The position numbers and the translations under genes were made by a program. DNA of 64,000 nt from Glaucostegus cemiculus (lineage: Eukaryota): contig CDPCPM010000408.1 in assembly GCA_976551045.1 (NCBI GenBank), positions 2,480,001 through 2,544,000 on the forward strand, written 5' to 3'. This document shows, one piece after another, positions 1 through 64,000 of the stretch (its first letter is position 1; every line of letters starts with the position of its first letter). A model generated the notes under the pieces. It made no database searches. It was not told where the DNA came from and saw nothing but the letters and a program-made list of their open reading frames with translations.

Positions 1-357
1 TGTATTGCATAAACCAGTCTAATTTTGCAACCTATTGACAGAGCCTTTCCCCACATCATCAGATTACATTCAGCCAATGCTTCACCCTTGATTTGGTGAC
101 TGAAAGTATCATTTCCAAGCACCAGCATTCAGCCTGAACATCATTGTGCCAGCAACTTCGTCAGACACTCCCTGCTCCCCAACACAGTTTTGTAAAGGTG
201 GACAGTAGATCTGGGGACTTTCCCCCACCCTTCCAATACCAGAATGACTTCTCTGCAGGGGTCCCTCAATGAAAGGCAGCATCAGCAGCTTTGCTGAACT
301 CCTCCTGAACAAACGAAATCAAAGTGAGGTGTGTGCTAAAGGACATTGAGCACCTTT

Positions 358-782
358 AAGCACAGTGGTGCAGCTAGTACAGCTAGTGCCTCAGTACTAC
401 AGACCCATTTGCAATCCTGACCTCTGGTGCTGTCTGTGTGGAGTTTGCAGGTTCTCCTTGTGACTGTGTTGGCTTCCTCCTGGTTCTCCAGTTTCCTCCC
501 ACGTCCCAAAAATGTGTAGGCTGGTAGGTTAATTGTCCACTGTAAGTTGTTCCTAGTGTGTAGGTGTGTGGTAGAGTCTGGGGGAAGTTGATGGGAATGT
601 GGGGAGAAAACATTTGGGGTAGTAGTGGAAGCAGGCAGTTTGGTGGAGTTTTGGATAGGCATGTGAACATGAAGGGAATGGAGGGATGATACACAGGAAG
701 GGAACATTTAGTATAAATTGGCATCAGGATCAGTGCAACATAATGGGCTGAATGGCCTGTTCTGTACCGTACTGATCTATAA
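358..782 (+). mobile_element. tRNA-derived V-SINE (HE1-like) with CR1-type tail
   Basis: A-box-like CACAGTGGTGCAGCTAGTA head; V-domain GTGTGGAGTTTGCAGGTTCTCC...TTTCCTCCCAC; tail ATGGGCTGAATGGCCTGTTCTGT...CTAT shared with the CR1 3' ends in this window. Confidence 0.75.
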
Positions 783-1238
783 AATATGGGATCAATGTGA
801 ATGGATGGTTGACAATTTCCGTGCTGCATCTCCCTGGGACTCGCTCAGCTCATGAACTGCACGGGATCAATACCCTGCCACTTTGATGAACAGTGTGATT
901 TGATTTCCAGTGAAAGTACTTTGAATGCACCAAAGTGATTTGGTTTCTTACCATGGCCATCCTTGTGGATCCCCTGCTGGAAAATACCAATTTATTGCTC
1001 AACTGAGAGCACTTAGCTACTGTGAGCCACCTTACAACTGGGTGACGAGTATGTGGGATGAACACTCTGCCAAACTCACCAGTTAGTTGAAGGAAAGTGG
1101 TGAGTTTGACAGAGGGCTTTAATTTTCTGTAGTAAGAGGGACCCTTAGAGAATAATTTGGGTACAAAGGTATCACATGATTGGAGGCCCTAGGGCCATGC
1201 ATCTGATGCTCCCCACACACTCCCATTTAGACACATAC

Positions 1239-1437
1239 CCGAGACCATAGTGTTAGTCCGTACGGGGCTGCTCGCGGATGTGGGGGAGCTGGTGTAGCTG
1301 GGACGTGGGAAGGTCATCAAGGGTTGCTCCTCCTCATCATCCTCGCTCGCATCAGATTCCTCCTCCTGCATAAGTGAGTTCTCAGATGGGTACTCGAATG
1401 TCGTGTGCAGACTAGAATCATTGAAAGAAATCTTCAT
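1239..1437 (-). CDS. TPRN: Taperin, coding exon 2 (PP1-binding KISF motif and acidic tract)
   Basis: The acceptor TTTTTATCTTTTTGCCAG|ATG is followed by MKISFNDSSLHTTFEYPSENSLMQEEESDASEDDEEEQ..., matching taperin MKISFNDKSLQTTFEYPSESSL plus a Glu tract. The phase-0 join to exon 1 gives RKK|MKISF. The donor is TCG G|GTATGT at 1239/1238; the exon is 199 nt (66 codons + 1 nt). Confidence 0.93.
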
Positions 1438-2149
1438 CTGGCAAAAAGATAAAAACAAAAGGACAGATGAGTAAACCAGGCATGAACTTCAAACAGTCTT
1501 CTTCCAAAGCAGAAGCTCAGTTTTAATCTGTTTAAAAATCTGCTTTGAACTGTACTGCAGCATCTAACCAGAGGCAAGAGAAAGTGATTGGTGAAAGGAG
1601 AAGGGTAAAAGAGTACAAACGACAGGAATGTAAATCCAAGGAAGGCAAACGGGAGATGGCAGGAACTGAGAGAAGTGGCAGGGGAGAAAGCAGCCAAGAG
1701 TAGGAGAAAACAGGACCTGTGAGTTAGTAGTGGGACACAAGGCAGCCACTGAGAGTAAGCACGCAACATAAAGAAACAGGCTATGGGACAGCAAGAGCTG
1801 AACGCGAGCAAGCGGTCAGGCAAAAATTAAGAATGTGAAGAGCTGGGAGCCAGCACAGTGGCCAAATGGCCCAAAGAATTATTGTCACTGCAGAACAACA
1901 GGTGGATGATAACTTCAGTAAATAAAAACTGAGTTAAGGATATTGTATTAAACAGGTAATGGAGAAGACAGAACTTGATTTATTAAACAATTTACACTGG
2001 CGCATTAATTAATTAAAAAAATAATCAGACAGACATAAGACAAGGGTATGTCGCATGATGGAAGAGGGAAGTAAAACATTCTGAAGTGACATCAGCCTGG
2101 GAAAAGTAGCTGCTGAGTGACTTGTCCTTCTTGTTCAGATCAATGACAA

Positions 2150-3210
2150 GTCTTAATGTCATTTATGATAGTTTATTTAATAGTCTAATAAAGATAAAGT
2201 GGGGTACCTTAATCCTATTAACTGCACATCTAGTGTGATGGGGAACTCCAGCACGGGTGGGCCAGCACATGCAGGGAGCATCATCAGCTGGAGCTCCAGC
2301 TTCAGACTCCAGAACTGGAGGAGCAGCTGACTCTGCAGCAGTGCATCCACGAGGCCGAGGGCTAGGGATGGATGGCACTGTCCACAGGAGTGTGCAACAG
2401 CCTGAGAGGCAGTAGGATCGGGCAGGTACTACAGGCATTCCCCAGCTGTGACCTCCTCACTAAAGTAGTGTTCAGCTCTGAATTGCAGCAAGGATGATAC
2501 TTCCTTTCGGGAATACAGCCAGAGCCAAGCCTAAGGTATCAAAGGTGTTCAGCAATCACACTGCTGGGAACATACAAGAGTTCTGAACTGTTACAGCAAG
2601 ACGACAGTATTTTTGAGAAGTTCAAATAGGGAAAAAGAGTATCAGTAGGAGACTTCAATTGCACCAACAGATATCAACTCAGATAGCCATTAGTATCTGA
2701 AAATAAAGAGGAGGCAGAAGTTCTCAAATATCATTGGAAGCTTTTTTACCTAATACATGGCAAACTCAGTAAGACGGGTGGCAGTTCTAGACTTGCAAAA
2801 GGAAGCTGGAGAGTGAGGATAATTCTGGTAGTAATAATCAGAATTCAGTTAAATTTAGCTATAAAAGGCCAATATGTGGTCTATCAAGTATGGCCTGGAA
2901 ACTGCTAGTTGAGGGTGAATTAGTGACCAGGTTGTAGGAAGCATTCAAAGAGTTGAGAATTCAGACCACATCCTCACAGAGACAGAGAGAAGGATAAAGC
3001 TGGACCCCCACTGAATGTCAGAAGATTATACACAGTGGCGCTAGGCAAAAAAAAAAGAAAATTTATTAGAAATGGAGATCTCAATACCAAGAGTATACAG
3101 TGTGAAGGATGAAAATTAAAAGGAAGTTAGGACAACAAAGAGGGTGTACAAAACAGTTGGTAAATGAAATCAAAGCCGTTTTAAAAGATGTAAAAATCAT
3201 GACAAACAAG
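2150..3210 (+). mobile_element. Heavily decayed CR1 LINE (ORF1 coiled-coil and endonuclease remnants)
   Basis: QLELQLQTPELEEQL...IHEAE resembles CR1 ORF1; GGAGACTTCAAT (GDFN) and GCAGTTCTAGACTTG (AVLDL) are APE endonuclease remnants. Confidence 0.5.
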
Positions 3211-5039
3211 GTGGTTTAGGGCAGGGTTGGGAATGGGGAGGGGAGGGCAGAAAGAAACAAACAAGGCCACATACAATAAGAACACAAGAAAGAGACACAG
3301 CAGTAGGTGATTTAGCACTCATGCCTGCTCAGTGAAACATGTTTTACTTCAGCACCACTTTCCTTCATGAAGCCCAATTTTCCTCAATTCCTTTAAATAT
3401 CCAGATACACAGTCTATCACCATCTTTGACTAGCATGTAGACCAGATGAAGCATAACAGATTGCAGTGAGACACTGACTAAAACATAATGCAGCCCACAT
3501 TAATCTGCTCTTAACTATGGCAAGGCTGGGGCAAAAGAGAGCTTTGCACCAACCAGCATAATTACTGTGCAACAGGTATCGATGTCGCGGTCACAGGCCG
3601 AGTGTGGGACGGGGGAGGAGGGAGTCACCAATATTCTGAGGTGGTAGAAAACTCAACATTCAGAGGAAAATGCTATAGATAACACTCGAAGCCTTACAAC
3701 AAATACATTAAAAAATTGTTTTTGTTTAAAAATCTAACTGTTCACACCCTCCTCTCATGAGAACTGGAAATGTTTGCTCTTTAAGTCAAGAAGCTTAACT
3801 CATTTCCTCCTTGTCCACCCTGAATTATCACTGAACTTCACTACATCAGCTTTATGTGGGAGTCTTTCAAGTTCATGCACGTTTGCCTCCCTCTAACCAG
3901 AGTAAAATCTAGAATGGTAATTCAAAAAATCTTGCTGTCTATTTTGCATGCAACAGCTCTTTAAAAGCTTTTTATCAATATTAGTTACATGAGCCAGGAG
4001 ATCTGTGTCTACAAGTATGGCATCCAAGTCTTATAGTGACGGACTGCTCCCCTCCAGTACTTGTCCTTCAGCAGTGTACAGCGACAGAGCTGCCTCCACT
4101 TGTATTCTATCCCATTGTTACAGAGAGACAGTGGACCAGCACAGAACAGCTTCATTTAGGGCTGGATTCCGAGTTGGGGCCCCAACATAATCCATGAATT
4201 TCTGGTCCCCAAGTCCGGGCATCGGATTCTCAGGACCAAGCTAACATGAAGGATGCATGTCCTTAGCTCGGGTCTGCAGTGGCATGCAGCCTCCACAATG
4301 CATTTTCAGGTCAGCAGGGTGGAATAGGCACTGTCATCACTGATGACTCCTTTAAGGAATTTGCCCCGTCCCATCACTCTCTCTCACGCACGTTAATTTG
4401 AGTAAGATATGAGATACGTTTTGGATAATAAAGGAAACTCTCTTACATGCCACTTTAACTATTTTGTGTAACTGCTTCCATTACCTTGTCTACTGTTCTT
4501 GCCCTCTCAAGTATCATACCAGTTGACTCTTACTGGTGAGGATAAAACTGGAGGGAAAAGCCTGTCACTATAATTCTTTAAACACATATATAGAGCTTTT
4601 ATAGGCAAAGTAGGCAACAAAAATTTTTGTTTTGAATTACCATCCCTGCCACAGCCTCAGTCCCAGATTTTACTCTGGTTAGAGCGAGGCAAATGTACAT
4701 GAACTTGAAAGACTCCCACAAGAAGGTGATGTAGTGAAGTTCAATGATAATTCAGGGTGGACAAAGAGGAAATGAGTCAAGCTTCCTGACTTAGAGGGCA
4801 AACAGTTCCAGTTCTCATGAGAGGAAGTTGTGAACAGCGAGATTTTCAGAACAACAAATATTAATGTCTTTTTAGAATCGCTCAGTGTGTTGTCTTTAGC
4901 ACTTACCTCTGAATGTGGTGTTGATTTCTGCCTTGGGGTGTTAGTGGCTGTTCATTTTTCATTGAGCACTCAAATAAAAATCTTTATGCCTCACCAATCA
5001 AGACAAGGCTTGCCCTTTTTAAAAATATGGGAGATATGG

Positions 5040-5130
5040 GAAAAGCAAAATAATACAGAGAGAGAAACACATTTCAGGTCAATGATCTTTCATCAGTCAT
5101 CAACACAAAAATGAATAGTTTCTCTCTCCA
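5040..5130 (-). mobile_element. Penelope-terminus repeat with hammerhead-like core
   Basis: Minus strand 5096-5071 reads CTGATGAAAGATCATTGACCTGAAAT. Confidence 0.5.
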
Positions 5131-5159
5131 TAATCATTGACTCAAGGAAAACTTATCAT

Positions 5160-5640
5160 ACAGGAGGCCATTCAGCCCATTGTATCTGTGCCAGTCAAAG
5201 AGCTACACCAACTTTCCAGCACTGGTCGAAGAGCTAACCCTGCTTTCTGTAGCCCTGTTGGTCATGGTTCTGAGTAAACACCAAGTACTTTTTAAATACA
5301 GTGAGAGTTTCTGCCTTTGTCACCCTTTCAGGCAGAGAATTCCAGACTCCTAAAAAGATTCCCCTCTAATCCTACCATTTACTTTGAATCTACACCCTGG
5401 AATTTGACCCCTCCATTATGGGAAATAGATCCTCCTCCTTCACTCTATTAGGCCCGTCATAATATTAAACACAATTAAACCTCCCCTCAGCTTCCAAATC
5501 TATCTTCGTGGCTACAATTTTTCAGTCCTGGCAACAGCCTCAAATTTTCTCTGCATCCTGTTCAGTGCATCACATCTTTCCTGTAATTTGGCAATATTGG
5601 TCCATGCAGTACTCAAGCTGCAGCCCAGCTGGCTTTGTTT
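5160..5640 (-). mobile_element. Decayed CR1 3' fragment
   Basis: Contains the reverse-complement CR1 tail GAGGCCATTCAGCCCA, GGCAGAGAATTCCAGA (WNxLP) and GCAGTACTCAAG (LEYC). Confidence 0.6.
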
Positions 5641-5649
5641 GCAGGTAGA

Positions 5650-5930
5650 ATGTAACCTGCAGCTCACAGAGCTGCTGCCTCAGTTCCAGTGATCTGGTTC
5701 AATCCTGAACCCCGCTGTTGTCTGTATCTAGTTTACAATGTTCTCCCTGCAACATGTTAGTTTTCTCCCATATCCCAAAGATGCTCGTAGTGTGTAGGTG
5801 AGCAATAAAATTGGGGGTGAGGCAGTGTGGAGAATAAATTACAGGGAAAACTAGTGGAAAATAGGGTTGCTCTGTGAGCCAGTATAGACTTGCTGGGCTG
5901 AAATAGCCTCCGTGTACATTGCAAGAAAAT
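5650..5930 (+). mobile_element. Decayed V-SINE
   Basis: GCTGCTGCCTCAG...GGTTCAATCCTGA B-box-like head and a V-domain similar to 358-782. Confidence 0.6.
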
Positions 5931-6037
5931 ATGATCAATTCTGTGCTAAGGAAAGCATCCAATTTGCCTTTTTACCAACTTATTGACACATGTCAATGGA
6001 CGTATACTTCGAAAACTCTTTCTCTACACCTCTCCAT

Positions 6038-6420
6038 ATTGGAATAGATAGAGTGGACAGCCGGCACCTTTTTCCCAGGGCAGCAATGGCCAGTGCCAGA
6101 GGACATCAGTTTAAGGTGAATGGAGGAAGGTTTAGGGGAGATGTCAAAGGTAGTTTCTTTGAAATATATATTATATAACACACACACACACACAGACACA
6201 CAGAGTGGGGGGGTGCCTGGAACGCAATGCTGGGAGTGGTGGTAGAGGCTGATAAAATAGGAACATTTAAAAGACGCTTAGATAGACACATGGATGTAAG
6301 AAAAATGGAGGGTTATGGACTGTGTAGGAGGAAAGGGTTAGATCAGTCGTGGAGTAGGTTTATATAGGTTGGCAACATCATGGGCCAAAGGGCCCATATT
6401 GTGCTGTACTGGTCGATATC
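6038..6420 (+). mobile_element. CR1 3' end, with an internal (CA)n tract near 6178-6203
   Basis: GIDRVDSRHLFPRA...RGHQFKVNGGRFRGDV, WNAMLGVVVEAD, and tail ATGGGCCAAAGGGCCC...GTGCTGTA. Confidence 0.85.
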
Positions 6421-6604
6421 CTCCCATTCACTGTATATTCCCCTGCTCGCATCTTTTAATGTATCACTTCACACCTCTCTAGATTGCATTGTGTTTGCCA
6501 TTTACTACAGTGAGCAGAGCAGTTGTTGGGCTGGAGAGGCAGAGAGCCAATCAGCAGGGAGGGTGGAGGTGGTGCTGTAAGAGCAGCAGCGAGGTCGGTG
6601 GTAA

Positions 6605-6772
6605 ATGAAAAGCATGATGATGCTGGAGGAACTCAGCGGGTCAGGCAGCATCCATGGAGAAAAGCAGGTGGTTAACGTTTCGGGTCAGGATGCTCCTACC
6701 TGGCTTGCTGAGTTCCTCCAGCGTCATCCTGTTTATCATCTAGATTCCAGCATCTGCCATCCTTTGTTTCTC
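6605..6772. mobile_element. Palindromic Penelope-terminus repeat (centre deleted)
   Basis: GATGCTGGAGGAACTCAGCGGGTCAGG...CCTGGCTTGCTGAGTTCCTCCAGCGTC form inverted arms; retains AACGTTTCGGGTCAGGA. Same family as 43028-43232. Confidence 0.65.
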
Positions 6773-7149
6773 AAGGTCTGTGGTACTTTCCACAAAACTG
6801 AAAACATCAGTGTATAGCTGTGTACCATGTCAATAAAACACATTTCTCACGAGTGGCTTCTGAGGTGGTTTGATCACAAACCTGGTCCTCCACACAAAGG
6901 AGCATCTTCCAGATCAGCGGAACAACTCTCTCTCTCTCTGTCCTGTTCAAGTATTGACATAGGGAACACATGCATTCTGCCTCTTATGAAGAACCATGGT
7001 TTCAAAAATCACAGTTATTATGTTATTTTGGTACAGACCCCTCTACCAGAGGATGAAGATTCACAAGAAGACTGCCAGCCTGCACAGAAACTTTACCAGT
7101 AAGAATTTTAGCTATGAAAATAGATCAGTTTGTTCCTTTGGAAAGGAAG

Positions 7150-7485
7150 AATTTGAAGAGAGATTTAACAGAGGTGTACGAGTTTAAAAGGGGTCAGATT
7201 GGGTAGTTTGGAGGAAACTTAACAGAACGGTCAATAAACAGGGCCTTGAATTTGTTCAGTATTGATTGATGGACTCAAAATGAAGATGGAGAAATTGTTT
7301 TGTACCCAGATGTTAGGGTTTGAGCAGTGATGTAAGCAGAGATCCTCCATGCATTTATAAAGAACTTGTATATGCACTTATGCCCACTCTACAATGCATA
7401 GATAGAAAATGGAATAAACCCAAGTAGCCCTTCTTTGGCAAGGATAGATGCAATTAGCCAAATGGGTTACTCCCATACTGTTATT
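7150..7485 (+). mobile_element. Old CR1 3' fragment
   Basis: GAAGAGAGATTTAACAGAGGTGTAC (xDLxEVY) and a decayed tail. Confidence 0.45.
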
Positions 7486-7611
7486 TTTTTAAAATGAGTG
7501 CATGGAATTCACCCCCATCCACCTGTGATGTCAGAGGTTGTCAATGTTTGTTTCTCATTTAGTTAAATTACTCTGTGATTCTTTTGAAGTAACATACAAA
7601 ATAACTTGAGC

Positions 7612-7705
7612 AAAATAAAGTGCTGGAGGAACTCAGTGGGTCGAGCAGCATCTGTGGAGCCAAAGGGATGGTTGATGTTTTGGGTCAAGACCCTGAATCA
7701 GGACA
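7612..7705 (-). mobile_element. Penelope-terminus repeat fragment
   Basis: TGCTGGAGGAACTCAGTGGGTCGAGCAGCATCTGTGG...TTTTGGGTCAAGACCCTGAATCAGGA. Confidence 0.6.
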
Positions 7706-8819
7706 AAACAACTATTACAGTATAAGAAACATATACCAGGACATACAGGGGATGACAGCCCAGTATGGCCTGTTTGTGACTCACATAACATCATTGACAT
7801 TTAGTGGCTTCTGAAGTGACCTTGCAAGTCACTCAGCTGTCATTCCAACTAGGGATGGGCACAAAATCAAAGGCTTGTCACATCATTCACAGAGAACAAA
7901 AAAATCATTTCCTTGAGTAAGTTACTGTACTTTACCATGGAAATTTGCAATAAATCCTGCAGAATAGTTGGGTTTCCACACAGACTGACCTACCTCAATC
8001 AGCTTAGTTAGTATGGCTGTTTATTATTTCTCTGTAATAAAGACTCCAGCACAAAATAAAACCTTCAATTAAGTTAATGAGCTTCTTCAGCAAATGTTCC
8101 TGCAGGGAGCAACAATTCAGAGTGGCTCAAAGACACTGAGTAAATCATAGAATCATAAACTCTATGAAAGAGAAGGTAGCTAATCAAGCCAGCAAAAATG
8201 AACCTTCTAATTTACTGCCACCTTTGAGCTCTCAGCCTGTGTTTAAGTGCTTATCCAGGTACCTTAAGAATTTTCAGGCAGTGAATTCCACACATCACCA
8301 TCCTCTCAACTCCCCTCTTTTACAGTATTTTCTGCTTCATTTCAATGTTATGAAAGGCAGAATTTTAAATTTGAGTCATTACCTTTCAGCTTCCCAATGA
8401 AGATAGGGATGATGGGCAAATGGTACTTGATGCAGGATTAGATACAGATGGCAAAATATTGGCTGTGTAGAAGTTTGAGGATCTGCAGAGTTTGTTGCCA
8501 CACACTCTCCCTCCAAATGCGTCAGGCTTCTCAGTTCCAGGGAGAGGAGTACTCTGCAGCCCAACAGTGTAATCACAGAATTAAAATTAAATCCAGTCAT
8601 TAATTCCATCACGCAGCTTGGTGTTAAGATAGGAGCTCATTCAAATCCCAGCTACTTGTATTCAAGGCAAGTAGATCTAAAGTATTTTAAATTTTAAATT
8701 CTTTCCAACAACTTGCAAGGAAAACCAGATGTGGAATATCAGATGGAATGAACTAATCATTGGTTCCACATGGGTGTTGGATAAGAGCTGCCAATATAAA
8801 AAGCAGAATCAACTCTGGT

Positions 8820-8932
8820 ACAGACACAGCAGTTGCCGTACCAAGCCGTGATGCATCCAGATAGGATGCTTTCTATGATGTATCGATAAAAATTGATGAA
8901 GGTCAAGGGGACATGCCGGATTTCTTTAGCCT
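8820..8932 (-). mobile_element. Rex1/Babar LINE fragment
   Basis: GCAGTTGCCGTACCAAGCCGTGATGCATCCAGATAGGATGCTTTCTATG is the reverse of IESILSGCITAWYGNC. Confidence 0.75.
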
Positions 8933-9539
8933 CCAATATCCCTGATTCCAGTACCTCTGTAGCAACATGACTAGCACATCACGTTGGAGACTTCTGCAGG
9001 TGTGATGCCAGCTGACTGGTCCAGTGGAGACTGTGGAAGGGGTAGTTGAGTTGGCTTGATGTACCAGTCAGGTATGCTCCCTACAAGTCAAAGATTAATA
9101 GAGAAACCACAGTAAACTGTTTTTATGAAGACAATTCATTCTGTGGTACAAATGTGCCTGAGATTACGTACTTTAAGCACATTTCCCCTACAACAAGAGC
9201 AATACTCATCTTTCACTGAGGGAGCAGATGAACAGTAGCTTGGGACCAGGATGTCTCACAGTAGCTGTGTGATGATGGAAATTGATCATACAATGTTATT
9301 TTGGTCCAAATAGGCATGAAGCAGCAGGGTTATCTGCCAGATTTCTGTAGTTCAGCATCATGAACAAAGAATAAAGTTCCAACCATCTCAACATAGCAAT
9401 CAGTACGAGACCATCCTTCCTGCACCCCTTTATTAATTCCTGATGTCTATGTGATTCTATCTTTAATGTCAGACCAACACAATAGAACAGTACACTGAAA
9501 ATACAGGGGCATAAAGGACTAATGTGAAGTCCTCTGAAT

Positions 9540-10156
9540 CAACTAAGTTCAAGCTTATTGTTGTCATAAGCATACATACACTGCATAAATGCCACAAAAC
9601 ATAGTTTTATGCAGCAGTAGCAACGCTGTACCTTAGAAGACAACAATAAACATAAATTATACACAACTTACGTGTACAAAATAAACATAACCACGCTAGT
9701 GCAAGTTTAAAAGATAGAAAAATATAGTCCGAGGTAGTGTTGGGGTTTTCAGGTCAGTTCAAGAACCTGATGGCAGTGGGGAAGAAGCTGTTGTTGAACC
9801 TTGAGGTGTGGGTCTTCAGGCTCCTGTACCTCCTGCCTGATGGTAGCATCGAGAAGAGGGCACGGCCTGGATGATGGGGGTGCCTGATGATGCATGTCAC
9901 CCTCCTCAGACATCACCTCTTGTAAGTGTCCTTGATGGTGAGGAGAGCTGTACCTGTGATGAAACTGGCCATCTACCACACTCTGTGGCCTCGTGTGTTC
10001 CTGTGCACTGGAGTTTCCATACCAGGCCGTGATGCAACCAGTCAGAATGCTTTCCACTGTACATCTGCAGAAGTTTGTCAGCGTCTTTGATGACATGCCA
10101 AATCTCCTCAAATGTCTAAGAAAGTAGAGACACTGGCACCCTTCTTCATGGTTCAC
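9540..10156 (-). mobile_element. Rex1/Babar LINE 3' end
   Basis: ORF LYFLRHLRRFGMSSKTLTNFCRCTVESILTGCITAWYGNS (DUF1891-type C-terminus), plus a 3' UTR ending in ACAATAAGCTTGAACTT. Confidence 0.85.
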
Positions 10157-13100
10157 TGGAGGGGGTAGAGTCCTATGAGAATGGATGTCACCTGGTTTCC
10201 AGGTCTGAGAAACATCAGGAGACTAAAAGCTCAAAAGCCTGCCTCCTGTTAATCCACAGCAGTCTCAGTAACACGTCTGCTTTCTGATGGCTACAACTTG
10301 AGATTGGCTCATAGATAATCAGTGAGTAGCCAAACGACATTGACTGCACAGTTAGCAGGCTAAAACTGGACTTGGCTCCTTGGATTAGTGAGGAAGAAAT
10401 ATACCAGATTCGTTTGCACTAATGCTTGCCAACTAACAGCCACTGCTGGAAGCATGTGGGGAAGGGCTTTCAGACAGGACATGATTTTATCTGGCTATTT
10501 GGCCACTGAGTCTCTCTCAGTCAAGACTAATAAATAATTATCTGGGGAGGGTACCAAAGAGCATCCAGAAACTATTCCTCACACTGGGGCCAATGGCTTG
10601 AAGGGAAAACTAAGACAAGCTCCTTCAGTGAAATCAAAGCATCAGTAAAAATCATATTTATTTCTTGTTCTTCACAACTCAGGATACTGATGCCCTGCCC
10701 CTTCTCAGCACCACTGAAACAGCCCCCCCTTAATCCTCATCCCCACACTGCTACCTGGAAATGAGCAGAGGAAAGGTCTTTGGGAACGTTAAACATGCAA
10801 GGCTTATTCTATTGTAAATGCAAAACAAGTCATATTCGTAATAGAATTTTGTAGTCATGGAGCCTTCAAAGAGATTACCACTCCCAGCTACCCACCACCA
10901 GTTTAATTCACCTGGCTAGGAATTAAGGAGTTTTTGAATCAATGATTGGGGTCATAACGATCAAACCAGCCAAGAGATAACAGTAACCCATGTAATGCTG
11001 ATCCCACGAGCAAAAGTGTACGTGCTGATTGGCAGCACTGCTCAGCACCCAGAGCTTGATCAGACACTACTCATTGTCTACTCCCCAATACATTGGTACA
11101 TTGATGCTATAAAAAGAGAATGAGCATTATTTCAGTAATTGCTCATCACCCAAGATTAGCAGCCTTGGCTGTATATGACCCCGAAGTGCATCCCCGAAGT
11201 TTTATTTAAACATATGACCATTTAACATGTGCCTAAAATATACAGTGCAGCTCAAACAAAAACCACTCAAGCCTCTGACTCAACTTTGATGACCACTACG
11301 TTCACACACAAAAATATCACTACAAGAGAAGTATGCAATGCAGTTTTGGACCTGAAGTTAGGTAGTACGCTATTGAAGGAGACAAAATGATTTTATCAAA
11401 TCATTCCCATCGCCATACCAGTCCCTTTTCTGGCTCATTTGCAAAGTCTGCTCAAGCTACTATGAGGTGACAGTGCAAGTTGAACATTTCCTTATTTAGA
11501 AGAAAAGCTTAGGTCAACAATACTTCCAAATGAACTGCTGAAGACAGCCAAAACATTCTCCATTTTTAAAAATAATCTGAAAGGAAATCACAAAGTAAGC
11601 ACAATTTTCCCCATCCTTTGTGCGCCATAGTCCCAGGTTTTCTTCTAGATCCTACAAATCTAATTGCATCCATGCACCAGGAGAAAGTCCTGTTCCAGGT
11701 TTTCCTTAATTTACAATATCCACAAAGTCCAGTTGCATGGAATAAACTCCCAATTTATCAAAAGCCCATACCATCCTTATGAAAGCAATACAACAGGAAG
11801 TGTTTTGTGCTGCTGTAGTTTCTGATATTATTGATTTCTGTGATCCATTTCTAACAGGGCTAAGATTGAATCCTGCCAACTTTCATGCCATAATACTGGA
11901 ACCTTTTCACACAGGAACTCAAAGGCATTCTCAATCCAGTCACAGAGAAATTAAGTTTTTTTCCCCTCCTACGTTTTGAAGCCCTCCACAAGGCGTCTCG
12001 CTCTCTTATTCCTTGCTCAAGCTCAGCAGGTATAGAATAGCCCTACAGCACCGCATTTATTACTTCTGACTCCAGTGCCCATTTTGGAGTGGTAAGTAGT
12101 TGCCAGCTCTTTGTGCTAATTCTTCTTTCACACTTAGCCAATATAGTGTTTACTGTCAGCTCCTGTTTATTTGGCAGTGGATCATCCAATTTGTGGATCA
12201 GTCTTGCACACTCCCACTCACATAAAATCTCCCTGGACCCAAACATCCCATTGCTACTGCAAAATAGTATGCCAGCTGGAGTCCTGGGGGTAGATCACCA
12301 CCCTCTGGACTTCATGATTGGGCAAGGTGTTCTGCATTCTTCATACTTGTATTATCCATGGAGACACTCCATCTCAATACTCTGGATAATTAAGCATCAA
12401 CTCAACGAAGATACTGAAAGGCCACTGAAGAGGACAATCAGAGTTTTACCAACATATGAAATACAATGATATTCCAAATACTTCCATAAACTTTATCAGA
12501 AAGCTTTGCCTTGTGCAGTAACCCAGCAAATGAAGTCCAATAATTTGTCTCAACTCATGCTGCCATTTGCCAAATTCACTAACCATTCATTCAGCCATAA
12601 TTGTACCAAATGTACATGAAACCTGCATCCATGCAAATTCAAACTGATCAGAAAGCCTGAACTCTTACCCACTACTGCACCCTAAGGAAACTACATTCAT
12701 GTTCTCTGATAGATTCACATTTCCTGACAGAAACTCTGCCTACAAGTGCCTGATGCAATAAATCCTGCTTCTCAGATCATTCACACTATGCATTTTGTTC
12801 CCTGCACTTCTCTGTCAGTGATTTAGATGACCTGGGCTAGCTCCCTACCACGGTCTTTATTAAACACATTTGTGTGCAGCAGTGAGCCGATGCATTTAAA
12901 ACTATTTTTGTCATGTGTTTCAAGAGTCACATTAATTTTCAGAGCAAAAGCATGCCCCAAATTCACATAAGTAATATTCAACCAACTCCATTTGCTGAAA
13001 GGTACCGAGTATTTCTTTTAAAAGTGCATGCACAGCATAAATTACATTAAATAAATCAGTGAAGACAGATTTAGGCACTCTACATTAATGATCTTTCTCC

Positions 13101-13499
13101 AGTATAGTCTGCGCTCAGACAGGGCTAAATAGATAAACAGAGCACAGTTCCCAGCAACAGATAAACAGACAATATCAAATCAAGCAAAACAAAATTCTGG
13201 CATTGTTCCTCTCTCCCCAATAGTGGTATCACTTACAAATCAGTTCCAATTTGATTCATCGTGTTACCTACATCAATGTAGCAAAACTGACTGCTGTCCT
13301 CAAGTCTTTAAGCAGGCCCAGTTTAATAAAAGGCATATTTTTACCTGAACATTAAACCCATCCCTTTCTCAGGACTCAATGCAGTAATGTGAACTACTGT
13401 ATGGAAAAGGAAGCACTCAGTTTAAGTCAGCTCTCCACCACCAACCTCGTCCACAAAGAGAGGATCAGCTTGCTAATACTCTATAAAATCCAGGAATTC

Positions 13500-13600
13500 T
13501 GATGTGGTGTAGGTGATGTACTGGTAATCAGTAAACTTAGACTAATGATCCGTCAGATAGGAGTTCAAATCCCACACTGGCCTACCATCGGATTGAATTT
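13500..13600 (+). mobile_element. tRNA-head SINE fragment
   Basis: GTGGTGTAG...TACTGGTAATC...GAGTTCAAATCCCAC; related copies at ~23650-23880 (+), ~44300-44520 (-) and ~61850-62080 (-). Confidence 0.45.
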
Positions 13601-14779
13601 GCTTGAACCAAAGCTACTGAGGAAAATGAACAAAGTGTAGAAGCAAAGTTGGGTCACAGATTAGCAACACCTTTACTGAATGGTAGATGAGAGATTCCCT
13701 GTTTTTATACTAGTGGCTTCTGGGCTCTGCCCAGATTGAGCTGACTAGAACAGCTATACAACCCAGGCTGACTGCAATGGTATTAATCTACTTAAGCCAA
13801 ACCCAAGCAAATCGAAAGGTCATCTTCCACTACATATACAATCTTAATGTAAATAAAAATGTAAACATGAACAGTCCCCAATTCACTCACTGTCCAAATG
13901 CACTCTCTCTCTCACGCACAGGAGACACAGTGAGATGAAAGTGCCTAAAACATCAGGAAGCTTGCAAATTCAAAATGGAGGGCATCCCTCCCATGGACAG
14001 AACCCCCATGTTCACCCTGTTACTTCAGTGCTGAGCATTGTTCTTCACTATGGGAGCACTCTGACCCGATGCTGATCAACAGCTGTGAAATCCATGACCA
14101 GCTACCTACAGCAAAAGAAAATGAACAGCTTCCAGCTCCTCACTGGAATAGGACTAAACAGTTAGAGAACTGTGGCCAGCCAGGCAGAGGGGGAGCAGCA
14201 TGTAGAGTATGCCTGACACACTCTACGCAGTCACGCTACTGCAAAAAAAATACTAGGGTACCCTGGAGCTTCCTCGTGCTATACCAGTTGCCAGCACTAC
14301 CCACAATTAGTGGCAGGTACAGGTTACAGATCTTGTCAGTGTGAGCATAAGGCTTCTTGTAGGGTACAGGAAAAATGGAACACCCGGAAGGCACCAACCG
14401 CCTCTCAAGCCAAGTTGGTTGGTCAAGAACTGACGTGATGAGATGGAGCTGTGATACAATATTCACGAGCTGTGACCGCGTTAAGAAGCAGCCCAGACAA
14501 CAACTGCCAATGCCAGAGGACGGGCCAAGGGTGGTTTGGGATCTTGCTGAGACCAACTCTCAAGTTTTGCATTTTGTCAACATCACGGTACAGGAGTTGG
14601 TTGATGGACGCAAGAGAAAGACCATCCCCCAGTATGAAAAACAACACCATTTATCACTATTCTCCATTTTCCCATCCATTCTCTGTTTCTTAATTTTGTT
14701 AACAAGCCTTTTATTAACCTCATCACAAAAGAGTGCCTATTCTTTTAACAAGGACCTTCAAAAAAAATAACTTTTGAAA

Positions 14780-15790
14780 TTTGTCAGACACATGAATGAA
14801 AACCTTTACAGCTTCTCGTAAGTGATACTGTTCAGCACTTACGAAGCCCACAAGGACAGTAGAAAGCACAAGGACAATGATCAAAGTGTAACACTCTTTG
14901 TAAAAACAACATACAGAAGATGATCATGATCACACAAGATGCAGCAACAGTTGATTCAGTTGTTTAAAAATTTTCCCAACCAAAATTTTTAATCTGCACA
15001 TACAAACTACGATCATTTGCGACATATTGGTGCTATTGTCAGTCACTACTATTATTATATTGTGAAGTACTGACTGATATATTGATTTATGTCACTGATA
15101 TAGAATGCATCAAATAAAAAAGGACCACAAACTCTTCCCAATTCAGTTTTGTTATTTTCTCCCAATACCCCAGTGAAAACAGAATCTCCTCTATAAAAGG
15201 TAAAGTAACCTGACTTGCGATGTCAATTTCTTCATCAACTGATCAAGGAAAATGATCCCAGTGGTGAGCTTGTTAGATTTTGTGCAGCCTCAAATTTCTG
15301 TGGGACTAAACAAGCTGAGAAAAACAATGTATGGCAAAAATGGCAGATCAAGATAGGGAAGATTTGTAAGTGGTTGTGGTGCGCATATCATTGTTAACTG
15401 TCTACAGCCAGCAGTTGACTTGATTTCCACCTGGAGTGCTTTGCTGTGAACGTTCATAATCACTTTCCCATTTACACTGTTCATGGAGATGAAATTAAAG
15501 ACTTCTACTAACTTGAGAGTATTCTAAATTGCTGGAACATGGCAATACAAGATTCCCACCGGCATTAGACAAATTTTATTTTTGAGACACTGAAGACATC
15601 TTTTCCAGTCCTCAACACTGTTGAGAAATAGCTTTGAACACTCTAGCACCATACTGTGCTTTTGCTAGTAAACAAATAACCACCTTTCAGAAGACAGTAA
15701 AGGCTATTGAGAAAAATGATTCATTGGTGATTGAAGCTGCATTGCAAATCCATGTCCTTCAAGAATACTTGGTGGCGAGGCTGCTGCAAA
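14780..15790 (+). mobile_element. Fossil hAT-superfamily transposase
   Basis: Frameshifted but collinear motifs: ASNKK..KLFPI, FCA..NFCG...KNNVW, GCGAHIIVNCLQPAVD, HFPIYTV..EIKDF, SKLLEHGNTRF, FQKTVKAIEK. These match hAT DASN, CxAH and HxxTRW signatures. Confidence 0.7.
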
Positions 15791-15894
15791 CCCAGTCTGA
15801 CACCAATGTCCTTCAGGATAGTGGCACTGTAGATCGTGCAGGTGTTGCACAGCTCCAGCAACCCAGGTTCGATTCTGACCTCCGGTACTCAATA

Positions 15895-16740
15895 ATGAGG
15901 GGTCAGGGAGTTTTGCCTTTATTGCAGGGGCTCCTTGGGGCAATGTCCTATGTTTAACCATTATTAGCAATTTCATCAGTGACCTTCCATGACAAGGTCA
16001 AACGTAGGATGCTCAATGATCACTACACAATGTTCAATTCACTTGCAACTTCAGAATATGAAGCAGTTCACACCTGATACACAGCTAGTATTATTCATGC
16101 CACACCAACTGCAAGGCAATGACTGTTGCCAAGATGGGAAGGTTGAACTATCTACCTTTCAACATCACCATCACCCATCATCAATATCCTGGGTATTGCC
16201 ACTGACCTGGTCTGTCCACATACTACGCTACAAGAGCAAGTCAGAGGGTGAATATCCTGTAGTGAATGATCCACCTACCCACAGACTTTCCAGCATCTAT
16301 ATGGCAGTAAATAAGGAATAGACAAAATACTTTCCTCTTGACTGGCTGAGTGCAACTTGTTAAAAAGATCATCACCATCCAAGACAAAGCAGTCCTCAGT
16401 GAAGGTCACCCCATTTACCATTCTACAAACACCTTATAGCTACAACAAGCACCCTCTACAAAATGTACTGCAGTTACTCACCATGGCTACCCTGAGGGCA
16501 TCCAAACCCACAATCTCTAACAGCAAGACAGGGTAGCTGGTGCAAGGAAACAGCATCACATGCAGGTTCCCCTCCAGGTTGTACACCACACTGACTGGGA
16601 AAGATATCTGCAGCTTCTTTATTACTGAAATCCTGGAACCCCAGTATGGTGAGAGTACTGTTCCAGATGTTCAGGGCAATGGCTCATCACCATCTCCGCC
16701 TCAAAGGCGATTCAGGCTGAATTTGCCGGCAACACCCATG
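15895..16740 (+). mobile_element. Old CR1-group non-LTR retrotransposon, RT to 3' end
   Basis: Decayed AGVPQGSVL..FINDLP, VGMF.DD.TMF, CxAMT and INILG motifs. Reverse copies of the same family lie at ~44620-45400 and possibly ~60110-60700. Confidence 0.55.
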
Positions 16741-19700
16741 ATCCTTAAATAAGTATATTAAAAAAAACAGTAATCAGCTTGCCAAATAACAGGAAGCTCA
16801 CGCCCGGATTAAGTCCAGCAAGGAGCTCTGAGATCACATGCAAACAACCCGAGTAACAAAGATCATGTGGCTGCAAAACAACACGCAGGAGCAATGGAAA
16901 GTCCAAGTGTACGTAAAAAGGCCACAGCCACCAAATGCCAGTTTTAGACCAGTCCATTAAAATATTCAACTACAAAACAAAATATTCAAATACAAAAACA
17001 AAAGGAAAGCTGGTCAATGAACCCTTTATATCACCAAATCTGATTTTTTAAAAAGCTGTGCTATGAAGTAATTATACCTGCAGGATATGGGTAATTACTC
17101 TGCTGCACTGTATCACTTTCTCCACTCGATGGTCATCCCGTAACTTGAATAGGCTGGTGCTACTTACCCAAGACTGACAACCCAGAAACTGTAACAGAAG
17201 GATCACCCTCACTTTCTTGCACTAATACCAACTAGCAATTTATCTTCAAGACACATGTCCAATCATGGACACCAACTCAAATTTTATACCCATGCCGTTT
17301 GTCTGCTGGTATGTTTAAAAACTAACCAGGATTGTCAATAAAACTGACATTATTCTTGAAAATGATGGGATGATTAAAAAAAATTAATGTTGTTTTCTAA
17401 TCATACCATAATTTTACCTTATGCTCAAAGACTTTTTTTGCCATTAAATTCAAATAATCAAGTGGAAAATACTTCCCCCTTGTTGCTACAATTGAAAATT
17501 TATGTTCAAATCCCTCTCTTGATTTGCCCCCATCTCTTAACCACTTTTAATCCTACAATTCATCCAATTTCAGCCCCTTGTTCTTTCCTTTGTCCCACCA
17601 CTGACAACTGTGGGCCAGCATCAAATAGCTAGCTTACATTACTAGTGATCTTGCACTTTTAAGAATAGTTTTGTTTGGATGTACCACTGCAAAGGGAGAG
17701 GAGCGAGGAAACCAGATGGTTGGGTCCAAATCTAGGTCTGGCTACACTTAAGATTCCACCTGCTCTACCTATGGCATGCTTGACCAACTGTGACCTGTGT
17801 GAGGTATTATTTTTCTCCACTAATACGTATAATTAACACATTAATTTGCAATCTCATTATGACAACCAATTGGCAACTCACTTGTTAGCTGAAAGGAAAA
17901 TTACCCAAGTGCAATAATTTGCTGTAAAGATTAGTGAAACAGGAGAGAAAGCAGTTTGGTGCTAACACACTCTTAGGGCCAATCCTATTTTTAAGACTTG
18001 GCTGCTTTACACATGCCTTTAAGTCATGCAGCTTACTGTTCCCATAAGTTCTTGCAATCCATGAACCAATGCGTAATTCTTTGCAAAATGCATCTGAGGT
18101 GATCATCTACCTGGCTGAACACACTGCTGACAAGTCACTGAAAGCAACCTCATTTTCTATGTCCAAATAACACCAACACATTATAGCTCTCAGACTAAGT
18201 TATGAATCAAATTTATTAAAGAGAATTAAATAAATTAGCACAGATTTTAAAACTTACAAGTACCTTGTTCCAAAATATGCACATCACAAAATCTCACTGA
18301 ACCCTCTCATGTTACACATGTGTTTGGGAAAGTCATCACATTTTACATCACTCTCAATGCCCGACAAGAAATAAAATGAACTGTGTGCAACTTTGATATA
18401 TATGTGCCATTATTGGTATTGAAGTTAAATTCTGTTTCTTTTAAGGGTTTGCCAGTTGACAGTTTTGACAAGATTTGAGCTAAAAATGCTTACTTTAAAC
18501 TTTTCCAGTAAGGTGGAAAATTAACTGCTCGATAACAATAAAATAGCAGGAAGTGTTCTGCTGGCACGTCAGCAGCTATACAATTTTGTTAGCATTAAGG
18601 TCTGGATAATCCTTCATAATTCTCTTACTTGTTCGAAGATGCATCAATAAGTATCTTTATATTCAATAATACAAGAAAATCATTGAAACCAGAACACAAG
18701 AGTGAATTTCTTGAGACAGGTCTTTTATGCACGATCACGTGGAGATCATTGGGAAGAAATGTTACTCAGACACCTTGTTCACCCATGCCTGCACACCAAG
18801 TCCCTTAACTGCAGCTGCAATTGGGTCTTAAATTACTCCAGGGCAAGACCAACACTAGAATATCTGGGAACCCATTCATGTTTGAGGGGGAAAAATAAAC
18901 TCACTAGCAATCCTAAATTTTATTTGTATCAGTTGTACACTTCATTTCCACTTTTCAACCTCAAACTCTTTCTAAATATTCTGATTTACCTTCCTTCCTG
19001 TTTGCTCTCTTAACAGTGCAAGTTTATTGAAAATCTCATTCCTCCATCCTTTCCTCATAACTTACGATAGGATTTGATTGTTAATAATTTTGATAGATAA
19101 ATCAAAATTAAAGCCCAAATTTCATCAATTATAACTTTGAGTGCACAAAATGAAGAACGTGAACATAGACAATGCCCAATTAAAAGTTTTATGTAATCAT
19201 GAAATACTATGACCTTGTATAATTGATGTCCTTTCTTGTATAATTTGATTTTCTTGTGTACATTGTGTCTCTAATGCCATGTGCCTGTGATGCTGATGTA
19301 ACTAAGTTTTTCATCACACCTGTGCATGCATGTACTTCTGCATATGAAAATAAACTCAACTTGACTATGAAAAGCAAATAAATCATACCTGCTTGAATTT
19401 GTATTGTTCACTATCAGTAACTTTACAGAAGAAATATAAATTAAAATATAAAAACTCTTTTGTTAGCGACTGAGTGCATACACGAACCTTAAACCTAATG
19501 ATGGAATTCTTGTTCATCAGTGTCGGGTGAAATTGGAGGCGTTTATGGATAAAAATAGAACTCTGCCAAGTCTACTCATAACTCAATCCTCTGACTTGTG
19601 ACCCATCTCATGATTGTGCTCTGCCTCCAAAGCTTGAGCATTTTTCTCATCTCTTGCCAATCTGAATTGGATCCAGCACTCATGCTGGGACTAATGAGAA

Positions 19701-20289
19701 CTGGTCCCAAAACTCCAGGTGCAGTCTGACAAGAACTAAACCTCAGACTGAGTCTGGCCCCTGAACCTTGTTCTCAAGGTGTAGCCTGACCAGAACTGTT
19801 TAGAAGCTAATTCAGTACTAAAGGTCTGTCTGACCCAAGTTCTGCACTGTGTGGGCATGTTCTCTCTGGATTACATTCTATTGTGTTGGCTCTGTCGTCC
19901 TTTCGCTTTAGTTGAAATTTAGTTGGTTGATTGTCCAGTCAATTAAACTAGAGCTTATGACTGTTCTGGACTTCTGTGCATGTTCAGTCAAATTTTGACT
20001 CCGAAACAAACTAAAATTGTTGGATGAAGGAGCATCTAATCTCCCATTGGATTCACCTTTATATCTAACCCTTCAACTTAATTTCAAGGTTAGATACAAT
20101 CCATTCATTTCAATGATGTCTCCAACTTTGTGGAAAAATTGCCTCTAAAGGTTTGCATTATGTTACCATATTTAAATGATTTTAATTTATTAAACATTTT
20201 AAAATTATTCAATTAAATATTGAATTAATTTGAATAGACTAATTATCTCTGACTATTGGAGGTATTTATAAATGGTTCATAAAACCACC

Positions 20290-20472
20290 AGGGCATTGCA
20301 GGAGTGGGATCTCATCAATATGCTGCTGAGACCTACCTGCCTCTGAGCTCATTCCACCTCACAGGATGCCTCCAGGAACATTCAGCCTTCTGGGCAGGCA
20401 GGCAGTGTTCTGCATGGTATGTCCTGGAGGCCCTGAGGGAGGTGAATACTATTGGATGATTCCCCGAGCAGA
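20290..20472 (+). mobile_element. Tx1/L1-clade ORF2 remnant, 5' piece
   Basis: VLEALREVNTIG*FPEQ continues directly at 21102 with VKVIWWNAS. Confidence 0.55.
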
Positions 20473-21101
20473 ACCTCCTCATGAAAATGTTCTATAGAGG
20501 AACCATTGAGAGTATCCTGACACACTGCATCACCATCTGGTATGGGAGCTGTTCAGCTGCTGGGCAGAAGTCCCTGCAGAGAATAGTGGGAGCTGCAGAG
20601 AAGATTAAAGGTGTCTCTCTACCCTCTATTGCGGACATATATATGGATCGATGCATCACAAAGGCCACAAACATAATGTCTGGCCCTTTTCACTCCTCCT
20701 ACCACCTTTTTGCCCTCTTGCCATCTGGAAGGAGGCTCCAGTGCATCCGTGCAACAACTATCGGACTGTGCAATAGCTTTTTCCCACAAGCCATCAGAAC
20801 CATGAACTCCCTCAAAATGCTGCTCCCCATCCCTCCCTCCAACACCAAAGGATGCTCGGCGTACAAAAATGCACCAGCACTTTAAGTGTCCAATGACTGC
20901 TGCATCAGTACGTTCGTTCTAAGAATGTTTTTATTCGAGTCTCTTCTTAATTTATGGCGGTTCCAATGTCATTAATGTCTTTCTGTCTTTGTCTCTCTCA
21001 TTGTTTTTAATGTGACCTGCACCTTGATCTGTGGAGTACAGTATTTCACTCCCATGCATGCTGAATGTGTATATGGAAGTGACAATAAAAACTGAATCTG
21101 A
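20473..21101 (+). mobile_element. Rex1/Babar LINE 3' end inserted into the Tx1 remnant
   Basis: 134 aa ORF FYRGTIESILTHCITIWYGSC...LLPSGRR..IRATT..NSFFPQAIR; tail GACAATAAAAACTGAATCTGA. Confidence 0.85.
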
Positions 21102-21715
21102 TGTCAAGGTCATCTGGTGGAATGCCTCATTGATAGAACTCTCAAACAACAAGACCTCGCTTGACTGGTGGTGAGAAGAACCCTCCCCCCATCGGATCCT
21201 TCTCGCACAGCCAGACACAATCCCACCATAAGCTGCCCTCAAAGTAGCTGTGATGCAGTTGAGATGGTCATCCATCTCCAAGGAGGCCTGGAAAGAAATG
21301 CAGTGGTCTTTATCAAGGTTTTGTCTAAGCAGCTGGTAAATGCAGGACTCCGTGTTCCTTGGGCTGTACCCAGTGATGCACACTGAGGCAAAACATTGAT
21401 TCTGCTGGAACATTATCAACTTGGTGAAAACACATTTTGGTCTGCCCGAAACTTACTGGTCTTCTAGGACAAAGAGACATCTATAATCCAATGCTGCCGA
21501 CTGGCACACTTGCTGAGGGACACAATGAAGCTCAATGCCGTCCCTGCAAAGGCTTTGTGGGGAAAGACCACTGTCTAGGGCCTAGACACTGATGCAATGT
21601 TTAAGGATGAAACATTACTGATGTTGGTACATTGTAAGTGAATGTATTGAACTGTTCAATGCAGTGAATAAAAATAATGATATGTGCTGATTGTATTCCT
21701 GTATATTTTATGAAT
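21102..21715 (+). mobile_element. Tx1/L1-clade ORF2 C-terminus (zf-RVT region) and 3' UTR
   Basis: VKVIWWNAS..ELSN, LVVRRTLP, CPQSSCDAVEMVIHL (CPxxxCxxxETVxHL), DSVFLGLYP, CWNIINLVK..WSARNLLVF. Confidence 0.65.
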
Positions 21716-21724
21716 CAGGTATAT

Positions 21725-22782
21725 GGTGGAGGGTTATGGTGGAGGGAGTGCCCTCGGATTGGAGGGCTGTGACTAGTGGAGTCCCGCAGGGATCGGTTCT
21801 GGGGCCTCTACTCTTTGTTATATTCATAGATGATTTAGATGAAGGAGTGGAGGGATGGGTTGGTAAGTTTGCAGATGACACCAAGCTCGGTGGTGTGGTA
21901 GATAGTGTGGAGGACTGTAGGAGCTTACAGGGGGATATTGATAGGATGCAGAACTGGGCTGACAGGTGGCAGATGGAGTTTAATCCGGAGAAGTGTGAGG
22001 TGGTACACTTTGGGAGGACAAACTCCAGGACAGAGTATAAGGTAAATGGCAAGGTTCTTGGCAGTGTAGAGGAGCAGAGGGATCTGGGGGTTCATATCCA
22101 CAGTTCACTCAAAGTTGCCTCGCAGGTGGATAGGGCTGTTAAGAAGGCTTATGGGATGTTGGCTTTTATAAATAAAGGGATTGAGTTCAAGAGCAGAGAG
22201 GTGATGCTGCTGCTTTACAAAACTCTAGTTAGGCCGCACTTGGAATATTGTGTTCAGTTCTGGTCGCCGCATTATAGGAAGGATGTGGAGGCGTTGGAGA
22301 GGGTGCAGAGGCGATTTACCAGGATGATGCCTGGATTGGAGGGTATGGAATATAAAGAGAGGCTTAAGGTGCTAGGGCTCTACTCTTTAGAGAGGAGGAG
22401 GATGAGAGGGGACTTGATAGAGGTGTTTAAGATATTGAGAGGAATAGATAAGAGTTAATAGTCAGCGCCTCTTTCCCAGAGCGCAGATGCTCAAGATGAG
22501 TGGGCATGCCTTTAAGATAATTGGTGGAAAGTATAGGGGAGAGGTCAGAGGGAAGTTTTTCACCCAGAGAGTGGTTGGTGCATGGAATGCACTGCCTGGG
22601 GTGGTAGTGGAGGCAGATACGTTGGACAGGTTTAAGAGATTGTTAGATAAGCACATGGAAGAATGTGGAATAGTAGGATATGAGGGTGGAAAGAGTTAGT
22701 TTGGGAGATGTTTGTAGGATGGCACAGCTTGATGGGCCGAAGGGCCTGTTCTGTGCTGTATTGTTCTATGTTCTATATGTTT
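21725..22782 (+). mobile_element. Young 5'-truncated CR1 LINE
   Basis: Uninterrupted RT ORF SGVPQGSVLGPLLF...KFADDTK...[15 protein letters not shown] with one frameshift near 22450; tail GATGGGCCGAAGGGCCTG...TTCTATGTTCTAT. Confidence 0.95.
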
Positions 22783-24537
22783 GGGTAGGCAGGCACTGCA
22801 GATAGCACATCCAGATCCAGGACAATCGTGCCCAATGCAAAGCCTGCATTGTCTCCAACTATAATCTAGCCCTGATCAAAAATGAAAGCTTATAAAGAAT
22901 AATTACACTCCAGCTTCTACCAACCATGTGTGCTTATCAGGGAAAGGTCATAGAAACGTGAGTCAGTGTAGTGTGTGGTCACTGGTACCAGCTCGATCAC
23001 TGGAATTAGTATCATTACCTGTTGCAAGAATATTGGATAACCTCAAAAGCAATGCGACTTGAGTTAGGTGCAGCACCACACCACTCCCAAAGCACAAAAG
23101 GTGAACTATAAAAACGTGAAGCTAATACCAAGCCCATAAACTTCACTCTGCATTCCTCTGTGCAGTCACCCCACCCACTACCACACACTGGTATCAGAAA
23201 TAGAACTGCAAGAAGTCAACACCTAAAATTTGTGCTGACAAAATATAAACATTCAGATTAAAACAAAAATTTGCTGCTGTTATTTTTCCACAACCTGGTC
23301 TCCTTCACTGAAGCCCTTGGCTGGGGAGAATTCTTAGTGAAACACAAATGTTAACGAGGCCAAGAATAGTCATGCAAACTCTGGTTTAGAACCACAACGA
23401 GCAAGCAGTAGTTTGGACTATGATGCTTCAGCATTGAAGAGCAAGGTGTGGTTGCTCTTTCAAAGGATGTTCTTTTACTCTCAGATGAAATACTGCTACT
23501 GATCAACAGTGAACTCTGACGAATATATCATCTACTCAAATGAGACAGGACCTTTTCAGAGCTCTACACAGACAATTTCCAAAACAGCAGCTCTCTAACA
23601 CATTATCCACATGCAGTTTTTTAAACAGCCATGTGGAGTTCAGTTACAGTGCAGTGGTTAAATTACTGGACCGGTAATATAGGCACCCAGAACTACAGAC
23701 CCAAGTTCAAAACCCACAATGGTGGCTGTAAAATTAAAGAATTGAAATCTAAAAATAGATTATTACAGCTTCTGTGACTGTTTCCTCCTCTCCTGACCCA
23801 TCTGCATGAATAAATGGTCTCGCAGGCTAGTCAGTTATGGATGAGCAATAAATACTGCCCTTACCAGTGACACTCAGATCCCAAACAAAAATATCCTTTA
23901 AGAATTGGAGTTTCCTGCTGGGTTTATAATTTACTCAAATATTTTCTACAACATGAACTACCCATAAATCTCTACATTGTACACACAGCAAGGACATCCA
24001 GTCAAAAAAACAGGTCTGAAATTCACTTGTTCAAAAGACACCCAGAGCACCAGCCTGCCACAGATTCTATTCAGAAATTACAGTGGCTATTCAATCTGGA
24101 AACAATGAAGAACATACTGATATGGTCTGGCAGTCAGAGGGTGGAGATTCAGACAGCTAATTTTATTTTTTACATATATTAATGTAGGCTCGATAGGAAA
24201 CTGCTGAATATCAGTATTACTTTTGTTAATTTTAAATACACACTGTATAGATTACAGCTCCTCTCATTCAATAAACCATTAAACGGACAGTCAGAAATGG
24301 AGTTGGCTGACCCAAGTACAAGTGCCACAGTCTATATTAGAGGAGTACCCAGAGATACGCTGTGGCACAGACAATAAGCATGAACTCAAAGTTATAGGGT
24401 CAAGTACAGAGCAAGTTCAATGGGATGATAATCTCCTAAGTCTAAAAGGCAATAAAGGTTCTACACCCGAACCCTTTGCACATCCATTATATCAGAGGAC
24501 AAAGTTGCCAAAATTCAGCATTAATTTTCACTCTCAA

Positions 24538-25860
24538 TAGAATCATAGAATGGTTACAGCACAGGACACTGTTCAGCCCAACATGTGCATGCTAGATCTA
24601 CACCACAGTAGCTCTAGTTCCAGCTGCCAGGCCTATGTCCAGTTCTCTCTTGAAGGCCAAAATGAAACTGCCCTCACAACATCTGCAAGCAGTGCATTCC
24701 AGATCCCAAGCACATGCTGCGCAAGAAGATTTTCCTTACATTACTCCTCATTCGCACGCCTTAATTTTTTTTAAATTTGTGAACCCAGCTGCCAAATCCT
24801 CCCCTCAAAGGAAACAGCCTCCTACTATTTGTCCAGTCCAGACCCCTCATCATTTTATAGACTTTAATCAAATGTCCCCTCAAGCTTCTCTTCAAAGAAA
24901 GCACTCCTAGTCTTCCTAATCCATCCTTGTCCCCCCACCCAAGGAATTATTCTTGTACATCTTTTCGGGACCCTCTCTAATGCCTTCAAATCCTTCCTAC
25001 AACATGGCAACCAGTATTGAACACAATTCTCCAGTTAAGGCCAGTGCAGAGTTTTAAAGTTTCAGGACAACTTTTGCACACTATTAAAAATTAGAATATA
25101 TAATTTCAGCCTTTAAGTGTTTTCTCAACCCACCCTGAAATGTCGATTTCTGCAAACGTGCCCCCAGGACCTTCTGCTCCTGCACCTCTCATAGAACAGC
25201 ATCCTATTTTGCCACCCTCATTCTTGCTATCAAAATGCATCACCTCATGTGTTCCACATCAAAGTTCTTCCACCATCTTCTGCCCATTCTACGCGTCTGT
25301 TTAAATCCTGCTGCAATCTCCTACTGTCCTCTTCGCAGTTCACAATACTGTCAGCTATGTCTCATCCACAGATTTTTAAATCACGCCTTGTGCACACCAG
25401 TCTAAGTCATCAATGTGGTTCAAAAAAATTGCAACGGTCCCAACACTGATCCCTGGGAAACACCACTATTCACCTTCCCCCAGTCCAAAAAACTTACAAC
25501 TCTGTGGTCTGTTACTTAGTTAACTTTGTATCCATGCTCTTAATGTCCTTATTATGCCATGCACTTCAACCGTGCTGATAAGCTTGCTATGCAACACTTT
25601 ATCAAAAGCCTCACATTGACTGCATTACCCTCATGAACTTCACTAAATTGGTTAAACAAGATTTTCCTTTAACAATTCTATGCTGGCTTGCTTCAAGTAT
25701 TCCATTTTCCTCCAGTGACTATGAATCCCAGATCAACATTCCCACCACTGAGCATAAGCCAACTGGCCTGTAGTTACTGGACTTCCCCTTTTTTGAACAG
25801 GGAGTAAACATTTGCTTCTCTTCAGTCCTCTGGCACTAACCCTCCCTCTGTCCAAAAAGC
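24538..25860 (-). mobile_element. Decayed CR1 RT and 3' end
   Basis: Reverse tail ATAGAATCATAGAA; ACTGATCCCTGGGAAACACC (GV.QGSV); TTATCAAAAGCC (AFDK); ACTGGCCTGTAGTT (NYRPV). Confidence 0.7.
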
Positions 25861-25869
25861 ACTGGAACA

Positions 25870-26215
25870 GTATGGGGCAGCATGGGGACACTGCGAGTAG
25901 AGCCCCTGACTCAGAGCGCCAGAGACTTGGATTCAATCCAGATCTCAGGTGCAGTGTGTGGAGTTTGCACCCTCCCTATGACTACATCAGTTTCCCCAGA
26001 TGATCCAGTTTCTTCCCACATTCCAAAGACATGTGGGTTGATAGGTGATTGGCCACTGTAAACTGCCCCTGGTGTATAGGTGGTAGAATCTGGGGGGAGT
26101 TGATGAGAACATAGGGAGAATAAAAATAGGATTAATGTCAGATCAGTGTAAGTGGGTGGTTGATGTGGACTCGGTGGGCTGAAGAACACGTTTATATGCT
26201 GTATTTCTCTGCAAA
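25870..26215 (+). mobile_element. V-SINE (HE1-like)
   Basis: GGATTCAATCC head, GTGTGGAGTTTGCAC V-domain, GGGCTGAAG tail. Confidence 0.7.
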
Positions 26216-27034
26216 TCTATTTTCCTCCCATACTTTCCTTCAAATCCTTGAATGCATCCCATCTGGTCCCAATACCTCCATGTTATTAGTTTTTAAAATC
26301 ATATCCAGTATCCTTTACTATTATTTTAGAAGCAAGCTCTTCCTTGGTGACATCAGGTACAAAATACTTATTTAGTTCCTTAACACCAACTTGGATAGAT
26401 AAGTGTTCCCATTTTTGTCTTCATTTTAACTTCCATTCTGATATTTCTTGCAATCAGCCTGGTTCTCATTGGTATTTACAACCTTGTCACATGCAGCTTG
26501 TTTTTTTTTTAAATCTTCCTCTTTCTCCATCCAGAGTGTTCTGGATTTGCTGGTTCATCTTTTGCCCACCATGGGAATCTCTTCCTTAATGGCTCTATGT
26601 GACCAGCTCCCAAATAAATAAAGAGGGGAAGAGTATTACAGTGAGGACACTCCTTGTTAGGAGAATTATGTCAAGTACTTAAATGGCTACATTCCACCTT
26701 AGCTTGAGGGTAGGAAGAGCCACATCACTCAGTACAGATACACCCTCCATTGATGTTCAATTTTTTTTTTGCAGTTTGCCAAGATTTTAATTCTCAGGGA
26801 GGATCCAGCGAGTATTTAACAATTCAAACACAATTCAGGAAATGGATGTCCATAAACAGAATATCTTCGTCATTGAAATTATATTTAAGACACAGGAGGT
26901 GGTCATTCAGCCTTTCCACGCCAGCTCCCAGGGGAACAATCCCTTAGTCCTATTCCCCATCTCTATCTTCTTGTACCCACACAACTTATTTTCTCTCACA
27001 CTTGCCCATTTGATTTATTTTGTCATTTGTTAGC

Positions 27035-27160
27035 ACATCTTTGGGATGTGGGAGAAAGATGAACCATACAGAGAAAACCCACATGATCACAGAGAGGATT
27101 TGCAAACAGCACCCAAGGTCAGGATCAAACTAGGGTCTCTGGAGCTATGAGGCAGCGTGA
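27035..27160 (-). mobile_element. V-SINE fragment
   Basis: Reverse V-domain and head TTTGGGATGTGGGAG...TTTGCAAAC...CAGGATCAAAC...GAGGCAGC. Confidence 0.55.
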
Positions 27161-28092
27161 CCATTGACTCAAAGTAAAAGTTATCAAAACTCAGGCCAGT
27201 AGTGAGAGGAAATTCAAAAATTGGAAATGTCAGCTTTTCTCATAATTTTTTAATATTTTAAACATAATAGTGTGCAATTTCAGAGCCTGAACAATAGAAG
27301 CTGACCATAACATTGAAAATACATTAAATATTTGCAAGTTTTAATGGTGATGGTTGATTCCTTAGGTTCTGCTTTCAGAAGCTTTCAACTCGAAACAATT
27401 CTACAGCACCACAAAATATTCTCTTCCCATTAAAAACTGGACCACTAGAGATCAAATCAGCTTGTTAACAAAGCATCAATCCTCCACAGCTCTGTTCTAT
27501 CTAATGTGGGTTCCTGGTATTTCCTTCTTAACACAAATAGTAAGGTATCAAAACTCACCACAGAACCACATCCTCCACCAGCAGCTTTGTTCTGCGCTCC
27601 CACTGCTGCATGCACTTCTCCCATGCACTTGAATATTCCAACAGGATTGTCATTTCATTTTGTATTGTTGTAAAAAGTGACTGAGCAAGGATTTCACACC
27701 ACAGTCAAGATGGGGGCAAAATTTGGTTAAAGTATTAATCAGCTTTTTATTTTTACTTAGATATTAAATTTTGTTAATGTTCTCAAAAGGGACCAATCTG
27801 CTGGAGTATAGCACCACAGGTGCCCATTGCCCTCCATCACTTTGCCCTTTCCTCACTGGCAGGTTTGGTAGGAGAACCATCAGAACCATTTCTTGTCTCA
27901 CATTTATTTTGCTCATGACCAGAACTGTGAATCCTGTCTGACAGAGCCAACTTACATTTGTCAATAGTCAACTTGCATCCCTGCTTGCTCTCGACTCTCA
28001 AAAGTCAATTCCCAAGAATATTCCAATATCGTTGCTAAAGAGCAAATCAGCTAATAACTAAAACAACAGCGGTAACCATTACTCTACAATAC

Positions 28093-28230
28093 TGATTAGG
28101 AAGTTGTGGGCATGCTATGTTGGCACCAGAAGCATGGCAACACTTGCGGGCTGCCCCAGAACACTCTACACAAAAGATGTATTTCACTGTGTGTTTTGAT
28201 GTACATGTGACTAATAAAGATATCTTATCC
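28093..28230 (+). mobile_element. Short non-autonomous element with Rex-like AATAAAG(ATCTT)n tail
   Basis: GGCATGCTATGTTGGCACC...TTTCACTGTGTGTTTTGATGTACATGTGACTAATAAAGATATCTTATC; a near-identical reverse copy is at 40950-41050. Confidence 0.65.
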
Positions 28231-28714
28231 TCTCTTAATTTCCTAATTTCTTCCCCAACTACTGATGTAATGAGCACAATTGTGCCCTGATTTGTACAGC
28301 AAGTGCCAGTCAATTCACTCACCTGGCTCAGGGCGTGCATTTCTGCTCACCTCAGTGCAAGTCCAGAAACCAAAATAGCTTCATGAGGATATCAAACCTC
28401 AATCTCAAAAAATGTTTTGGCTCCAGAGAAGAAACAAGTTCAAAGAGATTATTTCACACATTATTCGTACATTACTGGTGTTCTGATTCCTTGGAAATTT
28501 GGCAGCACCTTCCTGGATCACTAACAGCACAATACGTTCACTAGCCGGTCCTTTGAAAACGTTTGCCAGCTTCACAATGTTGCCTTGGAGGTGAAAAATA
28601 AGGTTGGGGGTGGGGGGCACCTATCTTTTTTGTTTCAAACCCAAGCATTATTACAGAACTAATAACAGTGTCTCAGAAATACATGCAACTTAAGCTTTTA
28701 GCATCAAGACTTAA

Positions 28715-29030
28715 AAATACAAAATGCTGGAAATCTCAGCAAGTATGAAGAGGAGGAGTTAACATTTAAAGGTTGGTAACCTTTTATAAGAACTAGGCAA
28801 AATTAGAAAACAAGCATATTTTAAATTGCAGAAGAGGGGGAAGGAGTGGAGAGAACAAAGGGAGTGCGTGGGGCTGGGTGAAGACCAACAGAGAATAAAT
28901 GATGCCAATGGTGGTGCTTGCTGGCTGAGAGGAGATGGTGAAGGCTTGTCACCTACAGATGCTCTGCCTGGAGAAGGCGTAGGTAGGATGAGGTTAGAGC
29001 AGGGAACAAAACTGCTGGAAATGTGAAGTA
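28715..29030 (-). mobile_element. Decayed Penelope 3' terminus
   Basis: AAATGCTGGAAATCTCAGC...GAGTTAACATTTAAAGGTTGGTAACCTTTTATAAGAACT followed by a purine-rich tract (the reverse of a pyrimidine-rich 3' region). Confidence 0.5.
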
Positions 29031-32000
29031 AGTCGACAAATGTTTACACTTGTAGGGTTCTCAGTTCATGTACAGGTCTTGGAAACAATCCAAATTCTAC
29101 CACCCAGTAGCTACAATTAGGGAATAACAATGCAAATAGATTTCAAAGGATGACCTATCACCTCCATATATAATTACACTGGACTTTTGAGAATTTGCTG
29201 AAACCAAGCATTGATGTTGAAAGAAATGCACAGGTGGAGGAGGGAACCAACGCAATTTGGTTGACCTTCAGCCATTAGATCTGAAATATTTAGCATCCTC
29301 TACGCACATCCACTTAGTCAGATGTATTGGTTGGCCACAGCATCAGTTCTCCTCCTTTACTGCAGTCCCAGGAGAGGCAGCTATTCCAAGACACTTCCTG
29401 TCAACATATTTTCATTGAACACACAAGCATGTACAATTTATTTTTGAAACCACTTCAATGATTTTGAAGCACATTCAAACTCCCGAGAATGGAGAAAATA
29501 ATTCTTACAAAGTTATCTTTGCAAGAAACAAAAAGGTAATGGAGTTAGATTTTTTCCATGTAAAAGATGGCGCACATGGTAACATGTTATTGAAACAATT
29601 GTTTTTAAATCTCAATCACAGGGAGAATTTGAAAGCAACCTGACCTTTCTGTATTTTTAGCTAAATCTCTCTTGGAAGCTCCATCAAACCACATCCAATG
29701 CACAGAACACTAATTTCTACAAGGGGAAAGATGGGTTCATTTTTAACCAGGGGTGTCTGTTAGAAATGTCACCCTTTCAAACACTGCTATATCTTGCTTT
29801 GTCACTTTGGCCGAGTCTTTTGCACTGCGGTTGGAGGCCACATTCAGAACTGTGTGCACATGTGATGCAGAATAGAACTTGCATCCAATTTCACCAGCAA
29901 AGTGACCTGTTCTCCACCAGGGCCGCAAAAGGAGGACTTTTCATTTTTCACTCATAGCATTTTTCAAGTTTACTCTACTTTCTCAAAACAGTTGCTTAAT
30001 CAATACAAATGTTTCACAGTCAGGGAGTCTCTGCCTATTTATCAACATCCTTCATTAATCAGAATACTCATGAGCATTGGAATGAATTGTAATTATGAAG
30101 ATGAAACAAACTAATTTCAACCCTTTATGATTTCTCTGAAGCCAATCTGTGCAGATCCAATTTCTGATGGTATTTTCAAATTGAGCTTGGAGTTTCTGCA
30201 ACTCCAAATAGATCAGCTCTGTTATCACCATGTCCTCACACAAACTTGCATGCATTTCATAAAGGGGTATCAAAGTCAAAAACCATACTTAGAGCAAGTG
30301 CTGACAAAGCCTATTTTGTGAAGGATTATTTGTGTCTCAGATACTGGCCCTCCTTGAAAACTGTACTTCTAATTTCACAGCAGACATTACCCTGAAGAAA
30401 TCGGTTGCACAACGAGCATTCATTCTAATTCATCCATGTAGACAGTATCCCCCAACAACAGAGTTATTAACATCAGCCCACTGTATAACCCTAGTGATTT
30501 ATCCGATTTATTCTCATTCTGCAGCCACCCTGTATGTAACCAATATCCTCCTTCCCTGCCAGATGGGAGAAACTTGTACTAAAAAGCAGTGGAGGGTCAC
30601 AGCTGATTAGCTTTACGGATCTATTACCTGGATGGAGAATAAGCAATAAGCTTGCATATCACTGACATTACAACATCTACAAGGCTTTCACCAAACTGAC
30701 ACTCAAGATCCCGAATACCGAAAAGTTTCAAATGACAAAAGCAACTTGTACTGATACTCAGGGAAGTCCTGAACACAAACAGTTTGCTAAACTTTCTGGG
30801 TCTGGTTGCTGCTTTTGACAGTTAGTTCAGCCTCCCCACTGTCGCGACTACACAGGCTCAGCTCCTTTTGCTGAGCATCACTGAGGTCCACTACTCCCCC
30901 ATTTTGAAAGTGAAAGTGCTCCAAGTGGGGAATAAGCAAACCTGAACAATGAAAGAGACAGCAGGAGGTGGGGAACGAGACTCCGGGGAAGTGGGGATAT
31001 GTGACTAGGGGCCAGGAGGCAAGAAATAAAGAACAGAAAAAGATCAATTGGAAATGAATTGAGACTGAGTAAATTAAAGAATTGGTAGAAAGAAAAATTG
31101 AAGTGTATTACACAGCAACATTCTTGATCTCACCACAGCCACAGGTGCTCTACAGGCAGTAAAACCAAAAGCATGTAACACATAAACTTATAAACTAATG
31201 TTACATTGCAGCCACAGGCAAGATTCCATTCAGCATGCAGTCAAAATACATACGCAAAGCAGAAATAACCCTTGATCCCTAATCACTGCACAGGAATAAA
31301 ATAAACCCTGCTTGGCTGAATGATTTTTAGCATTAAAAAAAACTGGATCTAGATTTTGAGTTTCCCATCTGTTCATCTTTCCTGAAATAAATTTATAAAA
31401 TCAATTGAAAGCCAAATAAAAGTCATTAAAAATGACAAGGTCTGCCCAGTGGTAGATGGACAAGAGCTCAAAGCTTTCCTTTTTTCTATTCTGGCCACAG
31501 ATTTTCAAAGAAGTATTTATGAAAAAAAAAGTACAGCAGCACAAGGCAGCTGCTTTTGCATTTAGATGAATGTTTCATTGAGATGAATGCCTCTGTTCAG
31601 AAAGACCTCCTCCCAGTGTTGTTGGCATTGAGGTGATTATTTCTGTTCAAGAAAGCCGAGCACAATTATTGACATTGAGACAGTTTGTCGGTGGAGATAT
31701 TTTTAACATAAAGGGTGGGTTGAGGAGAGAGGGTGGTATACTCTTTAATTCAGTGGAGTTTCTTCTGATACGTTTTCTCCCACAAAAAACGCTGCTTGTC
31801 TAGGTCCGACTCAGAGGATACATCTTAATTTGTCTGGACTGCAACTAGCTTCTTCTCAGCCTTTTGTGGAAACGAGAAAGATCTTTCTCTCCAGACATCA
31901 GACAGGAATGCCTCTCGGCTGCTATGACAATAGAAGAACCGTTAATTACCCAACAAGGATTAGATTTAATAAAAGAATGCTAATCTTGTTTCCATCAGGC

Positions 32001-34285
32001 AGTACCACGACACTGAGTGAAACACCAACCGATGATCTTGCCCTACTTAACCACAATGCACCGCAGCAGATCTTTAGAGAGCAGCCAGCTTTCAAACAGT
32101 TCATTATTCACTTGTGTTGAGAAGTGGAAGAGCCAGAACCCTGGAAGCATTACAAATGGCCAAGGGAGCAATATGCATCCAGGAACAGAATGCCAATTAG
32201 CCCATTAAGGTATCTTCCAAATTGAAAGATGATTTTATCCAGGACATGCATCGTCAGTAGCGCATTAAAGTCTTGTAGGGATATCCTTTATCATTCAGCA
32301 GCTCCAGAGACACCTACATTATTTAACATACTTGAAAGGAATGCCAAGTCACAGCAAGTTGATCTATTCTGAACCTCGGCCTCTGTGACACATAGCAGCA
32401 GACGATTGGGCGAAACCAGCCATTCAGAGGATGTGTGTGGAATAGTGAATCTTAAAGTGACTCCACAAACATTTTCAAAGGAATTAATTGCAATTTGTTC
32501 TGCAACCGAATGCATTCACCAGAATGTAAATCTTCAGAAGACTGGAGAAAAATAAGACACTGCTCTTGAGACTCAGTTGTAAACAATCTGTTTTGTAAGT
32601 GTGTGGGCACTAGAATCCTGAGGCAAATGGAAGCAAGGGCAAAAGTAATGATGTTGCAAGAGTACCTTTTGTTTTACAAACTTGAAAAGAAATGGGCATC
32701 AGTCTGCAATATGACCTGCATAATCAGTGTGGTCAGATGAGCAGGGACAATTGCCCAGCTGGAATACACGAGCTACCATATAGATACTTCAGCTGAAACC
32801 TCAAAAAGATAGAATGAGACCATTTTGTTGGTGGTGGGACCAAATAATACATTACTATATTGCAGAAAGACAATTCGTTCCTTAACACAAGTCCCCCTGC
32901 AATTTCCATCTTGTCCGGTAATCATTTAAGTGCCAGGAGTGTGAAATTCAAATAGCCATTTCAGCTATGTTGCAGAGAGCCACAACCCTCAGGAGAACAA
33001 GACACAGCTGTGCTGCAAATGTAGTAGTGGATCTATAAAATCAAAGTGATTTAAGGGTAATTAATCAGGACAGACCCTCTTTGAATCTGGTGAGGGACAA
33101 AAGGAAATGCAAAATTGTTTCCAAACCTCCCCAGTTTTGAAATAAACAGTATTAGATTGAAAAGTACACCGTTTCATAATTCTTTCCTCTTGTTCAAATC
33201 ATGATCCTTCAAATTAGTGAGTGTGTGTCTTGCCAAATTAGATACATGGCACTTCTGGGCTCCAAGGAAATTTGTTAATTCGAGTGGCTTTTGGATTAGT
33301 ATGGGGTCATTACCAGCTGAGGCCCATGTCAACCAATGGTACTCCCTGGTGTAAAAATTCTTCAACGTGGTGACTCAGGACAGTCTGCACTCTCCAAGAA
33401 CAATGGAATCATCCGACATTATTTCCCAATTTTAATATGTGAAGTCTCCCAAAGGAAAAGATGGACTTGGGGAGGAGATATTTGAAGGAGACCAGTCTGA
33501 AGATCAATGACAAATTGTTCTTTATCATGCTTTACAATGCAAGTTGGGTGATTTACCCAAGAGAATACAATTAAATATGGGGGGTCAGCAACACTACAGT
33601 CAGGATGAAAATGATGGGTCAGTTCAAGATCTAAGCACTGTACACTGCCTGGTTTGCCATAACCTGTGGATAGCTCTTGACTAATTGCTGTATTTCCCCA
33701 TTAGCATTATCTCTGCTATGTATTCAGATCAGGCACAACCTCGAATATAAAAAATAAGTAGAGCAATTAGTTGCCCTTCCATTGTTCACCCATAGTATTA
33801 ATACTGCAAAAGAGTCTTAATCTTTGAATTCCCAGCCAGAAAAATAAACTACCCTTCAATTACAAACATGATATGAATATGAAGAAATTACTCATTTGGG
33901 TTCATACCACTTTGAGAAACTGGTCTGTAAAATTCACTGCTGTTTTTAAAGTTCTGCTGCTTCCTCACCCGAACATTAAATCTCGTGCCACTATCCTAAT
34001 CATCGTGGGATGCTGCAATCAGCCCTATCTGATGGGCTGACTGAGATGGTAAAAAAAATACATTGTATTTTCTTTGGTTGAACATTTCGGCAACACACAA
34101 ACATACATACAATTTGCTTCAGATAGCTGCAAGATCAAATCAGGTTCACAGAAAAACTGTTGTGGCTGGAAGAGTTTACTAAAGAACCAGCAGTGTGATT
34201 TGGTCACATGGAGGCAACTGGCTTCTGTAGATTGCCCTTCCATGCTGATTCTCTCTCTGACTCGAGTATGTAGCTAAGCGTTCTT

Positions 34286-34440
34286 GGGGGGGGGGGGGGG
34301 GGGCGGCGGAGAGTGATGAAAGCGTGGGGAGAACAGAATGGGTTAGTGTTAGATTGCTGTTAAATTGGGTGTTTGGTGGTTTGCATTGACTCAGTGGGCT
34401 ACAGGGCCTTTTTACGCGCCTTATCTCTATGACTCTAAAT
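34286..34440 (+). repeat. Poly-G tract followed by a V-SINE 3' half
   Basis: About 18 G, then GTGGGGAGAACAGAATGGG...GTGGGCTACAGGGCCT...CTCTATGACTCTA. Confidence 0.55.
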
Positions 34441-34709
34441 TAGCACACAGACTAAGAGGAGACAGAATTGGTCCACAGTCTATGCACACCTTAAGATAAT
34501 GGCCATATAAATGTACTCACTTCATTCAATATTCACGCTGATTTCTGTCGTAATCATCCTAAATCACTGCTAAATTTCAATTATAATTCTACTGATTGTA
34601 GATAATCCAGGGATCAAAAATAAATGGAAAATGAAAACAAAGGTCACATTAGCTGTTGTGTCGAGGCACCCTCATGATATACTCCTTGTCCCACAGAAGG
34701 CTGCAGTTT

Positions 34710-35250
34710 TAACAAATAGGAGTAGGCCACTCAGCAAGATCAAAGCTGATCTTATAACTCAGACACACTTTCCTGAGTCCCTTGTTTTCCCCTAATATCC
34801 ACAAGTCTGCCTGAATATACTCAGTGATTGGACATCCACAGCCCTCTTGCAGACAGAATTCTAAGGATTCACTAGGCTTTGGTCGAAAAATTTCTTCCAA
34901 GCTGTGCTGAAGATCCGAGTCCTTATTTTGATTCTGTGACCCCCCCCCCCATCTCTTTGCAGTCATAGGAAAACAACTCCACATTTACCAAGTCAAGCCT
35001 GGCAAGACTTTTATATGTTTCAATGAAATCACCTCTCAGTCTTCAGCTCTAGAAGGGTATAAACTCAGTCTGCTTAATCTCTCGTACAAGCCTGCCATCC
35101 CAGGAAGCAATCTGATAAGCCTTTGATGTAGAGGTAGGGAAACCAGACCTGTACACAATATTCAAATGTGGCCTTCACTAGAGCCCTATTTAATTGGAGC
35201 AAGACAGATCCATTCTACTCAAATCATTTTGCAATAAAGGTTAACATATT
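34710..35250 (-). mobile_element. Old CR1, 3' piece (split by a Rex insertion)
   Basis: Reverse tail AATAGGAGTAGGCCA; CAATGAAATCACCTCTC (RGD.IE); ACACAATATTCAAATGTGG (PHLEYC). Confidence 0.65.
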
Positions 35251-36145
35251 GGTTATTGGCTTATTATTGTCACATGTACCAAGATACAGAGAAAAACTTT
35301 TGTTTTGCAATGCCATCAAGACATATCATGCCATGCACAAATACACTGAGGTAGTAAAAAGGAACAGAACGAAGAATATAACGTTGCAGTTACAGAGAAA
35401 ATGCTGTGCAGGTAGACAAATATAGTGCAACGGCCACAATGAGATAGATACTGAAATCAAGAGCATCTCTGAGCGCATGAGAGGTCCATTCAAGAGTCTG
35501 ATAACAGTGGGATAGAAGCTCTCCTCGAGTCTGGTGGTTTGTGCTCTCAGACTTTTGTGTCTTGTGATGGGAGGGGGGGACTGGTCAGTGGAGAAGAAAG
35601 GATGACCAGGGTGGGTAGGGTCCTTGATTATGTTGGCTGGTTTCCTGAGGCAGCGGAAAGTGTAGACGGAATCAGTTGGAGGGGAGGTTGGTTTGCATGA
35701 TGGACTGGACTGCACTCGACTCGCTGCAGTTTGTTTTTGCAATCTTGGGCACAGCAGTTGCCATACAAAACTGTGATGCATCCAGATAGGATGCTTTCTA
35801 TGGTGCATCTATAAAAATTGGCGAGTCAGCAGGGATTTGCTGAATTTCTTTAGTCTTCTGAGGAAGTAGAGGCGTTGGTGTGCTTTTTTGGCTGTAGCAT
35901 CTGTGGCTGGACCAGGATAAATTGTTGGTGATATTTATACCTAGGAACTTGAAGCTCTCAACCATATCCTCCACCTCAACACCATTGATACAGACTCCAC
36001 CCTTCTTCCTGAAGTCAATGGCCAGCTCCTTCATTTTGTTTACATTGAGCGAAAGTTTGTTGTCTTGACATCATGCCATTAGACTCTCTACCTCCTTCCT
36101 GTACTCCGTCTCCTCATTGTTTGAGATCGGTCCATGACAGCGGTG
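35251..36145 (-). mobile_element. Rex1/Babar LINE with 7-bp target-site duplication
   Basis: KELAIDFRK...VESFKFLG, IESILSGCITVLYG, IIKDPTHPGH, RLEESFYPTVIRLLN; ACATATT at both 35244-35250 and 36146-36152. Confidence 0.88.
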
Positions 36146-36700
36146 ACATATTATTTTCCTTCCTAATTACTTGGTGTAACTGTGTGTTAAAGTTCAGTGT
36201 TTTGTAAACAAGGACACCCAGGTCTCCCTGAACATCAAGACCTTTCAATATCTCACCAGTTAAAGAAGTACAGACTATTTTTTTCCTATCAAAGTGGATA
36301 TCCTCACACTTTTTCACATTGTGCTCCATCTCCCATGTCCTTGTTTATGATTTAACCTGTCCACACCATCACAAGCTTTGATTCATCAGAAAACTTGCAT
36401 CTATTACATTAGATCTCCTAAATCATTCATATTGATTGTGAACAGCTGGGGTTCAGCATTGGTCTCTGCAGCACCCCACTAATTGTAGCATCCAAAACAG
36501 GAAAGGACACTTTTTTTTAAACCTGCCAATCCATCTTCAATGCACACAAGTATATTACTCACAATACCAAGCAGTTAAATATTGTTTAATAATCTCATGT
36601 GGCACCTTATTGAAGACCTTTTGATAGCTTAAGTACACCAGAAGGACAACACCCATTTACTACACCCAATCCTCCATCCTCTGGGCCTTTTGGAACAAAA
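36146..36700 (-). mobile_element. Old CR1, 5' piece
   Basis: MEHNVKKCEDIHF...QGDLGVLV; TGTGGCACCTTATTGAAG (FNKVPH). Confidence 0.65.
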
Positions 36701-39529
36701 CTGCCCTATGTCATCTGCTTTCTCCAAACACCTTTCATTCACAGGAAATACAGATTTTTGGCAACCCCACCCCATTATCAAATTAACCTGTGAACTTTGC
36801 CTGTGGTTACTGTTCCACGAGATTAGCAACTGCCTTTTTCAGCAGCCATTTCCTTGTATTTAAATAATTTATCGTTCTTCTTACTGAGGGTTTAAATATT
36901 AAAAGTTTTCAAAAGGAAATATAGAAAATTTTCTCTAGGGTGGGAAAAGAATGGGGATAAAGCTTTAAAGTGTGTTTGAAGGCAGATAAAACAGCATTCT
37001 TCCTCTGGTAGTTTGTAAGTAAGGAGACAACTGGATGTACAAATATAGGAGTTAGGAATTTGGACCCTGAAGCCTTTTCCACTGCTGATCTAACTCTAAC
37101 CCCAGCTCTGCATTCCCAGCTTTCCCTTGTAATCTTTCAACTCCCTTGCTTATCAGGAACTTATCTATTTCTATCTTAAATTTTTAGGTTTTTTTTAAGA
37201 AAGATATCAGGAATATGGTGGCATACTGTGAAAAAAGTCATTCAGATTAGAACCAGGAGCACCACCTTACAATCACAATTCAGTTACCCTCCCATATCTA
37301 ACTGATACCCAATTAGGTATAATCAGACAAGATAATAAAAAAAATTCCTCTCTGCACATTAATCTGCATATCTTTCATCTGATTAAAGTCCTTCAGTATA
37401 AATCTATTTCCTGAAGGTGTAGATAAAGAAAACGCATCAACAATCTTTATTGAACTCTACATATAAAGCATCTGTTTCCTTCAAATCAATCTACTGCTTG
37501 CTCAGTTGAACTCAAAACTTTCAAAAAACAAATGGGGCCACTTACTTCAAGCTGCAAAACAAAACAAACAATTTCTAATGAGAGATGGTGGCAGCTTGAA
37601 ATTCATACGTGACATTTATAATACAGGAGTAAATACGCCTGAGTCTTCTGACTTTGTTCACTGGAAGAACAAATGATAAAAGATAACCAAGATGACTCCA
37701 AAGGCTCCACTGACAAATTAAGTGAACAGAGTTTGTGCAGATGGAGCTTGGTATAAAAAAATGAGAGATTATCCAAGAAAGATAAATCAGAATAATTTCT
37801 TCATGGTGAGATATTGTGAGCAGTAAATGAGAAAAGAGATGTAGACTTTCATTAAAAGGCATAACATTGTTGGTCTATATTCACGTGAATGTAAGCAGCA
37901 AACCTAACAAGGGCAGATATTCTCTGGAGAATTGTATGTTGTTTTTGCCACCAACTGTGAAAGAAAATGTAATGATCATGTAGGGTGTGAAGTTCACATT
38001 CACCGGAATGATTATGGGGTCTGGTCATATAAATCTGGCTTGTATTGAAAAGTGAGCCTTCCATTCAATTTTGGTGTTTAAGATGATAAAAGAAATTGAT
38101 ATATTTATTCAGAGAGACAACTTTCTCTGGTGCAGGAGAGCAAAGCGTTAAGGATGAGGGGCCAGATCAGCTGCAAGCAGCCCACTGCCCGGACTTGGGT
38201 CACCCATCCACTTGTACCATTCCTGAACATACGAGGCAGAAAAGAAATGACCACCTGTACCTAAATATCAGCCCGCAAGGCTCTGGGTGGCAAATGGGCC
38301 TCGCGTGATGTGCACTGAGATTGTTCCACTGGTGTTCCTGTAACCTTTGACAACTCACTGCTGACAAAGGCTTTAGAACAGAAACTCAATCTATTCCAAC
38401 AGGCTTGCATAACATAAAATTTAAGGAATTCATTTAATGTAAATAAAAGATTGACATCCCACAAATCCCACAATCCTAAGACACTGATGACAGCAGACAA
38501 GGTCAATTAATTGATTATTTCTTATTTATTGGTTCATTAAGAAAAATGATAAAGGCTTAATAGGGGTGTCCTTCAAATATCTTAACTGTCATAAAGCCCC
38601 ATTGGAAACATAATATTTGATATCACACAATTTTAGAAATCTGTTTCAAAATGATTTGCATATTCACTGTAGCTTTTTATAACTGATTCTGCCAGCCTGC
38701 CACTGAACAGACATGCCTCCCTATCACGTGTTAACTATTAAAAGTTTTCCCACCCAATTATCATAACTGCAACTCTAACCTTCCACGTATGCAAAAGTCA
38801 ATCAGCATAATCAGTAAACAAATGGCTTTACCGAACAATGAAGATATAAAAGAATTAACTGTGGGGCAAGAGCCAGGGGAAATTACCCTCTGTCCTTTAT
38901 CAATTTTTTTGTTGTGATTTCCTGAACGATTCTCAGACGAAGGTAATCCAATGACTGGGGTGAAGTTCTTTTGTGAGATATTTCTTTAAACAAAAAGCAC
39001 TTAACATAGAACAGGGCTCAACACGGAACAATACCTTCAGGAAATGTCAAGCATTTGTACTAGCACAAAACCACCAACCACTTTTAATAACCAACGCGGA
39101 AACCAACACAGATTCTCACTACACTGGGTAACTCTGTACCCTTTAAAATAAAGGCTCTAACTGCATTCTAATTGTCTGCTCAGTATTTAGCCCATATTGC
39201 ATTGCTAGCTAGACACCTCCTATGCCAGATCATTGTCATTATCACCTTTTGAAGCAGAGGAAAGGTCACAGAATGTCAAACACCCCCTGCTGCCTAAATT
39301 TTGCTTTACCTAGAGAAAAAAATAACTGACAAGCTGGACAACTGAGGGTTTTATTTCTATAGATCTCCTACAACTTCTAGTCAAGTCTTAACAACAAAGT
39401 GCATGTATTCAGGACTTCTTCTGTGGTACACCATCTCAAGGTACTTCACGGGACCAACAAAAAATTCCAAATGAACAGTTTGCACTGTCTTCATTAACAG
39501 TGGACAATTTTGCAATCCAGGGTAAAATA

Positions 39530-39760
39530 TTTCATTTCAATTCCCGATCCCATACCACACTGTTCATCCTTGACCTTCTCCACTGCCAGAGGCCCAATGG
39601 AAACCAGAGAACCACCTCATATTCTGCCTGAGTAGTCAACAACCAAAAGGTATGAGCACTAAGTTTTCCAATTTCAGATAACCCTTAATTCCTGTGTCCC
39701 CCACCCCCTTTCTCCTTCCAATCCTACTCCAGTCCCATACTCCATTTCCCATCCCCCATT
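39530..39760 (+). mobile_element. Penelope-like element, GIY-YIG C-terminus
   Basis: HFNSRSH...ILDLLHCQ...HLIFCLSSQQPKGMSTKFSNFR* resembles the PLE terminus HFN..H...LxxxEQHLIFRLGSLQPxGMN. Confidence 0.7.
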
Positions 39761-39761
39761 T

Positions 39762-40338
39762 TCATCGGGAGGTATTGCTTCAGTTGTACAGGTCCCTGGT
39801 CAGACCCCACCTGGAGTATTGTGTTCAGTTCTGGTTGCCTCACCACAGAAGGATGTGGATGCTATCGAGAGGGTGCAGAGGAGGTTTACGAGCATGCTGC
39901 CTGGAATGAGGAGCATGCCTTATGAGAGCAGGTTGCAGGAACTCGGCCTTTTCTCCTTGGAGAGAAGGAGGATGAGGGGGTACCTGATTGAGGTGTATAA
40001 GATGATGAGAGGTATTGATAGGGTAGATAGTCAGAGGCTTTTCCCCAGGGCTGAAATGGTGGCCACAAGAGGATATAGGTTTAAGGTGCTGGGGGGGAAG
40101 ATATAGGGAAGATGTTAGGGGTAAGTTTTTTACTCAGAGTGGTGAGTGCGTGGAATAGGCTGCAGGAAATGGTGGTGGAGGCAGATACGATAGGGTCTTT
40201 CAAGAGACTGTTGGAAAGGAACATGGAGGTAAATAAGATAGAAGGCTATGGGTAAGCCTAATAGTGTGGGGACATGTTCGGTACAGCTTTGTGGGCTGAA
40301 GGGCCTGAATTGTGCTGTAGGTATCTATGTTCTATGTT
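39762..40338 (+). mobile_element. CR1 3' end inserted into the Penelope element
   Basis: [23 protein letters not shown]...GIDRVDSQRLFPRA; tail CTATGTTCTATGTT. Confidence 0.92.
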
Positions 40339-40795
40339 CCATCCTGGTTCCATCCACGTTCTACCCTCACATTTCACGCCCTGAAACCCTCCTCCATCTA
40401 GTTCCATTTGCTCTTCGCTTCTTTACTTATCAGATAGCCTTTGTGTTCTTGCCTTTCACACTCTCCTCCCCCAGATGTCTCTACCTTCATCCTCCCTTCC
40501 CCCTATCTGGCTCCATCTGCCTTTTTTCTTTGTTTTCACCTACCATCAACCTGCCTCAGTCTCCCAACTCCACTCCTCCCCAACCCCATCTCCTCCCTCC
40601 TCCCCCCCCCCCCCCAAATCATCCTTCACCCATTCTCGGTCCCTGTCTCACCCCTCCACCTCTCCTCTTTACACTGGCCGTCTTTCCTCTTCACTCTCAA
40701 TCCTGGTGCAGGGTCTTGACCCAAAACACCAACAATTCCTTTCCATCCACAGATGCTGCTCAACCTATCGAGTTCCTCCAGCAGATTGTTGTAAA
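40339..40795 (+). mobile_element. Penelope 3' region (pyrimidine-rich) and terminal repeat with a decayed hammerhead-like motif
   Basis: C/T-rich tract, then TCCTGGTGCAGGGTCTTGACCCAAAACACC...CCACAGATGCTGCTCAACCTATCGAGTTCCTCCAGCAGATT. Confidence 0.65.
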
Positions 40796-40949
40796 ATATG
40801 TCCGAACCTCCTGAAAAGAGCAAGAGAGGAAACAGCTTAGGCTCAATCCTTTTGTAATGACCTGAGGCTGCAGGCATGGTGTTGGTGAACTGCAAGTCCA
40901 CCAATGTGGAGCAAGTGAAAACCTGAGTGGTTACAGTCAGCCTAACAGA

Positions 40950-41050
40950 TTAAGATAAGACAAGATCTCTTTATTAGTCACATGTACATCGAAACACACA
41001 GTGAAATGCATCTTTTGCATGGAGTGTTCGGGGGGGCAGCGCGCAACATA
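40950..41050 (-). mobile_element. Short non-autonomous element (same family as 28093-28230)
   Basis: AAGATAAGACAAGATCTCTTTATTAGTCACATGTACATCGAAACACACAGTGAAATGCATC. Confidence 0.65.
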
Positions 41051-41094
41051 ACAGCATAAATCAGCATTTAAAGGAAGAAAGGTTAATGAAGGAG

Positions 41095-41745
41095 TGAGTG
41101 GGAACTTGTTAAGGCAAGTCAAATCCAACTATCAAATGAACTTTTTGAGGAGATCATATTGAGGGTTGATACAGGTCTGCATGGACTTCAGCAAGCTAAC
41201 TGATAAAAATGCCACATGGCAGATTGACCAAGAATGTAGATGTCTGAGGGACACGAGCAAATGTGACAAGATAACTCAGTAGAAGAAAGCAAATGATAAC
41301 GGCTAGCAGGAATGTTCTGACTGCAAAGCTATGTGCTGTGGCAGTCTGCAGTATTTTGGACCAGGTTCTTTACTTTATGTTCAATATATGGATGATGACT
41401 TGGACTTATAAACAAGTGCCATGATTAAAAAGTTTTCTGATGATACCAAAACTGTTCAGTGTGATTGATACAGAGGAAGAAAGTTCTAGACTGTAGAAAA
41501 TATCAATGCACTGATTAGGCGAGCACAGGAGTGGAAAATGGAATTCAATCTGATGTACTGCATATGGGGTGAGCAAACAAGCAAGTGAACATACAGTTAG
41601 GATATTGATCAGTGTGGAGGAACAGCAGGACCTTGGAGTGCATATTCACAGATCTCTAAAGATAGCAGGACAGGTAAATTAGGTGGTTAAGAGGCTATTA
41701 TGTTTTTTTATTTGCTTTTATTATCCAAGGCAGAATGAAAAAGAG
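41095..41745 (+). mobile_element. Old CR1 RT fragment
   Basis: MDFSK..DK.PHGRL, KFSDDTK, WKMEFN, VEEQQDLGVHIH. Confidence 0.65.
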
Positions 41746-42039
41746 CACTCATTCTCCATGGGGTGGGGTTTGGATGCGTGATACTCAAGGTTCTAGACCT
41801 CAGCTTTGATGGGGTTGCATATCTAAATTGGTGAGTTACAGTATATTAGGTGTTGTTAGTTCTGTCGAGGGGAAACAGCAAATTACAAAAGCTCCATTGA
41901 CAAACTGAGTTTCCGCAGACGGAGCTTGATTTAAGAAATTGAGGAGGTTATCCAAGAAAGACATTTACCGCAGGGTGAGATATTATTAGCAGTAGGTTTC
42001 CACTAAAACAAATGCACAGGATTGACGGCCTTTGCTCAA

Positions 42040-42370
42040 GGACTGAAACTAAAAATAAGGAAGTGCCTTAAGCAGACCCTCTCTGGAGAACTACATGCAG
42101 TTTCAGCCACCAACTGTAAAGGGAGATATAATGGCTTGTAGGGTGTGGAGCACACGTTCACCAGAATGATACAGAGCTCTAGTTGTATAAATTTGCCTTG
42201 TATACAACCCAGGGCTCGGTATCATTCTAGTGAACGTGTGCTCCTCACCCTACAAGTCATTATATCTCTAAGTAATCCCTTCAATTTAAGGGTTTAAAAT
42301 AACAGAATTGATAGGGTAGATTCAGACTATTTTCTCTGGTGGAGGAAAGCAAAGGCAAAGGACATGGGGC
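42040..42370 (+). mobile_element. Old CR1 fragment containing an inverted duplication
   Basis: CAGACCCTCTCTGGAGAACTAC (RP.LE.), GATATAATGGC...TTCACCAGAATGATAC (DIMA..FTRMI), GATAGGGTAGAT (DRVD). Confidence 0.55.
42123..42268. repeat. Inverted repeat, ~67 bp arms with an 11 nt loop
   Basis: 42123-42189 versus the reverse complement of 42201-42268: about 6 substitutions and 1 gap by eye. Confidence 0.9.
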
Positions 42371-42442
42371 CAAATCAGGTTGCACCCAGCCCATTGGCTG
42401 AATGCCACATATCCACTCTATCTTTTTTTAGACACAAAAAGC

Positions 42443-42484
42443 TAAACAAACTGACTTCCTTCATAAACAAACTGACTTCCTTCA
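42443..42484. repeat. Exact 21-bp tandem duplication
   Basis: TAAACAAACTGACTTCCTTCA occurs twice. Confidence 0.9.
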
Positions 42485-43027
42485 TTTCAGAAGCAGCCCA
42501 CACTGTGGAGCAGCTTCCAAGTAGCCAAAAGGTCTTGCACGATGTGGCATGAAGGTTGCATCACCACTGTGTCCTGGCAGTCTTTCATGGCTTGCCCTTG
42601 ACAAAGGCTTTTGGTGTCTGATAAAAACTTATTCAAAAGGTTAAATTATTTAAAATTTAAAGAATTAAAAATGAACTTAATTTAAAATATTTTAACATAT
42701 TAGCAATAAGTAATAAAATGAAAATAAAGTGGAATGAACAACTCATTTACACTCAATTACCTTTTCCCTACAAGGTCAGCAGCCCCATTTTTATATTAGC
42801 CATCTCTATGTAAATGTAGGGGGCTTCCAGACTCTCTCGCCAGAATTTGAGTATTCTTTATCCGAGACCAGTGCTGTGGTCAGCAGCAGAGAGAGGTGTG
42901 ATGTGCTGGTATCTGGACTTAAGGTAATATGGATGATTGTATTAGGCCAAGAGCAGACAAATTCTTGATGCACTGAGGCCTGAACGGTGACAGACAGCAG
43001 ATCCCCAAGGATACATCTGTTGCAAGT

Positions 43028-43232
43028 CAGGCAGCATCCGTGGAGAAAAGCAGTGCGGTCAACGTTTCAGATCAGGACCCTTCTTCAGGACTAATGCAGT
43101 CCCGAAGAAGGGTCCTGACCCGAAATGTTGACCGTCTGCTTTTCTCCATGGATGCTGCCTGGCCTGCTCAGTTCCCCCAGCATCATTGTGTCTTTCCATC
43201 TAGATTCCAGCATCTGCAGTCCTTTGTTTCTC
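43028..43232. mobile_element. Palindromic Penelope-terminus element (best preserved copy)
   Basis: Arms 43028-43092 and 43098-43161 around the loop AATGC, followed by ...GTTCCCCCAGCATC...TAGATTCCAGCATCTGCAG. Confidence 0.8.
43057..43092 (-). ncRNA. Candidate minimal type I hammerhead ribozyme
   Basis: AGUC-CUGAAGA-A-GGGU(CCUG)AUCU-GAAAC-GUU|GACC: core, stem II, palindromic ACGU stem III and a GUC/GAC stem I. Confidence 0.55.
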
Positions 43233-43984
43233 ATCTGTTGCGAGTCACTCGATTCAATCCAGTATCTTAAAGACAGAGCAAGACTGCTCCGGATAAAATC
43301 GGAACATATTTTCTCACACAAAAGGATGATGAAATTTGGAACACTCCTACACAAGTGCAAAGTGGACTTCATACAAACTGCGTACAAGGTGTGTTTATCT
43401 GCAAACCTCAAACTAACCCATTGTGTAGTCATCATAGTGCAAAGTTTGCAAGTCATAACTTAGCTATAAAAAATGAACTCACAAGGCAGGCACTATTTAT
43501 ACTTTGCAGAAACTGTTAATACATCACTTACTCCAGCAAGGTGGTCCAGGTCAACTGAGTTCAGTTCAGTGACACAAAGGGGAGAAGTAATTTACAAAAG
43601 GTTGGGAAGTACAGATCACCAGGTTCTGCTCGAAGTATTAATTAGTTCCACATTATTCTACTGAGAACTAGGAGACTGCTAAAGACCAGTCTTGCTGTGA
43701 CAAATATTTTGCTGCATTTTGTTCTGTTTAAATGCCAGAAGGGAATGTGAAATTTGAGCTCCAATTCCTGATAACTCATTAGTGGAAGTAGGTCCTTAAA
43801 ACTCTGCATCTCATCATGGATTATTAAAAAACCAAAGCACAGTAATAAGATGCCGAGCAGAACAGCAGCAGTCACCACTTCCTATCCCAAAAGAGTTGTC
43901 TTAAGAATCCTCCAGGCAAGATTAACGGATTGAAATTGTGAACAAACCATTCATCATTCTACGCACCTTTGCTTAATCTTAGTG

Positions 43985-44150
43985 CTAGCTCAGAGTCAGC
44001 ATTCTTGTCTCAGTGTCAGAAAATTAAGATTCAAACCCCATTCCAGAGATTCGTGCACATGACTGACACTTCAGATAAAGTACAACCAAGTTGTTCTCAT
44101 GCTGAGCCACCTGTATTCCAATAACATTAGCTGCAGCTCAGTCAACAGCA
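43985..44150 (+). mobile_element. Decayed tRNA-head (Deu-like) SINE
   Basis: TAGCTCAG...GATTCAAACCCCATTCCAGAGA...CTGACACTTCAG. Confidence 0.4.
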
Positions 44151-44619
44151 CATAGTCCAGATAAGGAGAAATCAAATCACACTCCAGAGAGCACAAATTT
44201 TGGGGCTATACACTAATGCAGTGCCACAAATTTCAGAGAGCACTCCTGTAAACTGATTGGCTTCTTTCAGAGGGCAGTTAAAAGTCAAATGCATTGAGGG
44301 TCCCAGTCTGAATAAGCAAGGATGCCAGATTTCCTAAAGGCCATTAGTGAAATAGAGAGATGTTTACACAACAATTAATTACGTTCATGGTCACAGTCAA
44401 GATTCTTAATTCCAGATTTAATTTAAATTCCACTGTTTCCAAGGTGGGATTTCAACATATCCAGAATAATAAAATATAATCCTCTGGATACTAGTCCAGT
44501 AGTTTAGCCACCAAATGACCACATCAATCATTTGCTTCAACCTCTCCACTGTTTTTGACTTGTCTTGTTTACCTGATTCCCATTAATGGATGGCAGTAAT
44601 TACCTAAAACTACATACTA

Positions 44620-45400
44620 GGAAGACCATTGTTAGTCCTCACTGCCATAGCCATCACAACCCCTCCCATGGCTGTTAAGCTTGTATCAGACTCTCTACAT
44701 TTATTGTCACAGTTGACAAAGAGACTAGCTCCAAGCACATATCCACACCGCCAATGAAACTGCTCAACCTTTTCTCCAGTGCAGCTCCCCTACTGTTGAG
44801 ACCCTTGTCCAGGCCTGAAGTGCTTCTTGAGTGTTTCTCAAGTCACACTCATTAAAACTAGTGGAGAATATCTCATACTGACTGGAAAGGATTTGAGATT
44901 TCAGGAGTTTAGTTACTCATCATAGTATACCAGCCTCTGCTCTTTTGGCCACAATATTTACGTAGTTGGTCCAGCTGAGATTCTAATCAGTGGTAATTCC
45001 CAGGATGTTGATGGTGGGGGACTCAGCAAAGTTGATGCCACTAAACATCAAGGCTGGAAGGTTAGGGTCCCCCTTGCTGGAATTGGTCAGTGTCTCATAT
45101 ATTCATAGTACAAATGTTATTTCTTACCCATCAGCCCTTGCCTGAATGTTGTCTTGGTTTTGCATCACAGGCACGAACTACTTCATTTGCTAAGGAACTG
45201 AATGGAAGTAAATATTGCACAAGCAGCAAGGCTCCCCACTTCTGACCTTACGATGGAATAAAGTTATTCCAGCATCAGCAGAATCTCTTGTTGCCTCCGT
45301 GATAGAATAACATTGTTGATTAGGCAACCGTAAATGCTTGGGCCACAACTCCCAAAAATATAAAATACTGGGGCAGTAGGTAAATAACCCTTATTTTTTA
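44620..45400 (-). mobile_element. Old CR1-group element (same family as 15895-16740)
   Basis: CAGGATGTTGATGGTGGGGGACTCAG is the reverse of ESPTINILG; GCCTGAATGTTGTC is the reverse of DNIQA. Confidence 0.5.
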
Positions 45401-45644
45401 TTGTTATCCTCTGATACCGCACTCATATTTAGCACACTATCAACCATGTACATACAATGTAAATAAAACAGGAAATTTCAAGAAAAATAGTATGCCTTAA
45501 ATGGCAGCTGAAAAGCAACGCAGGGGAGTGGTGAAGGATTTAATTCTTCTGGTTGCCTGTTAGAGAGTGTTTGTTCTTCACCCTTCATACTTCCAATTAC
45601 CATCTTAATTTGTTGTAAAATCAGAAAATTATAGAACGACATAG

Positions 45645-45990
45645 GAGATCAGGCAGCATCTAGAGTTAGTGGTTTCAGGTCAATGATCTTTTATCAAACT
45701 TGAATAAGTTAGAGATAAACAAATCTTAGAAAGCAAAGACAAGAAAACAGAAGTGAAAAATCTGGGACAAGGTGGAACGCAGAATGGATTACATGACCAA
45801 AATATGACTGGGCATGGCAAAAGAGGGTCATACATGAATGAGAACCTAAAACTAGATCTGAGATGACACAAGTCACATAACAGTTCATTCTCTGAAATTA
45901 TGGTATGGTGCTGTTTCCAGAAAGCTGGAATGAGCTGATGTTCCAATGAAGATGAATACAACGTTCCATGTTCAAGGAGCACAAACCTCA
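45645..45990 (-). mobile_element. Decayed Penelope 3' terminus
   Basis: TCAGGCAGCATC...GTTTCAGGTCAATGATCTTTTATCA plus a purine-rich tract. Confidence 0.5.
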
Positions 45991-46024
45991 TCCTTTAACC
46001 AAGCAGATTACAACCTCTGGCTTT

Positions 46025-46412
46025 AATACGGTAAATCTCTGATGATCCAGCACACTTGGGACTTTGGTAGTGCTGGACCAGCAGATTTTCCAGACCATTG
46101 GATATTACTCCCATTAATACACTTCTCTTTTCTTTTTTTTGTTAAATATATTGCACAGTGGTATACTAAATTTTCAAGTGAACCCAGCAAGTTTAAAGGG
46201 AGCCTCAGATCCAATAACTCCAGACACTGGCTCCGGCTACATGCAGAACCCCCACTGTGGACCCTAACCATGGCTGCACTCCTGATCTCTTGCTCTGGCC
46301 ATGCACCCTGACTCCATTCTGGACCCTAGTTCACATTTGGACTAATAAGTGAGCCAGATGCCAAACCATCAGGATTTCCAAACAACTGGACACTGGATTG
46401 GAGTATTTTATA
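46025..46412. mobile_element. Possible Tigger/pogo-like MITE
   Basis: Left end TACGGTAAATCTCTGATGATCCAGCA and right end CTGGATTGGAGTATTTTA resemble a decayed TA-CAGTAAAA...ATCCGG terminal inverted repeat. Confidence 0.3.
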
Positions 46413-46579
46413 CCAAGTTCAATGACCAGATAGTGATTCTACTACTCATTATACCTCCACCACATCTCTCTTCTTTACATGTCCCATTACCACCCTCTTT
46501 TGCGTTGCCCCACCATCCTTCCCATCCTAGCATTAATCTCTCCTGCATTCCACAGTGCCATGGTTCCCTTTTGTTGCTT

Positions 46580-46925
46580 GGAGACACAAGAGACTGCAGA
46601 TGCTGAAAGCTGAAGCAACAATCTACTGAAGGAACTCAATAGGTCGAGCAGCATCTGTGGGGAAGGGAGCTGTCAGTCCTGATGTAGGGTTTTGACCTAA
46701 AACATCGCCAGCAGATTGCTGCTCCCTTTGTTGCTTTCTCCCCACTCCCCCCTATTTTCTCTGCACCTGAATTTGTTACACTTCAAATTTGTTCTTGTTA
46801 TAATTATAGGTTATCGACCTGAAACTTTATTTTATAAATGTAGTACATCTCCACAGACATTGCACAACTTGAGTACTTGCAGCAGTTTTGGCTTTTACTT
46901 CAGATTTCTGGCATCAGCAACATTT
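46580..46925. mobile_element. Composite Penelope-terminus repeats
   Basis: ACTGCAGATGCTG...GGTCGAGCAGCATCTGTGG, AGTCCTGATGTAGGGTTTTGACCTAAAAC, GGTTATCGACCTGAAAC...CTCCACAGA. Confidence 0.55.
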
Positions 46926-48839
46926 ATTTTAATATTAAATTGTGACATACTTTTCACCCACACCGCTAATGTGGCACATCCCATTGTAACAATACCCCAC
47001 TAACTCCAAAGATAAGTGGCAATACACACCCTTGCAGAGTGAACAATTGGACCATCTTGGTTTACACTCAACGCTAACATCAAACTTTGGACAGCATGAA
47101 CCAAACTGAAAGCAGTCTCTCACGTAAAGCGTACAATGAGTATGATCCAACTCATACATTAAATCACCTACTCCCACCTGCTGATGATTCACAAGGGCCA
47201 ATTCCAATCAGAAATCCACACAATGACTCGCTATGCTAACCAGATATGCCAGTGCACTTGGAGCCAAGATCACACAATGAACAGGATGATTCTCAACACT
47301 TCCAGATGACTCATTTTATCACCCGCTGTGTGATCCAAATAAGGGACTGTTTACACTGATGTCAGGTGACAAACAATCAGCATGTTCACAGTTTTAATAA
47401 ATGCAAGATACAGTGATGAGATAAATGTAGAGGATGCAACTAGTTCACAATTAAATCCAACTCACTAAATTTGCAATTAGCACAATAAGAAAGTCATATC
47501 ATGACAGGTTAAGAATTCCATTTCACAACTTCATACTTCACATCCTAGAAAACCACAGACTCTTGCACACAGTCCCTATAATCTCTACTGCCACTCACAT
47601 GCAGAAATAATATGTTTCCTTAGCACTCACAAGTGGGAGTACCACATGTCCCAGTGCATGACCCTCACACTAGCTCCAGAACCCCTGCCCACATAATGGT
47701 GTTCTTCAGTCTGAACCTGCCCCTTGCCCGCAGATACACCAGGTGCATGGTAACCATCCGTCGACTGTATTGCATATGTCAAGGCAAGCAAAAAGAGAAG
47801 CAGAAAACTTCATCTCCTTTGTATGACCAAGAATTTAAAGAAAAAATGCATGACTTTTGTGATCCTCCAATAGCAACATGAGGAAGCTCCTGCATTAATT
47901 GGAACATAGTGCCACAGGAAATTTTCAGAAGGACCAATATCTGAATGTTCAGAAGGACATTCTCTGCATGAGGAATTTTAAAAAGTAGAACTTACAACAG
48001 AAAACAAAAAATCTTCAATAAGTCTCAAAGATGAGTCTTGTACTCACTCCTTGTGTGAAAAACAGTGTCTAGTAAATTACTGAAGTAACAGCTGAGATTT
48101 ACTATCACCATAATTGGGTGTAGCACAATGTTTTTAAACACTTCAGCCTATTACAATCAAGCTGAAACCTGTGTATACCATTTACAGTCCAGTGCAATAG
48201 ATTAATGTCGACAATTCCTTCCCCCCCACCCCCCCTGCAGATGCTGCTCAACACGCTGAATTCCTCCAGCAGATTATTCGCTGCAATGGATTTAACTGTA
48301 TTTTACATCCCTGCTGTTGCCCAGATGAGCCTGAAAGCCTCTGGGTTCTTGTAGAAATCCAACTAATTACAGCCAAGTTAAAGGAGCTCAGAATGAAGGA
48401 TCAGACTTATAATCAAGAAATCGTTTCACTGAACTAAAATATACGGTGGGCACAAGAATGACATTCATCACCTTGTACAGTAGAATGTCACATGCATTCA
48501 TTCAGAAAGTGTAGCTGTCAAAGGCCCAGGATTGCATCTACTCCATAGTCTCTCAGGAATTCAAAGATGAAACTCAAAGTAAGCTTTCATGAAAAGTATG
48601 AAAACAGCTCTGATTCAAGTAAGATTGCAGTTTCTGAAATGACTAGAGGTGATAAACAACAATATTGAACAACTGGAAAGATTTAAGACAGTATTTAGAA
48701 TACAAGAGAAATGTATTCCACAAAAAGAACATATTAAACACTAAAGGGAATTATGTCTTCACTTATCCATGAATTGAGGATCAGAAAAGACATGTGCATG
48801 AAGTACATAGTTCCGAGCTGCATGGTAAAAAGAGAATAC

Positions 48840-49065
48840 CAAGAACACAAGTAAACAGGAGTAGGCCACCTGGTCCCTCAAGACTGCCTTGCCATTCAAT
48901 ATGATTATGGCTGATCTGGACTGGTCTCAACTCCTTTTCTGTGTCGGTTCCCCATATCCCTCAATTCCTGTATCTTTCAAGTATTTATCTCCACCTCGAG
49001 TATACCCTATGATCTGGACTCCACCACCCTTGGGGGCAGAGAATTCCAGAGATTCACTACACTTT
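48840..49065 (-). mobile_element. CR1 3' UTR fragment
   Basis: CAGGAGTAGGCCA...CCATTCAATATGATTATGGCTGATC...GGCAGAGAATTCCAGAGATTCACTAC. Confidence 0.7.
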
Positions 49066-49099
49066 ATCCGCCAAGGGATTATGAGAGAAATAAATAAAT

Positions 49100-50356
49100 A
49101 AATAGCTAGGCAAAGGGGAAGTATGGAATTAAATTATCAGGGAACATAAATAGTGAAGTATTTCACAAATGTTAATTAAAAGCAAGGATGGGATGGCAAT
49201 AAGGCAATTAAGACATAGACAGAAGAATGCTGTGGGCAATGTTAGGGAATTAGCAGAAATATTAAATTGCTAATTTTGCTTCATACTTTCAAGGGGGAAT
49301 AAAACAGGTGGATGCAACATATGTTGAGAGGAGTGCTTTTATAATAGAAAAATGAGTAGTAAATAATCAAACTCGTACCATAAAGCCCTGGTTCAAGTGG
49401 ATTTTAAAAGAATGAAGGAAAGGGATAGTAGAGACATTACTACACATATTTAATAATTTGTTACAGAAAGCCATTGTGCCAGAGGACTAGCAGATAGCCA
49501 ATGCAATACCTGTATTAAGGGGAATAGCATATGCCTAAGGAATTACAGTCAGTTTAACACTCATAAAAGCAAAAATAATGGAACCATCCTCTAAGGAGAG
49601 GATAGAGGCACATCTAGAAGCATGAAAATGAAGCATCTTGACCAAACTTTTGAATATTTTAAGGTGGTAGCAGAGCATATAGAAATATTGAATTAGATGC
49701 AATTTATTTAAATTTTCTAAAGTCCTCCAATAAGGTTTCCCCATAATAGTTTAATAAGGCCTGAGAATGCAGAGTCTCATTCCAACTAGCAGAATGGATT
49801 GCTAGATCACTTCTGGGCAGAAAGCAGAAATGAAGGGTAGCTCTTCACAATACTAGGTAATGGTGCTTCAGAGCCATCATCACTGGGACCATCATGGTTT
49901 ACAATGCAAATTCATAACTAGAATCTGGAACCAAAAGTAGACCTACTAAATTTGTAGTTGAGACCAAATTTGGGATGGGAGCAAGCAGACTAGTCAATAC
50001 TGAGGAATAAAATTAGACAGAAGGACATTAAACCACAGAAGAGGCAAACAAATGTCAAATTAATTCAATGCAAATAAATAATTAGGAAAAAAAGAGTGGT
50101 GTGGGATCATTTAGTGCCCGGTAAAGTTCTACATCCAAAAGATCTTGAAGTACTACAAGATGTATCGCAGGTTAGCAAGCTCATTAAAAGAAAATAATCA
50201 GACAAAACTGGAGCTATTTCTAGAGGGACAAAATGGAAAAGTAGGGAGGTTATGTTAAACTTGCATAGAATCTTTGTCAGACTATAGAGTAGTGTGCACG
50301 ATTCTGGACAGTATACTATTGAAAGGATGTAGAGATGAAGAATGAAATAGGAGGGT
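49100..50356 (+). mobile_element. Very old CR1 ORF2 (resumes at ~51620-51970)
   Basis: Decayed FAS.F, VPED*.IAN, GNY..VSLT, KF..ETK and SREVML.L motifs. Confidence 0.55.
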
Positions 50357-51615
50357 ATGCATATCAGGAAATTCTTTGAGGAAGTAACAGGCAGGATAGA
50401 CAAGCGAGAGTCAGCGGATATTGTTTACTTGGATTTTCAGAAGGCCTTTAACAAGATGCCATACATGAGGCTGCTAAACAAGATAGGAGCCAATGGCATT
50501 ACAGGAACGGTCCTAGCATGGATAGAAGATTGGCTGACTGGCAGAAGGCAAAGAATAGGAATAAAGGGGGCCTTTTCCGGCTGGCTGCTGGTGACTATGG
50601 TGTTTTGCAGGGGTCAATGTTTGATCTGCTACTTTTCATGTTCTCTGTTAATGATCTGGATGACAGAATTGATGGCTTTGTGGCCAAGTTTGCAGATGAT
50701 ACAAAGATAGGTGGAGGGGCAGGTGAGGTTGAGGAAGCAAGGAGTCTGCAGAAGAACTTGGAGAGGTTGGGAGAATGGGCAAAGAAATGGCAGATGGAAT
50801 ACAGCGTAGGGAAGTGTATGATCATGCACTTTAGTAGAAGGAATTAGGGCATAGACTATTTTCTAAATGGGGAGCGAAATCAGAAATTGGAGGTGCAAAG
50901 GGATTTGAGAACCCTGGTGCAGAATTCCCTGAAGGTTAACTTGTAGGTTGAGACAGTAAGGAAGGAAGGCAAATGCAATGTTAGCATTCATTTTGAGAGG
51001 ACCAGAATATAAAAGCAAGGATGTAATGCAGAGGCTTTATAAGACATTGGTCAGACCACATTTGGAGTACTCAGAGCAGTTTTGCACCCCATATCTAAGG
51101 ATGGATGTGCTGGCATTGGAGAGGGTCTAGAGGAGGTTTATGAGAACGATCCCAGGAATGAGAGGGTTAACGTACAAGGAGCGTTAGATGGCTCTGGGCC
51201 TGTACTCGCTGGAGCTTATTAGAATGAGGGTGGACTCTCATTGAAACCTACCAAATATTGAAAGGCCTGGACAGAGTAGACGTGGAGAGCATGTTTCCAG
51301 TAGTGGGAGAGTCTAGGACCAGAGGGCACAGCCTCAGAATAGAAGGACGTCCCTTTAGAACAGAGATGAGGAGGAATTTCTTTAGCCAGAGGGTGGTGAA
51401 TCTGTGGAATTCACTACGACAGATGGCTGTGGAGGCCAAGTCATTGGGTATACTTAAAGCAGAGGTTGATAGGTTCTTGATTAGGAAGGGTGTCAAAGGT
51501 TACAGGGAGAAGGCAGGAAGATGAGGTTGAGAGGGAAAATTAAATCACCCATGAACGAAAAGCAGAACAGATTCAATGGGCTGAATGGCCTGATTCTACT
51601 CATACGTCTTATGCA
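50357..51615 (+). mobile_element. CR1 RT and 3' end nested in the older CR1
   Basis: FFEEVT..ID...DIVYLDFQKAF, KFADDTK, ESRTRGHSL, FFSQRVVNLWNSL; tail GGGCTGAATGGCCT...CGTCTTATG. Confidence 0.92.
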
Positions 51616-52169
51616 AAGGACGAACGTACCAGGCTCTTTGAAATAATGAAAGATTTTGATAAAAGAGAACATTTCCACTTGTGCAGAAGAATGTAACTTG
51701 GGGCAGTCAATTTAAGGTGATTGCACAGAAATCCAGCAGTGAATTCAGAAGACCCTTCATTACCGAAGCATGTTGAGAATATGGAACCCAGTCCCAAAGG
51801 AAGGGGTTGAAGCAAATAGTACAAACAAATTTAAGAGAAAGGTGAACGAACCATAAGGAAGAGGGTGAAGCTAATAGGTGTAGTTGAGTAAAAACAGGGG
51901 GGACATCAGAACGCAGCACGGGCTGGCGGGGCCACGCAACCCATTTCTGTCCCATACTTCCTGCGTAATCCAATGAACCTGCTAAGCAGCTCCAAATTAT
52001 AACTAGCTTCCTGGTAAAATCAGTCATCATCCCACTTAAGCTCAAAGTAATCCCCTGCGTGAGAACTATACTGCCTGGATAACAAAGCGAGATTTATCTT
52101 TGGGAGAAGTAGACTGCTGATCAGAAATTTTTCAAAATGCCCTAAGCATTCAGACAGTGCTACATCTAC

Positions 52170-54885
52170 AATCCATCCTGTTGGTGATTTCATGTACACT
52201 AGTTTGGCAGGGGGATGGGAATCCGAGTGATAGGTTAGGGGCTGGTGCATTTAGTGTACAAGTAGATGCTCAGAGTGTAGAAAGACTGTGAGGAAGGATA
52301 GGCAGCTGAAAGGGCAAAATTGCAGTCAGTTGGATGGGCTGAAGTGTGTCTACTTTAATGTGAGAAGTATCAGGAACAAGGGTGATGAACTGAGAGCATG
52401 GGTAAGTATATGAAACTACGACGTTGTGGCCATTACAGAGACTTGGCTGTTACAAGGGCAGGAATAGCTGCTGAATATTCTGGGGTTTAGATGTTTCAAA
52501 GGGGACAGGGATGGAGGTAAAAGAGATGGGGCAGTGGCTTTGCTGATCAGGGAGAGTGTCACAGCTGCAGAAAGGGAAAGTGTCCAGGAGGGCTCATCTT
52601 TGGAGTCAGTGTGGATAGAAGTCAGAAACAGGAAGAGAGCAATCACTCTACTGGGAATATTCTACAGGACAAGAGGTGCAGAAATAAGAGGGTTGTCGTC
52701 ATGGGAGATTTCAACTTCCCTAATATTGATTGGCACCTCCTTAGTGTAAAGGGGATAAATGGGATAGAGTTTGTTTGGTATGTCCAGCAGGGATTCCTGA
52801 CACAGTATATGGACAGGCCAACAAGAGGAGAGGCCATACTGGACCTGGTACTAGGCAATGAGCCTTATCAGGTTTCAGATCTCTCGGTGGGACAGCATTT
52901 TGGAGACAGTGACCGTAACTCCTTATCTTTACCATAGCCTTAGAGAGGGATAGGAGCAGACTATATGGGAAAGTATTTAACTGGGAGGGGGGAAATTATG
53001 ATGCTATTAGGCAGGAACTTGGGCGCGTAAATTGGAAAGACATGTTCTTGGGGAAGTTCGCAATGGAAATGTGGAGGTTATTTCGGGAGTACTTGCATGG
53101 GGTTCTGGATAGGTTTGTCCCATTGAGGCAGGGTAAGGATGGTAGAGTGAAGGAACCGTGATTGACAAGAGACATAAGATATCTTGTCAAGAGTAAGAAA
53201 GAAGCTTACCTAAGGTTCAGAAAGCAAGGATCAGACAGGACTCTGGAGAGTTACAAGGTAGCCAGGAGAGAGCTTAAGAATCGGACTGAGGAGAGCGAGA
53301 AGAGGGCATGAGAAGGCCTTGGCAAGTAGGATTAAGGAAAACTCCAAGGCATTCTATATATATGTGAAGAATAGGAAGATGACTGGAGTGAGAGTAGGAC
53401 CGATCAGGAATACAAGAGGAAACATGCCTGGAGTAGGAAGAGGTAGGGCAGGTCCTTAATGAATACTTTGCTTCAGTATTCACCAGTGAGAGACCTTGAC
53501 GTTTGTGAAAATGGCGTACAACAGGCTGATAAGCTAGAGCATGTTGACGTGAAGAAAGAGGATGTGCTAGAACTTTTGAAAAACATTAGGATAGATAAGT
53601 CATCGGGGTCGGATGGGATATATCCAAGGTTATTATGGGAAGCAAGAGAAGAGATTGCTGCACCTTTGGCGATGATCTTTGCATTCTCACTGGCCACAGG
53701 AGTAGTGCCAGATGATTGGAGGGTGGCAAATTTTGTTCCCTTGTTCAAGAAAGGGAATAGGTATAAGCCTGGTAATTACAGACCAGTGAGTCTTACTTCA
53801 GTGTTGGGCAAATTACTGGAGAAGATTTTAGAGACAGGATTTATGAACATTTGTAGATGCATAGGCTAATTAGGGACAGTCAGCATGGCTTTGTGAGGGG
53901 CAGGCCGTGCCTCATGAGCTTGAATGAATTTTCTGAGGATGTGACAAAGCACATTGATGAAGGTCGAGCAGTGGATGTGGTGTACATGTGGTGTAAGGCG
54001 TTTAGGCTCATTCAGAAAATCTGGAGGCATGGGATCCAGGGAAACTTGGCTGTGTAGATTGAGAATTGGCTCGCCCATAGAAGACAGAGGGTAGATGTAG
54101 ATGGAGAGTTTTCTGCCTGAATGTCGGTAACCAGTGGTGTTCCGTAGGGATCTGTTCTGGGACGCCTGCTCTTTGTGATTTTTATAAATAACAGATGAGG
54201 ATGTGGAGGGATGGTTTTACTAAGTTTGCAGCTGACACTAAGGTTGGTGGTGGTATGGATAGTGTAGAAGGTTGCTGTAGGTTACAACAGTACACTGATA
54301 ACAGTAGTATTGATAGTAGTAGTATTGATAGTCAGGGTATTGAGTTCAAGAGCCGCAAGGTGATGTTGCAGCTCTATAGAACTCTGGTTAGACCACACTT
54401 GGAGTATTGTGTTCAGTTCTGGTTGCCTCATTATCAGAAGGATGTGGAAGCTTTAGAGAAGGTGCGGAGAAGATTTACCGGGATGTTGCTTGAATTGGGG
54501 AGCATGTCTTATAAGGATAGATTGAGTGAGCAAGGTCTTTTCTCTTTGGAGAGGGGGATGAGAGCTGACTTGACAGAGGTGTACAAGATGATAAGAGGCA
54601 TAGATCGAGTGGACAGTCAGAGACTTTTTCCCAGGGCGACAATGCCTAACATGAGCAGGTTTAATTTTAAGGTGATTGGAGGAAGGTATTGGGGTGAGGG
54701 GAAGGGGGGAAAGAGAGAAAGGATGTCAGGGGCAAGGTGGTGGGTGCATGGAACACACTGCCAGCAGAGATGATGGCGATGTTTACATTCAGGATGTTTA
54801 AGAGACTCTTAGGCTCATGAATGATACAAAAATGAAGGGTGTGGGCTGAAGGGCCTGTACTGTGCTGTTTTGTTCTATGTTCTTA
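52170..54885 (+). mobile_element. Near full-length CR1 ORF2 (endonuclease and RT), decayed, with an internal deletion
   Basis: [65 protein letters not shown]; tail TTCTATGTTCT. Confidence 0.93.
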
Positions 54886-55174
54886 ACCATGGATCACTAG
54901 ACTAAGTTTTCTAATCAGTTGTGGGAGAGTCACTGAACTGTTCATTCCCTCTCAATAGTGAGAATAGCACCCTGAAGACCATGGGATCTTCACGAGAGCA
55001 CAAAACCACTGTCAGTGCATTTGTGAAGTTGGAAAATAAAAATGGACTGGAGAAGGGACTCTTAAAAAGGTGATAAAATACAAGCGGGATGGAACGTTAC
55101 CTGAATGTTCTCACAAAACCATGTTCAAGAATAGACAATGGAAAATAAATCACATAATTCATCCTAGTAACTTT

Positions 55175-55978
55175 TTTTGGGACATATGTACATGGAAAAA
55201 CTTGACGATCCACACCACATCCCCTGCCTCGTCAAGAAGGCACAACAGCGTTTCCACTTTTTACGGCAGCTGAAGTGAGCAAACCTGCCCTCCCCCACCC
55301 TCACTACATTCCACAGGGGGGCCACAGAGTGTTCTGACCAGCTGCACCTCTGCCTGGTACGGTAACTGTAAGGTATCTGGCCGTAAGACTTTGCAGAGAA
55401 TTGCTAGCACAACTGGAAAGATCATTAGAGTACCTCTTCCCTGCAGCCTGGCCATCAACAATACACGATGCACACGCAAGGCCTGCAGAATCATGGATGA
55501 CCCCCCTCATCCCTCCCACGACCTATTTGTCCCACTGCCATCTGGTAAGTGGTACTGGAGCATCTGGGCCAGAACTACCAGACTGTACAACAGTTTCCAC
55601 CCCCACCCCCCCCCCCCCCAGCCTGTCAGGCTCCTGAATACCCTGGAGGCAGTTTCAGTCAAATGCCGCATCAAAAGCTCTGGTTGGCACAACAGGGTAT
55701 AAGAACTTTGGCTGCTGCTGAACATGTTTATACAGTTAGTGCAACACACTGAGTTCTGTATTTTCTTCGTCCAAATCAGTTTTGCACTAACTATGCACTA
55801 ATTCTGTATTCTGTATATACCGTTTTTTTGCACTATTTGTACTTATACAATAAACGCAGATAAAAAATTGTGCGCCTTCTATGTATATCCTCTGTTGTGA
55901 GAGCCCGGGGGAAATGACATTTCGTTCCTCCATGTGTTTTCATAACATATAGGTGAATGACAAAGTAGAACTTAACTA
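55175..55978 (+). mobile_element. Rex1/Babar LINE 3' end, next to the TPRN exon 1 donor
   Basis: LVKKAQQR, ESVLTSCTSAWYGNC, IMDDPPHPSHDLFVPLPSGK.YRSI-like, TTRLYNSF; tail TGACAAAGTAGAACTTAACT. Confidence 0.85.
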
Positions 55979-56031
55979 TAAATTCACCTTGCATTTGGAC
56001 AGCAGGTTTTCACTTGGAATAAGATGCCTAC

Positions 56032-58461
56032 CTTCTTTCTCGTGGAACCACTCTTAGATAAACAGGATCTCTCCAATGACAGATATCCTCCTATCACCTG
56101 AATATCTTCAGCAGCTGGATAGCGCTTCTTTAATAACACCCCCAGTTTGGCAAGTGCTGGTTCAAGTTCTTCAGCTGGCTGCTCATCAGCCCCATTTGCA
56201 TGAGAGATCTCATTTGCATTGACGGACACCTCATGGCTACTGTTTGCTGGCTTTCGTTGAGGAACTATGGTGAAGGTATTTCCACTCTTTCGTTGCATAA
56301 AGGGGTGGTGTAGTCCAGCAAAGGACTCATCGGAAGGCTTGTCCTTTTTAACAGATGGTTTTGCAATGGTTGGTTGTTTAGGAACTTCTTCTGTCACCAA
56401 AATATCATCTATGTTAGTGACAGGGAGATCGCCTTTTCTAATTAATATTACACTGGATTCAGCATCCTGCTCTGCTTCTGAACACTCAGTAGGCAAAATG
56501 CTTGAAGTTTCTTCCCCCGATGAAAGTTGGGCACTCATGTGCCTAAAAGAGACATCATAACTACCTTTTGATGTAGGCTTATTCAAAATCTCTTTCATCT
56601 CAAAATCTGCTTTGGAAGGAGAAGGTTCTGCATCAGAGGGCTTTCCCTTTCTCTGATCACAGTCGGATGGGTTGATTCCTTCCTGTGAAACACCTGAAAT
56701 TCTGCCCGTTTGAATCTCATTGGGAGTGGAAGCACTAACGTCGGGTTTTGGCTTTTCATTGGATTTATTGCTCGTTTCCCTGGAGTCACAAACATTTCCG
56801 GATGCCGCAGGGGCACCCACTCTTTTCTTTGGAATCACAACAAAGGAGTTCTTGGATTGCTTTTTAAGATTTGCTAAGGCTCTTGCCTGGACATCATCTT
56901 CTGGAATGGATGTAAAATCTGGAGGAGCAGCAGGAACAATCTCAAAGGAGTTGTTGAGACTAGTGGAAGCAGACACACCATTGCATTGGTTTGGAGTGAC
57001 TTTGGCTGAACCTTCTACTTTATGGTTCTGCACCACCTTCCCCAGGGGAGTGGCACTATAATTCACTGGTGAAGAGACACCATGACCATCAGCTGCCATA
57101 GGTGGGAGTGCTTCAGGGCATGATTTTGGAGATTTTCTTGGATCCATTTCGTATTTTGGCCTCCATTTATCAGCTCCTTGAGAAACCTCCATGCTGGATG
57201 CTTTAAGAGGAGTGGGTACCCGGCCAATCCCAATGTCACTTGTATTTGCCTGATGTTCGTTTTCTGTCTCTCCTTCCTTCACTGAGTGGACATCGTTCCC
57301 CATGAAATCAACCTCGGGGTGACCATTTTCCATTACCTTAGTCCCCTTGTCGGTACAGTCTTTCAAAACGTTCTCGTTGTTCCTATGCGATGGGGCTTTC
57401 CTAAGGAGCAGATCCTTCTGCCAGCCATCGCTGTGCAAGCCTTCAAACTGCTTACGATAAGAGGAGACCGAGTAAGGTCTACCTTCGGAAACGCTGGTAG
57501 CTTGCTCCTTTAAGGCAACGTGGGAAAGCGAAGACGCACTGCCAGGAGAGTGTGGAGCAGGACATCCCGTGGGGGAGAAGGGCTGGGGTGATTTGGGGTG
57601 AGAGGAAGACACGCTGCCTGGGACGGGGACAGGTGAGCGCCCAGCCTCCGAGAGCGAGCTACCCCAGGACCTGGACTGGGTTCCCACCCGGGCTTGGTTG
57701 TGCTTGGAGAGGACCAGGGGCTTTGGCAACAAGTGTGGCTTGCTCTGTCGGTCCTTGGCGGAGAAGCCGTCCAGCAGATTCTCCGTGCTCCTCGACCGCG
57801 CTGGCTTCACGTAGTTTTGGTCGAACTTCTCCAGCAAGCGGCTGACTTTGCCGTGCAGGTGCCCCGGGCCGGCCTCGCCGCTGCCCAGGCTGCTCAGGTT
57901 CTCCTCGCTGCGGCTCAGCGGCGCCTCGTAGATGAACACCTCGGCGGCGCGGATCTCGGCCAGGCCGGCCTCGCCGTCCCGCAGCGGCGGCTCGCCCACG
58001 CCGCCGTGCCTGGGGCCGACCTCGGCGAAGTAGTCGGGGTCGGACTCGATGATGATGATGTTGTCGGCGCGGATGGTGCGGACGCCCGGCATGTGGCTGT
58101 AGAGCTCCAGGAGCGGCGGCACCGAGCGGCCCGGGGCCGGGGCCGGGGCCGCCTCCCGCTCCTCCAGCCGCCGCTGCCGCCTCTCCCGCTGGATGAAGGG
58201 GTTCTCCTGGACGGGAGCGATGCTCTCCAGCAGCACGGCGCCCCCCTCCTCCTCCTCCGGCGGCGGCTCCGACCTCCGGCCCGGGCTCGGCGCCCAGCCG
58301 CCCTGACCCGCAGTCCGGGCTCGCTCCCAGCTCCGGCCGTCCGCCGCCGGGCTCGCCTGCTTGGCCTTGCGTCGCTCCAGGATCTCCCTCTTCCACGCCG
58401 GCATCCTCGCCATCACTTGTGCGTCCAGAGCCGGCTCCTGAGTGCGGGGCGGCAGCGACAT
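56032..58461 (-). CDS. TPRN: Taperin, coding exon 1 (810 codons)
   Basis: The long ORF has the phostensin/taperin N-terminal motif MPAWKREILERRKAK...ESIAPVQENPF, then VRTIRADNIIIIE and VSRLLEKF. It ends in KKRYPAAEDIQVIGGYLSLERSCLSKSGSTRKK, matching the recalled taperin KKRYP..EIEVIGGYL.L.KSCL.K.GS.RKK. The ORF track starts at a GTG (58605); the first in-frame ATG is at 58461 (GACGGGATGT). The donor is AAG|GTAGGC at 56032/56031, phase 0. Confidence 0.93.
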
Positions 58462-58760
58462 CCCGTCCGTCTGTCCGCTTTCCCTCAGCGTCTGTGCCGC
58501 CCGGCCCAGCCCGGCCCTCCGGCTGCCCTCCTCCGCCGTCCCGCCGGCCACCGCGCCCCGGCGCCTGGCACGCCCCCGTCTCCATGGCGACCACAACACA
58601 GTCACCGGTGGGCGGGTCCCAGACCGACCCGCAGCGCCACCTGCCGGAAGCCGCCGAGTGGCCGAGCCCAGAGGAGGGGGCGAGAAGTTGGATGTGACGG
58701 GCAGCCCGGGAAAACTTTCAGCTCACTTCTTCAAACCCGCGTTAACTTCCTCTGATCTTC
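57600..58760. promoter_or_regulatory. CpG island over the TPRN promoter and 5' half of exon 1
   Basis: Very GC- and CpG-rich block set in a CpG-depleted background. It includes a GC box GGGCGG (58610-58615) and an ETS-like CCGGAAG (~58644-58650). Confidence 0.85.
58578..58591. promoter_or_regulatory. RFX X-box-like palindrome
   Basis: GTCTCCATGGCGAC resembles the canonical GTTGCCATGGCAAC and lies ~120 bp upstream of the TPRN ATG. Confidence 0.5.
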
Positions 58761-58834
58761 AACTGTTCCTCCGGAGACACTTTCGACACTATTATTTTTC
58801 AATATGTTGAACGAATCATTGGTTGTCCCAAGAA

Positions 58835-58918
58835 ATTGGGGATGAGGTAAAAGATTAGCCATGGTCTTATGTGGATGGTGAAGCAGGCAAGAGGGGCCGA
58901 ATGGCCTACTCCTGTTTT
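58835..58918 (+). mobile_element. CR1 3' UTR remnant
   Basis: GATTAGCCATGGTCTTATG...GCAGGCAAGAGGGGCCGAATGGCCTACTCCTG. Confidence 0.7.
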
Positions 58919-59430
58919 TCTTTTTCAAGTTTTTCATTAGTTACCAAATTAATACAGATTAATATATAACATCAATGTTTGTACATGTAATACAAAGAGA
59001 TCAGGAGAACAATCATGGCATAGATAATCAGAAAGAACAATAAAATATTTTTAAAAATCTGTAGATCTCTTAGCAAATGAATACAATACAAAACAAAAGA
59101 AAGAAAAAGGTTTATTGTGTATATAAAAGAAAAGAAACAAAATCCCCAAATCAATAAGAAAAATTATAAACAATATATCAACCAAACTAAAAAGAAAAAT
59201 TTCAAAAAAAACCCAAAAAAACCCGAAAAACTGGACTGAATTTTCTCAGTAGAAACAGATCAATATTATGTCGTCAACTCCGTTACTCTATATTGGAAAG
59301 TTATTGAAAAGTGATCTATACCATGTGAAAAAATTGAATAAACAGACTCCAAATATCTTCAACTTTAAGTGAAGGATCAACAGTACCACTCCTAGTTTTT
59401 TCCAGGTTTAAACATGATATAGTTTGAGAT
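58919..59430 (-). mobile_element. L1-clade 3' end (ORF2 C-terminus, T-rich 3' UTR, A-rich tail)
   Basis: The minus strand encodes SQTISCLNLEKTRSGTVDPSLKVEDIWSLFIQFFHMV*, like fish L1 LxLEKI...KF...W.PF; the tail reads TAATGAAAAACTTGAAAAAGAAAAA. Confidence 0.65.
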
Positions 59431-59984
59431 TATTTTGTTTTCTTAAACGTCTCCTTTATCATTTGTGTTTCCATGCTTGTCTGTAATCTTACAGGGTTAA
59501 ATGTAATAATTTATGGATGGTAGGCTTATTGGCAAAGACATTCTTAATTGCCCCCAAGAAGTGAGTGTGAGCCCCTGCAAGAGGCACTTCCACTTTGCTG
59601 TTGGATTAGATCCAGCAGGAAGTAAGTCAGGATACCGAGTAAATAAAGCAAAACACTTTCTCTCTGCACACAGCATCTACATAGTTAATGTTTCAATTCA
59701 GTAAGGCGTTGGCCTGGGGTGTACAAGGGTATAGCACTCTAATAATCATTCAAAAAATATGTACATAGACACACCTACACACATTTGTCCTCAATAGCAC
59801 GGTACAAGTTAATACTCATCCAAAAGTCAGCAAATGTCCTCTGCATGCATACCCTGTCATTGATCTGAAGCACTAACTGCTCCCTGCATACTCTTCCATG
59901 CACATTGAACTGCTTTGTCCCCTGACTTGATGCTATTAATAGGCAGATATGCTAGGCTGTGAGGTTACTTGAAAATCAAAAAAA

Positions 59985-60105
59985 GCTGCAGATGCTGGAA
60001 ATCTGAAATAAAAATAGAAAATGCTGAAACATTCTGAAGGTCAGGCAGCATCTGTGGAAAGAGAAATAAAATTAATATTTCAGATCAGAGACCCTTCATC
60101 AGTTC
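59985..60105 (-). mobile_element. Penelope-terminus repeat with intact hammerhead-like core
   Basis: The minus strand reads CTGATGAAGGGTCTCTGATCTGAAATATTAAT...CCACAGATGCTGCCTGACC. Confidence 0.65.
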
Positions 60106-60729
60106 TGTGAGTTTACTATTGTGGCGCCTTGTGACTCTGCTGCTGCTGATGGCCCACAGCACCTAATAATGTCCAGCTTTGAATTGCTGAATTTGACTGG
60201 ATTTTATCCCATTTAGCACAGTCATGGTGCCACAAACATAATGGTGAGTGTTTTGTGCAAAGCTAGAACTTGTTTTCCACAAGAATTGTGTGATGTTCAC
60301 TCCTACCAGTGCTGACCTAGACAGACTCTTCTGCAACAGTAGATTGGTGAGAATGAGATTGTAGGTTTACCCCATGTGCTGGTTGTCTCATCACCTGCTA
60401 CACAATTAGTCCAACAGCTAGCTCTTGCTGTAATGATGGTGCTGCTGAGGCAACCCTGGATAATGAAGTCCCCCACCCAAAATACACTCTGTACATTCCC
60501 AGAGCTTCCTCCAATTAGTGTTCATCTTGGTGGAAAGCAATTGTCAATTGATATGTAATCAATGGGAGGTTTCCTTGCCCATGTTTAATCTTATAGCAAA
60601 AAAACTCCCAGAAAACACTCTCCCCTGCCTGAGTACCATTGAGTCACCACCTCAGGTGGGTCTGAGCAGCCAGTGGAACAGAATATAGCCAGTGATCGTG
60701 ATACAAGGAATGAAAAAAGCAAAAAAAGA

Positions 60730-60935
60730 ACTGCAGATGTCAGAGATTTAAAAGTAAAAAGAGAAAATGCGGGAAATACTCAGAAAGTCAGACTGCACCT
60801 GTGGAGAGAGAAACTGAGCTAGCTTTTCAGGTCAATGATCTTTCAGAACCCCAATTAAAGGTCATTGACCTGAGACGTCGATTCTGTTTCTCTCTCCACA
60901 GATGCTGCCCAACTTGCTGAGTATTTCCAGCAGTT
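60730..60935. mobile_element. Palindromic Penelope-terminus repeat
   Basis: Arms ~60767-60843 and ~60857-60932 (TTCAGGTCAATGATCTTT / AAAGGTCATTGACCTGA). Confidence 0.7.
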
Positions 60936-61029
60936 TCTCTCTTAATTGTGATCCAGGAGTCTGTTTTTGCCTGAAAAGTCTAATTCTGTGAGCACAACTA
61001 TGTAAGACCAATCTTGAAAGTTCATAAAA

Positions 61030-61360
61030 CGCAGATGCTAAAAATCTGAAATAAAAATAGAATGTGCTAGAAATGCTCAGCACTGCAGGCAGCATCTGTG
61101 GAGAGAGAAAAAAAGAGTTAAGGTTTTAGTGAAAAACTCTCCATAAGAACTAGGAAAATGAGAAAACAAGTTAGTTTTTAACTTGCAGAGAGGGTGGAGA
61201 AGGGGTGATAGGACAAAGGGAATAACTTCAATATGGTGAGACCAGGGTTACCCAGGTGATTGAAGAAGGGTCTCTGACCTGAAGCATTAACTCTGTTTCT
61301 CTTCCCACAGGTACAGCCTGACCTGTTGAGTATTTCAAGCATTTTCTGCTTAGATTTCAT
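61030..61360. mobile_element. Inverted pair of Penelope termini with a purine-rich spacer
   Basis: GCAGATGCT...GGCAGCATCTGTGGAGAGAG on the left; TTGAAGAAGGGTCTCTGACCTGAAGCATTAACTCTG...GAGTATTTCAAGCATTTTCTG on the right. Confidence 0.6.
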
Positions 61361-61729
61361 GTACTGAGATGGGTCCACTATTTACTGAGCCATCACAGAT
61401 CGCTATCAGAGATCTAGAGATACATCGATAATACCTGACTTACTATGTGTTTCCAGCTATTTTTGTATCTATTTCAGACTGTTGCTTAACCAGCTTGAGG
61501 AACAGCCCCCCGAACTTCAGTACAAGACCCCAAACGTTCATGAGAAAAGGCCGTGCAGGTTTGACTGGACCGAGAGGGCACTTGCCACATGCAGGTGTGG
61601 AGTTTGTGGTGGGAGTACAGGCAGCAGAGTGGGCAGATGGAAGACCATCAGAGGTGTGAGAGCCGTTCAGTAAATCAACGGTGACGCGTAGGGTGGCCTC
61701 AGGGAGGGGCAGCAGATGCGAACTGTGAA

Positions 61730-61777
61730 AGGGAGTGGAGGAAGATCTGTTGGAGGGAGTGGAGGAAGATCTGCTGG
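61730..61777. repeat. 24-bp tandem duplication
   Basis: AGGGAGTGGAGGAAGATCTG(T/C)TGG occurs twice. Confidence 0.85.
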
Positions 61778-62639
61778 ATACACAGGTCAGAGCTGGTTTT
61801 ATTCATGCTACGGGGTGGCCTGACGTGGCTAGGTGATTTGTGCCAGGGGCAATTAAATGTCAATCACATTGCTGCAGGTCTGAAGTCACATCTGTACACA
61901 GACTGGATAAGGAGAGCAGATTTCCCTGCCTAGAGTGTATTAGTAAAACAGAAATGTTTCGATACAATCCAGTAGTATCATTGTCACTATTACTGATGCA
62001 GCCCAACTGCTGTGGTGGGATTCAAACCCCGAATCTGTAGTCCAGGTTACCGGATTACTTATCCAGCATCATAACCAATATTCTGCAGCCGTAATCGATC
62101 TTCCTCTGCACCCTTTCATATCTCTCATCAACCCCCTCCCGAGGCCACGCTAAACATCACTGTTGCTCTACTGAACAGGTCTCACAGTTCTGCTTCTGAT
62201 GGTTTTCCAGCTGCCTGCACTCCCACCACAAACTCCACGCCCAGTCGTCTCTCTCCAGGACAACAGAGCAAGGCAGGGAAGGAGGACTGAAGACAGCCAC
62301 AGAACACGAGTAAATCACAAGAGCAGGAGCTGCTGGAGACACCAGAAGTTATGCCGCAGGCTTTTGTTTTAGTGCTTTCACTCTTCCTTCAACAATAGCA
62401 AGAAGTTACAAGGATTTGTTTCTCAGGCTATGAAGTAAATGCTCTTCCCATGGCCATAACTGTCTTCTTATTGATGTGATGTTTAATTGCCAGACTGCCA
62501 AAGGATTTTACAAATTCCCACAACTCATATAATGAGCAGCAGCCATTGATAATCACAGTCATAAGTACCAGTTAGTTGTCAATATAGAATTCAGAGCCAA
62601 AGTACAGCCTCTACCCACGAGGACTGCGTAAAGCAGGAG

Positions 62640-64000
62640 TTGTATTCGTATTGGTTTTATTATTGGTTTATTATTATCACTTGTACTGAGGTACAGTGAA
62701 AAACTTGTCTTGCACACCATTCATTACAGATCAATTCATTACACAGTGTATCGAGGTAGTACAGGGTAAAAACAATAACAGAATACAGAGCAAAGTGTCA
62801 CAGCTACAGAGGAAGTGCAGTGCAGGTAGTCAACAAGGTGCAAAATCATAACAAGGTAGATTGTGAGGTCAAGAGTCCATCTCATCGTATAAGGGAAACA
62901 TTCATAGTCTTATCACAGTGAGATAGAAGCTGTCCTTGAGCCTGGTGGTACACGCCCTCAGGCTCCTGTATCTTCTACCTAATGGGAGAGAGGAGAAGAG
63001 AGAGTGACCCAGGTGGGTGGGATCTTTGATTATGCTGGCTGCTTCACCAAGGCAATGAAAGGTATAGACAGAGTCCATGGAGGAGAGGCTGGCTTCCATG
63101 ATGTGCTGGGCTGTGTCCACAACCCTCTCCAGTTTCTTGCGGTCCCAGGCAGAGCAGTTGCCATACCAAGCCATGACACACCCAGATAGGATGCTTTCCA
63201 TGGTATATCGATAAAAGTTGGTGAGTATCAAAGGGGACATGCCAAATTTCATTAGCTTCCTGACGAAGTAGAGGTGCTGGTGAACTTTTTTGGCCATGAT
63301 GTCTACATGGTTAGACCAGGACAGGCTCTGGTGATGTTCATTCCTAGGAACTTGAAGTTCTCAACACTCTGGACCTCAGCATGTACACTGCCCCCTTTCA
63401 TGAAGTCAATGATCAGGTCTTTTGTTTTGCTGACATTGAGGGAAAGGTTGTTGTCATGACACCAGTGTCACTAAACTCTCTATCTCCTTCCTGTACTCTG
63501 ACTCATCATTATTTAAGATATGGCCCACTATAGTGGTATCATCTGCAAACTTGTGTATGGAGTTAGAGCAGAATCTGGCCACGTAGCCATGAGTATATAG
63601 GGAGTAGGGTAAAGGGCTGAGGATGCAGCCTTGTGGGGCACCAGTGTTGAGAATAATCGTGCTGGAGGTGTTGCTGCCTATCCTCACTGATTGCGGTCCG
63701 TTGGTCAGAAAGTCAAGGATCCGTTTGCAGAAGGAAGTGTTGAGTCCCAGGTCTCGTAGTTTGGTGATGAGTTTGCTTGGAATTATAGTATTGAAGGTGG
63801 AGCTGTAGTCAATAAACAATAGTCTAATGTAGGTGTCTTTACTGTCCAGATGCTCCAGAGCTGAGTGTAGGGCCAGGGAGATGCCATCCACTGTAGACCT
63901 GTTTGGCGGTAGGTGAATTGCAGTGGGTTGAGGTTGTCTGGGAGGCTGGGGTTAATGCGTGCCATCACCAGCCTCTCAAAGCATTACATGGTGGTGGATG
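62640..64000 (-). mobile_element. Rex1/Babar LINE, RT to 3' end (runs off the window)
   Basis: [71 protein letters not shown]; tail AATAAACCAATAATAAAACC. Confidence 0.93.

Follow-up and report, generated by a model that had tools for sequence, protein, structure and literature searches.

For insertions of EN+ Penelope-like elements (PLEs), the published footprint consists of an inverted pLTR, a tail and a target site duplication (TSD) (PMC3846280; PMC8557442). In Pen2a_Av (PMC3846280), and in the scheme given in PMC8557442, the inverted pLTR lies head-to-head, a tail of 30–40 bp is found at one end and the TSD is short. Metazoan PLEs also carry minimal type I hammerhead ribozymes (PMC4209133), in which the core is combined with an extra nucleotide after A9, a loop-less palindromic 15.2-16.2 and a short stem I. 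Pairs of such motifs on opposite strands, ∼100–700 bp apart, are noted in the same paper, which also reports no detectable cleavage of the minimal motifs as monomers and low activity as dimers. Activity of a minimal hammerhead has further been described as needing the protein of the element (PMC11167929). Both how PLEs build their inverted pLTRs and what the hammerheads do in vivo are treated as open in PMC8557442 and PMC11167929.

The locus described here lies in a 64-kb stretch of DNA from Glaucostegus cemiculus, hereafter the window, and its layout of inverted pLTR, tail and TSD is known already from the EN+ PLE insertions. Unlike these, the window copy is stump-sized and contains no ORF, its inverted arm extends to +62 and not to ∼+100, and both arms stop exactly at +1 (element positions are counted from +1, the A that precedes the strand of stem I). 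The locus is probably one old insertion, since decayed, in which two ends of a common Neptune-type PLE stand head-to-head; it likely formed on uncleaved RNA through priming by both target ends, with run-off at the likely RNA start, +1. The features are as follows:

43030..43232, no strand: whole insertion, 203 bp, consisting of inverted short pLTR arm, spacer and full tailed pLTR arm (from TSD bounds and family copies)
43015..43029, plus strand: left TSD copy, 15 bp, or 16 with one shared base (repeat match)
43233..43247, plus strand: right TSD copy (repeat match)
43030..43092, minus strand: inverted arm, element +1..+62, TPRN-sense (arm alignment and family copies)
43093..43097, no strand: head-to-head junction spacer, 5 nt (specific to the window copy; junctions vary among copies)
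43098..43232, plus strand: direct arm, element +1..+134 including a tail of ∼30 nt (family copies)
43058..43091, minus strand: minimal hammerhead relic, TPRN-sense, core intact and stem II weakened (motif and folding)
43099..43132, plus strand: minimal hammerhead relic, TPRN-antisense, with U4C at 43103 and C15.2U at 43126 (motif and folding)
1437..56016, minus strand: TPRN intron 1, ∼54.6 kb, boundaries approximate (exon mapping)

The inverted arms pair in two stretches, 43056-43092 with 43098-43134 (89% identity) and 43022-43053 with 43136-43167 (91%), on either side of the 5-nt spacer, which bears out the palindrome around a 5-nt loop proposed in the initial annotation. For the minus strand a fold of -124.5 kcal/mol is predicted (z=-17); none of 200 shuffles was as stable. 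The extent proposed for the unit, 43028..43161, has to be corrected to 43030-43232, since the right arm continues to 43232 and the TSD brackets the unit; the two TSD copies, 43014-43029 and 43232-43247 with the shared base included, are identical at 15 of 16 positions. The 3′ end of the left copy resembles element positions ∼+63..+70 and may have provided a microhomology for priming. The inverted arm of the window is shorter than the usual tail-less arm of the family, which ends at +96..+106. Two other classes were considered and rejected. A non-LTR retrozyme consists of head-to-tail tandem units with a hammerhead each, whereas the window arms lie head-to-head in a single TSD-flanked unit, and as a miRNA precursor the locus reached a best Rfam score of 32.8 bits with 92 required.

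The exons of the taperin gene (TPRN) were mapped to the minus strand, exon 1 at 56017-58.7k and exon 2 at ∼1234-1437, placing the insertion in intron 1 with the minus strand as TPRN sense, as initially annotated. The taperin of the window is 69–71% identical to its five best matches, which all come from rays or skates. Three RNA runs were available that look like a related species, judged by fixed differences in TPRN exon 1 and zero depth on unique intron bins beside the element; their stranded reads over exon 1 agree with minus-strand transcription.

Several further elements were seen in the window. At 6602-6773 lies another palindromic insertion from the window copy's family, which has lost most of both hammerheads at its junction. 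Older ends of sister PLE families, some of them palindromic, lie in or near TPRN at 7621-7705, 40747-40791, 46581-46930, 59978-60102, 60720-60930 and 61086-61104. A separate 58-bp inverted repeat at 42123-42268 (91%, 30-nt spacer) has no match to the PLE arm and is possibly a MITE remnant. Other retroelement fragments are found at 21691-22458, 54192-54773, 62902-63951 and 9749-10222; two of them were scanned and both match RVT_1. By their motifs, all four are probably of CR1/L2 type.

Searching the genome with the arm gave at least 3,963 candidate places, and an exact 24-nt motif located 3′ of the ribozyme occurs in at least 10,525 copies, with 0 for the control. In longer copies the arm is preceded by coding sequence and a 3′ UTR; the encoded parts are RT, a CX4CxxC linker and a GIY-YIG domain that has two inner cysteines, and the decayed frames directly upstream of the arm correspond to a single ORF that encodes RT and, at its C terminus, GIY-YIG. 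Pfam gave no matches on the two decayed ORF fragments submitted (the 476-aa L183 frame and an L030 fragment), while homologues of L183 (39–70% identity) carry PF00078 (RVT_1) and some of them PF01541 (GIY-YIG). One copy, L262, shows a partial tandem in complete form, pLTR-ORF-pLTR, with the arm forming both pLTRs. From this tandem and the coding context we conclude that the arm represents the pLTR end of a PLE of Neptune/Nematis type, so the initial assignment to a Penelope terminus holds. A CX2-5CxxC linker between RT and EN together with two cysteines in GIY-YIG defines Neptune/Nematis in PMC8557442, and the CX4CxxC linker and both GIY-YIG cysteines are visible in the L183, L193 and L196 frames. 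We prefer Neptune over Nematis because a 2026 preprint, which includes one chondrichthyan, gives in its available text only Neptune and Poseidon among the PLEs of vertebrates.

The 3′ ends of the arm are bimodal. The 93 arms used follow genome order and come from 90 places within the first 100 of the matches listed; 34 of them end at +96..+106, 52 at +122..+133 and 7 are shorter; the difference between the two main groups is the 30-nt tail. Among 59 copies selected solely on their 3′ part, an inverted piece adjoins 25, reaching +60 or beyond in 16 of these 25, and five of the 59 are short palindromes like the window copy. An optional tail, an inverted 5′-truncated copy and a TSD were all found. 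In addition, upstream element sequence is inverted at the 5′ end in an L1-like, non-overlapping manner in five copies (L126, L133, L142, L148, L157), and a splice-donor-like motif lies ∼80–90 nt past the tail in both copies running from tail into ORF (L261:4185-4195 and L262:4838-4846), possibly marking a PLE intron.

Exact matches to the hammerhead core number at least 20,331 in the genome compared with 328 for a reversed control; ∼4,000 in coelacanth and ∼9,000 in Xenopus are given in PMC4209133, where another descriptor was used. In 12 hand-picked copies from several (sister) families, in which the changes come from few lineages, 91.7% of the cells were paired, 8 of the 9 stem pairs showed two-sided change and 0 of 500 shuffles reached the score. 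Judged by these comparisons, the minimal type I hammerhead recognized in the initial annotation is real as a design of the family. Its decay was followed in 128 arms spanning the motif. C11.1, G12, C15.2 and G16.2, all located in CpGs, were changed in 27–36% of the arms, and G12 is lost through CpG decay in ∼30%. The core was intact in 57 of the 128 arms and the core plus all stem bases in 4. Outside CpGs we counted 44 core changes, against 47 expected base for base from all non-core positions and ∼61 expected in a hand count restricted to the hammerhead neighbours; the non-CpG core positions may thus be slightly better kept than their neighbours.

A different hammerhead-bearing sequence was found at G000:C4:8001-17900 (L269), near a contig end. 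It is a tandem array of 1.1–1.35 kb units that extends to at least C4:35082, each unit containing an intact copy of the minimal hammerhead and, behind it, degenerate telomere-like microsatellites, and lacking an RT-like frame. The array is possibly a retrozyme or a derivative of a telomere-type PLE, and single copies of its motif occur every 60–80 kb along C1:9.8-10.5 Mb.

In the 64-kb window a relaxed core descriptor, a check suggested initially, gave exactly two matches, one per arm. Rfam, the other check suggested, showed no hammerhead match in the window; it also missed four of four other loci with intact cores and is therefore unusable as a test for the minimal motif. The minus arm contains all the parts initially listed for it: the core (positions 43088-43082), the additional A (43081), GAAA, the ACGU stem III, a 3-bp stem I and a stem II (43080-43077 with 43072-43069) bearing two G·U pairs. 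The predicted cut site is between 43061 and 43060. The G·U pairs, at 10.1-11.1 and 10.3-11.3, result from two C>T changes (43071, 43069), so that the arm lacks the stable stem II with its G10.1-C11.1 pair; the changes shift the predicted dG of this stem from -4.8 to +0.4 kcal/mol and its predicted pairing probability from 0.94 to 0.03. The plus arm has the U4C change already noted, at 43103, and also a C15.2U at 43126 that had escaped the initial annotation. It thereby departs from the invariant core and, with AUGU in stem III, from the palindromic design of that stem. Folding is still predicted for this arm, with a stem III self-duplex reduced to -1.4 kcal/mol from -5.7 kcal/mol, and U4C is said to lower hammerhead activity considerably in vitro (PMC3088659). 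Compared with the motifs in PMC4209133, the two relics share the core, the extra nucleotide after A9, the loop-less palindromic 15.2-16.2 design and the short stem I, and differ in the length of stem II (only 4 bp) and of stem I (3 bp), in the 5 nt that separate the pair and in the mutations carried by both members. Since both arms bear damaging changes, acquired independently after insertion, the claim that each strand encodes one ribozyme was not upheld: neither is likely to be active according to the folding models, which ignore tertiary contacts and protein help.

The 5′ ends of the arms pile up at +1..+5, and both window arms end at +1. Among 81 arms of the window's family that reach +5, 13 end at +1..+5 (1.0 expected, p=3e-11), and so do 14 of 53 in a sister family (1.85 expected, p=3e-9), which has 8,441 motif matches in the genome. 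The expected numbers are derived from the upstream drop-off rate, with one duplicated pair left in. With the anchor moved to +68, ends at +1..+5 were seen in 7 of 87 and 8 of 54 arms of the two families, respectively, and ends at the cut site (+32..+35) in 2 of 87 and 1 of 54; four loci in this sample had no anchor, and the 87 include the loci of the 59-copy sample. A sister-family cluster at +33..+35 (6 of 69) had raised the possibility of cleavage-derived insertions, which we rejected because the cluster adjoined the anchor and was gone with the far anchor. In solo copies with a clear TSD the element end is 0–6 nt away from it; by automatic search the TSD was clear in ∼12 of 54 rows, most short matches (6–8 nt) being due to chance. 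The ends thus show a sharp hot spot immediately ahead of the core, and the cut site has none, which indicates that the integrated templates were uncleaved.

Upstream of the pile-up, the window's family has a TATA-like box at ∼-31..-24, and +1 fits an initiator consensus. In the sister family an initiator-like motif is present and a consensus TATA is absent. TATA and initiator are noted for a rotifer pLTR, and in having TATA and an initiator-like motif the arm resembles the Pen2a_Av-type pLTR (both PMC3846280), while the Penelope of D. virilis has a TATA-less internal promoter (PMC2377424). The bases preceding ends at +1/+2, looked at for an untemplated cap-derived G, were 6 G, 5 A and 3 T. The absence of a consensus TATA in the sister family counts against a start at +1, as do the three RNA runs of a related species, all from one study, in which family reads were abundant but piled up neither at +1 nor at the cut site; these reads are probably dominated by read-through copies. 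The genomic ends suggest that +1 is the start of the element RNA and that the two window arms are run-off cDNAs of uncleaved RNA. Folding predictions differ with the start: an RNA beginning at +1 has the hammerhead fold as its minimum-energy structure, whereas the inclusion of 12 upstream bases locks the core in a hairpin (P about 1, stem I P=0). This hairpin at +1 may act as a built-in off switch, or it may have arisen by chance from the pyrimidine-rich UTR.

The window copy most likely formed as follows. The GIY-YIG endonuclease would make a 15-nt staggered cut at the target, after which one target strand would prime at the usual start site of the family, +134, giving the tailed arm, and the other at ∼+62 through microhomology with the target (TSD) end. 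Reverse transcription would take place near the 5′ end of uncleaved RNA, at internal start sites as in Poseidon_Ac, and both cDNAs would run off at +1 and be joined with a 5-nt filler. Since the cDNAs overlap, two RNAs or the serial use of one would be needed. Later, both arms would have mutated independently. The TSD and the asymmetry of the tail support this explanation, and the bimodal 3′ ends match the two RT start sites in PMC11167929.

The inverted arm could also stem, instead of from priming by the second strand on RNA, from fold-back self-priming or template switching at a hairpin around +1, in which case the pile-up at +1..+5 would reflect the hairpin loop and not an RNA start. Self-priming has been proposed for palindromic PLE junctions (PMC3846280), the window's family has a suitable hairpin of 6–7 bp spanning -4..+11 (∼-5 kcal/mol as DNA), and several family junctions use microhomology of this hairpin. 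The sister family, however, has only ∼-1 kcal/mol at +1 and yet an equal or stronger pile-up, solo copies without an inverted arm also end near +1 beside a TSD, and in the window copy a 5-nt spacer is present and the +1 hairpin is not retained. We consider this explanation improbable. Splicing is a still weaker candidate, and we give it very little credence: a pyrimidine tract and CAG before +3 resemble a 3′ splice site in both families, at which templates might be spliced or cut to give the ends at +1..+3, and in D. virilis Penelope the intron terminates where helix I has its 5′ end (PMC4209133), but the ends at +1..+6 have no shared upstream exon and are adjoined by TSDs, and no joint into +3 was seen among the 15 joints shown (27 more lie beyond those).

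The initial annotation suggested that the opposite arm pairs with a functional sense-strand ribozyme in read-through RNA and that this self-masking could explain why the insertion is tolerated in an intron. The pairing itself is indeed predicted, with the core fully paired and stem II at P=0 in the full palindrome, and the sense arm retains every core base and the ACGU 4-mer. The explanation built on it did not hold up: the sense arm alone is predicted to be unfolded (P=0.03), most family copies have no masking arm, and intact cores occur in 7 of 15 short palindromic arms vs. 50 of 113 others. Masking is also not needed, since minimal hammerheads are reported to be inactive as monomers, with low activity as dimers (PMC4209133), and opposite-strand copies cannot dimerise in cis. 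On this evidence, from a small sample, masking is neither needed nor selected, and a functional ribozyme tolerated in this way is most unlikely. We propose that the hairpin in the TPRN pre-mRNA is a by-product of the insertion and not a selected mask.

Run-off by two target ends has parallels in other systems. In L1 twin priming the second target strand primes internally by microhomology and the two cDNAs do not overlap, unlike those of the window copy. Retroviral strong-stop DNA is likewise a short cDNA running off the 5′ end of an RNA; in contrast to it, the scheme for the window copy implies neither a tRNA primer nor a step by RNase H. A parallel to the reverse transcription that we infer is Poseidon_Ac of Anolis (PMC11167929), with two internal RT start sites bounding the tail, uncleaved RNA as the main template and no reads ending at the cut site. 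Poseidon_Ac belongs to a different clade, the ORF of the window's family having the CX4CxxC linker, and the available text of that paper mentions no hot spot of 5′ ends at the start of the RNA.

At the locus itself the ribozymes are predicted to be crippled and there is no sign of selection, and the locus is an ordinary one among probably hundreds to thousands of such stumps. The end pattern of the family is more useful than the locus and worth following. As a tentative reading, for which the odds are somewhat less than even, the RNA of elasmobranch PLEs starts exactly at the hammerhead, a cDNA resembling retroviral strong-stop DNA is often integrated directly, singly or as a two-template palindrome, and the bases upstream of +1 switch off the ribozyme in read-through RNA. 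Our literature searches, with most subscription papers outside their reach, gave no ‘strong-stop’ in connection with pLTRs and no title on PLE hammerheads of sharks or rays. The end pattern provides exact, testable coordinates for both the RNA start and the upstream anti-ribozyme hairpin. If the reading is true, the masking device would be built into the pLTR and would not come from the palindrome, and the genomic ends, numbering in the thousands, would map where PLE transcripts start and by which route they integrate.
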